A DNA stretch of 62,323 bases from a virus (lineage: Duplodnaviria; Caudoviricetes): positions 1-62,323 of IMG/VR virus record IMGVR_UViG_3300043442_000825. The stretch is one strand, 5' to 3'. Made by a program: the position numbers and the translations under genes. Shown piece by piece: positions 1-62,323 of the stretch (positions are counted from its first letter, which is position 1; each line of letters starts with the position of its first letter). The notes beneath the pieces are model-generated. The model was not told the origin of the DNA. It worked only from the letters and a program-made list of their open reading frames with translations, and made no database searches.

Positions 1-3000
1 TATAATATTATAGAGAATGAGTCAACTTATGACTACATTACAATTCCAAACAAACTAAATCAAACAATAGATGTTGTTGGTGTATCTCCAGGATCAATTG
101 ACAGTGTTGGTATTTTAACTGGAGGAAATAATTATAAAGTAAATGATCGTATAGTATTCAATAATATTGATTCAAATCAAAATATTAGAGGTTACTCTGC
201 TTCAGCAATAGTATCAAAAGTTTCTGGAAAAACAATTTCTAACATAAGTGTTTCTAGTAGTACATTGAATAATGTAGAATTCTACCCAATTGGTAATAAA
301 GGCGAATATGTACTGTACACAGATTCTCCACATGGATTCACCAATTTTGATTTAGTTTCTATAACAGGATTGAGCACAACTTCTTCTTTAATAGAAGGAA
401 ATTACATTGCAGGAATAGAAACAAGTAAATTATCTCTTTCTGGGATTGGAACAACGACTATAGGAATTGGTACTGTAGGTGCGACTGGAATAGTTACTTT
501 TATTTCAGTAAAAGGTTCTTTAGGATTTTTAAATATAAGAGAGAATGATATTTTTGGATTAAACGGAGAGAAGATTAAAGTATTAAATATTGACAATGTA
601 TCATCAAGATTAAGAATTTTAAGACAAATTGATGGTACTATTGGTGCTTCTCACAGTGTAACATCCGTCTTATATGAAGATCCAAGAAAATTGAAAATAA
701 ATTCTGGATTTAAAACGGATTATTCATATACAATCAATAAGGAAATCTATTTTAATCCAGTTGAATCTGTTGCTATTGGAACAAATTCATCAATTGGCAT
801 TGGATCAACAGTTAGATTTTCAAATCCAGGAGCTGGACTAACAGAAGTTTTTATTGGAAATAGTTTGATTTATCTACCAAACCATAATTTAAACACAGGA
901 GATTTGTTAACATACAAAACAAATGGAGGAACTCCAATATCTGTTTGGTCTGTTGGTGTTGGCACAACATCACTATTCACAAATACGAATGTATATGTTG
1001 CAAGATTTGATAAAGACTTTATTGGAATTTCGACGGTAAAAGTTGGATTGGGAACAACTGGATTCTTTGCGGGAATTGGAACAACAACCAGCAATATTAG
1101 ACCACTATTCTTTACTGGATTTGGAACAGGAGTTTATCACAGTTTTACAACCAACTACTCAGTGATAACTGGAAAAGTTTCAAAAAATGTTGTAACCGTT
1201 TCTACTGCAGAAACTCATGGTCTTTCCAATGGCGATTATGTAGAAATTGATGTAAATCCAGAATTAACTACATCTATAATTGTCAAATATGATGATCATA
1301 ATAGAAAACTGGTAATAAATCCAAAATCATTCTCATCCCCCAATGTGAATATTGATACAAATTCAATTATAATAAATGATCACAACTTTAAAAGTGGTGA
1401 TAAGGTAATTCATACTTCATCACTACCATCTGGTGGTCTTTTAAATGAAGAAATTTATTATATAATCTTTGTAGACAAGAACACTATTAGACTTTCCGAT
1501 AGTTATTACAATTCAACAAAAATAAATCCATATGCAATTGATATTACGAGTGCTTCTTCTGGATTTTTATCGTTGGTAAATCCACCATTAAAGCTTTATA
1601 AAAATTCATTAATTGAATTTGATTTATCAGATCCATCGCTATCATATAATTATCAATCAACTAGATACCCCGCATTTAGATTTGAGATCTATAAAGATAG
1701 TAATTTTTTAAATGTTTTTGATAGTTCACAAGTTAGTAGAATATTTAATGTACATAGAGATGGAACAGTTGGCATTTCAAGTGATGCAAAAGTTAGATTC
1801 ATTGTAAATGAATATCTTCCAAAAGTTTTATATTATAACTTAGTTCCAGTATACGATAGTGTTTTACCACAAGAAAAGAAAGAAATATCATCAGATAACT
1901 CTGTAATTTCATACAATGAAATTCAGATAGAACAAAGTATATACAATGGACTCCACGAAATAACAACCCCATCATCAACTACATTTAGATATTTTCTTGA
2001 AAAGGAACCAGAAGCAGTTTCATATGCATCATCAACTTCAATTTTGAAATATTATACAAATTCATTAACTGCTTTTGGACAAATTAAAGATATAAAAATA
2101 TTGAATAAGGGGGTAAATTATTATTCATTACCTTCAATTTCCACAGTATCTTCTCTCAATGGAAGTAATGCTGTTCTTGAAGTAAAGAGCAATTCTATTG
2201 GAAAAATTAAAAAAACAAGAATAATTGATGTTGGATTTGATTATCCATCAGATTATACTTTAAAACCAAAAATTTCTTTACCAAAAATAATTAAAATTGA
2301 TGGTTTAGCATCCATAGAATCAATAGGTATAACTTCATTTGGTAGAGGTTATATTTCTCCACCAAAACTTTTAGTTTTTGACGGAAAAACTAAAAAGTTA
2401 GTCCCAGAAGTTGATTTGAAATATACTTTAGGGAAGCAAAACGTAGAAATTAAAAATAATACTTATGGAATTTATAATACTCCCCCAACAATACTACCAG
2501 TTGAAAATTCAAATGGAGTTGGAATAAAAACCATATCTTACAATAGTTCCTCTAAAAAAGTAACTGTTGGATTATCAACAGGGTTTAGTATTCCAGGATC
2601 TTTCCCATTCCAAGTTAATGATAGGGTTCTAATTGAAAATATAAGCGTTGGAATTAATTCCTCCGGAAAAGGATACAACTCTGAGAATTATGATTATCAA
2701 TTGTTTACATTAACTGAAGTTGATGAAAATATTGGTGGTATTGGTTCTGTTACTTACAGTTTGGATGGATATTTACTCGAATCTGAATTCCCAGGATCTT
2801 TTGATCCATCAAATTCTGCTGGTAGAATAATACCAGAAAAATTCTTCCCAGTATTTTCAACTGTATTATCAACAAATGATTATAAAATTGGAGAAATTGT
2901 AAAGTCTGGCAATTCTGAGGGTGTTGTTGAAAATTGGGATTCATTCACAAACTATCTTAAGGTATCAACAAAAGACAGTTTCTTTGTTGATGATAGAATA

Positions 3001-6000
3001 GAAGGTCTCTCATCAAAAACTCAAGGAATCGCTTCATCAGTTACAGAATTTGATTCTTATGCAGTTCTTGATTCAACATCAAGATTTAAAACTGGGTGGA
3101 AAACTGATGTTGGATTTTTAAATGGAGATCAACAGAGAATGCAAGATAGTTTTTACTATCAAAATTTCTCATATGCTATAAAATCAAAGATACCTTTTGA
3201 CACATGGAATGATGCGGTAAGTACATTAAATCATACTGTAGGATTTAAAAAATTCTCAGATTTGCAAATAGAATCCAAAATATCGGAAGAATCCAATACT
3301 TCATTAACCGTTGGTGTTTCAACTGAAAATACAAGTGTTGAAACCATAGTCGATATGGTTGGATATGGAGATATAAATTGTGTTTCTGATTTTGATGTTG
3401 CAAAAGAAAATTCTTTAAAAATTAATTCAAGAGTATTTTCAAATCAAATATCCTTTGAGAATAGAATTCTCACAGATTACTTTGAATCTTTTGGTAACAG
3501 AGTGTTATCAATTGACGATTTTAGCTCAGAATTTAATAGTAATCCACGTCCAACAAATTATAGTGATGTTCATAGATTTGATTTACGTTCTATAAGAGCT
3601 CAAAAATATCTCACTTTTATAAAGGACAGGAGATATACTGGGCAAAGGCAGGCAATGCTTGTTACATTGCTTCATGACGACGCAGTTGGTTATTTAAATC
3701 AATATGGGAGAGTGGAAACCACATATGACTTGGGTTCTTTTGATTTTGCAATAGATGGATCTGAAGGAATTTTACAATATTATCCAACAAGGTTTACTAT
3801 TAATGACTATGATGTTGCAACAATATCATATAATATAAAAGATGATATGGCAGGTATTGGTAGCACATCTATCAGTTCTGCAGTTACTATTGATACATCT
3901 AATGTAACTACAGTTGGTATTGCAACTACAACGATTGTGAGTTTTGCTAAAACGAGTTTTACTTCATCAAAGATTTTTATAGAAATTGCAAGTGATAGTG
4001 AGTATGAAATAGATGAAATAAGTATTGTTCATGATGGAACAAATATTGAAATGATTGAATATGGGCAGTTAACATCTTCACCATCACTTTTATCATCAAG
4101 CGGATTTGGAACATATTATCCATATATTTCTGGATCAAATGTAAAAATAGACTTTATTCCAAATTCAAGTGTAGGGTCTGCAACAACTATTAATACCATA
4201 AAAGTTTCTCTTGCTGGAACTTCGATAACTGGTATCGGTACTCTCGATATTAAACATGCACGCTTAGAAGCAAGAACACTAAACATCCCATCTTCAGCAT
4301 CGCCAGGAATTACTACAGTTTTAAGTTATTCTGGTGAATATAGTGCAGCATATTGTTTGGTACAAGTATCAGATCTGACAAATAATAGACATCAGTTCTC
4401 TGAAGTTGTATTAATCAATGATGATACTGTTGAAGATGCATATATCACTGAATTTGCAAACATTGAAACTTATGCTGGACTTGGAACTATTGGTGGATCA
4501 GTTACTGGATTGGGTCAAACCACACAGTTAATTTTTAAACCATTACCAAATATTCAGACCCAAGTAAAAGTTTATGCAAATATTTTGAGAATTCAAGATG
4601 ACACTAAAGATGTAGTTGATTTAAATAATGGAACAATAGAAACAAACAATGGTGTTTATTACGGAACAGAAAGAGATTTAAGAAGATCATTTGATCTAAA
4701 GCATAAAACTTATCCAATTTTTGAAAGATATTTTGCTGGATTCAGTTCTTCTGTAATTAATGTTGATGAAAATACTATTGAACTTCCAAGTCATTTCTTT
4801 GTGACTGGAGAAAAAGTAACATATAATTACGCAGGTGCAGGAACAACGCAAGCTATTGGAATTGCAACTACAACTATAACTGGATTGGGATCTACAGATA
4901 AACTTCCAACTGAACTTTATATTGTAAAAATAACTGAAAATAAGGTAAAAGTTGCTGCATCAGCAACTGATGCACTAAAATCAATTCCAAATATTTTAGA
5001 TTTATCTTCTGTTGGGATTGGAACTTCACATAGATTTACTGCACACAATCAGAATGCTAAAGTAATAGTTGCTTTAGATAATATCATACAATCACCAGTT
5101 GTTGCAACATCTCAAACAACTACTTTGTCTAAAAATGTATTTACTACAGATGATATACTATTCTTCAGTGGAATAACATCATTCTTTGGTGGAGATTTAA
5201 TACGTCTCGGCAATGAGATCATGAAAATTGATTTTGTTGGTGTTGGTAGCACAAATGCAATACGGGTAAGAAGACCATGGCTTGGTACAGTTGTTGCCGG
5301 ATATGCAACTGGAGATCTTGTAACAAAAGTTACTGGAACTTATAATATTATTGGAAGTAATATTAACTTTGTAGAGGCTCCATATGGAAATGTACCTTTA
5401 TCATCAACAACAAACAGACCAGATGAAAGAGATTGGACCGGCATAGCAACAGGATCTCACTTCCAAGGAAGATCTTTCATGAGATCTGGAATAACTAATA
5501 GCTCAAACGAATCTTATTACAAAAATTATATTTTTGATAATGTATCAAATTCATTTAATGGGTTAAATAGAACATTTACACTTAAAAATTCTGGTTCAAA
5601 TGTTTCAGGAATTTCAAACGAACATGCAGTCATTTTAATAAATGACGTATTCCAAGGACCAGGAATAAGTGCAGATTATACACTGATCGAATCTTCCGGA
5701 ATAACATCTGTTAGATTTGCAGGGACTGCATCATCAGTTTCGTATGACGTGAATAGTTCCAATCTTCCAATAGGGGGAATAATACTCTCGGTTGGTTCTA
5801 CAGAGGGATTTGGATATCAACCACTTGTTGCGGCTGGAGGAACTGCTATAGTTTCTGGACTAGGAACTATTTCATCAGTAAGCATTGCAAATAGTGGATC
5901 TGGATATAGAGTTGGAGTACAGACGGTAAGGGTTGGTGTACAAACTTCAGATAATAATGGATTCTACCTCAAGTTCATTGGAACTGCAGTTGTAAGTAAT

Positions 6001-7896
6001 GGAAATATTGTGAGCATTGGTATTACTAATCCTGGCGTTGGATATACTTCATCAAATCCACCAAAAGTCGTTATTGATACTCCACTATCATACTCGGATA
6101 TACCTTTAGTTTATAGTTCTTCATCATCTGGGTTTGGAACTGCAGCAACTGTGGATATTGTTGTTGGTCAAGGATCTAGTGTTATTAGTTTTGAAATTAA
6201 AAATACTGGTTATGGATATAAAGAAGGTGAAGTTCTAACAGTTCCAATTGGTGGAAGAACTGGAATTCCAACTGAATCATCATTTAAAGAGTTTCAACTG
6301 ACAATACAAAACATTTTTGCAGATAAATTTACTGGATGGTCAATTGGAGAACTTCAATTGATGGATGATATATCAGACTTGTTTGATGGGGAAACTAGAG
6401 CGTTCCCACTAAAAGTTTCTGGAAATCTAGTATCAATTAAGGCATCTAAAGGATCAAACATTAATGTTCAAGATTTATTACTAGTGTTCGTTAATGATGT
6501 ACTACAAGTTCCAGGAGAAGGGTATATTTTTAATGGTGGTAGTATAATTACATTTACTGAGGCACCAAAAGGAAATAGTTTAGGAATTCCTGGAACAAAT
6601 GATAAATGTAAGATTATCTTCTACAAAGGAAGTGGATCTGTCGATGTTGTTGAAAAAGATGTTCTTGAAACTGTCAAAGTTGGTGATAAATTAACTTTTG
6701 GGTATGATTCTTCAACTGGACAACCATCTTCTTTACAGGAAGAGGAAAGAACGGTTACATCAATAGTAGCAACTGATTTGGTTAATACCAATCCATACTT
6801 TGGACCAGGAAACACTGAAGATGAATCTATTGCTAGAACCATAACTTGGTGTCGTCAAACTGAAGACAAAATAATTGATGAAAAAGAGATATCTAAAGAT
6901 AGAATGCTATACGAACCTGCTATAAATCCTGTCGCATATTTGACAAAAACTGTTGGTATCGGATCTACTATTGTTTATGTCGATAATCTCAGACCATTCT
7001 TCAACCAAATCAATGAAAGCAGCACTAGTTTAACCTTCCAAAAAGAGATCACATTTATCTCCCAAGATACTAAGACATCAGCAGCAGCAACTGCAATAGT
7101 TTCTACCGCAGGAACAATAACCTCAGTGGTTGTTAGTGATGGTGGTTTTGGATATTCTGTTGCCCCAACAGTAATATTTGAAAATCCAGTTGGTTTGGGA
7201 ACAACTTACAGAGCTTCTGGTATTGCTACTATTTCTTCGGCAGGAATAGTAACATCAATCTCCATTGTTGGAATGGGAACTGGATATTCTCAAGAAAATC
7301 CTCCAATAGTCTTTATTGAACCACCAAAATCTGTGTCAGAAACAAATACTGTTTCTCAATATAAAGGAGACTTTGGTTTTATAGTTGGAATTTCGACAAC
7401 TTCTGTTGGAGTTGCAGTAACAGGTATTGTTTTTAACCTTGCTATTGAAAAAAATTCTTTCCTAAGAAATGCCTCAATAACTGGAGTAACAACCATCAGT
7501 GGAATAACAACCGGAGATTATTTTGCAGTGTTTAACACAAATGTTGGGCATGGTGTTACTTCATTAAATGAAAGCGGTCAAATCATAGGTATTGGATCAA
7601 CTTGTTTGGATAACATCTACAGAGTTGCTGCAGTTTCCATAGCACAAACAGGTGCTCCTGGACTTGGTATCACCTATGTTGCTAGAGTTACTGTTAGTGT
7701 TTCTGGTTACAATAGTTTAACTGGACTCGGATATAGTTCATTCTTCGGTAACTATAGTTGGGGAAGAATTGATCTCGATTCAAGATCTGCTGAAAATTCT
7801 TTCAATGCATACACCAGATCGGCATATATAGGAATATCAACAGGAACGCTGGTCAGAAGATCGAAGTCTCTGAAGTATTTTAATTATATTCCATAA
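1..7896 (+). CDS. Giant baseplate wedge/structural protein (gp7-like), 5'-truncated by the window edge
   Basis: The frame is open from base 1 (tat aat att...), so TTG at 265 is not the true start. G/S/T-rich beta repeats (ITNPGVGY...P) and a DSFYYQNFSYAIKS...HTVGFKKF segment. Lies directly upstream of gp8, as in T4-like cyanophages. Confidence 0.7.
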   Translation, partial: YNIIENESTYDYITIPNKLNQTIDVVGVSPGSIDSVGILTGGNNYKVNDRIVFNNIDSNQNIRGYSASAIVSKVSGKTISNISVSSSTLNNVEFYPIGNKGEYVLYTDSPHGFTNFDLVSITGLSTTSSLIEGNYIAGIETSKLSLSGIGTTTIGIGTVGATGIVTFISVKGSLGFLNIRENDIFGLNGEKIKVLNIDNVSSRLRILRQIDGTIGASHSVTSVLYEDPRKLKINSGFKTDYSYTINKEIYFNPVESVAIGTNSSIGIGSTVRFSNPGAGLTEVFIGNSLIYLPNHNLNTGDLLTYKTNGGTPISVWSVGVGTTSLFTNTNVYVARFDKDFIGISTVKVGLGTTGFFAGIGTTTSNIRPLFFTGFGTGVYHSFTTNYSVITGKVSKNVVTVSTAETHGLSNGDYVEIDVNPELTTSIIVKYDDHNRKLVINPKSFSSPNVNIDTNSIIINDHNFKSGDKVIHTSSLPSGGLLNEEIYYIIFVDKNTIRLSDSYYNSTKINPYAIDITSASSGFLSLVNPPLKLYKNSLIEFDLSDPSLSYNYQSTRYPAFRFEIYKDSNFLNVFDSSQVSRIFNVHRDGTVGISSDAKVRFIVNEYLPKVLYYNLVPVYDSVLPQEKKEISSDNSVISYNEIQIEQSIYNGLHEITTPSSTTFRYFLEKEPEAVSYASSTSILKYYTNSLTAFGQIKDIKILNKGVNYYSLPSISTVSSLNGSNAVLEVKSNSIGKIKKTRIIDVGFDYPSDYTLKPKISLPKIIKIDGLASIESIGITSFGRGYISPPKLLVFDGKTKKLVPEVDLKYTLGKQNVEIKNNTYGIYNTPPTILPVENSNGVGIKTISYNSSSKKVTVGLSTGFSIPGSFPFQVNDRVLIENISVGINSSGKGYNSENYDYQLFTLTEVDENIGGIGSVTYSLDGYLLESEFPGSFDPSNSAGRIIPEKFFPVFSTVLSTNDYKIGEIVKSGNSEGVVENWDSFTNYLKVSTKDSFFVDDRIEGLSSKTQGIASSVTEFDSYAVLDSTSRFKTGWKTDVGFLNGDQQRMQDSFYYQNFSYAIKSKIPFDTWNDAVSTLNHTVGFKKFSDLQIESKISEESNTSLTVGVSTENTSVETIVDMVGYGDINCVSDFDVAKENSLKINSRVFSNQISFENRILTDYFESFGNRVLSIDDFSSEFNSNPRPTNYSDVHRFDLRSIRAQKYLTFIKDRRYTGQRQAMLVTLLHDDAVGYLNQYGRVETTYDLGSFDFAIDGSEGILQYYPTRFTINDYDVATISYNIKDDMAGIGSTSISSAVTIDTSNVTTVGIATTTIVSFAKTSFTSSKIFIEIASDSEYEIDEISIVHDGTNIEMIEYGQLTSSPSLLSSSGFGTYYPYISGSNVKIDFIPNSSVGSATTINTIKVSLAGTSITGIGTLDIKHARLEARTLNIPSSASPGITTVLSYSGEYSAAYCLVQVSDLTNNRHQFSEVVLINDDTVEDAYITEFANIETYAGLGTIGGSVTGLGQTTQLIFKPLPNIQTQVKVYANILRIQDDTKDVVDLNNGTIETNNGVYYGTERDLRRSFDLKHKTYPIFERYFAGFSSSVINVDENTIELPSHFFVTGEKVTYNYAGAGTTQAIGIATTTITGLGSTDKLPTELYIVKITENKVKVAASATDALKSIPNILDLSSVGIGTSHRFTAHNQNAKVIVALDNIIQSPVVATSQTTTLSKNVFTTDDILFFSGITSFFGGDLIRLGNEIMKIDFVGVGSTNAIRVRRPWLGTVVAGYATGDLVTKVTGTYNIIGSNINFVEAPYGNVPLSSTTNRPDERDWTGIATGSHFQGRSFMRSGITNSSNESYYKNYIFDNVSNSFNGLNRTFTLKNSGSNVSGISNEHAVILINDVFQGPGISADYTLIESSGITSVRFAGTASSVSYDVNSSNLPIGGIILSVGSTEGFGYQPLVAAGGTAIVSGLGTISSVSIANSGSGYRVGVQTVRVGVQTSDNNGFYLKFIGTAVVSNGNIVSIGITNPGVGYTSSNPPKVVIDTPLSYSDIPLVYSSSSSGFGTAATVDIVVGQGSSVISFEIKNTGYGYKEGEVLTVPIGGRTGIPTESSFKEFQLTIQNIFADKFTGWSIGELQLMDDISDLFDGETRAFPLKVSGNLVSIKASKGSNINVQDLLLVFVNDVLQVPGEGYIFNGGSIITFTEAPKGNSLGIPGTNDKCKIIFYKGSGSVDVVEKDVLETVKVGDKLTFGYDSSTGQPSSLQEEERTVTSIVATDLVNTNPYFGPGNTEDESIARTITWCRQTEDKIIDEKEISKDRMLYEPAINPVAYLTKTVGIGSTIVYVDNLRPFFNQINESSTSLTFQKEITFISQDTKTSAAATAIVSTAGTITSVVVSDGGFGYSVAPTVIFENPVGLGTTYRASGIATISSAGIVTSISIVGMGTGYSQENPPIVFIEPPKSVSETNTVSQYKGDFGFIVGISTTSVGVAVTGIVFNLAIEKNSFLRNASITGVTTISGITTGDYFAVFNTNVGHGVTSLNESGQIIGIGSTCLDNIYRVAAVSIAQTGAPGLGITYVARVTVSVSGYNSLTGLGYSSFFGNYSWGRIDLDSRSAENSFNAYTRSAYIGISTGTLVRRSKSLKYFNYIP

Positions 7897-7899
7897 ATA
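7893..7899 (+). promoter_or_regulatory. T4-type late promoter (ATAAATA)
   Basis: Match to the gp55 -10 consensus TATAAATA, 16 nt before the gp8 start. Confidence 0.65.
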
Positions 7900-7915
7900 G
7901 ATAAAAAACTCAAAA

Positions 7916-9463
7916 ATGTCCGCAATTATAACTGATCAGATTAGAATATTAAACGCAAAAAATTTTGTTGCTGGTGTAACCAATGCAGCAAATTCTTACT
8001 ATTCTTTTATTGGCCTACCAAATCCCACAGATTATCAAACAAATTGGGATGAAAGTCCGCCACCACCAAAAGATAGTTTTGATGATGAAAATAATTATTG
8101 GGATACTATGATTGCTCTGAAGAAAATTAATTCTTCAGATGTTAGACAGGTTGTGCCAAAAAGAGTTTGGACATCTGGAACAACTTATGATATGTATCGC
8201 CATGATTATAGTAGATCAAATGTAGCCAAAGTTTCGGGATCAACTAATTTATATTCTTCGTTCTATTTTGTAATGAACAGTGAGTATAGAGTTTATATCT
8301 GTCTACAAAATGGAACAAATCCAGAAACTCCAAATGGAAAACCATCACTAGATGAACCTCTTTTCACTGATTTAGAACCAAGGGTAGCAGGATCAAGTGG
8401 AGATGGATATATTTGGAAATACTTATATACTATTAAACCGACAGATGTTGTAAAATTTGAATCTACAGAATTTATTCCAGTGCCTCAGGATTGGGAAACT
8501 TCGTCCGATAATTCTGCGGTAAGAAGCAATGCAGTAGATGGATCTATAAAAATAGTAACTATAAAAAATAGGGGAGTTGGTATAGGAACTGCAAATACTA
8601 CATATACTCGCGTTCCAATCAGAGGAGATGGAACTGGAGCAGAATGTACAATTGTTGTTAACGGTGATCAAGAAGTAGAAACTGTGGTGGTTTCAAGTCA
8701 AGGTTCTGGATATACTTACGCAAATGTTGATTTGGTTGGTGGAAATGTGCCAACTGGAACAACAAGACCAACTTTTGATGTTATTATTCCACCAAAGGGT
8801 GGTCATGGTAGAGACATTTATAGAGAACTTGGTGCATATAATGTCTTATTATACTCTAGAATTGAAAACAATAACGAAAATCCAGATTTTATTACAGGAA
8901 ATCAGGTAGCAAGAGTTGGAATTATAGAAAATCCAGAAGTTTCTTCAGGCACAGTATTAACTTCATCTCAAGCAAGTGCAGTTAACGCACTTCGCTTAAC
9001 GGGAACTGGTTATAGTACGGCATCTTTTACTTCAGATGCATATATTACACAAACCGTGTCTACTGGGACAACTGCTGTTGGTAGAGTAATCAGCTATAAT
9101 CAAATAACAGGGGTTCTAAAGTATTGGCAAGACAGATCTCTATCTGGATTTAGTACGGTTGGTATTGCACAATCTACACCAGCATATGGATTTGATTTGA
9201 CCGAGTTTACTTCATCACCAGGAAGTGGTGGTAATTTAACAATATTGGGCGGAACAGTCAATCTTTCAATTGATACTGCATTTACTGGTATATCAACAGT
9301 AATAAATAATAGAACATACTACCTTGGACAGTCATTTACCAATGGTCTTTCTGTTCCAGAAGTAAAAAGACACTCGGGAAATATTATTTACGTTGACAAT
9401 AGACCCGCAATTACAAGGTCATCAAACCAAAAAGAAGATATTAAAGTCATTTTGCAGTTCTAA
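7916..9463 (+). CDS. gp8: Baseplate wedge subunit gp8
   Basis: MSAIITDQIRILNA start, YRVYICLQNG, DGYIWKYLYTI and C-terminal QKEDIKVILQF motifs; synteny. Confidence 0.88.
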   Translation: MSAIITDQIRILNAKNFVAGVTNAANSYYSFIGLPNPTDYQTNWDESPPPPKDSFDDENNYWDTMIALKKINSSDVRQVVPKRVWTSGTTYDMYRHDYSRSNVAKVSGSTNLYSSFYFVMNSEYRVYICLQNGTNPETPNGKPSLDEPLFTDLEPRVAGSSGDGYIWKYLYTIKPTDVVKFESTEFIPVPQDWETSSDNSAVRSNAVDGSIKIVTIKNRGVGIGTANTTYTRVPIRGDGTGAECTIVVNGDQEVETVVVSSQGSGYTYANVDLVGGNVPTGTTRPTFDVIIPPKGGHGRDIYRELGAYNVLLYSRIENNNENPDFITGNQVARVGIIENPEVSSGTVLTSSQASAVNALRLTGTGYSTASFTSDAYITQTVSTGTTAVGRVISYNQITGVLKYWQDRSLSGFSTVGIAQSTPAYGFDLTEFTSSPGSGGNLTILGGTVNLSIDTAFTGISTVINNRTYYLGQSFTNGLSVPEVKRHSGNIIYVDNRPAITRSSNQKEDIKVILQF

Positions 9464-9469
9464 AGAATT

Positions 9470-12400
9470 ATGGCCCAACAAACAAATCTCAATGTAGCAC
9501 CGTATTTTGATGACTTTAATCCAAACAATGATTATCACCGAGTTCTTTTTAAACCTGGATATCCAGTCCAAGCTAGAGAATTAACAACTTTACAGTCAAT
9601 TTTACAGAATCAAATTGAAAGATTTGGGCAACATTTTTTTAAAGAAGGTGCAAAAGTAATACCAGGAAATACTGGATATAATGCACTTTATTATGCAATT
9701 CAAATTCAAAATAGTTATCTTGGAGTTCCTGTTGCAGCTTATGTTGATCAATTAGTAGGATCAAAAATAACAGGAAGAACTTCTGGAGTTACTGCAGTTG
9801 TAGACAAGGTTCTTTTACCTCAGGACTCCGAGAGAGGTAATTTAACTTTATATGTAAATTATTTAAGTTCAAACACCCAAAATAATTCAACCCAACAGTT
9901 TTCTGATGGAGAATTATTAGTATCAAATATTACTATTAGTTCGGGTCTTTTAGGAAATACAACTATACCATCCGGAGAACCATTTGCAGTTACTTTGGAT
10001 ACTAATGCGGCATCTGTTGGATCTTGCTTTAATATATCGGAAGGTGTATATTTTATTCGTGGAAACTTTGTAAATGTAAACACAGAAACATTAATATTAG
10101 ACCAGTATTCAAATACACCAAACTATAGAGTTGGATTGTTTATTAGTGAAGAAATAGTTACTTCAGATACTGACGAGGCACTGACTGATAATTCTCAAGG
10201 AAACAATAATTATGGAGCTCCTGGTGCAGATAGATTAAAAATATCAACATTCCTATTTAAGAAAAGTTTAACCGATTTTGATGACAATAATTTTGTTGAA
10301 CTTGCAACAATTGAAAATGGAGTTATTAGATCAAAACAAAATACAACAACTTATAGTTTAATTACTGATGAACTAGCAAGAAGAACTTATGCAGAATCTG
10401 GTGATTATGTCGTTTCACCTTTTGATATTTCAGTAAAAGAATCTTTAAACAATAGAAAAGGAAATAGAGGAGTCTTTGAAAGAGGACAATTTACTTATGG
10501 TGGAGCAACACCAAGTGATAATCTAGCATTATATCAAATATCTCCCGGTAAAGCTTTTGTAAGAGGATATGAAGTTGATTTAGTATCAACTTCATTTTTG
10601 GATGTAGAAAAACCAAGAACCACAAAAACTTTAACAAATCAGTCATTAATTTACAACACTGGTCCAACTTTAAGACTCAATAGAGTTTATGGTGCTCCTC
10701 AAGTTGGTCTAGGTAATACATTTGTTCTAAGTTTGCGTGATGAGCGCGTTGGAGTAAATACCGCATCTGCTGCAGGAAAAGAAATAGGTTTGGCGAGAGT
10801 TTATGATTTTAAACTAGAATCTGGTGCATATAATGCATCAAACAAGAATTTGAATGAATGGCACGTATCTTTATATGATGTTCAAACATTTACAGAAATA
10901 ACCTTAAATAATACAACGTCCTTAACGACACCTACTTATGTTAAAGGTAGTAATAGTGGGTCATCGGCTTTCTTAAAAGATCCTGTTACTGTTGGTGCAG
11001 CTTTAACATTGTATGATGTAAAAGGATCATTTATTCCAAATGAATCACTACTATTCAATGGAGTTGAATCCGGATTAATTGGTGTTGCAGTAACTTCATA
11101 TGGAATACCAAATGTAAAATCTGTATATGGACTAGTAAGTGCAGGTTCAACTTTTAACGCAGATACTATTCAAACTCCTTCATTAAATATTGGAATTGCA
11201 ACGATTAGCTCTTCTTCTAGCGGAGTGAGTACAATAAGAAGTTTAAGTTCGCTTCTCCCAGGAAATATAAAAGTTAATGATATTGTTCAATATACAGATA
11301 CATCAAGATCTGTAGATCCGATTTATGCAAAAGTAACTGGCATAGGAACAACATCAATAGCAGTTACTGGAGTTACTACAGTAACTGGAGTTGCAAATGG
11401 AACTCTACCATCTTCAACATTAAGTGTAACTGATCTAAAAGTTCTTAAAACAAATTTAGAATCATCTTTAGACAATACATTATACACAAAGTTACCAAAA
11501 AATAATATTTCAAATGTAGAAATTACAAACACAGTTTTATCAATCAGAAAGAGATTTACTGTTAATATTTCTGGAAATCAACTATCTGCAAATGTAACTG
11601 CTGGTGCAAATGAAACATTTGCACAATTTACTCCAGAAAGATATTCTTTGGTCAGATCCGATGGAACTTATGAGACATTAACCTCGGACAGATTTGCATT
11701 TATTGCAGGTGGAACACAACTTCAAATTTATAATCTAGGATCTAATGATACTGGTGCAACACTAACAGCAACTTTAGATAAAATTAATCCAAAATCGAAA
11801 GTAAAAAGAAAAAATAGAGTAAAATCAATTTTAGTAGATGCATCAAAATATGAAGCATCGGGTATTGGTGCAACAACATTTAATGATGGTCTAACATATG
11901 GAAATTACCCATATGGAACAAGAGTTCAAGATGAAATTATTTCGCTCAATAGTCCAGACATTATAGAAATACAAGGAATATACGAATCTGCAGATACTAG
12001 TGACCCATCTCCACCAAAAGTGGTTCTTGCGTCAATAACAAGTCCATCCTCTTCAACTTCAGAATTAATTATTGGTGAAGAAATAGTTGGACAAACCAGC
12101 GGTGCAATAGCAATAGTTGCTGAAAAATTAACAGCATCTCAAATTTCATTTATATATAAGAACCAAAACACTTTCAACGAAGGGGAGACTCTTCTATTCA
12201 GAGAAAGTGCAATTCAAGCTCAGGTTGTTACTTTAGATACACCAAGTTTTGATATATCATTTAATTATACGTTTAATAATGGACAATCTGGAACTCACTA
12301 TGGGCATGGACATATTACTAGAAAATCTGATGTATTTGAACCTGTTAGAAAGATAAAAATTTATTTTACTACTGGATATTACGAATCAACTGATGATGGT

Positions 12401-15400
12401 GATATAACTACAGCATCATCATACAGCACTTTTGATTATAACTATGAAATACCGGTAGTTGATAATTATCGTGTAACAGATTTAATTGATATTAGACCAA
12501 GAGTTAAAGACTACTCTGTTTCTGAGGGAAGTCGCTCTCCATTAGAATTTTATGGAAGAAATTTTGATTCTACTGGAAATTCATCAACAAGCACTCTTTC
12601 ATCTGATGAAGAGTTAATTACTACATTTTCATTCTACTTAGGAAGAATTGATAGAATTTATCTAACAAAAGATGGGAAATTGCAAGTTAAATATGGAACT
12701 CCTGCAGAAAATCCAGAAAAACCAGTTTCTGTTGATGATGCATTAGAAATTGGAATAGTATCATTACCACCATATCTTTATTCGCCATCACAAGCTTCTA
12801 TAGAATTTTTAGAGCATAAAAGATATAGAATGGTTGATATTAAACAACTTGAGAACAGAATTAAAAATTTAGAGTATTACACAACATTATCTCTTTTAGA
12901 AACAAATACAGCAAACCTATTTGTTCCCGATTCTGATGGATTGAATAGATTTAAGTCCGGATTTTTTGTTGATAACTTCTCATCATTTTTACCACAAGAA
13001 TCTAGATTAGATGTAAAAAATAGTGTAGACCTTCAAACTAAAGAACTGAGACCAAGACATTATACAACTGCAATTGATTTGATAGAAGGTCCAGTTGTTG
13101 GTTTAGATCCAACAACAGATCTTGCATTTGAACCTGTAGAAGGAATTAATGTTAGAAAAAATAATGATATCTTAACACTCGATTATTCTGAAGTTGAATG
13201 GTTAAAGCAATCTTTTGCAACTAGATCGGAAAGTGTGACACCATTTCTAATTAGTTTCTGGCAGGGAACAGTAGAGTTAACACCAGCATCAGATACTTGG
13301 ATTGATACAACAAGACTTGAAGCAAAGATTATCAATACTGAAGGAAACTACGCAGAAACACTTGCAAATGCAGCAAGAACTTTAAATGTTGATCCACAAA
13401 CTGGATTTGCTCCAACTATTTGGAACGCTTGGGTTACTAATTGGACTGGTCAATCTGTTGTTAATACTACAGCAATTAGAAGAACAACTAATGAGTCCTC
13501 CACATCATGGTGGGGGAGAGCGTTATGGGGAACAGTCACAGATTCAACGATTGAAGATACATTCAGAGAAGTTAGAGATACTGGAGTTCAAACAAGAAAT
13601 GGTGTTAGAACTGTAGTTACTGAGCAGTTTGATAGAACTTCAGTTGGAGACAGAGTTGTTCGTAGAGATCTTGTTCCATACATGAGATCTAGAAACGTAC
13701 AATTTGTATCTAAAAAAGTAAAACCTCTAACACAACTATATGCATTTTTTGATGGAGTTAATGTAACAAAGTATTGTGTTCCGAAGTTACTAGAAATTTC
13801 AATGCTATCTGGTTCTTTCCAAGTTGGAGAGACCGTAGTTGGATATGTACAACAAACTGGATTGGGACAAGGAACTGAAAACGTTTCTGCTAAAATAACA
13901 TTTAGAGTTGCACAAACAAATCATAAAGAAGGTCCATATAATGCTCCATCTTCGGTATACACCCAAAATCCATATAATTCACAGTCTTTATCTGCATCAT
14001 ATTCATCAACATCAACGATATTAAATGTCGACACATTTTCATTATCAAATGCAACTCAAGGTGAGTATAGTGGATGGGTAGAATCTGGTATGTTGCTTGT
14101 TGGTAGAACCAGTCAAGCACAGGCATCAATTACAAATGTACGTTTGATATCCGATTTGTCTGCAACTTTAATAGGTAGTTTTTATATCCCAAATCCAAAT
14201 TTAAATATTCATCCTAGATTTGAAGCTGGAACTAAAGTATTCACTTTAGTTAATGACACCGCAAATAACCAGGATGTTGCATCAACAATTGCTGAAGAGT
14301 CTTTCACTTCAAGTGGAACTTTAGAAACTGTACAAGAAAATATTATTTCTGTTAGAAATGCTAGAGTTGAAAATAAGCAAGTATTTGAAGAAAGAGCAGT
14401 TTCCAGAACAACCGGAAGTCAACTGGTCAGTAGTAGAGTTATTGCACAAACTCAAAGACAAGGTATTGTCGGTTGGTATGATCCATTAGCACAATCATTC
14501 TTAGTCGACAACGAAACTGGTGTATTTTTAACAAGTTGTGATGTGTTTTTTAGAACAAAAGATGATACCGATATACCAGTAACTTTCCAATTAAGAACCA
14601 TGCAAGGTGGTTTCCCAACACAAAACGTGATACCTTTATCAGAAATTGTTTTGGAACCATCCGAAATTAATACTTCTGGGGATGGAAGTGTTGCAACAAA
14701 TATTCAATTTAAAGCACCAATTTACTTAGAAGGTGGTAAAGAGTATTGTATCTGTTTAGCATCTAATTCAACTAAGTATAGTGTTTATATTTCCAGAATA
14801 GGTGAAAACGATATAATTAGTCAAACATTTATTTCCAATCAACCATACTTAGGTTCATTGTTCAAGTCACAAAATGCATCTACTTGGGAAGCAAGTCAAT
14901 GGGAAGATTTGAAATTTACCCTATACAGAGCTGATTTTATTGATAGTGGATCTGTCGAATTTTACAACCCAAACCTAACAGAAGGAAATGGTCAAGTTGC
15001 TAAACTATTACCAAATTCTTTAGGATTTAATTCTAAGAGGGTAAGAGTAAGTCTTGCATCGACTATAAACGATCCTAATTTAAAACTTGGTTATACAATT
15101 ACTCAAGTTGGAACAGGTGCTACAGGAAATTATGTTGGTAGTGCAGGAATTGCTACTGGCAATTTAACTATTACCAATCCAGGAATTGGATATACTCCAT
15201 CATCAGGTCAATTAGTATACAATAACGTGATTCTCTCGAGAATCACTGGAAATGGATCTGGAGCTTTAGCAAATGTAACCATTAATAATGGAGTTGCTAT
15301 TGCAGCAACAATTGTCAGTGGAGGAAATGGATATAAAACTGGCGATGTTGTAGGAATAACAACGTTGGGATCAGTATCTGTTGGTAGAGATGTTAAATTT

Positions 15401-16921
15401 ACAATAGTTTCTATTGCAAATACAAATCAACTTATAATTGATAATGTTCAAGGAGATTTTGCAGTTGGATCTGCAAATACTATTAGATATGTAACTAGTT
15501 CTGGAATAACAACTCTCACATCTACTATTGGTGCTGGTGTTACTATTGGTGTTACTCTCAGTGAGGTTATCACAGAAAGCGATGGTTTACATATTAAAGT
15601 AAATCATAAAAATCACGGAATGTATGCAGACAATAATTTTGTTGTACTTTCTGATGTGGAATCTGATATTAAACCAACAAAATTATCAGTTGCATATGCA
15701 TCAGATTCTATAGGTCCAATTTCCGTTGATGATGCTAGTGAGTTTTCAATTTTTGAGGGAGTTGGAGTTGGAACTACAAATCCAGGATATTTGAAGATTG
15801 GTAATGAAATTATTGAATATACTTCAGTTTCGGGTAATGTAATTGGTGGTGACATTATAAGAGGATCAAATCCAGTTTCATATCCTTTAGGTTCTCAAGT
15901 TTACAAATATGAAAGTAATGGAGTTTCTCTAAGAAGAATCAATAAAACCCACAATCTTAATGATGCAGATATTGATAATGTAGTAGGTTTTGATCATTAT
16001 CACATAAAACTGGATATGTCTACTGATGGAATAGATAGATCTTCTGGAACTGGATACAAAAAACTATATCAAAATCAAACAAAGTCCAGTGGCGGTTATT
16101 CTATCAAGGCATCTCAAAATATTCCGTTTGAAATTATTACACCAATAATTCAAAATGTTACTGTTCAGGGTACTGCACTTAGTGCAGAAGTTAGAACAGT
16201 TACTGGAACAAGTATTAGTGGAACAGAAATTCCATTTACAGATGCCGGATTTGAAACTATCTCAATAAACAATCCAAATTATCTACCATCACCAAGATTA
16301 ATTTGTTCTGAAGTAAATGAAATTGCAAATCTTACAAATGTTCCAGAAAATAAATCTTTAAATATGAGATTAAGACTGGAAACAACAAATTCTTACTTAT
16401 CTCCTGTTGTTGATATTCAAAGGGTAAGCACTATTTTAACAACAAATAGAGTTAACAGTGTGATTACAGATTATGCAACAGATGGTAGAGTAAATTCAAT
16501 CCTGGAGGATCCAACGGCATTCCAATATATTTCTAAAGAAATTTCTTTAGAAACTCCAGCAACTTCTATTAAAATTATTCTAAATGCATACGTAAATTCT
16601 TACTGCGATCTAAGAGGTTTCTATTCAATTAGCGAAAATCCAGGTTTTGATCCAATATTCACACCATTCCCTGGATATGACAATCTAGATACAAAATCTC
16701 AAATAATTTCTTTTGAAGATAGTAATGGAAAATCAGATTCTTATGTAACACCATCTTCGGCATTAGAATTTAATTCTGAACTACTTGATTTTAAAGAATA
16801 TACATTTACTGCGGACAACTTACCATCATTCAGAAATTATAGAATTAAACTTGTTGCAACATCAACAAATCAAGTCTATGTTCCAAGAATTAAAGATTTG
16901 AGAGTTATTGCTCTGGCATGA
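9470..16921 (+). CDS. Large virion structural protein (VrlC/DUF4815-like)
   Basis: N-terminal NLNVAPYFDDF...VLFKPGYPVQARELTTLQSILQNQIERFG, then DPLAQSF and GSLFKSQNASTW motifs; position between gp8 and gp13. Confidence 0.8.
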   Translation: MAQQTNLNVAPYFDDFNPNNDYHRVLFKPGYPVQARELTTLQSILQNQIERFGQHFFKEGAKVIPGNTGYNALYYAIQIQNSYLGVPVAAYVDQLVGSKITGRTSGVTAVVDKVLLPQDSERGNLTLYVNYLSSNTQNNSTQQFSDGELLVSNITISSGLLGNTTIPSGEPFAVTLDTNAASVGSCFNISEGVYFIRGNFVNVNTETLILDQYSNTPNYRVGLFISEEIVTSDTDEALTDNSQGNNNYGAPGADRLKISTFLFKKSLTDFDDNNFVELATIENGVIRSKQNTTTYSLITDELARRTYAESGDYVVSPFDISVKESLNNRKGNRGVFERGQFTYGGATPSDNLALYQISPGKAFVRGYEVDLVSTSFLDVEKPRTTKTLTNQSLIYNTGPTLRLNRVYGAPQVGLGNTFVLSLRDERVGVNTASAAGKEIGLARVYDFKLESGAYNASNKNLNEWHVSLYDVQTFTEITLNNTTSLTTPTYVKGSNSGSSAFLKDPVTVGAALTLYDVKGSFIPNESLLFNGVESGLIGVAVTSYGIPNVKSVYGLVSAGSTFNADTIQTPSLNIGIATISSSSSGVSTIRSLSSLLPGNIKVNDIVQYTDTSRSVDPIYAKVTGIGTTSIAVTGVTTVTGVANGTLPSSTLSVTDLKVLKTNLESSLDNTLYTKLPKNNISNVEITNTVLSIRKRFTVNISGNQLSANVTAGANETFAQFTPERYSLVRSDGTYETLTSDRFAFIAGGTQLQIYNLGSNDTGATLTATLDKINPKSKVKRKNRVKSILVDASKYEASGIGATTFNDGLTYGNYPYGTRVQDEIISLNSPDIIEIQGIYESADTSDPSPPKVVLASITSPSSSTSELIIGEEIVGQTSGAIAIVAEKLTASQISFIYKNQNTFNEGETLLFRESAIQAQVVTLDTPSFDISFNYTFNNGQSGTHYGHGHITRKSDVFEPVRKIKIYFTTGYYESTDDGDITTASSYSTFDYNYEIPVVDNYRVTDLIDIRPRVKDYSVSEGSRSPLEFYGRNFDSTGNSSTSTLSSDEELITTFSFYLGRIDRIYLTKDGKLQVKYGTPAENPEKPVSVDDALEIGIVSLPPYLYSPSQASIEFLEHKRYRMVDIKQLENRIKNLEYYTTLSLLETNTANLFVPDSDGLNRFKSGFFVDNFSSFLPQESRLDVKNSVDLQTKELRPRHYTTAIDLIEGPVVGLDPTTDLAFEPVEGINVRKNNDILTLDYSEVEWLKQSFATRSESVTPFLISFWQGTVELTPASDTWIDTTRLEAKIINTEGNYAETLANAARTLNVDPQTGFAPTIWNAWVTNWTGQSVVNTTAIRRTTNESSTSWWGRALWGTVTDSTIEDTFREVRDTGVQTRNGVRTVVTEQFDRTSVGDRVVRRDLVPYMRSRNVQFVSKKVKPLTQLYAFFDGVNVTKYCVPKLLEISMLSGSFQVGETVVGYVQQTGLGQGTENVSAKITFRVAQTNHKEGPYNAPSSVYTQNPYNSQSLSASYSSTSTILNVDTFSLSNATQGEYSGWVESGMLLVGRTSQAQASITNVRLISDLSATLIGSFYIPNPNLNIHPRFEAGTKVFTLVNDTANNQDVASTIAEESFTSSGTLETVQENIISVRNARVENKQVFEERAVSRTTGSQLVSSRVIAQTQRQGIVGWYDPLAQSFLVDNETGVFLTSCDVFFRTKDDTDIPVTFQLRTMQGGFPTQNVIPLSEIVLEPSEINTSGDGSVATNIQFKAPIYLEGGKEYCICLASNSTKYSVYISRIGENDIISQTFISNQPYLGSLFKSQNASTWEASQWEDLKFTLYRADFIDSGSVEFYNPNLTEGNGQVAKLLPNSLGFNSKRVRVSLASTINDPNLKLGYTITQVGTGATGNYVGSAGIATGNLTITNPGIGYTPSSGQLVYNNVILSRITGNGSGALANVTINNGVAIAATIVSGGNGYKTGDVVGITTLGSVSVGRDVKFTIVSIANTNQLIIDNVQGDFAVGSANTIRYVTSSGITTLTSTIGAGVTIGVTLSEVITESDGLHIKVNHKNHGMYADNNFVVLSDVESDIKPTKLSVAYASDSIGPISVDDASEFSIFEGVGVGTTNPGYLKIGNEIIEYTSVSGNVIGGDIIRGSNPVSYPLGSQVYKYESNGVSLRRINKTHNLNDADIDNVVGFDHYHIKLDMSTDGIDRSSGTGYKKLYQNQTKSSGGYSIKASQNIPFEIITPIIQNVTVQGTALSAEVRTVTGTSISGTEIPFTDAGFETISINNPNYLPSPRLICSEVNEIANLTNVPENKSLNMRLRLETTNSYLSPVVDIQRVSTILTTNRVNSVITDYATDGRVNSILEDPTAFQYISKEISLETPATSIKIILNAYVNSYCDLRGFYSISENPGFDPIFTPFPGYDNLDTKSQIISFEDSNGKSDSYVTPSSALEFNSELLDFKEYTFTADNLPSFRNYRIKLVATSTNQVYVPRIKDLRVIALA

Positions 16922-16922
16922 T

Positions 16923-17150
16923 ATGGATTTCATGAAAGTAACTGGTCACGATAATTTAGTTCGTGATCCAAAAACAAACTCAATAATTAACACAAACATG
17001 TCAGAATATCAAGAATATGTTTCAAGAAAAAAAATGAAAGGTGAGGAGCATCAAAAAATACAAAATTTGGAAAGTGATGTTGCTAATATAAAGGATGATT
17101 TGAATGAAATTAAATTTTTACTTAGGAGTCTTATAAATGAATCCAAATGA
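16923..17150 (+). CDS. Small coiled-coil hypothetical protein
   Basis: ATG immediately after the upstream stop (the track's TTG start at 16908 is less likely). LVRDPKTNSIIN motif followed by a heptad C-terminus. Confidence 0.7.
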   Translation: MDFMKVTGHDNLVRDPKTNSIINTNMSEYQEYVSRKKMKGEEHQKIQNLESDVANIKDDLNEIKFLLRSLINESK

Positions 17151-17313
17151 TATTGAGTTAGAAAATCTAACCAAAAATTTTGAATATGTTAAAGCATGTA
17201 TGGAAATAGATGCTATAGATGATATTGAAGACCTTAGAAATATATCTAAAGCATATATGAAACTTTATATGAAGCAGCAAGAAGTTCTTTCTACAATGTT
17301 AAGTAAAACCTAA
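17137..17313 (+). CDS. 58-aa helical protein, NblA-like (not in ORF track)
   Basis: MNPNDIELENLTKNFEYVKACMEIDAIDDIEDLRNISKAYMKLYMKQQEVLSTMLSKT. AGGAG lies upstream and the ORF fills the gap before gp13. The NblA resemblance is by eye only. Confidence 0.6.
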   Translation: MNPNDIELENLTKNFEYVKACMEIDAIDDIEDLRNISKAYMKLYMKQQEVLSTMLSKT

Positions 17314-17334
17314 ATATTTTGAGAGGAAACAAAA

Positions 17335-18183
17335 ATGGCGCAACCAGCATCTAGACAAGAATTAATAGATTACTGCAAGAGAAAACTTGGTGCGCCAGTA
17401 TTGGAAATTAATGTTGCGGAAGAACAAGTAGATGATTTAGTTGATGACGCTATTCAATTTTTCCAAGAAAGACATTTTGATGGAGTTGGGCAAGTATTTT
17501 TAAAATATCAAATAACACAAGATGATATTAATAGGGGGCAAGCACCTAATGGAAAATCCCCAACTGCAGGAATAGCATCAACATCAGCAACAGCAAATAT
17601 TGTAGGCACAGCAACTACATTCACATATAAAGAAAATAGCAACTATTTACAAATACCACCATCAGTAATTGGTGTAACTAAAATATATCATTTTGACGGC
17701 ACTAATACAACTACAAATAACATGTTTAGTGTTAAATATCAGTTATTCCTCAACGACATTTATTATTGGGGATCAACTGAAATTTTAACTTATGCAATGA
17801 CAAAGACTTACCTTGAAGATATAGAATTTCTTTTAACTACACAAAAACAAATTAGATTTAATAAAAGACAAGATAGGTTATATTTGGACATAGATTGGGG
17901 AAGTGTGTCTGTTGGTGATTATATTATTATTGATTGTTATAGAACTTTAGATCCAAATGATTATTCTAGAGTTTGGAACGATTCATTTTTAAAGATGTAT
18001 TTAACTTCGCTGATTAAAAAACAGTGGGGACAAAATTTAATTAAGTTTCAGGGAGTAAAACTCCCAGGTGGAGTTGAACTTAATGGTAGACAAATATATG
18101 ATGATGCACAAAGAGAAATTGACGTTATTATGGAAAAAATGTCAAATACATATGAACTTCCACCACTAGATATGATCGGATAA
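17335..18183 (+). CDS. gp13: Neck protein gp13
   Basis: LIDYCKRKLGAPVLEINV and QWGQNLIKFQGVKLPGGVELNG motifs. Confidence 0.92.
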   Translation: MAQPASRQELIDYCKRKLGAPVLEINVAEEQVDDLVDDAIQFFQERHFDGVGQVFLKYQITQDDINRGQAPNGKSPTAGIASTSATANIVGTATTFTYKENSNYLQIPPSVIGVTKIYHFDGTNTTTNNMFSVKYQLFLNDIYYWGSTEILTYAMTKTYLEDIEFLLTTQKQIRFNKRQDRLYLDIDWGSVSVGDYIIIDCYRTLDPNDYSRVWNDSFLKMYLTSLIKKQWGQNLIKFQGVKLPGGVELNGRQIYDDAQREIDVIMEKMSNTYELPPLDMIG

Positions 18184-18188
18184 TTCAA

Positions 18189-19619
18189 ATGTTAAATCCA
18201 TTTTTTCAACAAGGATCATCAACAGAACAAAGTCTCATACAAGACTTAATCAACGAACAGTTGAGAATGTATGGAGTTGAAGTGCATTATTTACCAAGAA
18301 AGTATATAACGGAAAAAAGTGTTATAAGAGAAGTCATTGAATCAAAATTTGATGATGCTTATCCAATAGAAGCATATGTTCAAAATTATGAAGGATATGC
18401 GGATAATACTACCATACTTTCAAAATTTGGAATTCAAGCAACAAATGAGATTTCATTAATTATTTCAAGAGAACGTTTTGAGCTTTATATTGCACCACTA
18501 ATAAAGGATAAACCAAATATAAAATTATCATCTAGACCAAAAGAAGGTGATTTAATTTATTTTCCACTCGGAGATAGATTATTTGAAGTAAAATTTGTTG
18601 AACATGAAAAACCTTTTTATCAACTCCAAAAAAATTACGTGTATGAATTAAGATGTGAACTATTTCGTTACGAAGATGAAATTATTAATACTAGTATTGA
18701 TGAAATTGATGATACTTTAAGTCAATTAAGTTCTGCAGACGGTGAAGAAATTTTTATTGGAAGAACACAAACATTAACACTGGTTGGAGTTGGATCTACA
18801 GCAACTGCTACAGCATCTATAGTAAATGGTGGTATAAGACAAATATTTGTAACTAACAGAGGAGGTGGATATACTAGCACTCCAACAGTTGCAATATCCT
18901 CTGCACCAGCTGGAGGTGTAACTGGAATTGCAACAGCAATAATGATAGGAGGAGTTGTTGCATGTAATGATAACGTTAACCCATCAGCAAAATCAGTTCA
19001 AGCAGTTCAAATTATCAATGCAGGTGCTGGATATACTGTAGTACCAGGAATTCGCTTCATTGGTGGGGGAGGAAGTGGAGCTGCTGCAACTGCATCTATA
19101 GGAAGTGGAATTATTGGGTTAATAAATCTAAGTTATAATGGATCTGGATATTCATCACCACCAAATATTACTTTTACAAATCAAATTTTCCAAAGCGGTG
19201 TTACTACAGTAGCAGCTGCTGCAACCGCAATTGTAAGTGCTGCAGGATCAATAACAGCAATTCGCATCACAAATGCTGGACTTGGTTACAGTGTAGCACC
19301 AACAATAGTAATATCATCTCCATATAGTAGTGGAATTGGAACATTCCAATTCAATGAAACAATCGTTGGAAGCACTAGTGGTGTAACTGCTAAGGTAAGA
19401 AAATGGAATGCCCCAACAAATCAATTAGAAGTTTCAAATATTGACGGAGCATTTATTCCCGGAGAAACAGTTGTTGGTACAGCATCAAGTGCATCTTATC
19501 AAATTAGATTTGTTGATACAAATATAAATGAAGATGGTTATACGGATAATGTGGAAATTGAAACTGAAGCAGATAGTATTTTAGATTTCAGTGAGTTCAA
19601 TCCTTTCGGAAATCCCTAA
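18189..19619 (+). CDS. gp14: Neck protein gp14 with inserted beta-repeat domain
   Basis: PKEGDLIYFP...FEVKFVEHEKPFYQL motif; C-terminal DFSEFNPFG. Confidence 0.9.
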   Translation: MLNPFFQQGSSTEQSLIQDLINEQLRMYGVEVHYLPRKYITEKSVIREVIESKFDDAYPIEAYVQNYEGYADNTTILSKFGIQATNEISLIISRERFELYIAPLIKDKPNIKLSSRPKEGDLIYFPLGDRLFEVKFVEHEKPFYQLQKNYVYELRCELFRYEDEIINTSIDEIDDTLSQLSSADGEEIFIGRTQTLTLVGVGSTATATASIVNGGIRQIFVTNRGGGYTSTPTVAISSAPAGGVTGIATAIMIGGVVACNDNVNPSAKSVQAVQIINAGAGYTVVPGIRFIGGGGSGAAATASIGSGIIGLINLSYNGSGYSSPPNITFTNQIFQSGVTTVAAAATAIVSAAGSITAIRITNAGLGYSVAPTIVISSPYSSGIGTFQFNETIVGSTSGVTAKVRKWNAPTNQLEVSNIDGAFIPGETVVGTASSASYQIRFVDTNINEDGYTDNVEIETEADSILDFSEFNPFGNP

Positions 19620-19663
19620 ATATAAATTAACAAGGATTAAAAAACCATAAACTGGGTAGACAA

Positions 19664-20665
19664 ATGTTTGAATATTTTTATCACGAAATCCTAAGAAGAA
19701 CTGTTATTGCATTTGGTACATTATTCAATAATATATCAATACAACACACTAATAGTTCTGGTCAGGTTACAAGCATATTAAAGGTTCCTCTTGCATATGG
19801 TCCTACTCAAAAATTTCTTGCAAGATTAGAGCAGTCCCCAGACTTAAACAAATCTACGGCAATAACTTTACCCAGAATGTCTTTTGAATTCACTGGGTTA
19901 GTTTATGATGCTTCTAGAAAAGTTACAACAACTCAAACTTTTACTACAAAAGATCCAACAAATGGATCTGAAACTAAAAAGGCATATATGCCAGTTCCAT
20001 ACAATATGCAATTTGAACTGAGCATTATGTCAAAATTAAATGATGACGCACTACAAATTGTGGAACAAATTTTACCATATTTTCAACCATCTTACAATTT
20101 GACGGTTGAATTGGTAGATTCAATTAATGAAAAAAGAGATATTCCCATTGTTCTCGAAAACATTACAATGCAGGATGATTATGAGGGAAATTTCACAACA
20201 AGAAGAGTTCTTTTATACACATTAAGATTTACCGCAAAAACTTATCTGTTTGGTCCTGTTTCTTCCGCTACCAAAGATATTGTCAAAAAAGTTACTCTCA
20301 ATTATCTTACTGGGGCTAGTAGAGATAATAATACGAGAGAAGTTATATATTCCGCAGAACCAAGAGCGATTAAAAATTACACTGGAACTGTTTTAACAAC
20401 ATTATCCAGTGATATATCAACAACGGATACAATAATTACAGTAAATGATGCATCAGCAATATCAGTAAACACATACCTTGATCTTGATGGTGAAGAAGTT
20501 TATGTGAGATTAAAGTCTGGTAACAATTTAACTGTAGATAGAGGAAGAGATGGCACTGCAATAACATCACATTTAACAGGTGCTGAGATTAAATCAATAA
20601 CAACCGCAGATAATGAACTTATACAAGAAGGTGATGATTTTGGTTTTAGTGGAACTATATCATGA
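19664..20665 (+). CDS. gp15: Tail sheath stabilizer/completion protein gp15
   Basis: FYHEILRRTVIAFGTLFNNI, VPLAYGP, LPRMSFE and QIVEQILPYFQP motifs. Confidence 0.92.
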   Translation: MFEYFYHEILRRTVIAFGTLFNNISIQHTNSSGQVTSILKVPLAYGPTQKFLARLEQSPDLNKSTAITLPRMSFEFTGLVYDASRKVTTTQTFTTKDPTNGSETKKAYMPVPYNMQFELSIMSKLNDDALQIVEQILPYFQPSYNLTVELVDSINEKRDIPIVLENITMQDDYEGNFTTRRVLLYTLRFTAKTYLFGPVSSATKDIVKKVTLNYLTGASRDNNTREVIYSAEPRAIKNYTGTVLTTLSSDISTTDTIITVNDASAISVNTYLDLDGEEVYVRLKSGNNLTVDRGRDGTAITSHLTGAEIKSITTADNELIQEGDDFGFSGTIS

Positions 20666-21096
20666 AGATGACTAAAAAATTCGATGATTTAAACAACACG
20701 TTCAACGTTGAAGGTGAAATAGTACCCGTAGAAAATACTGATGCTATAGAAAAAATAGAAAAAATATCATCGAGTATGGATGATATTAAAAAAGATTATG
20801 AGTATACAAGGGGAAATTTGTATTCAATTATTGAAAAGGGACAAGAAGCAATCAACGGAATTCTTGAACTTGCTCAAGAAAGTGAAATGCCAAGAGCATA
20901 TGAAGTAGCTGGGCAACTTATAAAAAATGTTGCCGATGCTACAGACAAATTAATGGATTTACAAAAAAAATTGAAAGAAGTTGAAGAAGAAAAACAATCA
21001 AAAGGACCAACAAACGTTACAAATGCTCTTTTCATAGGTTCTACCGCAGAATTATCAAAGATTCTCAAACAACAATCTAAAGATGAAAACGTTTAA
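20662..21096 (+). CDS. gp16: Terminase small subunit gp16
   Basis: DYEYTRGNL...PRAYEVAGQLIK...NALFIGSTAEL motif; synteny. Confidence 0.9.
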   Translation: MKMTKKFDDLNNTFNVEGEIVPVENTDAIEKIEKISSSMDDIKKDYEYTRGNLYSIIEKGQEAINGILELAQESEMPRAYEVAGQLIKNVADATDKLMDLQKKLKEVEEEKQSKGPTNVTNALFIGSTAELSKILKQQSKDENV

Positions 21097-21238
21097 ACAG
21101 TTTCAAGAAGAGTGGACTAATAAATATAAAAAGAGTATCGATTGTTCGAATCCAAAAGGATTTTCTCAGCGTGCCCATTGTGCCGCAAAAAGAAAAAGAG
21201 CAAGAGGTGAAGAAACTAAGTCTAAACCAGTTGAATGA
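21083..21238 (+). CDS. 51-aa basic protein with capsid-targeting-like N-terminus (not in ORF track)
   Basis: MKTFKQFQEEWTNKYKKSIDCSNPKGFSQRAHCAAKRKRARGEETKSKPVE. Overlaps the gp16 end and is coupled to the next ORF by ATGA. Confidence 0.7.
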   Translation: MKTFKQFQEEWTNKYKKSIDCSNPKGFSQRAHCAAKRKRARGEETKSKPVE

Positions 21239-23031
21239 AAACACCAAAATTTTCCCACTTAACACCACATTTAAAAGGAAAACAACATCAGTTGGATCCT
21301 AATCTTGATCTCAAACAATCAATTAAACATGCGTCAATTCAGTATGTTGATTGGGATAATGATGGTGATGTTGATGAATATGATAAAAAACCAAAATTAG
21401 TTCCAGATGAAAATCCCCAAGCAGACTTTGGAACAGTATCTAAAAAATTAATTTCAAAACAAAAGGGTGAAATAAAACATACTAAAAGAGGTATAGCATA
21501 TGAAGATTTGAGAAACTGGTTTGATAAAGATCATCCAGAAGGTAATTGGAAAAGATTTAATACTAAAGGAGAAGCAGTTGGTCCATGTGCCCGTGAACCA
21601 GGAGAACCTAAACCAAAATGCTTATCAAATGAAAAAGCAGCAAGTATGTCCAAATCACAAATTGCTGCAGCAGTAAAAAGAAAGCGAGGAAAAGATCCAG
21701 TAGCAGATCGTCAAGGTAAAGGAGGAAAACCAATTATGTCTTCAAATAAAATTGGTGAAAATTTTGAAAATTCTTTACCCGATTGGGAAGGACACATATA
21801 CAGTGGGGAAAAAAGATATTGTCCAAAATGTGCAAAAATGGAATATCAAAAAGAATGTAGATATGGTCCAAAATATTGGGCACTATATTCATCCCCAATT
21901 GGTCCATCATCCGAACAAGGAAAAGCAGATCTTGCAAATATTGCCCCAACAAATGAAGAGAAGGATCATGAGTTTTCAATGGCACGTTCGGAAATTTCCA
22001 CAATTGTGAACGCAGCTAGAAGACTCAAAAAGAAAATGAAGGGAGAAGGTAATATTGAAGCATGGGTTCAATCAAAAATTACCAAGGCAGCAGATTATCT
22101 TGATACTGCCGCAGATTATGTTGAAAGTGGAGAGCATAAAGTTGATGAAGCATGTTGGAAAAAGTATAAGCAAGTTGGTCTAAAGAAAAAAGGTAATAGA
22201 ATGGTTCCAAACTGTGTTCCTGAGGAAACAGAATACATTGAAGAAAAAAATCAACCAACAAATCCAAAACTGTGGTCTAGAGCAAAAGCACTTGCTAAGC
22301 AAAAATTTGATGTGTATCCAAGTGCATATGCAAATGGATGGGCATCAAAATGGTACAAGTCAAAAGGTGGCGGATGGAAGTCTGTAAGTGAGCAGACTAT
22401 TGAAGACTTAAATGGAAATACTTTTGCCGAAGTTATTGATATTATCAAACCAGAACCAATTAAGGGATTTAAATCTCAAATTGAAGAAATGGCAAGAGTT
22501 GACTCTAAAAATGGAAACTTAATGATGGTTGTTGCCATGTGGAGAGGAAAAACTTATGCACTCAAGATATTTTTCCCACAAGTAAAACTACCAAACAGAA
22601 AAGAAATTGAAGATCAAATTCAAAAAATTTATCCAGGTGCCAAACTAGTTTATTCTAAAGTTTCCGAATGTGAACCTGGACAATCATTTCTATATGCTGG
22701 AGGGTCTGCGGCAAAACCTGGTCCAAGTAACAAATACATTAAACCAATGGGAGAAGAAGTAGAACTTGAAGAAGATTGGCAAAAAGTCAATCGTCAAGAT
22801 AAAACTGATGGATTAAGTCCTGCTGCAGTTAAAGCATATCGCCGCGAAAATCCAGGTTCAAAACTTCAGACCGCAGTAACTGAGAAAAAACCAAAAGGAA
22901 AAAGAGCAAAGCGTCGTGCTAATTTCTGCCGTAGAATGAAAGGAATGAAGTCTAAACTGACTTCGGAAAAGACTGCAAGAGATCCAGATTCAAGAATTAA
23001 TAAAGCACTACGTCGTTGGAGGTGCAGATAA
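21235..23031 (+). CDS. Modular basic hypothetical protein (putative processed head-cargo polyprotein)
   Basis: 598 aa made of short K/R/W/C-rich modules separated by acidic xxE linkers. Confidence 0.8.
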   Translation: MKTPKFSHLTPHLKGKQHQLDPNLDLKQSIKHASIQYVDWDNDGDVDEYDKKPKLVPDENPQADFGTVSKKLISKQKGEIKHTKRGIAYEDLRNWFDKDHPEGNWKRFNTKGEAVGPCAREPGEPKPKCLSNEKAASMSKSQIAAAVKRKRGKDPVADRQGKGGKPIMSSNKIGENFENSLPDWEGHIYSGEKRYCPKCAKMEYQKECRYGPKYWALYSSPIGPSSEQGKADLANIAPTNEEKDHEFSMARSEISTIVNAARRLKKKMKGEGNIEAWVQSKITKAADYLDTAADYVESGEHKVDEACWKKYKQVGLKKKGNRMVPNCVPEETEYIEEKNQPTNPKLWSRAKALAKQKFDVYPSAYANGWASKWYKSKGGGWKSVSEQTIEDLNGNTFAEVIDIIKPEPIKGFKSQIEEMARVDSKNGNLMMVVAMWRGKTYALKIFFPQVKLPNRKEIEDQIQKIYPGAKLVYSKVSECEPGQSFLYAGGSAAKPGPSNKYIKPMGEEVELEEDWQKVNRQDKTDGLSPAAVKAYRRENPGSKLQTAVTEKKPKGKRAKRRANFCRRMKGMKSKLTSEKTARDPDSRINKALRRWRCR

Positions 23032-23345
23032 TGAAATCCTTTAAACAGTTTCTTTCAGAAAATATCAATATTTCCGGAGATTTCAATGGAAATCTTTATG
23101 TAAATAGTTCTGATATTCAATGCGAACCAGTTAAAGAATCCTTTATTGCTGATGTGGTTTGGGAAGGAAAATTATATAGAATGGAAGTTGAGGGGGTTAT
23201 GCTATCAAAAAATGAGTTAGCGGAGCAGTTGCAATCAGAATATCCTGGAGCAATTGTCCACAACGTTTATCCATTGGCACAAAATTCTTTAAAGATTAAA
23301 AGTGCTCAAAGATATAGACCAGAAAGTTTAACATGGGGTGATTAA
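23031..23345 (+). CDS. Hypothetical protein with capsid-targeting-like N-terminus (MKSFKQFLSE)
   Basis: ATG overlaps the upstream stop (TAATG), which favours it over the track's start at 23016. Confidence 0.75.
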   Translation: MKSFKQFLSENINISGDFNGNLYVNSSDIQCEPVKESFIADVVWEGKLYRMEVEGVMLSKNELAEQLQSEYPGAIVHNVYPLAQNSLKIKSAQRYRPESLTWGD

Positions 23346-23348
23346 TTT

Positions 23349-24788
23349 ATGGCTCAGTGGAATATAACCACTCAAGATTATTTAAATCAAGAGAGGAGTT
23401 TATTTGAAGTTGTTGGTGTTGCATCAAGTGATGGTCAAATAATTAGTGATCAAAATCCATTTCCAGTTACTGGAAATATTGGAATACAAACTGGAACTTA
23501 TGTAACGATTAATCCAGATACAACAGCACTGGATGCTTTTGGTAGGCAAAGAATTTCAGAACCATTTACTCTTGGGGATTATAAGCATCTTTATGCAATT
23601 GATACTAACTTTATAGACAGCGTTTCTGGTGCAGGTTCTACATTATCATTTATATCAAACCAAGCAGCAGCAAGATTGCAAACAGGTATTGGAAGCACTG
23701 CATATTGTGTTCATCAAACAAAGGCATATCATCACTACCAACCAGGAAAGTCCCAACTGATTTTTAGTTCTTTTAATTTCTATGCACCTCAACAAAATGC
23801 AACTAAAAGAACTGGATACTTTGATGATAGAGATGGAATATACCTAGAACAAGTTGGATTAAGCACCTCCGATGGTATAAATGCTGGTATAGGTACGTAT
23901 AACTGGGTTATCAGAACATTCACAAGTGGAATTGCAACAGAAACCAGAATTCCACAATCTCAGTGGAACAAAGATAAATGTGATGGAACTGGAGAATCAG
24001 GATTTAATATTGATTTCACAAAAACTCAACTTATGTTCATTGATTTTCAATGGTTAGGTGTAGGTAGAGTTCGTTGCGGTTTTGCTCACGACGGAAAATT
24101 AATTTCTGCTCACGAATTTTTACATTCCAATAATAATTCAAAAGTTTATATTTCAAATCCAAACCTTCCGGTTCGTTGTGAAATAAGAAATACTGCAGTA
24201 GGTGTCGGAGCATCATTTGACCAAATTTGTTCTACAGTTGCAAGTGAGGGAGGATATACAGAAAGTGGTGTTGATTTTTCTCACACAATGTTGAGCACAA
24301 GGGTAGTTCCCACTCCCGGAGGAACAGAACTCCCATTAATTGCAATTCGTCTTAAAAATAGTTATCAAGGATATCCTAATAGAATGTCTGTTAGATTAAA
24401 TCAATTATCAATGTATGCAGAAACAAATAGCGTTGTTTTTAAAATAGTTAAGTTGCCAGGATCTGCTTATATTGGATTGACAACTTTAGGGCAAGGCACT
24501 ATTTGGACTTCTGCTTCTAATAACAGTGGGGTTGAATATTGTGAAAATGCAACAGTATATGATGATGGCGATGAGTTTGCTTCAGGTTATGTTCCATCCG
24601 GTGCATCACAAAACTCGTTATCTCCAGTTTCTTCTGGATCTCTTACTGCAGCAAAGAAAAATATTATTGTTCAAAACATTGATTCAACTGATTCCGAAAT
24701 CTACGCCATTATTGTAAGAACATTATCGACTAGTGTAGGTGCAGGTGCTAACGTGGCAGCAGCAATTCAGTGGAGAGAGATTTACTAA
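23349..24788 (+). CDS. Putative virion structural protein
   Basis: 479 aa, G/S/T-rich beta-type composition with GIGS/GIGT motifs like the tail proteins; lies in the late operon. Confidence 0.6.
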   Translation: MAQWNITTQDYLNQERSLFEVVGVASSDGQIISDQNPFPVTGNIGIQTGTYVTINPDTTALDAFGRQRISEPFTLGDYKHLYAIDTNFIDSVSGAGSTLSFISNQAAARLQTGIGSTAYCVHQTKAYHHYQPGKSQLIFSSFNFYAPQQNATKRTGYFDDRDGIYLEQVGLSTSDGINAGIGTYNWVIRTFTSGIATETRIPQSQWNKDKCDGTGESGFNIDFTKTQLMFIDFQWLGVGRVRCGFAHDGKLISAHEFLHSNNNSKVYISNPNLPVRCEIRNTAVGVGASFDQICSTVASEGGYTESGVDFSHTMLSTRVVPTPGGTELPLIAIRLKNSYQGYPNRMSVRLNQLSMYAETNSVVFKIVKLPGSAYIGLTTLGQGTIWTSASNNSGVEYCENATVYDDGDEFASGYVPSGASQNSLSPVSSGSLTAAKKNIIVQNIDSTDSEIYAIIVRTLSTSVGAGANVAAAIQWREIY

Positions 24789-24791
24789 TTT

Positions 24792-26444
24792 ATGGCAAAT
24801 TCTAATGATGTTTATCTTGGCAATCCGTTACTAAAAAAAGCAAATACTCCGATTGAATTTACTCAAGAACAAATTATTGAGTTTGTTAAGTGTAAAGATG
24901 ATCCTGTGTATTTTGCTAAAAATTATGTAAAAATTGTAACTCTTGATCATGGATTACAACCATTTAGGATGTATCCATTTCAAGAGAAACTTGTCAATAG
25001 GTTTCACCAAAACAGATTTAACATCTGTAAGATGCCTAGACAGACAGGTAAATCGACCACAGTAGTGTCCTTCCTACTCCACTACGCGGTGTTTAATGAC
25101 AACGTTAATATAGGTATCCTAGCAAACAAAGCAGCAACCGCAAGAGAGCTCCTAGACAGGTTACAGACAGCTTATGAAAACCTACCAAAGTGGATGCAAC
25201 AAGGAATTATCTCCTGGAACAAAGGTTCTTTGGAATTGGAGAACGGAAGTAAAATCTTGGCTGCTTCTACTTCTGCTTCTGCAGTTCGTGGTATGTCATT
25301 CAATATTATATTTTTGGACGAATTTGCATTCGTCCCAAATCATATTGCAGACGACTTCTTTAGTTCAGTATATCCAACGATTTCTTCGGGTAAATCAACG
25401 AAGGTAATTATTGTTTCCACCCCTAAGGGTATGAATCATTTTTACCGCATGTGGCATGATGCAGAACGCGGTAAAAATGAATACATCTACACAGATGTTC
25501 ATTGGTCGGAAGTTCCGGGAAGAGATGAAGCATGGAAAGCACAAACAATTGCAAACACTTCGGAGCAGCAGTTTAAAGTTGAGTTTGAATGTGAGTTTTT
25601 AGGATCCGTAGATACTCTTATTGCACCAAGTAAACTACGAAGTTTAGTTTATGATCACCCATTAAAGAGAAATGCTGGTTTAGATGTATATGAAGAAGTT
25701 CAAGAAGAACATGATTATGTAATGACAGTTGACGTTGCCAGAGGAGTAAGTGAAGACTATTCTGCATTTGTTGTCACAGATATAACAAACTTTCCACATA
25801 AAATTGTGGCGAAGTATAGAAATAATGAAATTAAACCAATGCTATTCCCAAATATTATTTTTGAGGTGGCAAAAAATTATAACTCGGCGTATATCCTATG
25901 TGAAGTAAATGATATTGGAGATCAGGTAGCATCTCTTCTTCATTACGACTTAGAGTATCAGAACGTTTTGATGTGTTCAATGAGAGGTAGAGCAGGACAA
26001 ATAGTTGGTCAAGGTTTTTCTGGAAAGAAAACCCAACTTGGCGTAAAAATGTCCAAAACAGTTAAAAAGATTGGATCTCTTAATCTTAAAACTCTTATAG
26101 AAGAAAATAAATTAATATTTAATGACTATGAGATAATTTCAGAATTAACAACTTTTGTACAGAAGCATAATTCATTTGAGGCAGAAGAGGGGTGTAATGA
26201 TGACTTAGCAATGTGCTTAGTCATCTATGCCTGGTTAGTTGCTCAAGATTACTTTAAAGAACTAACTGATCAGGATGTAAGAAAAAGAATATATGAAGAG
26301 CAAAAGAATCAGATAGAACAAGATATGGCACCATTTGGATTTATTGTCGATGGTATAGATGATTCTAGTTTTGTTGATAATAGTGGTGATCGTTGGTTTA
26401 CCGACGAATATGGTGATATGGCATATATGTGGGAATATAGATAA
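24792..26444 (+). CDS. gp17: Terminase large subunit gp17
   Basis: Walker A PRQTGKST, Walker B IIFLDEFAF, coupling motif VSTPKG, nuclease motifs VDVARG and NDDLAM. Confidence 0.97.
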   Translation: MANSNDVYLGNPLLKKANTPIEFTQEQIIEFVKCKDDPVYFAKNYVKIVTLDHGLQPFRMYPFQEKLVNRFHQNRFNICKMPRQTGKSTTVVSFLLHYAVFNDNVNIGILANKAATARELLDRLQTAYENLPKWMQQGIISWNKGSLELENGSKILAASTSASAVRGMSFNIIFLDEFAFVPNHIADDFFSSVYPTISSGKSTKVIIVSTPKGMNHFYRMWHDAERGKNEYIYTDVHWSEVPGRDEAWKAQTIANTSEQQFKVEFECEFLGSVDTLIAPSKLRSLVYDHPLKRNAGLDVYEEVQEEHDYVMTVDVARGVSEDYSAFVVTDITNFPHKIVAKYRNNEIKPMLFPNIIFEVAKNYNSAYILCEVNDIGDQVASLLHYDLEYQNVLMCSMRGRAGQIVGQGFSGKKTQLGVKMSKTVKKIGSLNLKTLIEENKLIFNDYEIISELTTFVQKHNSFEAEEGCNDDLAMCLVIYAWLVAQDYFKELTDQDVRKRIYEEQKNQIEQDMAPFGFIVDGIDDSSFVDNSGDRWFTDEYGDMAYMWEYR

Positions 26445-26671
26445 TGGAACTAGATAAGCAAATAAAACTCGGTCATTTATTGCTTGTCGACAGAAAATGT
26501 AGAGTGTGTAGTGAGACTAAAAATTTAATAGATGGTTTTTATAGAACACGTAAAGATAGGGGTGCAGTTGCATCCTCATATTCTTATGAGTGTAGAGATT
26601 GTACAATACAAAGAATAAAAGATAAAAATAAAAAGACTAATCTCAATAAATGGGAGTATCCTGACTGGTAA
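26444..26671 (+). CDS. Small Zn-finger protein
   Basis: CRVC...CRDC; coupled to the gp17 stop. Confidence 0.7.
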   Translation: MELDKQIKLGHLLLVDRKCRVCSETKNLIDGFYRTRKDRGAVASSYSYECRDCTIQRIKDKNKKTNLNKWEYPDW

Positions 26672-26712
26672 AGATTTCACGTCTCATTTCCCCCGTGAAA
26701 AGTAAGTTTTTA

Positions 26713-26719
26713 ATAAATA
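26713..26719 (+). promoter_or_regulatory. Late promoter for gp18
   Basis: ATAAATA in the intergenic region. Confidence 0.7.
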
Positions 26720-26754
26720 TTTTTTAGATAAACTGAGACTTTACGGAGAAAAAC

Positions 26755-28962
26755 ATGGCGACTCCTCAATTATCTCCAGGCGTACTCGTCAGAGAGGTTG
26801 ATTTAACGGTAGGAAGAGCTGATAATGTTTTAGATAACATTGGTGCAATTGCGGGACCCTTTCCAATTGGACCAGTTGATTACCCAATTGACATCACTAC
26901 AGAGCAAGAGTTAATTAACGTATTTGGAAAACCACTCTCTACAGATTCCCAATACGAATATTGGATGAGTGCGTCATCATATCTTTCATATGGTGGTGTT
27001 CTTAAGGTTGTAAGAACTGGTGGATCAACACTTAACAATGCAAATGCTGGTGTTGGTGTTGCATTTACAACGATACTGGATATCGATAATTATGATGATT
27101 ACATGACCAATCATTCTGACGGTAATAATTTCACATTTGCCGCTAAGAATCCTGGATCATGGGCAAACAATCTTAAAGTTTGCTTTATTGATGATTATGC
27201 AGATCAAACCATTGGAATTACAACTACTAGTTTAGCGGGACTTGGCGCTACAGTTGGATATGGTGTAACTGTAGCATTAAGTAATGTTGTTTTGCCAGGT
27301 GCTGGTTCAACCTCAGTATTCAGTGGTTATTTGAAGGGTATTATCACTGGAGTAACAACTGCTACTTCAGGATCAACAAGTTCAACAATTGATGTTAAGA
27401 TTCTATCAAGAGTATCAACTGCCGGAACTGAAACTAGAATCAGTTATGCCGAGGGAACTAATTTTGCAGCGTTTAGTGCTAGCGATGCTCTGAAATTTAT
27501 CAATAGCTCTGGAGCACAAGCAGGATCAGCAACCGCAGCTTCAATTTCAGATTGGTATGATAATCAAACTTTAAATCTGGCAAACTCAACAATTTATTGG
27601 AAGTCAATTGCACCTAAGCCAGGAACAACAAGATATGCATCTGAAAGAAATTCATATAATGATGAACTTCACGTAGTTGTTGTTGATGATCTGGGAACCA
27701 TTACTGGAAACCAAGGAACTCTCTTAGAGAAGCACGTTGGATTATCCAAAGCACTTGATGCCGTATCTGCAGTTAACTCACCACAAAAAATTTGGTATGA
27801 GCAGTTCCTTGCAGACTATTCATCACAAATTTATGCTGGAGGAAATCCAGGATCAACCGCAGATTCTGTCCATGGAACATCTCCAAGAGCAACAGGATTT
27901 ACAACATATTCTGGAGTTGGTTCCGTATCATTCAATCCAGTTTCAACTTCAGATGGAACATGGGGTCTGAATACACAAGATGTTCAATTCAATGTAATTG
28001 GCAATAAGACATATACACTTAGAGGTGGAGTAGATTATAGTGCATCTGGTGGAATGAAGCCAGAGCTTGGAAGCCTCATTACATCATATGGATTATTCTC
28101 AAATAAAGATGAAATTCAGGTTGATTATTTAATCATGGGTCCTGGATTTGATAACGAATCAGATTCTCAGGCAAAAGCAAGTTATCTAATTTCTCTTGCT
28201 GAGCAAAGAAAGGATTGTGTTGCTACAATTGGAGCTCATAGAGCAAACTTAATTGGCGTAACAAATACCACAACTCAGACAACAAACCTGGTTAAGTACT
28301 TTAGTTCACTACCATCATCTTCATATGCTGTGTTTGATAGTGGATACAAGTATACCTATGATAGATTCAATAATAAATTCCGTTACATCCCATGTAATGC
28401 TGATGTTGCTGGTTTAATGTGCCGCACAAACATTGTTGCTTATCCATGGTTCTCTCCTGCAGGTCAGCAAAGAGGAATTATCAACAATGCAGTTAAACTG
28501 GCATACAATCCAAATAAAGCACAGAGAGATCAACTCTATCCACAAAGAATCAACGCAATCGTTACTCAACCTGGAATAGGAACTCTCCTCTTTGGTGATA
28601 AGACTGCACTTGGCTATGCATCGGCATTTGATAGAATCAATGTTCGCCGCTTGTTCCTGACAATTGAGCAGGCATTGCAAAGAGCTGCACAAGCTCAACT
28701 ATTTGAATTGAACGATGAGCTCACAAGAGCAAACTTTAGAAACATTGTTGAACCATATCTGCGTGATGTTCAGGCAAAGAGAGGTCTTTATGGATTCTTA
28801 GTTGTTTGCGATAGCACAAACAACACTCCTGATGTTATTGATAACAATGAGTTTAGAGCTGACATCTTCTTGAAACCAGCCAAGTCTATTAACTTCATAA
28901 CACTCACATTTGTTGCTACACGCACTGGTGTAAGTTTTGAAGAAGTAGTTGGTAGAGTTTAA
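26755..28962 (+). CDS. gp18: Tail sheath protein gp18
   Basis: SPGVLVREVDLT, PWFSPAG, FDRINVRRLF and KPAKSINFITLTF motifs. Confidence 0.97.
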   Translation: MATPQLSPGVLVREVDLTVGRADNVLDNIGAIAGPFPIGPVDYPIDITTEQELINVFGKPLSTDSQYEYWMSASSYLSYGGVLKVVRTGGSTLNNANAGVGVAFTTILDIDNYDDYMTNHSDGNNFTFAAKNPGSWANNLKVCFIDDYADQTIGITTTSLAGLGATVGYGVTVALSNVVLPGAGSTSVFSGYLKGIITGVTTATSGSTSSTIDVKILSRVSTAGTETRISYAEGTNFAAFSASDALKFINSSGAQAGSATAASISDWYDNQTLNLANSTIYWKSIAPKPGTTRYASERNSYNDELHVVVVDDLGTITGNQGTLLEKHVGLSKALDAVSAVNSPQKIWYEQFLADYSSQIYAGGNPGSTADSVHGTSPRATGFTTYSGVGSVSFNPVSTSDGTWGLNTQDVQFNVIGNKTYTLRGGVDYSASGGMKPELGSLITSYGLFSNKDEIQVDYLIMGPGFDNESDSQAKASYLISLAEQRKDCVATIGAHRANLIGVTNTTTQTTNLVKYFSSLPSSSYAVFDSGYKYTYDRFNNKFRYIPCNADVAGLMCRTNIVAYPWFSPAGQQRGIINNAVKLAYNPNKAQRDQLYPQRINAIVTQPGIGTLLFGDKTALGYASAFDRINVRRLFLTIEQALQRAAQAQLFELNDELTRANFRNIVEPYLRDVQAKRGLYGFLVVCDSTNNTPDVIDNNEFRADIFLKPAKSINFITLTFVATRTGVSFEEVVGRV

Positions 28963-28998
28963 TTTTTAGATCTAAATAACAAAAGGAGGACCTAAACA

Positions 28999-29589
28999 AT
29001 GGCATCAACTAGAGAAAACAAAACGATTTCCCAGTTTAAATCTGCACTAGTTGGCGGCGGCGCCCGCCCCAACCTGTTTGAAGTAGAACTAGCAACACTT
29101 CCAGGTAATATTGATTGGGATTCTGATAATTTCAGATTCATGTGCAAAGCAGCACAACTTCCTGGTCAAACAATTGGGGCAATTGATGTTCCATTTAGAG
29201 GAAGAGTATTTAAAGTTGCTGGTGACAGAACTATCGATGCATGGACAGTAACAATCATTAACGATGAGGGATTTGTCTTAAGAAATGCATTTGAAGCTTG
29301 GACCGAACTAATTGCAAAACTTGATACCAACATTGGTGCCACGGATCCATCTGCATACATGGTAAATGCAAAAGTTTATCAACTTGGAAGAGGATCTACC
29401 GCAAGTAGCCAAGATAACACAGGATCGGCAAATGCAGTTCTTAAGGAGTATGAATTTATTGATATTTTCCCAACTGCAGTAAGTGCTATTGATCTTTCAT
29501 ATGATAGCAGTGGGACAATTGAGGAATTTACGGTTGAATTCCAAGTTCAAAGCATTAACGTAACTGGTGCTGGTGGTCCAAACGGTTAA
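28999..29589 (+). CDS. gp19: Tail tube protein gp19
   Basis: GGGARPNLFEV, VPFRGR...GDRT...WTVTIIND motifs. Confidence 0.95.
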   Translation: MASTRENKTISQFKSALVGGGARPNLFEVELATLPGNIDWDSDNFRFMCKAAQLPGQTIGAIDVPFRGRVFKVAGDRTIDAWTVTIINDEGFVLRNAFEAWTELIAKLDTNIGATDPSAYMVNAKVYQLGRGSTASSQDNTGSANAVLKEYEFIDIFPTAVSAIDLSYDSSGTIEEFTVEFQVQSINVTGAGGPNG

Positions 29590-29595
29590 TAAATA
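29589..29595 (+). promoter_or_regulatory. Late promoter for gp20
   Basis: ATAAATA at the gp19 stop. Confidence 0.65.
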
Positions 29596-29625
29596 GTCTA
29601 AAGGTTATTCTAAAACTAATAAATT

Positions 29626-31317
29626 ATGGCAAAATTATTTGGATTCTCTATTGAGGATACTGAACCATTATCACCCAATGTGGTTTCCCCCGTCCCCCCT
29701 AACAATGAGGACGGGGTTGACCATTATTTAAGTGGTGGTTTTTTTGGTTCGTACGTTGATATTGAGGGAGTTTATAGAACAGAATTTGAGTTAATTAAAA
29801 GATATCGCGAAATGGCACTTCACCCTGAAGTTGATAGTGCAATTGAAGACATTGTAAACGAAGCAATTGTTTCGGATACAAATGATACTCCAGTACAAAT
29901 TGATCTAGATAATCTAAATGCTAGTGATGGAATCAAGAAAAAAATTCGTCAAGAATTTAAACATATTTTAAATCTATTAGATTTTGATAAAAAGTCTCAT
30001 GAAATTTATAGAAATTGGTATATTGATGGAAGAATTTACTATCATAAAGTAATTGATCTTAAGAATCCAAATGATGGTATTCAGGAATTGAGGTATATTG
30101 ACGCAATGAAAATGCGTTATATTAGGCAAGATAAAAAGAAAAACAAAGATAAGTATAAAGTTTCTGTAGTACAAAGTGATAATCCAATGGATTATGACTT
30201 TCCAGAAATTGAGGAGTATTTCATTTACAATCCAAAATCACAATATCCAACTGGAAATTTAAATGCAACTGGATCAAGTCAGGGTATAAAAATTGCAAAG
30301 GATGCAGTTACATACTGCACTTCGGGTTTAGTAGATAGAAATAAAGGAACTACTCTATCATATCTACATAAGGCAATCAAATCTCTCAATCAACTCCGCA
30401 TGATTGAAGATTCTCTTGTTATTTACAGACTTTCAAGAGCACCAGAAAGAAGAATTTTTTATATTGATGTAGGAAACCTACCAAAAGTTAAGGCAGAACA
30501 ATATCTCCGTGACGTTATGATGCGGTATCGTAATAAGTTAGTTTATGATGCATCAACTGGAGAAATTCGCGATGATAAAAAATACATGGCAATGCTTGAA
30601 GACTTTTGGCTTCCACGCCGTGAAGGTGGCAGAGGAACTGAAATCTCCACTCTTCCAGGGGGTCAAAATCTTGGGGAGATTACAGATATTGAATATTTTA
30701 AGAAGAAGCTATATCGCTCACTAAACGTTCCACCATCAAGAATGGATGGAGAAGGTGGATTTAATCTTGGTCGTTCATCAGAAATTCTTAGAGATGAACT
30801 TAAGTTCACAAAATTTGTTGGTCGTCTAAGAAAAAGATTTTCAAACATGTTTAATGACATGTTGAGAACTCAACTCATTCTTAAAAACATTGTAACCCCA
30901 GAAGACTGGGAGATTATGAGTGAGCATATTCAGTATGATTTCTTATATGATAACCACTTCTCAGAACTCAAAGACTCCGAGTTGTTGAATGAAAGGTTAA
31001 ATATGGTTGCCGTTGCAGAACCATATGTTGGTAAGTATTTCTCACAAGATTATGTGAGAAGAAAGATTCTTCGCCAAACAGATGTTGAGATTCTAGAACA
31101 AGATGCACTCATTGAAAAAGAAATTGAAGATGGTGTAATTCCCGACCCGAGCGCACAAGCAATGGGTATGGGTGGAGAAGAAGTTCCACTAGAACAAGAT
31201 GGATCACAATCCACTATGGATTTGGGTGCTCCAGTTATGGAGCCAGACCTTGAATCACAAGGTCAAGCAACTGAAGCACCTGGCATTACAAAAATGCCCA
31301 AGGGTGGAGAAATATAA
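29626..31317 (+). CDS. gp20: Portal protein gp20
   Basis: YRLSRAPERRIFYIDVGNLPK and EDFWLPRREGGRGTEI motifs. Confidence 0.97.
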   Translation: MAKLFGFSIEDTEPLSPNVVSPVPPNNEDGVDHYLSGGFFGSYVDIEGVYRTEFELIKRYREMALHPEVDSAIEDIVNEAIVSDTNDTPVQIDLDNLNASDGIKKKIRQEFKHILNLLDFDKKSHEIYRNWYIDGRIYYHKVIDLKNPNDGIQELRYIDAMKMRYIRQDKKKNKDKYKVSVVQSDNPMDYDFPEIEEYFIYNPKSQYPTGNLNATGSSQGIKIAKDAVTYCTSGLVDRNKGTTLSYLHKAIKSLNQLRMIEDSLVIYRLSRAPERRIFYIDVGNLPKVKAEQYLRDVMMRYRNKLVYDASTGEIRDDKKYMAMLEDFWLPRREGGRGTEISTLPGGQNLGEITDIEYFKKKLYRSLNVPPSRMDGEGGFNLGRSSEILRDELKFTKFVGRLRKRFSNMFNDMLRTQLILKNIVTPEDWEIMSEHIQYDFLYDNHFSELKDSELLNERLNMVAVAEPYVGKYFSQDYVRRKILRQTDVEILEQDALIEKEIEDGVIPDPSAQAMGMGGEEVPLEQDGSQSTMDLGAPVMEPDLESQGQATEAPGITKMPKGGEI

Positions 31318-31320
31318 ATA
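31313..31320 (+). promoter_or_regulatory. Late promoter (TATAAATA)
   Basis: Perfect T4 late consensus. Confidence 0.75.
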
Positions 31321-31348
31321 AAAACGATTATTTCTAGGTATTAAAGAA

Positions 31349-31531
31349 ATGGATGATCTCATGGATATGATTATTGCTGATGAATCACCATCCCAAATCA
31401 GTGATAAAATCAAAGAAATTCTTTTTGCAAAATCTGCAGAACGTATTGATTCTTTTAGACCAATGGTATCACAGAACATGTTTGGTCAAGAAGATATTGA
31501 AGATGAAGAAGAAATTGGAGAAGAGGAATAA
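31349..31531 (+). CDS. Small acidic protein (prohead core gp67-like position)
   Basis: 60 aa, acidic; lies between gp20 and gp21. Confidence 0.6.
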   Translation: MDDLMDMIIADESPSQISDKIKEILFAKSAERIDSFRPMVSQNMFGQEDIEDEEEIGEEE

Positions 31532-31569
31532 TTAATTTAATAAATAACTAAAAGTGTTTTTTTAAAATA

Positions 31570-32121
31570 ATGGCTCATAGACCAGTTGGGGCAGGTTCCT
31601 CATTTAGTTTTGTAGCAGGTGCTGCCACTACATCATCTGCTTTTTCTGTACAATCAAGTGTTCTGCGAGTTGTTGCCGTTGGTGCATCGGCACATGTTGC
31701 AGTAGGAGCAACTCCTACTGCAACAAATACTGATTATTATGTTGCACCCGGAGAATCTGTAACACTGGGTTTAACTAAAGCATCAAACAGAGTTGTTGGT
31801 GTTACAACAGGAACAACAACAATTGTCACTGTTCCAGAAGGAACTCAAGTTCCCTTTGGAGTTGGTGATTATGTTTCTTTAGTTTCTGCGGCTCAAACAT
31901 ATTATAATTTTACACATCAAGAAGTATTATCTGTTAACACTTCTTCTGGAATTGATGGATACTATCAAACAAGAATGACGGTTAATTATAATTCTTCTGG
32001 AATTGTAACAGCATTTTCTTCAAGAGATGCTTCCGTTACTCTTTCAAATAAAGTTTCCGCATATGGGTTAGGTTCAGGAATACTTCATTTCCAACAAGTA
32101 CAAATTTCAGGACAAGCATGA
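31570..32121 (+). CDS. Putative virion structural protein
   Basis: 183 aa, V/T/S/G-rich; has its own late promoter at 31540-31546. Confidence 0.65.
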   Translation: MAHRPVGAGSSFSFVAGAATTSSAFSVQSSVLRVVAVGASAHVAVGATPTATNTDYYVAPGESVTLGLTKASNRVVGVTTGTTTIVTVPEGTQVPFGVGDYVSLVSAAQTYYNFTHQEVLSVNTSSGIDGYYQTRMTVNYNSSGIVTAFSSRDASVTLSNKVSAYGLGSGILHFQQVQISGQA

Positions 32122-32771
32122 TGAAACTAATCAGAGAGGAGATCGAAAAGGTTGAAGTTCTTACCGAAAAGGTAGGCAATCAGACAAAACTTTATATTAA
32201 GGGTCCTTTTCTTCAAGCAGAATGCGTTAACCGTAATGGGCGCATGTATCCAATGCAAATTATGGAGCGTGAAGTAAAGCGTTACACTGAACAGTATGTT
32301 CAAAAAGGACGTGCTCTTGGAGAACTTGGGCACCCAGATGGTCCAACCGTAAACCTAGACAGAGTATCACATAAAATTGTGGATCTTTGCCGTGAAGGAA
32401 ATAACTTCATTGGTAAGGCACAAATTTTATCAACTCCAATGGGAAAAATTGCAGAATCTCTTCTTAAGGATGGAGTGACTCTTGGAGTTTCTTCTCGTGG
32501 TATTGGATCTTTAAGAGAAAATAACAAAGGATATAAAGAAGTTGGTGAAGACTTCATGCTTGCAACTGCTGCAGATATTGTAGCAGATCCTTCCGCACCA
32601 GATGCTTTTGTTCAAGGAATCATGGAAGGAAAGGAGTGGGTATGGGATGGTGGCATCTTAAGAGAAAAAATTGCAGAAAATACTAGACGTAAAATTAACA
32701 CTTTAGTTGACCAAAGACTTTTGGAAGACTATAAGTTGAGTTTATTCAATGAGTTCTTAAACTCATTGTAA
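32118..32771 (+). CDS. gp21: Prohead protease gp21
   Basis: NRNGRMYP, ALGELGHP, GVSSRGIGS and DIVADPSAPDAFV motifs. Confidence 0.96.
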   Translation: MMKLIREEIEKVEVLTEKVGNQTKLYIKGPFLQAECVNRNGRMYPMQIMEREVKRYTEQYVQKGRALGELGHPDGPTVNLDRVSHKIVDLCREGNNFIGKAQILSTPMGKIAESLLKDGVTLGVSSRGIGSLRENNKGYKEVGEDFMLATAADIVADPSAPDAFVQGIMEGKEWVWDGGILREKIAENTRRKINTLVDQRLLEDYKLSLFNEFLNSL

Positions 32772-32781
32772 TTTATTAATT

Positions 32782-32789
32782 TATAAATA
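32782..32789 (+). promoter_or_regulatory. Late promoter for gp22/gp23 (TATAAATA)
   Basis: Perfect consensus. Confidence 0.8.
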
Positions 32790-32825
32790 AATATAGATTT
32801 CATACAGGAAAATCGGAGAGTTCAA

Positions 32826-33953
32826 ATGTCTCGTGGTAAACAATTACAAGAAATGGAAGTAGGCACAAAGCAATCCAGGACTGCTGTTAATGCCGGTGCA
32901 AAACCAGCAGAAGCAATGCCAACGCTTTCAGGCAATATTCCACCTGGTCAAACTGGTGGTTGGGAAGATCTTGGTGGTCCTACTCCAGAGAATTATAAGT
33001 CTGATGATGATTCTGCAAAGCTTAAGACTCCAGGCGCAACTCTTAAGCAAGTTAAGGATGTTGTAAATCAAAATGCTAAACCAGCTGAAGCAATGAAAGA
33101 AGAAGAAGAACTCGATGATGAGGACCTGATTGAAGAAGAAGGTGAAGAAGAGATTGAAGGTGCATTAGAAGATGAAGATGCTGCTGAAGATGGTGGCGAA
33201 GAGGAAGAAGAGGAAGTAGTTGAAGAAGAGTTTGACATTGAAGAAGATGTCAATGCCCTAATCGAGGGTGAGGATCTTTCAGAAGAATTCAAAGAAAAGG
33301 CAAAAACCATCTTTGAAGCTGCAATTACTTCAAGAGTAAATCAAATTAAAGAAGAAATTGAAGCAGTCTACGAAGAAAGACTCGTAGAAGAAGTAAAAGA
33401 AATTGCAGAAGCTCTATCAGAGCGCGTAGATTCTTATCTTGAGTATGTTGCTGATGAGTGGTTCAATGAGAACTCACTTGCAGTTGAAAATGGTCTGAAG
33501 GAAGAGTTAACCGAATCCTTCATGACTGGTCTGAAAGGACTTTTTGAAGAACATTATGTATCAATCCCTGAAGATAAATATGATGTGCTTGAGAGCATGG
33601 TAGAAAAACTTGATGAAATGGAGACAAAACTCAACGAGCAGATTGAGAAGAATGTTTCCCTAAACAAGCGTCTCGCAGAGTCGGTTGCAAACGGAATCTT
33701 CGATGAGATTTCTGAGGGTCTTGCAGATACTCAGAAAGATAAGCTCGCTTCACTTGCCGAAAGTGTTGAGTTTGAAAGTGAAGAAGAATATCGTGAAAAA
33801 CTGGAGACTCTAAAGGAAGCATATTTTCCTTCAAGAACAGTATCTCCTTCAGCTAAAACTGAAACGCTCTCCGAGAGTGTAGATGTTGCACCAGAATATG
33901 TTTCTGATTCGATGTCTGCATACCTGAAGACTCTTTCAGCATTTAGCAAATAA
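32826..33953 (+). CDS. gp22: Prohead scaffold gp22
   Basis: Very acidic coiled coil; LSEEFKEKAKTIFEAA and VDSYLEYVADEW motifs. Confidence 0.93.
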   Translation: MSRGKQLQEMEVGTKQSRTAVNAGAKPAEAMPTLSGNIPPGQTGGWEDLGGPTPENYKSDDDSAKLKTPGATLKQVKDVVNQNAKPAEAMKEEEELDDEDLIEEEGEEEIEGALEDEDAAEDGGEEEEEEVVEEEFDIEEDVNALIEGEDLSEEFKEKAKTIFEAAITSRVNQIKEEIEAVYEERLVEEVKEIAEALSERVDSYLEYVADEWFNENSLAVENGLKEELTESFMTGLKGLFEEHYVSIPEDKYDVLESMVEKLDEMETKLNEQIEKNVSLNKRLAESVANGIFDEISEGLADTQKDKLASLAESVEFESEEEYREKLETLKEAYFPSRTVSPSAKTETLSESVDVAPEYVSDSMSAYLKTLSAFSK

Positions 33954-34010
33954 TTGAATTTAATATAATTCAAACCCAAAAAACAAACACTTAGTAAAAG
34001 GTAAAAGCAA

Positions 34011-35423
34011 ATGTTCCATTCCGAGCATCTGCAGGAAAAGTGGGCACCTCTCCTCAATTATGAGGGTCTGGATCAAATCAAAGATTCACATCGTAGAGCT
34101 GTAACCGCTGTCCTGCTCGAGAACCAAGAAAAATTCCTCAGAGAGGAGCAAGCATTTAATGTTGGAAATCTTTCCAACCTGATGGAAGGACCAACCAACT
34201 CAGTTGGAAACGGTGGATACACCGGTGCAGGTGGTCAAACCGTTGCTGGTTTCGATCCTGTTCTGATTTCACTCATCCGCCGTTCAATGCCTAACCTGGT
34301 CGCTTATGACCTGGCTGGCGTTCAACCAATGAGTGGTCCTACTGGACTCATCTTCGCAATGCGTTCGAAGTATAAGACGCAAGGCGGAGCTGAAACCTTC
34401 TATGATGAAGTTGATACCGCATTCTCCGGTCAGGATAGTGCATTCAACAACACTGCTGGATGGAGTGATGCTGGCGCTGGTATCGGTACAACCGTTCAGG
34501 CTGGCAGCAATCCTTCAGTTCTAAACCCTGTTGCTACCGCTACTTCGACCGCGTATAACGTTGGTCAAGGTATGAGAACCGACCTTGCAGAAAAGCTTGG
34601 TGACGGTACTGAGGGTGAGTTCAACGAAATGGCTTTCTCAATCGAGAAGGTCACTGTTACTGCTAAGAGCCGTGCTCTGAAAGCAGAATACAGCCTCGAG
34701 CTTGCACAAGACCTGAAAGCAATCCATGGTCTGAATGCTGAAGCGGAACTCGCAAACATTCTCTCAACTGAGATTCTTGCTGAGATCAACCGCGAAGTTA
34801 TCAGAACCATCTACAAGGTTGCTGAACAGGGCGCTGTACAAAACGTTGCAACTCCTGGCGTATTTGACCTTGATGTTGACTCCAACGGTCGTTGGTCAGT
34901 TGAGAAGTTCAAGGGTCTTCTGTTCCAGATTGAGAGAGATGCTAACGCTATTGCTCAAAGAACTCGTAGAGGAAAGGGCAACATCATCATGTGCTCTGCT
35001 GACGTTGCTTCAGCACTGACCATGGCGGGTGTTCTAGATTACACCCCTGCCCTCAACGCTAACCTCAACGTTGATGACACTGGTAACACCTTTGCTGGTG
35101 TTCTCCAAGGTAAGTATCGTGTTTATATCGATCCTTATGCTGCTAACCTGACTTCAGGTAATGCAACACCAGGTAACCAGTACTATGTTGTTGGTTATAA
35201 GGGTTCTTCACCTTATGATGCAGGTCTGTTCTATTGCCCATACGTTCCTCTCCAGATGGTACGTGCTGTTGGCGAGAACACCTTCCAGCCAAAAATTGGC
35301 TTTAAGACTCGTTATGGTATGGTTGCTAACCCATTTGCTGAGGGAACCACTGTTGGTGAAGGTCGTCTTCTTGTTAACGCTAACCGCTACTACAGAAGAG
35401 TTGCTGTTAAGAACCTCATGTGA
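34011..35423 (+). CDS. gp23: Major capsid protein gp23
   Basis: GVQPMSGPTGLIFAMRS, KSRALKAEYSLELAQDLKAIHG and FQPKIGFKTRYG motifs. Confidence 0.98.
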   Translation: MFHSEHLQEKWAPLLNYEGLDQIKDSHRRAVTAVLLENQEKFLREEQAFNVGNLSNLMEGPTNSVGNGGYTGAGGQTVAGFDPVLISLIRRSMPNLVAYDLAGVQPMSGPTGLIFAMRSKYKTQGGAETFYDEVDTAFSGQDSAFNNTAGWSDAGAGIGTTVQAGSNPSVLNPVATATSTAYNVGQGMRTDLAEKLGDGTEGEFNEMAFSIEKVTVTAKSRALKAEYSLELAQDLKAIHGLNAEAELANILSTEILAEINREVIRTIYKVAEQGAVQNVATPGVFDLDVDSNGRWSVEKFKGLLFQIERDANAIAQRTRRGKGNIIMCSADVASALTMAGVLDYTPALNANLNVDDTGNTFAGVLQGKYRVYIDPYAANLTSGNATPGNQYYVVGYKGSSPYDAGLFYCPYVPLQMVRAVGENTFQPKIGFKTRYGMVANPFAEGTTVGEGRLLVNANRYYRRVAVKNLM

Positions 35424-35444
35424 TTCATTTCACATAAAGTTCAC

Positions 35445-35471
35445 GGGGACCCCTCGAGGGTCCCTTTTTTT
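35445..35471 (+). terminator. Intrinsic terminator after gp23
   Basis: GGGACCC-ctcga-GGGTCCC followed by T7; a late promoter CTAAATA follows at 35474. Confidence 0.9.
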
Positions 35472-35502
35472 ATCTAAATAAAAATACGCACAATCTAATA
35501 CA

Positions 35503-36060
35503 ATGGCAGGAAGACCTTCTCAGATTGAAAATAGAAATTTTCTTTCACCAACTGGATTTAAGTTTGTTTTAAAAAGAAGCCCAAAAGTTGCTTTCTTTTG
35601 CAATCAAGCTAATGTTCCAGATATCACATTAGATTTGGCGTCACAACCAACAATGCTTGGTAGAAATATTCCCCAACCAGGAAATAAACTTGAATTTGGT
35701 GATTTATCTCTACGTTTTTTAGTTGATGAAAACCTTGAAAATTATATGGAGATTCAAAATTGGATGAGGGGATTAGGATATCCAGAGGAAGTTAAACAAT
35801 TTAGAGACCTAAGTAATGAAGGTATAATACAGGGTAATTATGTTAATGATCGACAAAACATATACTCTGATGGAACCTTACAAATTTTAAACAGCAATCT
35901 TGTTGCAAAATTTCAAGTCTTTTTTAAAGACTTATTTCCATATTCACTATCAACCATAACGTTTGATGCAACAAACACTGATATTGAATACTTTACAGCA
36001 GATGTAACTTTCAAGTATACTGTTTATACTATGACAGATTTAGGTGGAAATCCCTTATGA
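35503..36060 (+). CDS. gp3: Tail completion protein gp3
   Basis: NFLSPTGFKF and FLVDENLENYMEIQNW motifs; synteny. Confidence 0.88.
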   Translation: MAGRPSQIENRNFLSPTGFKFVLKRSPKVAFFCNQANVPDITLDLASQPTMLGRNIPQPGNKLEFGDLSLRFLVDENLENYMEIQNWMRGLGYPEEVKQFRDLSNEGIIQGNYVNDRQNIYSDGTLQILNSNLVAKFQVFFKDLFPYSLSTITFDATNTDIEYFTADVTFKYTVYTMTDLGGNPL

Positions 36061-36494
36061 GTATTGATCTTGATAAAATTCAAGAAATGTGGGAAAAAGA
36101 TTCGAAGATAGATGCGGATAATTTACATACAGAATCTTTAAATATTCCAGTTCTTCATGCAAAATATTTTGACTTATACAATACAATATTTCTTTTAAGA
36201 AAAAAGGCAGAACAACAAAAAAGAAATATTCGTCACGAAAGATATGAATATTATTCAGGAAAGGCAGATCCAGATGTTTATGTGGAAAATCCATTCCCCA
36301 AGAAAATTAGAGATAAAGATACAATGCAAAAGTATCTTGACGCAGATGAAAAACTTTCTACAGTATGTTTAAAGATTGATTATTACGATACTATGCTTGT
36401 TTATATTGAAAGTATCCTAAAGATGATTCAAAACAGAACATATCAAATTAAAAATGCAATTGAATTCATGAGATTTAACGCTGGACTCGGGTGA
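36057..36494 (+). CDS. uvsY: Recombination mediator UvsY
   Basis: LHAKY...YYSGKA...YLDAD...RTYQIKNAIEF motifs. Confidence 0.9.
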   Translation: MSIDLDKIQEMWEKDSKIDADNLHTESLNIPVLHAKYFDLYNTIFLLRKKAEQQKRNIRHERYEYYSGKADPDVYVENPFPKKIRDKDTMQKYLDADEKLSTVCLKIDYYDTMLVYIESILKMIQNRTYQIKNAIEFMRFNAGLG

Positions 36495-36522
36495 ATAAAT
36501 ATTCACAGATGCATGAGACATC

Positions 36523-38001
36523 GTGAATACAACAGACCTTGTTATATCTAAATCAAACGAAGTATTTTTAAAAATCAATACAGAACCTCATATTGAATAT
36601 GAACTTAGAGATCATTTCAAATTTGAAGTTCCAAATGCAAAGTTCATGCCACAATACCGTGGAAGAAATTGGAACGGAGAAATTCACTTATTCGATATGA
36701 GGTCAAAGCAGATCTATGTTGGTCTGCTGGATAAGATTGTAAATTTTTGTAAGCAATACGGATACACTTATAAATTTGAAGACAATAAGTTCTATGGCAC
36801 TCCATATGAAGAGAATGAACAAATCTCATATGAAGGTGTTAAGGATTATATGCATTCCATTTGTGCCCATACTCCCAGGAAGTATCAAATTGAGGGAGTA
36901 TATGGTGCCCTAAAGCATAATAGAAAACTATTGATAAGCCCCACTGCGAGCGGCAAATCATTGATGATTTATTCTCTCGTAAGATATTATGTGAATAAAG
37001 GCGAAAAAATTCTTTTAGTTGTTCCAACGACATCTCTTGTAGAACAGATGTACAAGGATTTCCTTGATTATGGTTGGGATGCTGAGACATATTGCCATCG
37101 TATCTATTCTGGTAGAGAAAAAACTAATGAGTTTCCAGTTACGATTACAACTTGGCAATCTGTATATAAACTCGAGCGTTCTTTCTTCGAAGATTATGGA
37201 GTAATTATAGGAGATGAAGCACATTTATTCAAGTCCAAATCTCTCATAGAGATTATGACTAAGCTTCATCATGCAAAGTATCGTTTTGGTTTTACTGGAA
37301 CTTTAGATGGAACTCAAACCCATAAGTGGGTTTTGGAAGGATTATTTGGACCATCATATAAAGTTACAAGAACTGATGAGTTAATGAAACAAGGTCATCT
37401 TTCTCAACTTGATATTCAATGTATTGTCCTCAAACATTCACCACAAAAATTTGAAACTTATGAAGATGAAATACAATACTTAATATCTCACGAGCAAAGA
37501 AATAAATTTATTACAAATCTTGCTTTAGATTTAAGAGGAAATACTCTTGTTCTATTCAGCAGAGTAGAAACTCATGGAGCTATCTTATATGAAAAGATAA
37601 ATAGTCAAAAGCGAGATGAACGTAAAGTATTCTTTGTTCATGGTGGAGTGGATGCTGAAGAAAGAGAATTAGTTAGAGAGATTACTGAAAGAGAAAATAA
37701 CGCAATTATTGTTGCTTCTTATGGAACTTTTTCTACAGGTATCAATATTAAAAATCTCCATAACGTTATCTTCTCCTCACCTAGTAAGTCCAGAATACGC
37801 AATCTTCAAAGTATTGGACGAGTTCTTAGAAAAGGAAAAGATAAAGTAAAAGCAACACTTTATGATATCTCCGATGATTGTACTCACAACTCAAGAAAAA
37901 ATTATACTTTAAATCACTTTATAGAAAGAATTAAAATCTATAATGAAGAAAAGTTCAATTATGAAATAGTCACAATACAACTAAAGAAAAATGGGAATTG
38001 A
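36523..38001 (+). CDS. uvsW: SF2 helicase UvsW
   Basis: SPTASGKS, DEAH, TGT and QSIGRVLR motifs. Confidence 0.95.
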   Translation: MNTTDLVISKSNEVFLKINTEPHIEYELRDHFKFEVPNAKFMPQYRGRNWNGEIHLFDMRSKQIYVGLLDKIVNFCKQYGYTYKFEDNKFYGTPYEENEQISYEGVKDYMHSICAHTPRKYQIEGVYGALKHNRKLLISPTASGKSLMIYSLVRYYVNKGEKILLVVPTTSLVEQMYKDFLDYGWDAETYCHRIYSGREKTNEFPVTITTWQSVYKLERSFFEDYGVIIGDEAHLFKSKSLIEIMTKLHHAKYRFGFTGTLDGTQTHKWVLEGLFGPSYKVTRTDELMKQGHLSQLDIQCIVLKHSPQKFETYEDEIQYLISHEQRNKFITNLALDLRGNTLVLFSRVETHGAILYEKINSQKRDERKVFFVHGGVDAEERELVREITERENNAIIVASYGTFSTGINIKNLHNVIFSSPSKSRIRNLQSIGRVLRKGKDKVKATLYDISDDCTHNSRKNYTLNHFIERIKIYNEEKFNYEIVTIQLKKNGN

Positions 38002-38386
38002 AGAAGACTTTTATGCAACAGTAAAATTGAAAACAGGTGAAGAAATCTTTGCAAAGGTAGCAGCCTCTGAAGAAGAAGATAGAACCATGTTAATAGTTTC
38101 AAATCCAATTATTGTTAATGAAGTAAAAAGTAGAAGTGGTATTATTGGATATAAACTAGAACCATGGTTAAAAACAACAACAGAAGATATGTTTATCCTT
38201 AATCTTGAAGATGTACTCACTCTTTCAGAGTCTTCAGATATTGAAATGATAATGATGTATCAATCTTTTATTCGTCAATCAAACAAAGAGCAAGGTAACC
38301 AATCAAAAATAAACCGCAGAATGGGTTATCTTGCTAATGTTAATGATGCCAAAGAGATCTTAGAGAAACTCTATAAAAATAGCTAA
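37991..38386 (+). CDS. Conserved hypothetical protein (Sm-like fold suspected)
   Basis: VKLKTGEEIFAKV...PW motif; lies between uvsW and gp55. Confidence 0.75.
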   Translation: MGIEEDFYATVKLKTGEEIFAKVAASEEEDRTMLIVSNPIIVNEVKSRSGIIGYKLEPWLKTTTEDMFILNLEDVLTLSESSDIEMIMMYQSFIRQSNKEQGNQSKINRRMGYLANVNDAKEILEKLYKNS

Positions 38387-38415
38387 AGATAATCTTTTCA
38401 ACCTCCACAAAGGTA

Positions 38416-38444
38416 ATTGTACAAGGTTTTGAATACCTTGTCAA
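38416..38444 (-). promoter_or_regulatory. Antisense sigma70-type promoter
   Basis: Minus strand reads TTGACA-N17-TACAAT. Confidence 0.6.
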
Positions 38445-38466
38445 CTAGTTAAGTTTATGTTATTAT
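38438..38466 (+). promoter_or_regulatory. Sigma70-type promoter for gp55
   Basis: TTGTCA-N17-TATTAT with an extended TGn. Confidence 0.7.
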
Positions 38467-38491
38467 ACCTACATAATAATGATAAAAACTT

Positions 38492-38986
38492 ATGATAACC
38501 ACAGCAGTCATGACCAAAAGAAAAAGGTCAGAGCATTACGTAAATAATAAAGAGTTTCTTGCCGCTCTCATTAAGTACCGTGAAGATAAAGAAATTGCCC
38601 TCATTCAAGGAAAACCAAAACCTCCTATTCCTCGCTACATTGGAGAGTGTTTTCTGAAGATTGCAAATCATCTTTCCTTCAAACCAAACTTCGTGAACTA
38701 TATGTTCAAGGAAGATATGATTTCTGACGGTATTGAAAACTGCGTTCAGTACATTCACAACTTCAATCCAGAGAAGTCGCAAAACCCTTTTGCGTACTTC
38801 ACGCAAATTATTCATTATGCGTTCCTTCGTCGTATTCAAAGAGAAAAGCGTCAGTTAGAAATCAAAAACAAAATTTTAGAACGTTCTGGTTATTCTGAAG
38901 TATTTGATGACAATAGCATTGACGGATCTAACTACAGCGACTATAATTCTATTAAGGATGCCGTCCACTCCAAACTTCGTTATTGA
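38492..38986 (+). CDS. gp55: Late-transcription sigma factor gp55
   Basis: HYVNNKEF, PNFVNY...DMISDG and NPFAYFTQI motifs. Confidence 0.95.
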   Translation: MITTAVMTKRKRSEHYVNNKEFLAALIKYREDKEIALIQGKPKPPIPRYIGECFLKIANHLSFKPNFVNYMFKEDMISDGIENCVQYIHNFNPEKSQNPFAYFTQIIHYAFLRRIQREKRQLEIKNKILERSGYSEVFDDNSIDGSNYSDYNSIKDAVHSKLRY

Positions 38987-40021
38987 ATGAAAGTAGCTCT
39001 AATCAACGATACCCACTATGGGGCAAGGAAAGGTTCAAAACTTTTTCATGATTATTTTGAACTTTTTTATAAGAATGTATTTTTTCCGACGCTGGAACAG
39101 TACGGGATCAATACAATCATTCATATGGGCGATGCTTTTGATAGTCGCAAATCAATTGATTATCAAAGTTTAGAGTGGGCAAAAAGAGTTGTGTTTGAAC
39201 CTCTTAAAAACTATGAGGTTCATATGATTGTTGGTAATCATGATAGTTATTATAAGAATACAAACAATACAAATTCCCCTCAACTTCTGTTAAAGGATTA
39301 TCCAAACATTCGGACATATTCTTCTCCTACGGAAATCAAAGTTGGAAATCTTGATGTTCTTCTTCTTCCATGGATCTGTATGGAAAATGAAGAGAAGTCA
39401 CTTAAGATGATTAAAAAAACCAAGGCAAAAGTTGCGATGGGTCATCTTGAGTTTCAAGGTTTTCGTGTAAACCGTCAAATTGTTATGGAACATGGACTGG
39501 AAGCAAATCTTTTTACAAACTTCAAAAAGGTATTTTCTGGTCATTACCACACTCGTTCTGATAATGGAACTGTATTCTACACGGGAAATCCTTATGAGAT
39601 TTATTGGACGGATGTAAATGATACTCGCGGTTTCACTATTTTTGATACTGAAACATTAGAGCATACTTATATCAATAATCCTTATAAAATGTTTTACAAC
39701 ATTTACTATGAGGATACAAATTATCAAACATTTGATACGAGAGAGTATGAGAACAAGATTGTAAAGGTTGTTGTTCGTAAAAAGACAGATACTAAAAAGT
39801 TTGAGAAGTTTCTTGATAAACTCTATGCTTCTAACATCGCAGAACTTAAGGTTATTGAAAATTTTGATATTCAGGAACCTGTAGAGTTTGAAGCATTTGA
39901 AAGTGAAGATACTATTTCTATCTTGAATAGATATATTCAGGAGGCAGAAATTAGTCTTGATAAATCAATCATTCAAAAAATGATGCAAGAAATTTATCAG
40001 GAAGCATGTGAATTAGTTTAA
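38987..40021 (+). CDS. gp47: Recombination endonuclease gp47 (Mre11/SbcD-like)
   Basis: DTHYG, GDAFD, GNHD and SGHYH metallophosphoesterase motifs. Confidence 0.95.
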   Translation: MKVALINDTHYGARKGSKLFHDYFELFYKNVFFPTLEQYGINTIIHMGDAFDSRKSIDYQSLEWAKRVVFEPLKNYEVHMIVGNHDSYYKNTNNTNSPQLLLKDYPNIRTYSSPTEIKVGNLDVLLLPWICMENEEKSLKMIKKTKAKVAMGHLEFQGFRVNRQIVMEHGLEANLFTNFKKVFSGHYHTRSDNGTVFYTGNPYEIYWTDVNDTRGFTIFDTETLEHTYINNPYKMFYNIYYEDTNYQTFDTREYENKIVKVVVRKKTDTKKFEKFLDKLYASNIAELKVIENFDIQEPVEFEAFESEDTISILNRYIQEAEISLDKSIIQKMMQEIYQEACELV

Positions 40022-40022
40022 T

Positions 40023-40298
40023 ATGTTTATTCTAACAATCAATGGTAGAGAAAAGGAAGGTGCATATTCTGTAAGAGACGATGAAGGGGAGCATATCTTG
40101 TATCTTTTTGAGGAAGAGGATGATGCTGTTCGGTATGCTATGATGTTAGAAGAAGACGGATATCCTGAAATGCATGTGATTGAAATTGAAGATGAAGTAA
40201 TGATAAAAACCTGTGAAGTTCATGGGTATCAATATACTCTTATTACACCTGATGACATTGTAATTCCTCCAAATACTTCTGGTCATGATTTTATTTAA
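40023..40298 (+). CDS. Acidic hypothetical protein
   Basis: 91-aa ORF filling the gp47-gp46 gap. Confidence 0.8.
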   Translation: MFILTINGREKEGAYSVRDDEGEHILYLFEEEDDAVRYAMMLEEDGYPEMHVIEIEDEVMIKTCEVHGYQYTLITPDDIVIPPNTSGHDFI

Positions 40299-41997
40299 AA
40301 CTATTCGATGGAAAAACTTTCTTTCTACTGGGAACCAATATACGGAAGTTGACTTTACAAAAAACAAAACCAATCTGATTATTGGTACAAATGGAGCAGG
40401 TAAGAGCACAGTTCTTGATGCTCTGACTTTTTCTTTGTTTGGAAAACCATTTCGTAAAATCAATAAACCACAACTCATCAATTCTGTAAATGAAAAGGAT
40501 TGCAAAGTTGAAGTTGAATTCAGTATTGGAAATATTGAATGGAAAGTTGTAAGAGGAATTAAACCTGCTTTATTTGAAGTATGGAGAAGTGGTTCTGTTT
40601 TGGATCAATCTGCTGCCGCACTGGACCAACAGAAATGGTTGGAGCAAAATGTTCTGAAGATGAACTATAAGTCCTTTACTCAAATTGTGATTTTGGGTTC
40701 AAGTACTTTTGTTCCTTTTATGCAACTTTCTGCGGCTCATCGTCGTGAAGTGATTGAGGATTTGCTTGATATTAAGATTTTCTCTTCCATGAATATGGTC
40801 ATTAAGGAGAAGATTCGTCAAGCAAAAGAAGAGATCAAAGTTCTGGATCTTAAGAAACAATCTCTTGCAGAAAAACTTAAGATGCAAGAGGAGTTTATTG
40901 AGGAACTTGAAAATAGGGGAAAGGATAATATCAAGAATAACAATCGGAAAATATCCGTTTTAGATAAAGAAATTGAACAATATATGAATGAAAATTCTTC
41001 TATGGAAGAACCTCTTCGTGAGTATATTGGGGAGCAAGATAAGTTGGTTGGATATGCCGATAAACTTCGTAAGTTAGGAAATCTGAAAGGTAAAATTTCT
41101 CAAAAAGTATCTACGATTACCAGAGAGCATAAGTTTTTTACTGAAAATACGGTTTGTCCTACCTGTACACAAGAGATTGAGGATGACTTCAGAATAAATA
41201 AGATTAAGGACGCTCAAAATAAAGCAAAGGAGTTGCAATCTGGTTATAAAGAACTGGAGGAGGCAATTAAAGAGGAAGAGGAGCGAGAGCGTCAATTCAC
41301 TTCTCTATCTAAGGAGATTTCAAAATTAACGAATGGCATTTCTCAAAACAATATTAAGATTAACGGACTACAAAGACAAATCCGAAATCTTGAACATGAA
41401 ATTCAAGTTCTTACCGAGAACCTTGCAAACCGAAATTCTGAACATGAGAAGTTAGAATCCTTCAAAGACAATCTAAAAACTACATACAACGAACTCGCTT
41501 CTAAAAAAGACTTAATCAACTATTACGATTTTTCGTATAGTTTGCTCAAAGACGGTGGAGTAAAATCCAAAATCATTAAGAAGTATTTGCCCCTCATCAA
41601 TCAGCAGGTTAATCGTTATCTGCAAATGATGGACTTCTATATTAACTTTACTCTTGATGAGGAGTTTAATGAAACCGTCCAGTCACCCATTCATGAAGAT
41701 TTCTCTTATGCTTCCTTTAGTGAAGGAGAAAAAATGAGGATTGACCTTGCATTACTCTTTACTTGGAGAGAAGTTGCAAGATTTAAGAACTCCGTGAATA
41801 CAAATCTTTTGATTATGGATGAGGTGTTTGATAGTTCACTTGATGGATTTGGAACAGAAGAGTTTCTTAAGATTATTCGTTATGTGATCAAAGACGCAAA
41901 CATTTTTGTTATCTCTCACAAGACTGGTCTTGAGGACAGATTTGAAAGTGTCATAAAGTTTGAGAAAGTCAAAGGTTTTTCCCGTATGGTGGTCTGA
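40285..41997 (+). CDS. gp46: Recombination ATPase gp46 (Rad50/SbcC-like)
   Basis: GTNGAGKS, CPTC zinc hook, FSEGE signature and IMDEVFD motifs. Confidence 0.96.
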   Translation: MILFKTIRWKNFLSTGNQYTEVDFTKNKTNLIIGTNGAGKSTVLDALTFSLFGKPFRKINKPQLINSVNEKDCKVEVEFSIGNIEWKVVRGIKPALFEVWRSGSVLDQSAAALDQQKWLEQNVLKMNYKSFTQIVILGSSTFVPFMQLSAAHRREVIEDLLDIKIFSSMNMVIKEKIRQAKEEIKVLDLKKQSLAEKLKMQEEFIEELENRGKDNIKNNNRKISVLDKEIEQYMNENSSMEEPLREYIGEQDKLVGYADKLRKLGNLKGKISQKVSTITREHKFFTENTVCPTCTQEIEDDFRINKIKDAQNKAKELQSGYKELEEAIKEEEERERQFTSLSKEISKLTNGISQNNIKINGLQRQIRNLEHEIQVLTENLANRNSEHEKLESFKDNLKTTYNELASKKDLINYYDFSYSLLKDGGVKSKIIKKYLPLINQQVNRYLQMMDFYINFTLDEEFNETVQSPIHEDFSYASFSEGEKMRIDLALLFTWREVARFKNSVNTNLLIMDEVFDSSLDGFGTEEFLKIIRYVIKDANIFVISHKTGLEDRFESVIKFEKVKGFSRMVV

Positions 41998-42011
41998 ACC
42001 ACTCAAGAACA

Positions 42012-42152
42012 ATGCAAGTCCCAAACTGGAAGCATCATTCCAAGAAAGAACAAAAACGAAAACTTAAACCGCAAGCACTTCGGCAAGCAAAATCACGAAG
42101 ACAAGCACTCAAGAAGCGTCTCAACTCCAGAGACGCTTCTTTTTATAAATAA
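42012..42152 (+). CDS. 46-aa highly basic peptide (not in ORF track)
   Basis: MQVPNWKHHSKKEQKRKLKPQALRQAKSRRQALKKRLNSRDASFYK; fills the gap after gp46. Confidence 0.65.
   Translation: MQVPNWKHHSKKEQKRKLKPQALRQAKSRRQALKKRLNSRDASFYK
42111..42144 (+). terminator. Intrinsic terminator inside the 46-aa ORF
   Basis: AAGAAGCGTCTC / GAGACGCTTCTT 12-bp stem followed by a T-run. Confidence 0.8.
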
Positions 42153-42171
42153 CTAAAAAGTATTTGTAAAA
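42144..42171 (+). promoter_or_regulatory. Late promoter plus shared leader
   Basis: TATAAATAACTAAAAAGTATTTGTAAAA, nearly identical to 60119-60149. Confidence 0.8.
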
Positions 42172-42756
42172 ATGGACGCAAAAGACATTCGCAATCTTTC
42201 AGAAGCATACATGGAAGTTTATGCTTCGCCAGAAGAACTTGATGAAGCATCAAGTAGAGATGAATTTACAAGAGCAGCTATTGCTCGCAGTTCTGGTAGA
42301 AAGGGTGGAATTACATTTGAACCAGGACCAAATTGGGACCCCTCCGCTAATCGTGGAAAGGGCGCTCACTTATCGCCCAAACAAAAAGAGAAGCAACGTC
42401 GTAAAGCACTTCGTCAAAATGAGCAAGTAGATATCTACGATATCATCCTCTCACACCTTCTTGATGAGGGTTATGCTGAAACTCCAGAAGCAGCAGAACG
42501 TATTATGGTGAATATGAGTGAAGAGTGGAGAGAAGATATTGTTGAAATGGCTCAAAGAGAAAAACTTCCCGTAGGCAAAATGCTCAAGCAGGCTGCAAAG
42601 CATACAGACCCAGAAAGAGTTGCAAAAATGGCCAAGGTTGCAGATACTCATAATCCTGCCCAGGCCAAAAGAAAAGAGGACAAAAATAGAGAAACAGGAG
42701 GTCGTAAAAGAGATGCGGGAAGACCTAGAAGTAATGAACTTCAGGATAATTGGTAA
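42172..42756 (+). CDS. Late-expressed modular hypothetical protein
   Basis: Contains the HLLDEGYAETPEAAERIMVNMSEEW module shared with the 60150 ORF; basic segments between xxE sites. Confidence 0.8.
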   Translation: MDAKDIRNLSEAYMEVYASPEELDEASSRDEFTRAAIARSSGRKGGITFEPGPNWDPSANRGKGAHLSPKQKEKQRRKALRQNEQVDIYDIILSHLLDEGYAETPEAAERIMVNMSEEWREDIVEMAQREKLPVGKMLKQAAKHTDPERVAKMAKVADTHNPAQAKRKEDKNRETGGRKRDAGRPRSNELQDNW

Positions 42757-42799
42757 ATTAAAATCTTAATGGTTGAACCACTTTCCAAACTGGCACACT

Positions 42800-42833
42800 A
42801 GAGGGTTTCACCACCCTCTTTTTTTTGTATAAT
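42800..42833 (+). terminator. Terminator hairpin with an adjoining -10 box
   Basis: AGAGGGT/ACCCTCT stem plus T-run, then TATAAT at 42828-42833. Confidence 0.75.
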
Positions 42834-42855
42834 GGGTTCATACGAAACAAAACCG

Positions 42856-45051
42856 ATGCCTGTTCGCCACGAAATCAAATCCCAACTTGCGAAACTGCTT
42901 GCGACTGAAGACCTTGTAGTCGAGCACAAGAAGGTTGAGACTGCCTGCTTTAATGTTCATACGCGGGTTCTGACGCTGCCTCTGTGGGAGAAAGCAAGCA
43001 ACACCGTCTATGACCTTCTGGTGGGGCATGAAGTGGGTCATGCTCTCTTCACACCTGATGAGGATTGGACTGAGACTTGTAAGGTTCCTCAGCAGTTTGT
43101 AAATGTGGTAGAGGATGCTCGCATTGAGAAACTGATGAAGCGTAAGTATGCTGGACTTGCTAAGACTTTCTTTGGTGGTTATAAAGAACTGAATGAGGAA
43201 GATTTCTTTCAACTTGAGGGTGAGGATATTTCCAAGTTCAATCTTGCCGACAAAGCAAATCTTTACTTCAAAGTTGGTAACTTTCTTCCGATGGATTTCA
43301 CTCCAGAAGAAAAGGAGATTGTTGACCTGATTGGTGTTTCTGAAACTTTTGCAGATGTTCTGATTGCTGCTGAAGAGCTTTATAAGTTCTGTAAGAAAGA
43401 AAAGGAGCAAGAAAAAGTTGATGAGATGAATGCTCAACAATCTCAAGGTTCTGCAACTTCTCCTACCGAAAATCAATCGGATGAAGGTAAATCTGATAGT
43501 GAGGAAGAAGGTGAAGCAAACAAACCTGATAATAATGGTCAGTTGGATGAAAATCAACCTTCCAATAATGATAATCAACAATCAACTTCTTCCAGTCCTG
43601 ATGTAGATGAAGAACCTGAAATCAAGACAGTAGATAATCTTGAGGATAAAATCCGTCAACTTGCAAGCAAGGATGGATATGATAATGTCTATGTTGAGGT
43701 TCCGAAAGTAAATCTGGATACGATTATTGGTAAAAACTCTGAGATTCATAAAGAGATTACTGGTGCTTTTAATCAGCAGCAGAACTCTTACAATGAGTGC
43801 CATAACACCACCTCAGTTGACCTTTTTAAGGAAGCAGATACTTCTTTCCGACAGTTTAAAGTTTCCGCTCAAAAGGAAGTTAACTATCTTGTGAAAGAAT
43901 TTGAGTGTCGCAAGGCTGCTGATTCTTACTCTCGTGCTTCTACTGCTCGCACTGGAGTTCTTGATACTGCTCGTCTACATTCTTATAAGTTCAGTGAGGA
44001 TTTGTTTAAGAAAGTGACTGTGCTTCCTGATGGCAAAAATCACGGTCTAATCTTTATCCTAGATTGGTCGGGTTCTATGGCAAATGTTCTCCTGGATACT
44101 TGCAAACAACTTTTTAATCTGATTTGGTTCTGTAAAAAAGTTTCCATTCCTTTTGAGGTCTATGCTTTCACAAATGAATGGCGTCGTTGTGGGTATGATT
44201 ATGAAACTGGGAAGCATGTTGCAGTAGACCGCACTTCTCACTATGAAAAGAAGGAAGGTGTGTTTTGTATTGATGAAGACTTTGCCTTGATGAATATTCT
44301 TACCAGTAAAGTTTCTGGTAATGAACTGGAAAAGCAACTGATGAATATTTGGCGTCTTGCCGTGTATTTTGGAGATACTTATCACACTCCTTACACTTGT
44401 CCCAGTCGGATGTATCTGTCTGGAACTCCTCTGAATGAGAGTTTGGTAGCACTGCATCAGATTCTTCCCAAGTTCCAGAGTGAGAACAAACTGCAGAAAG
44501 TTCAGTGCGTCATTCTGACTGATGGTGAAGCAAACGTTCTTTCTTATCACAAGGAAGTGAAACGTGCTTGGGAAAAACAACCTTATCTGGGAGTTCATGG
44601 TATTGGTTCCAACTCTTTTCTGCGAGACAGGAAACTTGGAACAACTTACAACTTTGATTGTATGTATTATCAGGGTTATCATAAGTTTACGGATGTGATG
44701 CTTCGCAATCTCCGTGATAAGTTCCCTTACACTAACTTTATCGGTATTCGTGTTCTTTCTAGTCGCGACGCTCATCGTTTCATTAATCTCTATCACTCTG
44801 CTTCTGACACTGATTACAAACAGTACATCAAGATTCAGGATGATTGGAAGAAACTGAAGAGCTTTACGATTACCAAATCTGGTTATCATGCTTACTTTGG
44901 TCTCTCTTCCTCTGCTCTCTCTCAGGATGCTGAGTTTGATGTTTCTGAGACTGCTACAAAAGCACAAATCAAATCTGCTTTTGTGAAGTCACTGAAAACT
45001 AAGAAACTGAATAAAAAGGTTCTTGGTGAGTTCATTTCTCTTGTTGCATAA
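42856..45051 (+). CDS. CobT-like protein: N-terminal HExxH domain, acidic linker, VWA domain
   Basis: HEVGH, EDARIE, MIDAS LDWSGSM, GTPL and LTDGE motifs. ATG 42856 is preferred because 42832 overlaps the -10 box. Confidence 0.85.
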   Translation: MPVRHEIKSQLAKLLATEDLVVEHKKVETACFNVHTRVLTLPLWEKASNTVYDLLVGHEVGHALFTPDEDWTETCKVPQQFVNVVEDARIEKLMKRKYAGLAKTFFGGYKELNEEDFFQLEGEDISKFNLADKANLYFKVGNFLPMDFTPEEKEIVDLIGVSETFADVLIAAEELYKFCKKEKEQEKVDEMNAQQSQGSATSPTENQSDEGKSDSEEEGEANKPDNNGQLDENQPSNNDNQQSTSSSPDVDEEPEIKTVDNLEDKIRQLASKDGYDNVYVEVPKVNLDTIIGKNSEIHKEITGAFNQQQNSYNECHNTTSVDLFKEADTSFRQFKVSAQKEVNYLVKEFECRKAADSYSRASTARTGVLDTARLHSYKFSEDLFKKVTVLPDGKNHGLIFILDWSGSMANVLLDTCKQLFNLIWFCKKVSIPFEVYAFTNEWRRCGYDYETGKHVAVDRTSHYEKKEGVFCIDEDFALMNILTSKVSGNELEKQLMNIWRLAVYFGDTYHTPYTCPSRMYLSGTPLNESLVALHQILPKFQSENKLQKVQCVILTDGEANVLSYHKEVKRAWEKQPYLGVHGIGSNSFLRDRKLGTTYNFDCMYYQGYHKFTDVMLRNLRDKFPYTNFIGIRVLSSRDAHRFINLYHSASDTDYKQYIKIQDDWKKLKSFTITKSGYHAYFGLSSSALSQDAEFDVSETATKAQIKSAFVKSLKTKKLNKKVLGEFISLVA

Positions 45052-45078
45052 ATACCTAAAAAGTATTTCTGCGTAAAA

Positions 45079-46224
45079 ATGAGAACCTATCAAGAATTTG
45101 TTTCTGAAATGACCTATGGTAGAGGTCGTGGACCAATCGGAAGAGCAGATAGGAATAGTGGTAGGAATCGTTATTTGGGGTCTCCTACACCAGAACAGGA
45201 AAGAGAAAACAAATCTGCGGCAGATAAAGCTGCTGCAGATGCTGTTGCAAAATTAAGAAGAGCAAGAGCAAGAGAAATGAAGGAAGAGGTGGAACTTGAT
45301 GAAGGTATGACGATGAAAGACTTTAAGGCAAATCGTCAAAAGAATAAAAGAAGATCTGCTTCTACTGATGCTAAGAAGAGAGGTCACGTAGGTAAAGAAT
45401 GGTACAATAGTGGTAGAACATATTCTCCAGATGAAGCGAAGAGAAGTCGTGCAAATATGGATGATGAAGAAAGACGTACAAGACATCGTAGTGCTGTAGA
45501 ACCTGACAATGAGAATGATGATAACTTCTCTGCAGACAAGACGAAGAATCCCAAGAAACTCCGTAAGCAAAAAGCGATGGGAGAACTTGGAGAAGAGCGT
45601 ATTGATGAACTCTTTGTTACCAGAAAATCTGCAGAAGAAAGAACTGACGAAAAAAGAAAGAAAAAGGTCGCTGAACTTATTCGTTTAATGAAACACGCAA
45701 AAGACCCAAGTTCTGATGTTGCTAGAAAGTCAGTAAAATCTGAAGAGTATATTGACGAGACATCACTCACAAGAGTGATGAGTAAGTCGCAGAAAGGTGG
45801 TATGGCGATTATGTCTGCTCAAAGAGGAGACAAATCAAAAGCAGAAAACAAAGCACGCTCAAAACAACTTGAGAAAGATGTAAGAGGTGCTGGTCTTCCA
45901 GGACCTACTAAAGTTGCTGGTAGATATACAGAAAATCCTGGAACTTCACAAGAGAAAAAGGTGGGAGAGAAATCTCACGTTATTACTCCTGGTAAAATGG
46001 GTAAGAGAAAGTTTAAGAAAGCGATTGAAAAACTTGGTAAAAAGTATGACCAAGATTCCGTACTTATTCAGCGTAAAGGTGGTGGAGAAGCAACACTTAA
46101 AGGTACTTCTAAAACATCTTGGCCTGGACAAGGAAAGAATGTTAAAATAGGTAAAATGAAACCAGGTAGAACTGGAGAGTTTGATACCAAAGTTAAGAAC
46201 AAAACATTTACAGTTGAGCATTAA
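45079..46224 (+). CDS. Putative internal head protein/polyprotein
   Basis: Starts MRTYQEFVSE; late promoter at 45048-45054; K/R-rich modules separated by VELDE, RIDE and YIDE. Confidence 0.75.
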   Translation: MRTYQEFVSEMTYGRGRGPIGRADRNSGRNRYLGSPTPEQERENKSAADKAAADAVAKLRRARAREMKEEVELDEGMTMKDFKANRQKNKRRSASTDAKKRGHVGKEWYNSGRTYSPDEAKRSRANMDDEERRTRHRSAVEPDNENDDNFSADKTKNPKKLRKQKAMGELGEERIDELFVTRKSAEERTDEKRKKKVAELIRLMKHAKDPSSDVARKSVKSEEYIDETSLTRVMSKSQKGGMAIMSAQRGDKSKAENKARSKQLEKDVRGAGLPGPTKVAGRYTENPGTSQEKKVGEKSHVITPGKMGKRKFKKAIEKLGKKYDQDSVLIQRKGGGEATLKGTSKTSWPGQGKNVKIGKMKPGRTGEFDTKVKNKTFTVEH

Positions 46225-46225
46225 A

Positions 46226-46411
46226 ATGAAAAAAAAGTTTCCTTTTGAGCACGTTGTTAAGTACGACACAAAAGAAGTGTGGGTTGCTTGTAGCAGCGTA
46301 ACTACTGCTCTAGGTATTCCTGCACTTGTTGAAAAATACTATCCTGGATATAAAGGCCATATCGGCAGCAAGGAGTATCTGGAGACACTTCGGAACCAGT
46401 TGGCAAACTGA
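46226..46411 (+). CDS. Hypothetical protein
   Basis: ATG just after the upstream stop; 61 aa. Confidence 0.65.
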   Translation: MKKKFPFEHVVKYDTKEVWVACSSVTTALGIPALVEKYYPGYKGHIGSKEYLETLRNQLAN

Positions 46412-46416
46412 CCACT

Positions 46417-46450
46417 AGGGGTCCCAGCGGACCCCTTTTTGCTTTATAAT
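46417..46450 (+). terminator. Terminator hairpin with an adjoining -10 box
   Basis: AGGGGTCC-cagc-GGACCCCT plus T-run, then TATAAT at 46445-46450. Confidence 0.8.
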
Positions 46451-46476
46451 GACTGAGTTGAAACAAAACACACATT

Positions 46477-47601
46477 ATGTCCCGCATTCAAATGACCGAC
46501 GACCAAATCATCAGTGACCTGAAGAACACCTTTGGTAAAGAGTTTACTGCTGCCGATGTTCGCGGTTATTGTGCATCCAAAAACCTTTCCTATCCTACTG
46601 TAACCAAGCGACTTGAAAACTTCAAAGTTGGTCGCGGTAAGTGGAATCTGGAAGTAACTCAAAAGAAAGTGGAAGAGATGGAGCGTACTTTTAATAGCGT
46701 TGCTGTTCTTCCTGAAGTTCATCAAAATCTCATTCCCGAAAAAGATGATACCTTCGTCAAGTTTGGTAACTTTAACGATATTAAAAAAATTATTCAGTCC
46801 CGTCTTTTTTATCCGACGTTTATTACGGGTCTGTCAGGTAATGGTAAAACGTTCAGTGTGGAGCAAGCATGTTCTCAACTGAAGCGTGAACTCATCCGTG
46901 TGAATATTACTATTGAGACTGATGAAGACGATCTGATTGGTGGTTTCCGTCTTGTGAATGGTGAAACTGCCTGGCATAACGGTCCCGTGATTGAAGCACT
47001 TGAGCGTGGCGCTATTCTTCTGCTGGATGAGATTGATTTGGCATCCAATAAGATTCTGTGTCTGCAATCTGTACTTGAAGGTAAGGGTGTCTTTCTGAAA
47101 AAGATTGGTAAGTTCATCACTCCTGCTCCTGGATTTAATGTGTTTGCCACCGCTAACACTAAAGGTAAGGGTAGCGATGATGGTCGCTTCATCGGCACCA
47201 ATGTTCTCAACGAAGCATTCCTTGAGCGTTTTCCTGTGACCTTTGAGCAGTCTTATCCTGCTCCCTCTGTGGAGCAGAAGATCCTGGAAGGGGTTGCTCT
47301 GGATTTGGGTGTGGAAGACCGCGACTTCTGTAAGCGCCTGGTTGATTGGGGCGATATTATCCGTAAGACCTTCTACGATGGTGGTATTGAGGAAATCATC
47401 AGCACCCGCCGACTGGTTCATATCATCCGTGCTTATAGCATCTTTGGAGACAAGGCTAAAGCAATTCAGGTTTGCGTCAATCGCTTTGACGATGAGACCA
47501 AACAAGCATTCCTTGAATTGTATGATAAGGTTGATGCTGACTTTGTGATGCCTACTGGTGAGTATGTAACTTACGACCTTGACCAACAACAGCAACCCTG
47601 A
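46477..47601 (+). CDS. cobS: CobS-like MoxR-family AAA+ ATPase
   Basis: GLSGNGKT, LLLDEID, ATANTKGKG, NEAFLERF and ISTRRL motifs. Confidence 0.9.
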   Translation: MSRIQMTDDQIISDLKNTFGKEFTAADVRGYCASKNLSYPTVTKRLENFKVGRGKWNLEVTQKKVEEMERTFNSVAVLPEVHQNLIPEKDDTFVKFGNFNDIKKIIQSRLFYPTFITGLSGNGKTFSVEQACSQLKRELIRVNITIETDEDDLIGGFRLVNGETAWHNGPVIEALERGAILLLDEIDLASNKILCLQSVLEGKGVFLKKIGKFITPAPGFNVFATANTKGKGSDDGRFIGTNVLNEAFLERFPVTFEQSYPAPSVEQKILEGVALDLGVEDRDFCKRLVDWGDIIRKTFYDGGIEEIISTRRLVHIIRAYSIFGDKAKAIQVCVNRFDDETKQAFLELYDKVDADFVMPTGEYVTYDLDQQQQP

Positions 47602-47607
47602 TAGAAT
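47579..47607 (+). promoter_or_regulatory. Sigma70-type promoter
   Basis: TTGACC-N17-TAGAAT with TGn. Confidence 0.6.
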
Positions 47608-47609
47608 AT

Positions 47610-47636
47610 GAGGAGGTAAATGTGCCTCCTCTTTTT
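47610..47636 (+). terminator. Hairpin/terminator after cobS
   Basis: GAGGAGG/CCTCCTC stem plus T5. Confidence 0.7.
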
Positions 47637-47657
47637 GTCCTTTTACTATGAAAAACA

Positions 47658-48170
47658 ATGTCCGAAAACTTTGAGAGCACTTATGAGAGTTTCATTCCAA
47701 AAACATTTGGAGATACTGTAATCTCTGGAGGGCAAGGAACTGATACGATTTATTTTGATGTTAATAATCCTCGTCCAGCGCAAGATTTTTGCATCAATCA
47801 TTCCCAATCTTTTTCTCTGAATAATCCTGACACTATTACTTTTAATTTGACTATGCCCGAAGATACAAACAAAAATGGTTTTTGGAAATATGAGGAAGAT
47901 AAAACTCTGAAAGAAGTTGAAGAGTATCTTGTTAGCACATACAAATCTCACTATACTTCCGAACAGTCTAAAACTCAAACTCTTGATTTGATTGAGAGTA
48001 TTGGCGATGCAGAACCATTCACTCGTTCAAATGCAATCAAGTATCTTTCTCGTTTTGGCAAGAAGAATGGTAAATCTAAACAAGATATTTTGAAAGCAAT
48101 TCATTATTGTGTTCTCCTTTATCATTTTGCAGGACTTCACCAAAACAAGACTGACCGTTACAACTACTGA
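47658..48170 (+). CDS. DUF3310-like protein
   Basis: HY...IE...F...NAIKYLSRFGKK...DILKAIHY pattern. Confidence 0.7.
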   Translation: MSENFESTYESFIPKTFGDTVISGGQGTDTIYFDVNNPRPAQDFCINHSQSFSLNNPDTITFNLTMPEDTNKNGFWKYEEDKTLKEVEEYLVSTYKSHYTSEQSKTQTLDLIESIGDAEPFTRSNAIKYLSRFGKKNGKSKQDILKAIHYCVLLYHFAGLHQNKTDRYNY

Positions 48171-48175
48171 ATATT

Positions 48176-48841
48176 ATGAAACTCTCTGATAAAACTATTT
48201 CTGTCCTCAAAAACTTTTCTTCTATTAACCAGTCAATTCTTTTCAAGACTGGAAATAAACTTCGCACTATTAGTGTGATGAAGAACATTCTTGCTGAAGC
48301 AACTATTACTGAAGAACTTCCTAAAGACTTTGGTATCTATGATCTGAATCAGTTTTTGAATGGTCTTGGTCTTCACCAGAGTCCTGAACTTGATTTTGCC
48401 AACGATGGATATGTTGTTATCCGAGAAGGAAAGTCTCGTTCCAAGTATTTCTTTGCTGATCCAAATGTCATCATTACTCCACCAGATAAGGCAATCAGTC
48501 TTCCTACTGAAGATGTCTGTTTTGAACTGAGCACTCAAGTTCTTGATAAACTTCTTAAGGCTGCATCTGTTTATCAACTTCCCGATATTTCTGCTGTTGG
48601 TGAAGCAGGTGTTGTGAAACTTGTTGTGCGTGACAAAAAGAATGATACCTCTAACGCACATGAAGAAGTTGTTGGTGAAACCGATTCAAAGTTTGTCTTT
48701 AATTTTAAAGTTGAGAATATTAAGATTCTTCCTGGCACTTATGAAGTTATTGTGTCACAAAAACTTTTGTCACGTTTTACCAGCAAGAACCATGATCTGT
48801 GCTATTATATTGCTCTAGAACCTGACTCTACATTTGGTTGA
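48176..48841 (+). CDS. gp45: Sliding clamp gp45
   Basis: LKNFSSINQSI, FGIYDLNQFL and YYIALE motifs. Confidence 0.95.
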   Translation: MKLSDKTISVLKNFSSINQSILFKTGNKLRTISVMKNILAEATITEELPKDFGIYDLNQFLNGLGLHQSPELDFANDGYVVIREGKSRSKYFFADPNVIITPPDKAISLPTEDVCFELSTQVLDKLLKAASVYQLPDISAVGEAGVVKLVVRDKKNDTSNAHEEVVGETDSKFVFNFKVENIKILPGTYEVIVSQKLLSRFTSKNHDLCYYIALEPDSTFG

Positions 48842-49260
48842 TGGAATTTCTTTTGTATTTGACCCCTATTGGTCGTGAAATAGTTCAAAATGTTATTCGT
48901 GCTGGATATCCAGTAAGAGAAAACATTGAGTATTGCAGAAACAAAGATCAATTTGGGTACGGTGATTATAACAAGATGGTTATCTGCACAAAAAACATTA
49001 AAAATAGTGGATTTGATGTAAAACACTATATAAATGAAACTGTGTATCATGAAGCTGTACATATGGCACATATGTGTAATGGGTATAAACCTTTTTACAT
49101 TTCTCAGAAAGATATGCCATTGACTTGGAATAAACTGGAAGATATTAAAAAATCTATGAAAATGTCTACTGCTTCCAGGCAAATGGAACATGAGGCATAT
49201 TGGATGGAAGATAAACCCGAAAAAGTAAACTACGTACTCAAAAAGTACTGCTTTATATGA
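48841..49260 (+). CDS. HExxH metallopeptidase-like hypothetical protein
   Basis: HEAVH motif plus downstream EHEAY. Confidence 0.65.
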   Translation: MEFLLYLTPIGREIVQNVIRAGYPVRENIEYCRNKDQFGYGDYNKMVICTKNIKNSGFDVKHYINETVYHEAVHMAHMCNGYKPFYISQKDMPLTWNKLEDIKKSMKMSTASRQMEHEAYWMEDKPEKVNYVLKKYCFI

Positions 49261-49290
49261 TTGAACACCTGATGAGTTGAGGAACCTACC

Positions 49291-49803
49291 ATCAATATAT
49301 TCGTAACTTCTCCTTGGCCCGCAGAGAGTGCTATTTGCCTTCCCGATAAACACGTTGTCAAAATGCCTTTAGAATGTTGTCAAATGCTTTCTATTGTGGC
49401 ATCCGATAAATGGGGTCATGGATATGGGAATCTTTATAAGACTGATAACACACCCTATAAAACTGACAAGGGAGCATTCCGTAATCATCCCTGCACCAAA
49501 TGGGCACTGGAAAGTATCCACAATGCTTATTGGCTGATTAAGCATGGGCTCAACTTGTGCGATGAGTACACTTTGAGGTATAATAAGGTTCATGCCTGTT
49601 ACAAGACTCTTGTAGATGCCTATTATCTTTTTCCCAAAGGGAAGATTACTGATGTGAGTCCATTTGCTCGTGCGATGCCAGATGAGTATAAATTTGACAC
49701 AAGCATTGACACTTTTACTGCTTACAAGATGTATATCGCATCCAAACCTTGGGTTGCATCTAATTATCTTCGTATGCCAGAACGAAAACCTGATTGGATC
49801 TAA
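49291..49803 (+). CDS. Pyrimidine-dimer glycosylase (DenV/Pyr_excise)-like protein, probable AUC start
   Basis: (M)NIFVTSPWPAESAICLPDKHVVKMPLECCQML...NHPCTKW. The conserved N-terminus extends upstream of the track's ATG at 49363. Confidence 0.7.
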   Translation: MNIFVTSPWPAESAICLPDKHVVKMPLECCQMLSIVASDKWGHGYGNLYKTDNTPYKTDKGAFRNHPCTKWALESIHNAYWLIKHGLNLCDEYTLRYNKVHACYKTLVDAYYLFPKGKITDVSPFARAMPDEYKFDTSIDTFTAYKMYIASKPWVASNYLRMPERKPDWI

Positions 49804-49806
49804 ATT

Positions 49807-50751
49807 ATGACAAGTGAATTTCTTTATGTGGAAAAGTACCGTCCTCAAGTGATTGAGGATTGTATTCTTCCTGATGATACTAAAAAAACGTTTAAGGAGT
49901 TTGTAGCAAAAGGTGAGATTCCTAATCTCCTTCTTGCTGGACCTCCTGGTATTGGTAAGACGACTATCGCAAAGGCATTATGTAACGAACTAGGGGCAGA
50001 CTATTATGTCATCAACGGATCCGACGAAGGACGTTTCCTGGATACTGTACGGAACCAGGCAAAGAACTTCGCTTCGACCGTCTCACTTACGGGATCTTCT
50101 AAACACAAGGTCATCATCATCGATGAGGCTGATAACACAGGAAACGACGTACAACTCCTACTACGGGCAAATATTGAGGCATTTTATAGCAACTGCCGAT
50201 TCATCTTCACCTGCAACTACAAGAACAAAATTATTGAACCTCTCCACTCCCGATGTGCCGTCATCGACTTCACAATTAAAGGGAAGCAGAGAGTTCAACT
50301 TGCAGGAAGTTTCTTCCAGCGTCTCCAAACAATTTTGGATGCGGAAAAAATTGAGTATGATCAAAAAGTCGTTGCAGAACTTGTATCAAAACACTTCCCA
50401 GACTTTCGTAGAGTCCTTAACGAGTGTCAGAGGTACTCTACGGGAGGAAAAATTGACTCGGGCATTCTTGCATCTTTCTCAGACATCTCTGTAAATGAAC
50501 TTATCAAGAACCTCAAAGAAAAGAATTTCCCAGAAGTACGCAAGTGGGTGGTCTCCAACCTGGACAACGATGCTTCTAGTCTACTTCGTAGGGTGTATGA
50601 CGCCTGTTATGATTGCCTTTCACCCCAAACTATTCCTGCTGCCGTTCTTGTTATTGCTAAGTATCAATACCAATGTGCGTTTGTGGCTGATCAGGAAATT
50701 AACCTCTTAGCGGCATTGACTGAAATTATGGTGGAGTGTGAATTCAAATGA
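49807..50751 (+). CDS. gp44: Clamp loader large subunit gp44
   Basis: VEKYRP, GPPGIGKT, IIDEAD and SRC motifs. Confidence 0.96.
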   Translation: MTSEFLYVEKYRPQVIEDCILPDDTKKTFKEFVAKGEIPNLLLAGPPGIGKTTIAKALCNELGADYYVINGSDEGRFLDTVRNQAKNFASTVSLTGSSKHKVIIIDEADNTGNDVQLLLRANIEAFYSNCRFIFTCNYKNKIIEPLHSRCAVIDFTIKGKQRVQLAGSFFQRLQTILDAEKIEYDQKVVAELVSKHFPDFRRVLNECQRYSTGGKIDSGILASFSDISVNELIKNLKEKNFPEVRKWVVSNLDNDASSLLRRVYDACYDCLSPQTIPAAVLVIAKYQYQCAFVADQEINLLAALTEIMVECEFK

Positions 50752-51620
50752 AATCTCTCAAGACACCTTTACGTTATCCGGGCGGTAAGTCGCGTGCCTG
50801 TGAAAAAATGGGATCTTATTTTCCAGATCTTCGCAACTATGATGAGTTCCGCGAACCATTCCTTGGTGGTGGAAGTGTTGCGATTTACATCACAAAGAAG
50901 TATCCTAACCTAGATATTTGGGTAAATGATCTTTATGAACCACTGGTAAATTTCTGGCAACAACTCCAGATGTTTGGTACTGATTTAAAAGATAAACTTA
51001 CTGATCTTAAGGCAGAAAATAATACTCCAATCCTGGCAAAAGAACTTTTTCTTAAAGCAAAGGAGCAAGTTAATGACAAAGATTTGCCAAGCATTGATCG
51101 TGCTGTGGCTTTCTATGTTGTCAATAAGTGTAGTTTCAGTGGTCTCACAGAGAGTTCATCATTTTCACCACAAGCATCCAATGCCAACTTTTCAATGCGA
51201 GGGATTGAAAAGTTGCCTTCGTATTCTACGTTGATTGAAAAATGGCGTATAACTAACTATTCCTACGATTATCTGATGGATGGAAACATGGGTGCTTTTA
51301 TGTATCTCGATCCTCCTTATGACATTAAGGATAATCTCTATGGGAACAAAGGATCAATGCATAAAGGATTTGATCACGATAAGTTTGTTGCTGATTGCGA
51401 TTCTAATAATATGGATCAATTGGTAAGTTATAATTCTGATCAACTTGTAAAGGACCGCTTTAAGAACTGGAACGCTGCTGAGTTTGATCTTACTTATACA
51501 ATGCGTTCTGTAGGTGAATATATGAGAGAGCAAAAACAACGTAAAGAACTACTGCTATTTAATTATGGAATTGAAGGACTGGTTAAACTCAATCAATCAG
51601 ACGAAGATCAATCTAATTGA
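50748..51620 (+). CDS. dam: DNA adenine methyltransferase (Dam/D12 class)
   Basis: LRYPGGKS, EPFLGGGSV and DPPY motifs. Confidence 0.9.
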   Translation: MKSLKTPLRYPGGKSRACEKMGSYFPDLRNYDEFREPFLGGGSVAIYITKKYPNLDIWVNDLYEPLVNFWQQLQMFGTDLKDKLTDLKAENNTPILAKELFLKAKEQVNDKDLPSIDRAVAFYVVNKCSFSGLTESSSFSPQASNANFSMRGIEKLPSYSTLIEKWRITNYSYDYLMDGNMGAFMYLDPPYDIKDNLYGNKGSMHKGFDHDKFVADCDSNNMDQLVSYNSDQLVKDRFKNWNAAEFDLTYTMRSVGEYMREQKQRKELLLFNYGIEGLVKLNQSDEDQSN

Positions 51621-51945
51621 TGAAGACCCTTCTCTTGTGAAGGAATATGCTCCTTACATTATCAATCGTTGCTTATCTGGGCATATTGATTGTGTGATGT
51701 ATGCAAATGAAATGAACAGGTATCATCACCTAGATAAGGACATGCAATATTTGTTTTATCTAAATAGTCTTAGGAAACGGAAGAGATTTTCTCCCTGGCT
51801 CCGTAAAGATAAGGTTACAGACTTAGAATGTGTCAAATCATACTATGGTTATAGTAATGAAAAAGCATCACAAGCACTGAAGATCTTAACTAAAGAACAA
51901 CTTACTTTCATCAAAAAACGACTTGATATTGGAGGAAAAAAATGA
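51565..51945 (+). CDS. gp62: Clamp loader small subunit gp62
   Basis: YIINRCLS...ANEMN...YYGYSNEKA motifs. Confidence 0.92.
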   Translation: MELKDWLNSINQTKINLIDEDPSLVKEYAPYIINRCLSGHIDCVMYANEMNRYHHLDKDMQYLFYLNSLRKRKRFSPWLRKDKVTDLECVKSYYGYSNEKASQALKILTKEQLTFIKKRLDIGGKK

Positions 51946-52379
51946 CTACTACGGTAGAACCTACTGTTGAATGGTCTCAGGACCAAATGGTAGAGGTGAT
52001 TCTTAATGAACCTGATGACTTTCTGAAAGTACGTGAGACTTTGACTCGCATCGGAGTTGCATCAAGAAAGGAGAAAAAACTCTATCAATCTTGCCATATT
52101 CTACACAAGCAGGGTAGATACTTTATTGTTCACTTTAAAGAACTATTTGCTCTGGATGGCAAGCACGCGAATCTTACGGTAAATGATGTTCAACGTCGTA
52201 ATCGTATTGTGCGTCTTCTTGCTGATTGGGGACTTATTACAGTTGTAAAACCAGATAGTGTAACCGATATAGCACCATTGAATCAAATTAAAGTTCTTGC
52301 GTACAAGGACAAGGGTGATTGGATTCTGGAGCAGAAATACAATATTGGTAAGAAAGGCAAAACGCAGGAAGATGTTTAA
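51942..52379 (+). CDS. regA: Translational repressor RegA
   Basis: DDFLKVRETLTRIG and LYQSCHILHKQGRYFIVHFKELF motifs. Confidence 0.96.
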   Translation: MTTTVEPTVEWSQDQMVEVILNEPDDFLKVRETLTRIGVASRKEKKLYQSCHILHKQGRYFIVHFKELFALDGKHANLTVNDVQRRNRIVRLLADWGLITVVKPDSVTDIAPLNQIKVLAYKDKGDWILEQKYNIGKKGKTQEDV

Positions 52380-52458
52380 TGCAATTTGTTTATTTCTTTT
52401 GGTAATTGCTGCATATACTAATTTGTATTTAAATTTAAAATCCAGAAAAAGGAGATAA
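52372..52458 (+). CDS. 28-aa putative single-pass membrane peptide (not in ORF track)
   Basis: MFNAICLFLLVIAAYTNLYLNLKSRKRR; overlaps the regA stop and has AGGA upstream. Confidence 0.45.
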   Translation: MFNAICLFLLVIAAYTNLYLNLKSRKRR

Positions 52459-52461
52459 ATA

Positions 52462-52544
52462 AACTTGAGACACTTTTCGTGCGGTCTCTACAAAAGTCGG
52501 AACACCCTAAAAAGAGGTTGGGTTTTTACCCCTCCTCTTTTTTT
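52462..52544 (+). ncRNA. Candidate late small RNA
   Basis: Late promoter at 52455-52461, then a structured ORF-less segment, then a terminator at 52509-52544. Confidence 0.4.
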
Positions 52545-52566
52545 CGTTTCTTGTATAATTACTAAT

Positions 52567-52618
52567 GTCAGATGCTTTGGGTCTGACGTTTTATCCTCGC
52601 TTTTAAAGGAGAACTAAA
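52567..52618 (+). promoter_or_regulatory. Structured hsp20 5'UTR, ROSE-like thermometer
   Basis: GTCAGA/TCTGAC hairpin, then CTC(G)CT pairing with SD AGGAG; TATAAT at 52554-52559. Confidence 0.55.
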
Positions 52619-53092
52619 ATGTACACAACACTTGCAAAGTACAATACTGGAAATATTGAAAAGTTTTTAACTGATTTAGAAAAAAACTTTATTGGTGGCG
52701 ATGAGTGGCTCACCCGTTTTGGAACGGTACACGAATCTTCTACTAATTATCCACCTTATAATTTAATTAAGGAAAGTTCAACAGAGTTTACTTTAGAGAT
52801 CGCTCTTGCTGGATATAAAAAGGAAGATATTGAGGTATCTTCTGAATGGAATAAACTTTTTGTTGAGTGTAAGAAGGCACCGACAGAATACGAATATATG
52901 CATAATGGAATTGCCCGTAGGGCATTTACACGCACTTGGACATTATCTGATGATGTAGTTGTTGGGGATGTTTCTTTTGTTGATGGATTACTCACCATTA
53001 AACTAAATAGAGTTATTCCAGAACATCAAAAGAAAAAAACATATGAAATCGTTTCGGGAGTTCATGGACATCTTGAAGGAAATGAAGGGTGA
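52619..53092 (+). CDS. hsp20: Small heat shock protein Hsp20
   Basis: NYPPYNL, EIALAGY, GIARRAFTRTW and DGLLTI motifs. Confidence 0.95.
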   Translation: MYTTLAKYNTGNIEKFLTDLEKNFIGGDEWLTRFGTVHESSTNYPPYNLIKESSTEFTLEIALAGYKKEDIEVSSEWNKLFVECKKAPTEYEYMHNGIARRAFTRTWTLSDDVVVGDVSFVDGLLTIKLNRVIPEHQKKKTYEIVSGVHGHLEGNEG

Positions 53093-53198
53093 TTTTGGTG
53101 CCGATGCAAAACCACCAAAACCAAATTGTTATGGAAAAACAGTATCATATGCTATGCTTCCTGGAAAGAAAGTTTGTGCATTTAAAAGAAAAAGATAA
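53043..53198 (+). CDS. 51-aa basic protein with capsid-targeting-like N-terminus (not in ORF track)
   Basis: MKSFREFMDILKEMKGDFGADAKPPKPNCYGKTVSYAMLPGKKVCAFKRKR; overlaps the hsp20 3' end. Confidence 0.6.
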   Translation: MKSFREFMDILKEMKGDFGADAKPPKPNCYGKTVSYAMLPGKKVCAFKRKR

Positions 53199-53222
53199 AT
53201 ATAATTGAATATCGTCGGCGCA

Positions 53223-53276
53223 TGAGGAGCACCTGGCAAAAACCAGGTTGACTCCTCCTTTTTTTATTGCTAGAAT
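53223..53276 (+). promoter_or_regulatory. Terminator hairpin overlapping a sigma70 promoter
   Basis: GAGGAG-c-ACCTGG/CCAGGT-tga-CTCCTC plus T7; TTGACT(53248)-N17-TAGAAT(53271) with TGn. Confidence 0.75.
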
Positions 53277-53297
53277 GATGAGAGGTATGAAAAACTT

Positions 53298-53681
53298 ATG
53301 ACTATTAAATTGATGCTTCTTAAATCTGGGGAAGATTTGATTTCCGATGTATCAGAAATGTTTTTTGGTGAAGGGGAAAATCAAAGAGTTGTTGGATATT
53401 ATTTAAATAAACCATGTTTGGTTAGGATGAGAAATCCTAATACTATTGAAGATGATGGTAATGGAACTTCTAAAAAAACTGGATTTGAAGTTTCTCTTTA
53501 TCCATGGATTCCCCTTTCTGCAGATGAAAAGATTCCAGTACCTGCAGATTGGTTGGTTACTATGGTAGAACCAACTGCTAGACTAAAAGAAATGTACATT
53601 GAGGATGTTATTAATCATGGAAAAGAAAATGACGAAAATACTGGCACTGATGAACAATCTGATCTTGGTCTCACAGATTGA
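53298..53681 (+). CDS. Conserved hypothetical protein (Sm-like fold suspected)
   Basis: IKLMLLKSGEDLISDV...PWIP motif; upstream of gp43. Confidence 0.8.
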   Translation: MTIKLMLLKSGEDLISDVSEMFFGEGENQRVVGYYLNKPCLVRMRNPNTIEDDGNGTSKKTGFEVSLYPWIPLSADEKIPVPADWLVTMVEPTARLKEMYIEDVINHGKENDENTGTDEQSDLGLTD

Positions 53682-53880
53682 AGAAGTTGGTGCAGATATT
53701 GGTGAACCAGATTGCAAACTGATCAATCCGTTTGTAGTTAAAGGTGATCAAACATTGGAACCTTTTCTTTGTGGGTATACAAAGGAAAAAACATTTATGA
53801 TGAGTTCTGATAAGATTTTAACTCTTGCAGATCCAACTCCAACTCTACTTGAAAAATATGAGGACTTGATTAAAGAATGA
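53617..53880 (+). CDS. Conserved hypothetical protein
   Basis: GEPDCKLINP motif; start uncertain; coupled to gp43 by ATGA. Confidence 0.75.
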   Translation: MEKKMTKILALMNNLILVSQIEEVGADIGEPDCKLINPFVVKGDQTLEPFLCGYTKEKTFMMSSDKILTLADPTPTLLEKYEDLIKE

Positions 53881-56372
53881 GATTTTACACTAATGTTCAA
53901 TTGATTGGGAATCAATTTCTGGTTCGTGGCGTTGATAATGGTAAGAGATTTGAAACTAGGGATGAATTTTATCCAACTTTTTTTGTAAAGACCAAAAAAG
54001 AATCCAAATATAGAACATTAAATGGTGAGTCTGTAGAAGCGGTAAGACCTGGAACTGTAAAAGATTGTAGAGAATTCATCAGTAAGTATAGTGATATTGA
54101 TGGATTTGAAATTTACGGAAATGACCGTTACATTTATCAATACATTTCTGAAAAATATCCAGAGGATGAGATTAAGTTTGATATTAATCAAATTAAACTT
54201 GTAACTCTTGATATTGAGGTTGCTTCAGAACAGGGATTCCCAGATGTTGAATCATGTTCAGAAGAGATTCTTTCAATCTCAATTCAAGATTATGCCACTA
54301 AAAAAATTATTACATGGGGAGTTAAACCATTTAATAATAAGCAGAGTAATGTAACATATCATTATTGTCCAAGTGAATATGAACTTCTCAGCAATTTTAT
54401 TAATTATTGGATGGTTGACGTTCCCGATGTAATCACTGGATGGAATATTCAACTATATGATATTCCTTATATCTGTAAGCGTTTGAACCGTGTTCTTGGT
54501 GAGAAACTGATGAAACGAATGTCTCCATGGGGTCTTGTGACTGAAGGAGAAGTTTATATCAGTGGAAGAAAGCATACATCATTTGAAGTTGGTGGTGTAA
54601 CCCTTCTAGATTATCTTGATCTTTATAAGAAGTTTACTTATAAGGCACAAGAATCTTATCGACTTGATTATATTGCTGAGGTTGAACTTGGTCAGAAAAA
54701 ACTTGATCACTCTGAATATGATACTTTCAAGGATTTCTATACTCAAGGTTGGCAAAAGTTCATTGAATATAACATTGTTGACGTAGAACTTGTTGACCGT
54801 TTGGAAGACAAGATGAAACTGATTGAACTTGCTCTTACAATGGCATATGACGCCAAAGTAAATTATGGTGATGTTTTTTCTCAAGTTAGAATGTGGGATA
54901 CTATTATCTACAATTATCTGAAGAAAAGAAATATTGTAATTCCACCAAAAGAACGTTCTGCAAAAGATGAAAAATATGAAGGTGCTTATGTAAAAGAACC
55001 GATTCCTGGAATTTATGATTGGGTTGTGAGTTTTGACCTAAACTCTCTATATCCACATCTTATTATGCAATATAATATTTCTCCAGAAACATTGATGGAT
55101 GAACGACATCCATCAGTTAATGTGGATAAAATCTTGAATAAAGATTTGACCTTTGAGATGTATAAAGATTATGCGGTTTGTGCCAATGGTGCAATGTATA
55201 GAAAAGATGTTAGAGGATTTCTCCCAGAATTGATGGAGAAGATCTATAATGAACGTGTGATCTTTAAAAAAAAGATGCTTGCTGCAGAGCAAGAGTATGA
55301 GAAGAAGAAAACAAAAGAACTAGAGAAAGAAATTGCCCGCTGCAATAACATTCAGATGGCACGAAAGATTCAACTAAACTCTGCCTATGGTGCAATTGGT
55401 AATCAGTATTTTCGTTATTACAAACTTGCAAATGCTGAAGCAATTACATTATCTGGACAAGTTTCTATTCAGTGGATTATGAATAAGATGAATTCTTATT
55501 TAAACAAAATTCTAAAAACTGGAGAAGTTGATTATGTTATTGCCTCTGATACTGACTCTTTGTATATTAATATGGGTCCTTTGGTTGAAAATGTATTCTC
55601 GGGAAGAGAGAAAACTACTGAAAGCATTGTTTCTTTCCTTGATAAGGTCTGTCAGGTGGAATTTGAAAAATATATTGAAAGTTCTTACCAAGAATTGGCG
55701 GATTATGTAAATGCTTATGATCAAAAGATGTTCATGAAGCGTGAGTGTATTGCTGAACGTGGTATTTGGACTGCAAAAAAGAGGTATATTCTAAGCGTAT
55801 GGGATAGTGAGGGTGTACGTTATGAGGAACCCAAATTAAAGATCAAAGGTATTGAGGCAATCAAATCTTCAACTCCAGCTCCTTGTCGTAAAATGTTGAA
55901 AGAGTCATTCAATATTATGATGAGTGGAAGTGAGAATGCAATGATTGATTATATTGAAAACTGTAGAGAAAAATTTAAGTCTCTTCCACCAGAACAAATT
56001 GCTTTTCCTAGGTCTGCGTCAGATGTTCGGAAGTATTATTCATCTTCTGACATTTACATTAAAGGAACGCCAATTCACGTACGTGGGGCACTTCTTTTTA
56101 ATCACTACGTAAAACAAAAGAATCTTACGAACAAGTATTCACTTATTGCGAATGGTGAAAAAATTAAATTTGTATACTTGAAAAAACCAAATATTATTCA
56201 GGAAAATATTATTTCCTTTATTCAAGACTTTCCAAAAGAACTTGGTCTTGACAAATACATTGATTATGAACTACAATTTGAAAAAAGTTTCATAGAACCA
56301 TTAAAGGCAATTCTTGATGTAATTGGATGGTCTGTGGAAAAAACTGTAAACCTTGAATCATTTTTTGCCTGA
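53877..56372 (+). CDS. gp43: Family B DNA polymerase gp43
   Basis: DIE exonuclease motif, SFDLNSLYP, KIQLNSAYG, DTDS and KKRY; no intein or intron evident. Confidence 0.98.
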   Translation: MRFYTNVQLIGNQFLVRGVDNGKRFETRDEFYPTFFVKTKKESKYRTLNGESVEAVRPGTVKDCREFISKYSDIDGFEIYGNDRYIYQYISEKYPEDEIKFDINQIKLVTLDIEVASEQGFPDVESCSEEILSISIQDYATKKIITWGVKPFNNKQSNVTYHYCPSEYELLSNFINYWMVDVPDVITGWNIQLYDIPYICKRLNRVLGEKLMKRMSPWGLVTEGEVYISGRKHTSFEVGGVTLLDYLDLYKKFTYKAQESYRLDYIAEVELGQKKLDHSEYDTFKDFYTQGWQKFIEYNIVDVELVDRLEDKMKLIELALTMAYDAKVNYGDVFSQVRMWDTIIYNYLKKRNIVIPPKERSAKDEKYEGAYVKEPIPGIYDWVVSFDLNSLYPHLIMQYNISPETLMDERHPSVNVDKILNKDLTFEMYKDYAVCANGAMYRKDVRGFLPELMEKIYNERVIFKKKMLAAEQEYEKKKTKELEKEIARCNNIQMARKIQLNSAYGAIGNQYFRYYKLANAEAITLSGQVSIQWIMNKMNSYLNKILKTGEVDYVIASDTDSLYINMGPLVENVFSGREKTTESIVSFLDKVCQVEFEKYIESSYQELADYVNAYDQKMFMKRECIAERGIWTAKKRYILSVWDSEGVRYEEPKLKIKGIEAIKSSTPAPCRKMLKESFNIMMSGSENAMIDYIENCREKFKSLPPEQIAFPRSASDVRKYYSSSDIYIKGTPIHVRGALLFNHYVKQKNLTNKYSLIANGEKIKFVYLKKPNIIQENIISFIQDFPKELGLDKYIDYELQFEKSFIEPLKAILDVIGWSVEKTVNLESFFA

Positions 56373-56536
56373 TGGATTTGCCTATTAATGATAAAGAACT
56401 AGATACTATTGTAAAAGCACTTGGTTTTGGTGGAGACGCTGCTCTTTATCACAAACTGAAACTGGTTAGAGAACTTAGAGAACAAGGTTTACCTTATAAA
56501 AAAATACTTCGTGAAGAATACGGGATGGTAGCTTGA
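56372..56536 (+). CDS. 54-aa hypothetical protein (not in ORF track)
   Basis: [54 protein letters not shown]; TGATG-coupled at both ends. Confidence 0.75.
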
Positions 56537-57540
56537 TGGATTTTCTTAAGAATATCATAAAAGAGATTGGTGATGACTTTACTAAGTTAGCATCAGATAT
56601 TGATGAGACGGAAACTTATGTTGACACAGGTTCGTACATTTTTAATGCATTGGTTTCAGGTAGTATATTTGGTGGTGTATCTGGGAATAAGATTACTGCT
56701 ATTGCTGGAGAGTCTTCTACTGGAAAGACTTTCTTTAGCCTCGCCGTTGTTAAGAATTTTCTTGATTCCAATCCCGATGGGTATTGTCTCTATTTTGATA
56801 CTGAGGCTGCCATTACTAAATCTTTAATTGAATCGCGAGGAATTGATACTACTCGTTTGGTTGTTGTTAATGTTGTTACTATTGAAGAGTTTCGCACAAA
56901 AGCACTTAAAGCGGTGGATATGTATTTAAAGACACCCGTAGAAGAACGTAAACCATGTATGTTTGTGTTGGATTCTTTGGGTATGCTTTCTACAAGTAAA
57001 GAAATCAATGATGCGCTGAATGAAAAGGAAGTGAGGGATATGACTAAATCCCAACTCATTAAGGGTGCCTTCCGAATGCTCACACTCAAACTAGGTCAAG
57101 CAAATGTTCCACTCCTTGTCACAAATCATACATACGATGTCATCGGAGCTTACGTTCCAACGAAAGAAATGGGGGGAGGTTCTGGACTCAAATACGCAGC
57201 CTCTACGATCATTTATCTCAGCAAAAAGAAAGAAAAGGATGGAACAGAAGTGGTCGGAAATATTATCAAGGCTAAGACTGCTAAATCGCGTTTGAGTAAG
57301 GAGAATAAGGACGTTGAAATCCGTCTATTTTATGATGAGCGCGGTCTTGATCGCTATTATGGTCTTCTGGAACTCGGGGAACTCGGCGGACTCTGGAAAA
57401 ATGTTGCGGGTCGTTATGAGATGGATGGTAAGAAAATTTATGCCAAACAGATTCTTGCCAATCCTAAAGAATACTTCACTGAAGAGGTAATGCAAAAACT
57501 TGATGAGATTGCAAGAGAAGAGTTTAGTTACGGATCGTGA
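56536..57540 (+). CDS. uvsX: RecA-like recombinase UvsX
   Basis: [19 protein letters not shown] and MGGGSG motifs. Confidence 0.95.
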
Positions 57541-58073
57541 TAAAGGTTTTAAAGACTGGAGTTAATGTAAAAAAAGTCGTAGAACAACTTGAAAAGTATC
57601 CACAGGACTGGGACCATCAGAAACATCTGAAGGATTCTCAGTCTTTAGTTGATAGAGGATTTGCTGACTTGCCAGTAAGTGCTCTTCAACTTATAATGGG
57701 TGGGGTTAAAAATAAAGAAGACTTTGTTGGAGATTCTGAAATCAATATCAAAACTCCAGCATATGAACATCACAGTGAAATTAGAAAGATTATACGCAAG
57801 CACTTTGGAAATAGAGAATTGCATCGTTGTGGATTTCTTTCGCTTCCTGTTGGTGAAATAGTAGGCGCTCACATTGATGAAGGAACATACTATCTTACAA
57901 GAGATCGTTATCATCTTTCCATCCTTGGAAGATATCAGTATTTTTGTGGTACTGATACCACTATTGTTGAACCTGGAACTCTTCTTTGGTTTAACAATAA
58001 ATTACCTCATGGAACCGTAAATATCGGTGATGAGACAAGAATAACATTTGTATTTGATATGCCACATGGATAA
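57537..58073 (+). CDS. 2OG-Fe(II) oxygenase, Asp/Asn beta-hydroxylase-like
   Basis: HID...RYHL...[12 protein letters not shown]...R (HxD...H...R). Confidence 0.8.
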
Positions 58074-59442
58074 AGTTGAGTTTCTTGTTCTTCGGAATTT
58101 GCTTCATAACGAAGAATATGTCCGTAAAGTTATTCCTTTTATTAGGTCTGAATATTTTGAAGATCTAAATCAAAAAGTTGTATTTGAAGAGATTCTTAAA
58201 TTTGTTCAACAATACAATCAACCCGCAACAAAAGAAGTTCTTTGTATTGAGGTTGAGAACCGTCAAGATATAAACGATACAACTTTTAAAGAGATCACTC
58301 AACTTATTAGTTACTTGGATAATGAACCATCTGAGTTTAATTGGTTGGTTGATACTACTGAAAAGTGGTGCCGTGATCGTGCTATCTATCTTGCTTTGAT
58401 GGAATCAATCCATATTGCAGATGGTAAAGATGAGAAAAAAAACCGTGATAGTATTCCTAGCATTCTATCAGATGCTCTTGGTGTGTCTTTTGATACACAC
58501 ATTGGTCATGATTATTTGTTAGACTATGAATCACGTTATGAGTCCTATCACAGAAAGGAAGAAAAAATTGAATTTGATCTCGAATATTTCAATAAAATCA
58601 CAAAAGGTGGTTTACCTAATAAGACTCTCAATATCGCTCTTGCTGGTACGGGTGTCGGAAAAAGTCTCTTTATGTGCCATGTGGCTGCTTCCGTCTTATT
58701 GCAAGGCAGGAACGTTCTCTACATCACTCTTGAAATGGCGGAGGAGCGAATTGCTGAAAGAATTGATGCAAATCTTCTGAATGTTCCTATTCAAGATATT
58801 ACTGAGTTACCAAAACAGATGTTTGAAAGTAAGGTAACAAATCTTGCAAAGAAGACACAAGGAACTCTTATAATTAAGGAATATCCTACGGCATCTGCTC
58901 ATGCTGGGCACTTCAAGTCACTTCTTAATGAACTTTCACTTAAGAAATCATTTAGACCTGATATTATTTTCATTGATTACCTTAATATTTGTGCTTCCAG
59001 CAGATATCGCGGAAACAGCAATATCAATTCTTATACATTTGTCAAAGCAATTGCTGAAGAACTTAGGGGACTCGCCGTTGAGTTTAATGTCCCGATTGTC
59101 TCCGCTACTCAGACCACTCGTTCAGGTTACGGTTCTTCTGATGTTGAACTTACTGATACTTCTGAATCCTTTGGTCTTCCTGCTACTGCTGACCTTATGT
59201 TTGCCCTTATTAGCACTGAAGAGTTGGAGGGGTTGGGACAAATACTAGTAAAACAACTTAAGAATCGTTATAATGACCCTACCATTCATAAGAGATTTGT
59301 GATTGGTATTGACCGTGCTAAAATGCGTCTTTATGATTGCGAACAATCAGCACAACAAGACATACTTGACTCTGGTAAAGAAGAGGAGTATGATTATGAA
59401 GAAAGAAAACCTAAAAAATCATTTGAGGGATTTAAGTTTTGA
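58066..59442 (+). CDS. gp41: Replicative helicase gp41
   Basis: AGTGVGKS, IFIDYL, SATQTTR, SESFGLP and KQLKNRY motifs. Confidence 0.96.
   Translation: MDKVEFLVLRNLLHNEEYVRKVIPFIRSEYFEDLNQKVVFEEILKFVQQYNQPATKEVLCIEVENRQDINDTTFKEITQLISYLDNEPSEFNWLVDTTEKWCRDRAIYLALMESIHIADGKDEKKNRDSIPSILSDALGVSFDTHIGHDYLLDYESRYESYHRKEEKIEFDLEYFNKITKGGLPNKTLNIALAGTGVGKSLFMCHVAASVLLQGRNVLYITLEMAEERIAERIDANLLNVPIQDITELPKQMFESKVTNLAKKTQGTLIIKEYPTASAHAGHFKSLLNELSLKKSFRPDIIFIDYLNICASSRYRGNSNINSYTFVKAIAEELRGLAVEFNVPIVSATQTTRSGYGSSDVELTDTSESFGLPATADLMFALISTEELEGLGQILVKQLKNRYNDPTIHKRFVIGIDRAKMRLYDCEQSAQQDILDSGKEEEYDYEERKPKKSFEGFKF
59366..59394 (+). promoter_or_regulatory. Possible sigma70-type promoter for mazG
   Basis: TTGACT-N17-TATGAT within the gp41 3' end. 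Confidence 0.45.
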
Positions 59443-59489
59443 TTAATATTGAAAAAGAAACCCTTTCTAACGGATATACTAAATTTACT

Positions 59490-59909
59490 ATGACTGATAA
59501 CAAAGTAATCGATACAACCAAATATATTGAATTCGTTCGTCAAACTACAAGTCCTGCAAGTAGTGACTTTGCTCAATTGCTTTCTCGTTTGACTGAACTT
59601 GAAGCAACTGCTGATGCTGATGTTCCTCGTCTTTTGACTGCTGCTCTTGGTATGAGTGCTGAGGCAGGTGAATTTACTGAGGTTGTCAAAAAGATTTTCC
59701 TTCAGGGCAAACCTTATAATGAAGAGAATGCTTTTCATCTGAAGCGTGAACTTGGAGACATCTGTTGGTATCTGTCTCAAGCATTTATGGCACTTGATAC
59801 TAACTTTGAAGAAATTCTCAAAATGAATTATGAGAAACTGAGTGCTCGTTATCCTGAAGGAGCGTTTGATGTTTATCGTTCTGAAAATCGTGTGGATGGG
59901 GATTTATGA
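59490..59909 (+). CDS. mazG: MazG-like NTP pyrophosphohydrolase
   Basis: GMSAEAGEFTEVVKK...ELGDICWY...NYEKLSARY motif; an alternative TTG start exists at 59439. Confidence 0.9.
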   Translation: MTDNKVIDTTKYIEFVRQTTSPASSDFAQLLSRLTELEATADADVPRLLTAALGMSAEAGEFTEVVKKIFLQGKPYNEENAFHLKRELGDICWYLSQAFMALDTNFEEILKMNYEKLSARYPEGAFDVYRSENRVDGDL

Positions 59910-60091
59910 CTAAAGAAAAACAAGTAACAATTAAAATGGATGCGCGTTCGGCAGCAGCAGTTCGTCAAGTTTTATTTGATGCACAAAAAGGATATACTTA
60001 TGATGAAGTAAGTGTTCCTCCTCGTATTGCTGATGTTCGTTCAGTAATTCAAAGTCTTGATGATAGTATTGGTGCAGTACTTGGTATTTGA
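59906..60091 (+). CDS. Hypothetical protein
   Basis: 61 aa, ATGA-coupled to mazG. Confidence 0.75.
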   Translation: MTKEKQVTIKMDARSAAAVRQVLFDAQKGYTYDEVSVPPRIADVRSVIQSLDDSIGAVLGI

Positions 60092-60119
60092 CCCCTGAGA
60101 CTCTTAGGGGTCTTTTTTT
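60090..60119 (+). terminator. Intrinsic terminator
   Basis: GACCCCT/AGGGGTC stem plus T7, running into TATAAATA. Confidence 0.85.
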
Positions 60120-60149
60120 ATAAATAACTAAAAAAGTATTTGTAAAAAG
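60119..60149 (+). promoter_or_regulatory. Late promoter plus shared leader
   Basis: TATAAATAACTAAAAAAGTATTTGTAAAAAG, nearly identical to 42144-42171. Confidence 0.8.
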
Positions 60150-60932
60150 ATGTCTAGACTTACTGGAAAAGATGCTTTAGGTTTATTTGAAGCATATGGT
60201 GCAATTTATACTCCACAAGAAGAAATCTCTGAAGAGCAAATTTGGGAAGAAGTTGAAGCGTGGGTAAAGTCACTTGTAGAAGAAGGTAATGACCTAAGTG
60301 AGTTTACTTGGGAAGAAGTGTATGAGGCTTATATTGCTGAAGTCGCTTCAAAAGGGGGATCTGCTGACCCATATGGTGCTACTGGAGCAGCAAAACCAGC
60401 AGCAAAACCTCAAATGAAGGGACTTTCTATTGGTAAGGGTGGTTTTAATATTGGCGGAAAACCAGTAAAACCTGGAATGTCTCCTATTTTCCAAAGACCT
60501 GGAGCAAAACCCGCATCGGCGCCTGCTGCAAAACCAGCACCTACTGCAGCAGCAAGACCTTCTGCTGCTCCTGCCGCTAGACCTGCAGCGACTGCAGCAG
60601 CAAAACCAGCACCTACTGCAGCAGCAACTCCTGCAGCAAAAACTCCAAATCCTTTGATGCAGAAAACCTTTGGTTATCAAACTGGTGGTGCTCCCGACCA
60701 AGTTAAATCTACAGCAACTCCTGCAGCAGCAAAACCAACTCCAAAACCAACTCCAGCAGCAACAGGTTCTAAGAAACCTGGTAGTGTTTATTCTTCTTTT
60801 GATATGTTTGATGTTGTAAAGGGACATCTAATTGATGAAGGATATGCTGATACTGAAGATGCAGCGATTGCAATTATGGCAAATATGAGCGAAGAGTGGA
60901 AAGCAAGTATTATTTCTAAAGTTGCTGACTGA
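60150..60932 (+). CDS. Late-expressed Ala/Pro/Lys-rich modular protein
   Basis: Acidic N-terminal module, AKPA low-complexity core, and C-terminal HLIDEGYADTEDAAIAIMANMSEEW module. Confidence 0.8.
   Translation: MSRLTGKDALGLFEAYGAIYTPQEEISEEQIWEEVEAWVKSLVEEGNDLSEFTWEEVYEAYIAEVASKGGSADPYGATGAAKPAAKPQMKGLSIGKGGFNIGGKPVKPGMSPIFQRPGAKPASAPAAKPAPTAAARPSAAPAARPAATAAAKPAPTAAATPAAKTPNPLMQKTFGYQTGGAPDQVKSTATPAAAKPTPKPTPAATGSKKPGSVYSSFDMFDVVKGHLIDEGYADTEDAAIAIMANMSEEWKASIISKVAD
60528..60627 (+). repeat. 28-bp direct repeat in coding low-complexity region
   Basis: gcaaaaccagcacctactgcagcagcaa at 60528-60555 and 60600-60627. Confidence 0.85.
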
Positions 60933-60956
60933 TAAATAACCACGGAAGGTTGCTCT

Positions 60957-60991
60957 AACCCCTTGACTTTTTAGTTGAGGGGTTTTATAAT
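60957..60991 (+). promoter_or_regulatory. Terminator-like hairpin overlapping the tRNA sigma70 promoter
   Basis: AACCCCTTGACT/AGTTGAGGGGTT stem; TTGACT(60963)-N17-TATAAT(60986). Confidence 0.8.
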
Positions 60992-61001
60992 GTTTGAACT
61001 T

Positions 61002-61075
61002 GGGGGATTAGCTCAGTTGGTAGTAGCACTTGCTTTGCAAGCAAGATGTCATCGGTTCAAGTCCGATATCCTCCA
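61002..61075 (+). tRNA. tRNA-Ala(UGC)
   Basis: Cloverleaf: acceptor GGGGGAT/ATCCTCC with G3:U70, anticodon stem CTTGC/GCAAG, anticodon TGC at 61036-61038, T-arm ATCGG-TTCAAGT-CCGAT. CCA is not encoded. Confidence 0.95.
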
Positions 61076-61101
61076 TTCTAAATACTTAGAAAAGTATTCA
61101 A

Positions 61102-62022
61102 ATGGCACCTTTGTCCATACCAGAATTACAAAAGAGAAATAACTTCAGTATTTTCTTGAAGAGAATTGTATCTGGCAAAGAATTTACATTAATTAATAAT
61201 GGCGGGCAAGTAAAATTAAATAAGCAACTTGCAAAGGTTATTAAAACCATTAGTGACTTGTCTAAGTTTAAGGAAGGACAGTCTATAAATCTTCCTACAG
61301 ATAAAGGAAGCACTATCCGACTTAATCAAATATACAAAGATTCTGAATTTTCTGGCAGAACTCAAGCTACTACTGCAAAAGAAGATGCTGAGGTTATTAG
61401 TTTGAATAAACAATTGAAAGAAATTCTAGATGATTCTGGTGTTGATGCAATATCTCTAAAAGTGGGAAAAACAAAATACCAAGTTTCTCTCTGTGAGAGT
61501 ACACCTGGAACTCCAAAATGCGATTTTCATTTTAAGGGTCCAAGTGGATATGTTGGCCATGTTTCTCATAAAGCTGGTTCTGGTCCGAGAGGATTTCAAC
61601 AGTGGTCTGGAACTTCGCAAAGAGTTGAACCAAGTATTTTTTCGCATTCAGAAACTCAAGATTTTATTAATACATTAAAAAGTCTTTTTCCCGGTGGTAT
61701 GCCATCGGGAACAACAGTTGGCAGAAAAATAAAAGATGAAAAGTTGAAATATCTTGCTGTATATGGAAATGGGTATGGCGGCGCTAAAGGAGAAAATAAT
61801 GTAGATACAACTATGCAGGGTAATTTAAAAATTGTTAAATCCGGAACTTCTTATGTTTTAAAAGCTAGTAATCACGAAAATGTTAATGGTCAGAGGATAG
61901 CAGGTTCTTATGAACCTATATTTTTAGCAGTTTATAAGGGGGATAGAAGCGACCACGGAATTAAAAGTGCTCGTATTACTATAAATCCAATTGGTGGAAG
62001 AACAGTAAAACAATTTATTTGA
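61102..62022 (+). CDS. Hypothetical protein, possible PD-(D/E)xK nuclease fold
   Basis: E...TPKCDF...VSHK pattern; basic; late promoter CTAAATA at 61078-61084. Confidence 0.55.
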   Translation: MAPLSIPELQKRNNFSIFLKRIVSGKEFTLINNGGQVKLNKQLAKVIKTISDLSKFKEGQSINLPTDKGSTIRLNQIYKDSEFSGRTQATTAKEDAEVISLNKQLKEILDDSGVDAISLKVGKTKYQVSLCESTPGTPKCDFHFKGPSGYVGHVSHKAGSGPRGFQQWSGTSQRVEPSIFSHSETQDFINTLKSLFPGGMPSGTTVGRKIKDEKLKYLAVYGNGYGGAKGENNVDTTMQGNLKIVKSGTSYVLKASNHENVNGQRIAGSYEPIFLAVYKGDRSDHGIKSARITINPIGGRTVKQFI

Positions 62023-62073
62023 ATATTTTTGCAAATAAATACATAAAGAACAGGAGTGTTGTAAAATACATTA

Positions 62074-62323
62074 ATGAAGAGTTTTTCTAGATTTTTAACA
62101 GAAGCAACCCAATCGCAAGCAGCGATGCAAGCGAAAAAACTTGGATATACTGGGGACGGTCACGGTGGATGGTTAGACCGCTCTGGTAAATTAGTTGCAA
62201 GAACGGAAAAGGGTAAACTAAAATTTACTAGTGGGAAACAAGCAAAGGGTCAAGAAGAACCTGCAGCACAATCGCAACAACCCGCTGCTGCTCCATCTCA
62301 GGCACTTGCACCAGCACAAGTCC
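62074..62323 (+). CDS. 3'-truncated protein with capsid-targeting-like N-terminus (MKSFSRFLTEA)
   Basis: Open from ATG 62074 to the window end; late promoter ATAAATA at 62035-62041. Confidence 0.75.
   Translation, partial: MKSFSRFLTEATQSQAAMQAKKLGYTGDGHGGWLDRSGKLVARTEKGKLKFTSGKQAKGQEEPAAQSQQPAAAPSQALAPAQV

Follow-up and report, generated by a model that had tools for sequence, protein, structure and literature searches.

What does a phage do with a gene that encodes a string of small domains and lies between the two subunits of its terminase? The question is raised by an ORF at 21235-23031 on the + strand (598 aa plus stop, 67.9 kDa, pI 9.5, 14% Lys) in a window of 62,323 nt, the whole stretch of DNA analysed here, whose source is a T4-like marine myovirus. 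A sequence-only reading had described the product as about eight modules, bounded by (L/I)xE-like linkers and released as small basic peptides during head maturation. Our analysis suggests that the protein is a precursor packaged in the prohead, where gp21 would divide it into some 6-8 small proteins, most of them basic, a reading to which we assign a probability of roughly 0.6.

A modular chain encoded between the terminase genes

The 598-aa ORF and its flanking terminase genes were borne out. The genes that bear on its interpretation are listed below; here and throughout, a slash marks the junction after a Glu.

20662..21096, + strand: terS, small terminase subunit (gp16); PF11053 E 6.4e-07, phrog_445 E 2e-55
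21083..21238, + strand: 51-aa ORF; T4-CTS-like leader MKTFKQFQEE, then a Cys-paired basic K module
21235..23031, + strand: chain gene; nine modules in the order N-A-Z-H-C-P-T-B-D
23031..23345, + strand: 104-aa ORF (phrog_1742); leader MKSFKQFLSE, then a paralogue of the T+B modules of the chain
23349..24788, + strand: 479-aa protein; phrog_1645 'virion structural protein'
24792..26444, + strand: terL, large terminase subunit (gp17); Terminase_6N E 7.3e-25
32118..32771, + strand: prohead protease gp21, the proposed processing enzyme; Peptidase_S77, E 3.4e-39
34011..35423, + strand: major capsid protein gp23; LME/G
62074..62323, + strand: third leader-bearing ORF, MKSFSRFLTE/A; runs past the end of the window

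Three ORFs besides the chain gene (51 aa, 104 aa and 479 aa) occupy the terS-terL interval, and the order terS, chain, leader protein of about 100 aa, virion structural protein, terL is repeated in cultured phages. Between gp16 and gp17 lies a recognised hot spot of insertion, according to the accessible part of PMC3037559, so the position of the chain between the terminase genes says little. The stop codon of the 51-aa ORF overlaps the start codon of the chain (ATGA). A frameshift splitting the two was considered and rejected, the overlap being the native arrangement. Among 29 related IMG/VR loci examined, of 79 fetched, 10 have a separate 51-52-aa ORF (nine with the 4-nt overlap) and three have true in-frame fusions to the chain, all lacking the leader; the K module is likewise fused in frame in S-SRM01 and P0274. 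The T4 late promoter TATAAATA matches the window four times, against 5.97 matches expected by chance, and never near the chain gene.

Architecture of the chain and its relatives

All motifs quoted in the sequence-only reading are present in the translation (DWDNDGD at aa 39-45, LRNWF..PCAR..PKC, RYCPKC..EC, DHEFSMAR..AWVQSKITKAADY, CWKKYKQVG..VPNCVP, PTNPKLW..YPSAYANGW..GGGW and DWQKVNR..FCRRM..RRWRC), as are the linkers AYE (88-90), TNEE (239-242), KVDE (302-305), YIEE (334-337), QIEE (415-418) and VELEE (509-513). Its modularity stood, and its count of about eight did not: nine modules can be defined by HMMs, aa 388-408 and 420-488 having been missed. Modules and canonical sites are arranged as follows.

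21247..21420, + strand: module N, aa 5-62; highly conserved, low pLDDT, DxDxDG-type acidic loop (DWDNDGDVDEYD)
21505..21750, + strand: module A, aa 91-172; basic, Cys-paired (C118, C129), AYE/D in front
21751..21759, + strand: IGE site, aa 173-175; canonical L/I-x-E, adjoining the end of module A
21814..21909, + strand: module Z, aa 194-225; RYCPKC..EC, Zn-ribbon-like
21964..22137, + strand: module H, aa 244-301; helical hairpin, DHEFSMAR..AWVQSKITKAADY
22153..22221, + strand: module C, aa 307-329; beta-hairpin CW..PNCV, VDE/A in front
22237..22245, + strand: IEE site, aa 335-337; canonical, ahead of module P
22255..22392, + strand: module P, aa 341-386; PTNPKLW..YPSAYANGW..GGGW
22396..22458, + strand: module T, aa 388-408; TIEDLNGNTFAEVIDIIKPEP, VSE/Q in front
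22480..22488, + strand: IEE site, aa 416-418; ahead of module B
22492..22698, + strand: module B, aa 420-488; beta-beta-alpha-beta, pLDDT about 80-85
22765..22773, + strand: LEE site, aa 511-513; immediately ahead of DUF6321
22774..23028, + strand: module D, DUF6321 (PF19846), aa 514-598; net charge +20, pI 11.4

The AlphaFold model confirms beads on a string of small modules with no integrated fold. Its pTM is 0.26, and folded islands (103-152, 191-236, 249-301, 306-330, 339-383, 425-485 and 513-598) alternate with linkers of pLDDT below 50 (1-102, 153-190, 237-248, 302-305, 331-338, 384-424 and 486-512), in which the indels of a 120-sequence alignment are also located; the alternative of a single integrated domain was thereby checked. 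DUF6321 is matched by Pfam at aa 521-595 (E 3.7e-13; 50.4 bits against a gathering cut-off of 28.5), relatives of module P match DUF5872 weakly, and Pfam detects neither an enzyme domain nor a built-in peptidase in the chain. Foldseek searches of the PDB with the model gave no match at E <= 0.001. VIA-align against 48,161 chains, a comparison that tests only 421-486 and 547-598 well, reached a best Z of 5.0, inside the tool's stated noise. An ESM Atlas query with the DUF6321 part returned nothing but other DUF6321 clusters. The weak resemblances of module B to T7 Gp2 and to phi29 p6 and p56 were not accepted as evidence.

HMMs of the nine modules resolved 388 relatives, selected by similarity to the chain, into 121 architectures with permuted order: H precedes P 152 times and P precedes H 30 times, while DUF6321 is the final module in 337 of the 339 relatives that have it. 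Gain, loss and re-ordering of modules fall exactly at the linkers, the homologue comparison that the earlier reading had proposed. Tiny viral proteins of 44-57 aa each match one module, and DUF6321 forms a stand-alone ORF of 83-84 aa at all three podovirus loci inspected, after the capsid gene in P-SCSP1k and HTVC115P and among small non-structural genes in pelagiphage HTVC034P. In larger relatives these modules share a polypeptide with a Zeta_toxin-like kinase (P0268, P0292, P0374) or, in P0291, with a glucosaminidase and the putative metallopeptidase DUF6782, both of these matches lying below Pfam's cut-offs.

A hydrophobic-x-Glu motif upstream of module starts

Just upstream of module starts lies a hydrophobic-x-Glu motif. 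L/I/V/M/F stands at -2 of a Glu 236 times in 281 non-redundant 10-aa windows upstream of modules, against a shuffle expectation of 98 +- 8 (z 17; 0/2000 shuffles as high as observed), a count to be read with the HMM starts having been set just after the acidic linkers of the chain, which favours finding Glu nearby. Other spacings behave differently, -1 being depleted (z -3.9) and -4 neutral. The density of the motif is 8.4 per 100 aa just before modules (z = +19.6 against shuffles), 0.8 within modules (z -3.9) and 1.8 in 13 other proteins of the window (z 0), and such z-scores overstate independence because the upstream windows are related by descent. The stronger point is that one upstream motif is common to several unrelated modules.

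Before modules A, P, B and D, P1 is Glu in 524/602 distinct windows and Asp in 1/602, while at P2 the two are interchangeable (Glu:Asp 163:96); neither a recombination joint at the DNA level nor a non-specific acidic linker would yield a strict P1 beside a free P2. At individual sites, [LI]xE occupies the IGE position in 120/120 close homologues and the IEE position at 335-337 in 116/120, and among 144 distinct windows before module B, Glu at P1 and V/I/L/M/F at P3 each occur in 143. The chain itself has only four canonical L/I-x-E sites (IGE 173-175, IEE 335-337, IEE 416-418 and LEE 511-513), all in low-pLDDT linkers. The assignment of its linkers to (L/I)xE thus holds at these four and fails at AYE, VDE and TNEE, where P3 is Ala, Val and Asn. 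Similarly, the claim that module boundaries coincide with xxE linkers stands for A, P, B and D and falls short for Z, H and T, with the motif in about half or fewer of the non-redundant windows (16/30, 16/40 and 9/23, respectively). Before DUF6321, P1 is Ala in 40/194 and Pro in 10/194 windows, and P3 is often Glu/Gln.

Protease, T4-like leaders and possible virion association

T4 gp21 cuts after L/I-X-E, and Asp at position 10 of the CTS prevents processing, as reported in the accessible sections of PMC9026906. The window encodes both gp21 and a substrate that serves as a control: LME/G of gp23, correctly placed by the earlier reading, aligns with the LTE/A maturation site of T4 gp23, E59 to E65. 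T4 ipII and ipIII begin with MKTYQEFIAE/A, and T4-like leaders open the three ORFs starting at 21083, 23031 and 62074; the leader on the neighbour of about 100 aa recurs in S-SRM01, S-SCSM1 and Sf-CH8. In many short relatives, P0208, P0181 and P0221 among the leader-bearing ones, a 10-residue leader stops exactly where the module starts, e.g. MKSFKQFVNE/DLRKWF and MKKLSDFISE/RCWPGHK, and in those of module A it ends at the same junction as AYE/D of the chain. The chain has no N-terminal targeting leader: it starts MKTPKFSHL (MKTPKFSHLTPHL) and has its first Glu not before residue 48. Module N may instead be its own core-targeting region.

A homologue in cultured phage S-SCSM1, SSCSM1_29, is annotated 'virion protein' and shares 42% identity with aa 388-597 (E 1e-36). 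According to the accessible text of PMC9602691, 45 virion proteins of S-SCSM1 were identified by shotgun MS, a design (FASP) that leaves fragment sizes out of the proteome. The cluster of the S-SM2 homologue, T4-GC119, is a hypothetical protein in Sullivan 2010. Our literature search found no paper on DUF6321, no description of such a cyanophage module chain and no account of a capsid targeting sequence in cyanophages, which the T4 review names once, in its reference list; the accessible part of the P-SCSP1u cryo-EM paper yielded nothing on the DUF6321 ORF of that phage.

Proposed processing and alternative explanations

We infer that the chain is packaged and cut, and that its pieces are retained and injected. 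The chain of nine small autonomous modules would be made late and join the prohead core, where a T4-type gp21 would cut after the Glu of the hydrophobic-x-Glu motifs ahead of modules, probably after E90, E175, E305, E337, (E386), E418 and E513. The predicted pieces of 3.8-14.8 kDa would mostly be basic, the C-terminal DUF6321 piece carrying a net charge of +20; the expectation that every product is basic fails for the predicted fragment 176-305, whose pI of 5.7 makes it acidic. After packaging, the pieces would remain beside the DNA and probably accompany it into the host, like T4 internal proteins.

The same motif evidence has to be set against a chain that stays uncut or is only trimmed at its ends, a multidomain virion protein comparable to 'polyvalent proteins', whose modules act together and travel with the DNA. 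Hydrophobic-x-Glu would then be kept for another reason, e.g. to cap the passage from linker to domain, or as a favoured joint at which modules are shuffled by recombination. Consistent with this, the chain lacks a leader, several boundaries lack the motif, and the Zeta_toxin-like kinase, glucosaminidase and DUF6782 of larger relatives are typical contents of polyvalent proteins as far as the accessible text of PMC5512222 describes them. We nevertheless consider an uncut chain unlikely: the motif is spacing-specific, has Glu but practically no Asp at P1 whereas P2 is unconstrained, stands in front of unrelated folds and, in short relatives, falls where the T4-like leader ends.

The cut-site evidence also fits a sacrificial component that builds or sizes the prohead core, is cut by gp21 like T4 gp22, gp67 and gp68, and exits in pieces, delivering no cargo. 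The accessible portions of two sources favour such a role, gp67 and gp68 being absent from cyanomyoviruses (PMC2984593) and T4 core proteins being cut into several fragments that mostly leave the head (PMC9026906). However, the modules, folded units that are conserved and contain paired Cys, turn up again as genes of their own, podoviruses included, their hypervariable architecture (121 in 388) is unlike that of a size-determining scaffold, and the S-SCSM1 homologue is labelled as a protein of the mature virion; a purely sacrificial role therefore seems quite improbable. We regard it as highly improbable that the protein stays outside the virion, binds DNA to aid packaging or the expression of late genes, and is merely placed between the terminase genes. 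That placement, the strongly basic DUF6321 (net +20) and the non-structural surroundings of the HTVC034P ORF would suit a helper, but the interval is the insertion hot spot noted above (PMC3037559, accessible part), the neighbours carry head-targeting leaders, the homologue is labelled a virion protein, and the DUF6321 ORF of P-SCSP1k and HTVC115P follows the capsid gene.

A leader and a protease-site grammar conserved in cyanomyoviruses would point to a so far unrecognised class of virion contents: Prochlorococcus and Synechococcus would receive, as these abundant marine viruses infect them, a large and rapidly evolving set of small proteins. We tentatively raise the broader possibility, which we hold at well under even odds, that T4-like cyanophages, which rank among the ocean's most abundant viruses, carry a combinatorial capsid-delivered arsenal. 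Dozens of autonomous mini-proteins, encoded as freely shuffled polyproteins, would be brought into the prohead via a T4-like leader or a region specific to the chain, set free by the prohead protease and co-injected with the DNA to act in host takeover or against host defences. Their repertoire would comprise no fewer than 7,751 clusters (50% identity) and be linked, in larger relatives, to kinase, glucosaminidase and peptidase effectors. To our knowledge, work on the T4 internal-protein/CTS system has dealt almost exclusively with coliphages; were the arsenal real, it would be an ancient conserved delivery platform and no coliphage curiosity. Cultured phages with such chains exist, making the precursor reading directly testable, and it offers a functional lead for thousands of hypothetical marine viral proteins, including DUF6321, DUF5872 and DUF5661, as well as a possible tool, a natural tag to load foreign proteins into cyanophage heads.

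Comparison with known systems

The predicted pieces resemble T4 IPI, IPII and IPIII (and Alt), small basic proteins inside the head, in being small and mostly basic (3.8-14.8 kDa, against about 8, 10 and 20 kDa for the IPs) and in the hypervariable gene content of both families between related phages. The 10-residue IP leader, which ends in L/I-x-Glu and is removed by gp21, has counterparts on the neighbours of the chain. Each T4 IP is a single protein with a gene and a leader of its own, whereas here up to nine modules share one leaderless polypeptide with internal sites, and the chain matched no internal-protein family in Pfam (E up to 0.1) or PHROGs (E up to 0.01). In giant phages (SPN3US, phiKZ-like) the cleavage motif has a small residue at P3; the substrates are mostly large single proteins that undergo propeptide trimming, with no shuffled mini-module chains described. 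Their gp21-related prohead protease cuts many internal head proteins after Glu, and eight head proteins of SPN3US are cleaved according to the accessible text of PMC7411985.

Cleavage of one polypeptide at several L/I-x-Glu sites inside the prohead, as proposed here, has a precedent in T4 core proteins gp22, gp67 and gp68 (PMC9026906, accessible sections); these act as scaffold or in size determination, most of their fragments leave the head, and they are not chains of conserved modules that fold autonomously and are shuffled. Polyvalent proteins of phages and conjugative elements, with 2-15 domains per polypeptide (Iyer et al. 2017, PMC5512222), share combinatorial domain shuffling with the chain family, and in the accessible text of that paper, which contains neither 'cyanophage', 'Synechococcus phage' nor 'Prochlorococcus', both co-delivery with DNA and proteolytic release of parts are proposed. 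Release is attributed there to built-in zincin peptidases, whereas the motif of the chain fits a prohead serine protease; the chain consists of mini-modules only, enzymes occurring just in larger relatives. RNA-virus polyproteins, to which the chain has no homology, work in the way proposed for it: a viral protease frees several mature products of one ORF by cutting in short linker motifs. Here the protease would be encoded by a separate gene and act inside the assembling capsid, and the proposed products would be cargo, unlike the replication and capsid proteins released from those polyproteins.

Organization of the terS-terL interval

The window comes from a T4-like marine myovirus. Neck and sheath-stabiliser genes are followed by terS, terL, sheath, portal, gp21, gp22 and gp23; when the phage collection was searched at the DNA level, terS of Synechococcus phage S-SM2 ranked first (80% identity). 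The ORF between the terminase genes encodes 598 aa (67.9 kDa, pI 9.5, 14.2% Lys, 10 Cys), here termed the chain, and every motif and linker quoted in the sequence-only reading is present in its translation. Pfam recognizes only a C-terminal DUF6321 (E 3.7e-13); PHROGs returns 17 families, of which phrog_727 spans aa 83-597 and the others single stretches each.

Terminase-interval genes and leader-bearing ORFs
20662-21096: terS
21083-21238: 51-aa ORF directly upstream of the chain; leader MKTFKQFQEE, then W
21235-23031 (+): chain
23031-23345: 104-aa ORF directly downstream of the chain; leader MKSFKQFLSE, then N
24792-26444: terL
62074-62323: ORF of unassigned family, running off the window end; leader MKSFSRFLTE, then A

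Elsewhere in the window, the neck genes are preceded by a pair of giant ORFs, at 1-7896 (2631 aa, running off the window start) and 9470-16921 (2483 aa). A 183-aa DUF7243 protein (31570-32121) is encoded between the portal and gp21 genes, with a late-promoter-like TATAAATA motif upstream at 31313; T4 has gp67 and gp68 at this position.

The chain is modular and its modules are shuffled

An AlphaFold model of the chain, from an alignment of 66 sequences, has a mean pLDDT of 56 and a pTM of 0.26. Confident islands (103-152, 191-236, 249-301, 306-330, 339-383, 425-485 and 513-598) alternate with stretches of pLDDT <50 (1-102, 153-190, 237-248, 302-305, 331-338, 384-424 and 486-512); the chain is therefore not one integrated domain, which upholds the beads-on-a-string architecture first proposed for it. 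Foldseek against the PDB gave no match at E ≤ 0.001 and VIA-align wide a highest Z of 5.0; none of the modules has a convincing relative among solved structures. Module N (window 21247-21420), which contains a DxDxDG-type acidic loop, is near-invariant in close homologs, yet its pLDDT is <40.

The family is large. A word-indexed search scored 8,000 candidates of similar length, of which 7,456 matched at E ≤ 0.001, and 8,000 shorter proteins, of which 7,228 did; when 50%-identity representatives were searched exhaustively, 7,751 matched at E ≤ 0.001, 597 of them at E ≤ 1e-30. Among cultured phages, tblastn matched 305 records, predominantly cyanomyoviruses, none reaching 80% coverage of the query. 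A MAFFT alignment of 120 close homologs places the indels in the linkers.

HMM-defined modules of the chain, with distinct 12-residue windows directly upstream of module starts (P1-P3, residues counted back from the proposed cut)
N: aa 5-62
A: aa 91-172; 125 windows, Glu at P1 in 104, P3 A/V/I/L/M
Z: aa 194-225
H: aa 244-301
C: aa 307-329
P: aa 341-386; 139 windows, Glu at P1 in 136, P3 L/I in 124
T: aa 388-408
B: aa 420-488; 144 windows, Glu at P1 in 143, P3 V/I/L/M/F in 143
D (DUF6321): aa 514-598; 194 windows, Glu at P1 in 141 (Ala 40, Pro 10), P3 mixed

The HMMs were scanned against 388 proteins, comprising all those returned by the word-indexed and the exhaustive searches plus five translated from cultured phages; these were picked by similarity to the query, so the module proportions among them do not represent the family as a whole. 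The scan found 121 distinct architectures, including the query's order (87), A-P-D (67) and many permutations, e.g. C-A-P-D, H-A-C-P-D, P-C-Z-H-D and T-C-H-B-D. Inversions are frequent: H precedes P in 152 proteins and follows it in 30, while C precedes P in 155 and follows it in 15. DUF6321 is the final module in 337 of 339 carriers, and in 330 its end lies no more than 6 residues from the C-terminus.

Larger relatives of 954-1124 aa (P0268, P0292, P0374 and P0291) carry added domains N-terminal to A-P-(C)-D modules: a Zeta_toxin-like P-loop kinase in the first three (E 4.7e-08 to 6.8e-11), and in P0291 a glucosaminidase together with a putative metallopeptidase (DUF6782), neither reaching its Pfam cut-off. 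Through these domains the family connects with the concept of "polyvalent proteins" (PMC5512222). In another relative, P0245, an intein-like insertion of ~240 aa (residues about 311-552) splits module P between ..DVYP and SAYANGW; its first residue is Cys and its last Asn, with Ser following, and a TxxH-like block lies inside. It has no Pfam match at E ≤ 0.001 and is a candidate intein; if it is one, its position would indicate a site critical to the function of module P.

A hydrophobic-x-Glu motif marks many module junctions

Among the 120 close homologs, [LI]xE follows module A in all 120 and precedes P in 116 and B in 39, Leu/Ile before B often being swapped for Val or Met. Pooling the 602 windows before A, P, B and D, P1 is Glu in 524 and Asp in one, while P2 is freely variable (Glu:Asp 163:96). 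T4 gp21 is reported to cut after L/I-X-E, and Asp at leader position 10 blocks processing (PMC9026906). At the level of sequence, the strict P1 Glu with free P2 matches this reported specificity.

We reduced 1,889 junctions to 281 windows differing pairwise at >5 of 10 positions. In 236 of them a hydrophobic residue lies at -2 of Glu, vs 98 ± 8 in within-window shuffles (z 17; 0 of 2000 shuffles reached 236). Position -1 is depleted (z -3.9) and -4 neutral; -3 shows a mild enrichment (z 5.6), as Glu-Glu doublets would produce. Across 148 representative-level proteins, motif density is 8.4 per 100 residues in the last 10 residues before modules (z +19.6), 0.8 within modules (z -3.9) and 2.4 in the remaining unassigned sequence; in 13 other large window proteins it is 1.8 (z 0). 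The proposal that xxE linkers coincide with module boundaries in homologs thus held in part. In non-redundant windows, [LIVMF]xE lies ≤8 residues before the start of A in 39/51, C in 36/45, P in 13/13, B in 28/28 and D in 36/51, but before Z, H and T in only 16/30, 16/40 and 9/23. Two points qualify these statistics: the windows have common ancestry, and HMM starts were placed beside linkers of the query. The case is therefore strongest where several unrelated modules are each preceded by one and the same spaced motif with a strict P1 Glu.

The window encodes the proposed processing enzyme, gp21 (32118-32771; Peptidase_S77, E 3.4e-39), a T4-type scaffold, gp22, and, as a positive control for the site, a gp23 38% identical to that of T4, whose propeptide is 65 residues (PMC9026906). 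Alignment sets ..SNLME|G of the window gp23 onto ..SFLTE|A of T4, E59 on E65, confirming the position expected for LME-G. The 142-aa S-SM2 protein SSM2_108 (L004:3285-3713) consists of a leader, a copy of the gp23 mature N-terminus and a K module, the Cys-paired basic unit of the 51-aa ORF; the copy begins right after the leader Glu, matches window gp23 aa 57-87 at 24/31 residues and, judged by this likeness, is an independent mark of the gp23 cut position.

Putative targeting leaders accompany small neighboring proteins

In the T4 record, ipII and ipIII begin MKTYQEFIAE|A. These first 10 residues are the capsid-targeting sequence (CTS), in which positions 4 and 7 bear on targeting and 8 and 10 on processing (PMC9026906). 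A loose leader pattern matches exactly three window ORFs, whose leaders, MK[ST]F..F..E, closely resemble the CTS. The ~100-aa downstream neighbor also bears this leader in S-SRM01, S-SCSM1 and Sf-CH8, and is a paralog of the chain's T+B modules (BLASTP E 2e-5; HMM B E 0.003). In short relatives the leader ends exactly where a module starts, as in MKSFKQFVNE|DLRKWF (P0208, 169-kb contig), MKTFKQYIKE|DLRKWF and MKKLSDFISE|RCWPGHK, and MKRLKDFLE|GRCW or a close variant opens ~50 proteins; the leader junction is thus the junction that bears hydrophobic-x-Glu within chains.

In S-SRM01 and in the related protein P0274, the chain includes the K module as an in-frame fusion. Among 29 of 79 IMG/VR loci, those with near-full-length matches, a separate leader+K ORF occurs in 10 (with an ATGA overlap in 9), K is fused to the chain without any leader in 3, and a downstream leader ORF is present in 12. 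Leaders therefore accompany stand-alone small proteins. Chains beginning with N or K lack one, and on those beginning with N it is never present, which suggests that the chain may have its own route into the core, possibly via module N.

Synteny and a virion-annotated relative

The order terS, chain, ~100-aa protein, virion structural protein, terL is common to S-SRM01 and Sf-CH8 and recurs, with variations, in S-SM2 and S-SCSM1; between gp16 and gp17 lies a previously recognized hot spot of variation (PMC3037559). Query aa 388-597 are matched by SSCSM1_29 (517 aa; 42% identity, E 1e-36), which is also the best BFVD structural match and is annotated "virion protein"; 45 S-SCSM1 virion proteins are reported from shotgun MS (PMC9602691). 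A stand-alone DUF6321 ORF of 83-84 aa occurs in all three podovirus loci inspected, P-SCSP1k (L008:2459-2713), HTVC034P (L009:2483-2734) and HTVC115P (L010:2483-2734), directly preceded by the capsid gene in P-SCSP1k and HTVC115P. This is consistent with autonomous modules, the chains being found in the T4-like phages inspected here.

Proposed mechanism and relation to known systems

We propose that the chain would be synthesized late and join the prohead core, where gp21 would cleave it after E90, E175, E305, E337, possibly E386, E418 and E513. The pieces would be kept in the head and then perhaps injected.

Predicted pieces
1-90: 10.3 kDa, pI 8.8
91-175: 9.3 kDa, pI 9.8
176-305: 14.8 kDa, pI 5.7
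306-337: 3.8 kDa, pI 8.7
338-418: 9.1 kDa, pI 9.4
419-513: 10.7 kDa, pI 9.0
514-598: 9.9 kDa, pI 11.4, net +20

Our literature searches found "DUF6321" in no paper and, for "capsid targeting sequence" with "cyanophage", only a T4 review (PMC9026906); the polyvalent-protein paper (PMC5512222) makes no mention of cyanophages. In size range, the predicted pieces would resemble the internal proteins of T4, which are of about 8, 10 and 20 kDa (PMC9026906). Known kinds stand behind the proposed system, namely the CTS-bearing, gp21-processed internal proteins of T4, polyvalent proteins, and the protease-processed head proteins of giant phages; the chain, of which we found no description in print, is a variant of these.
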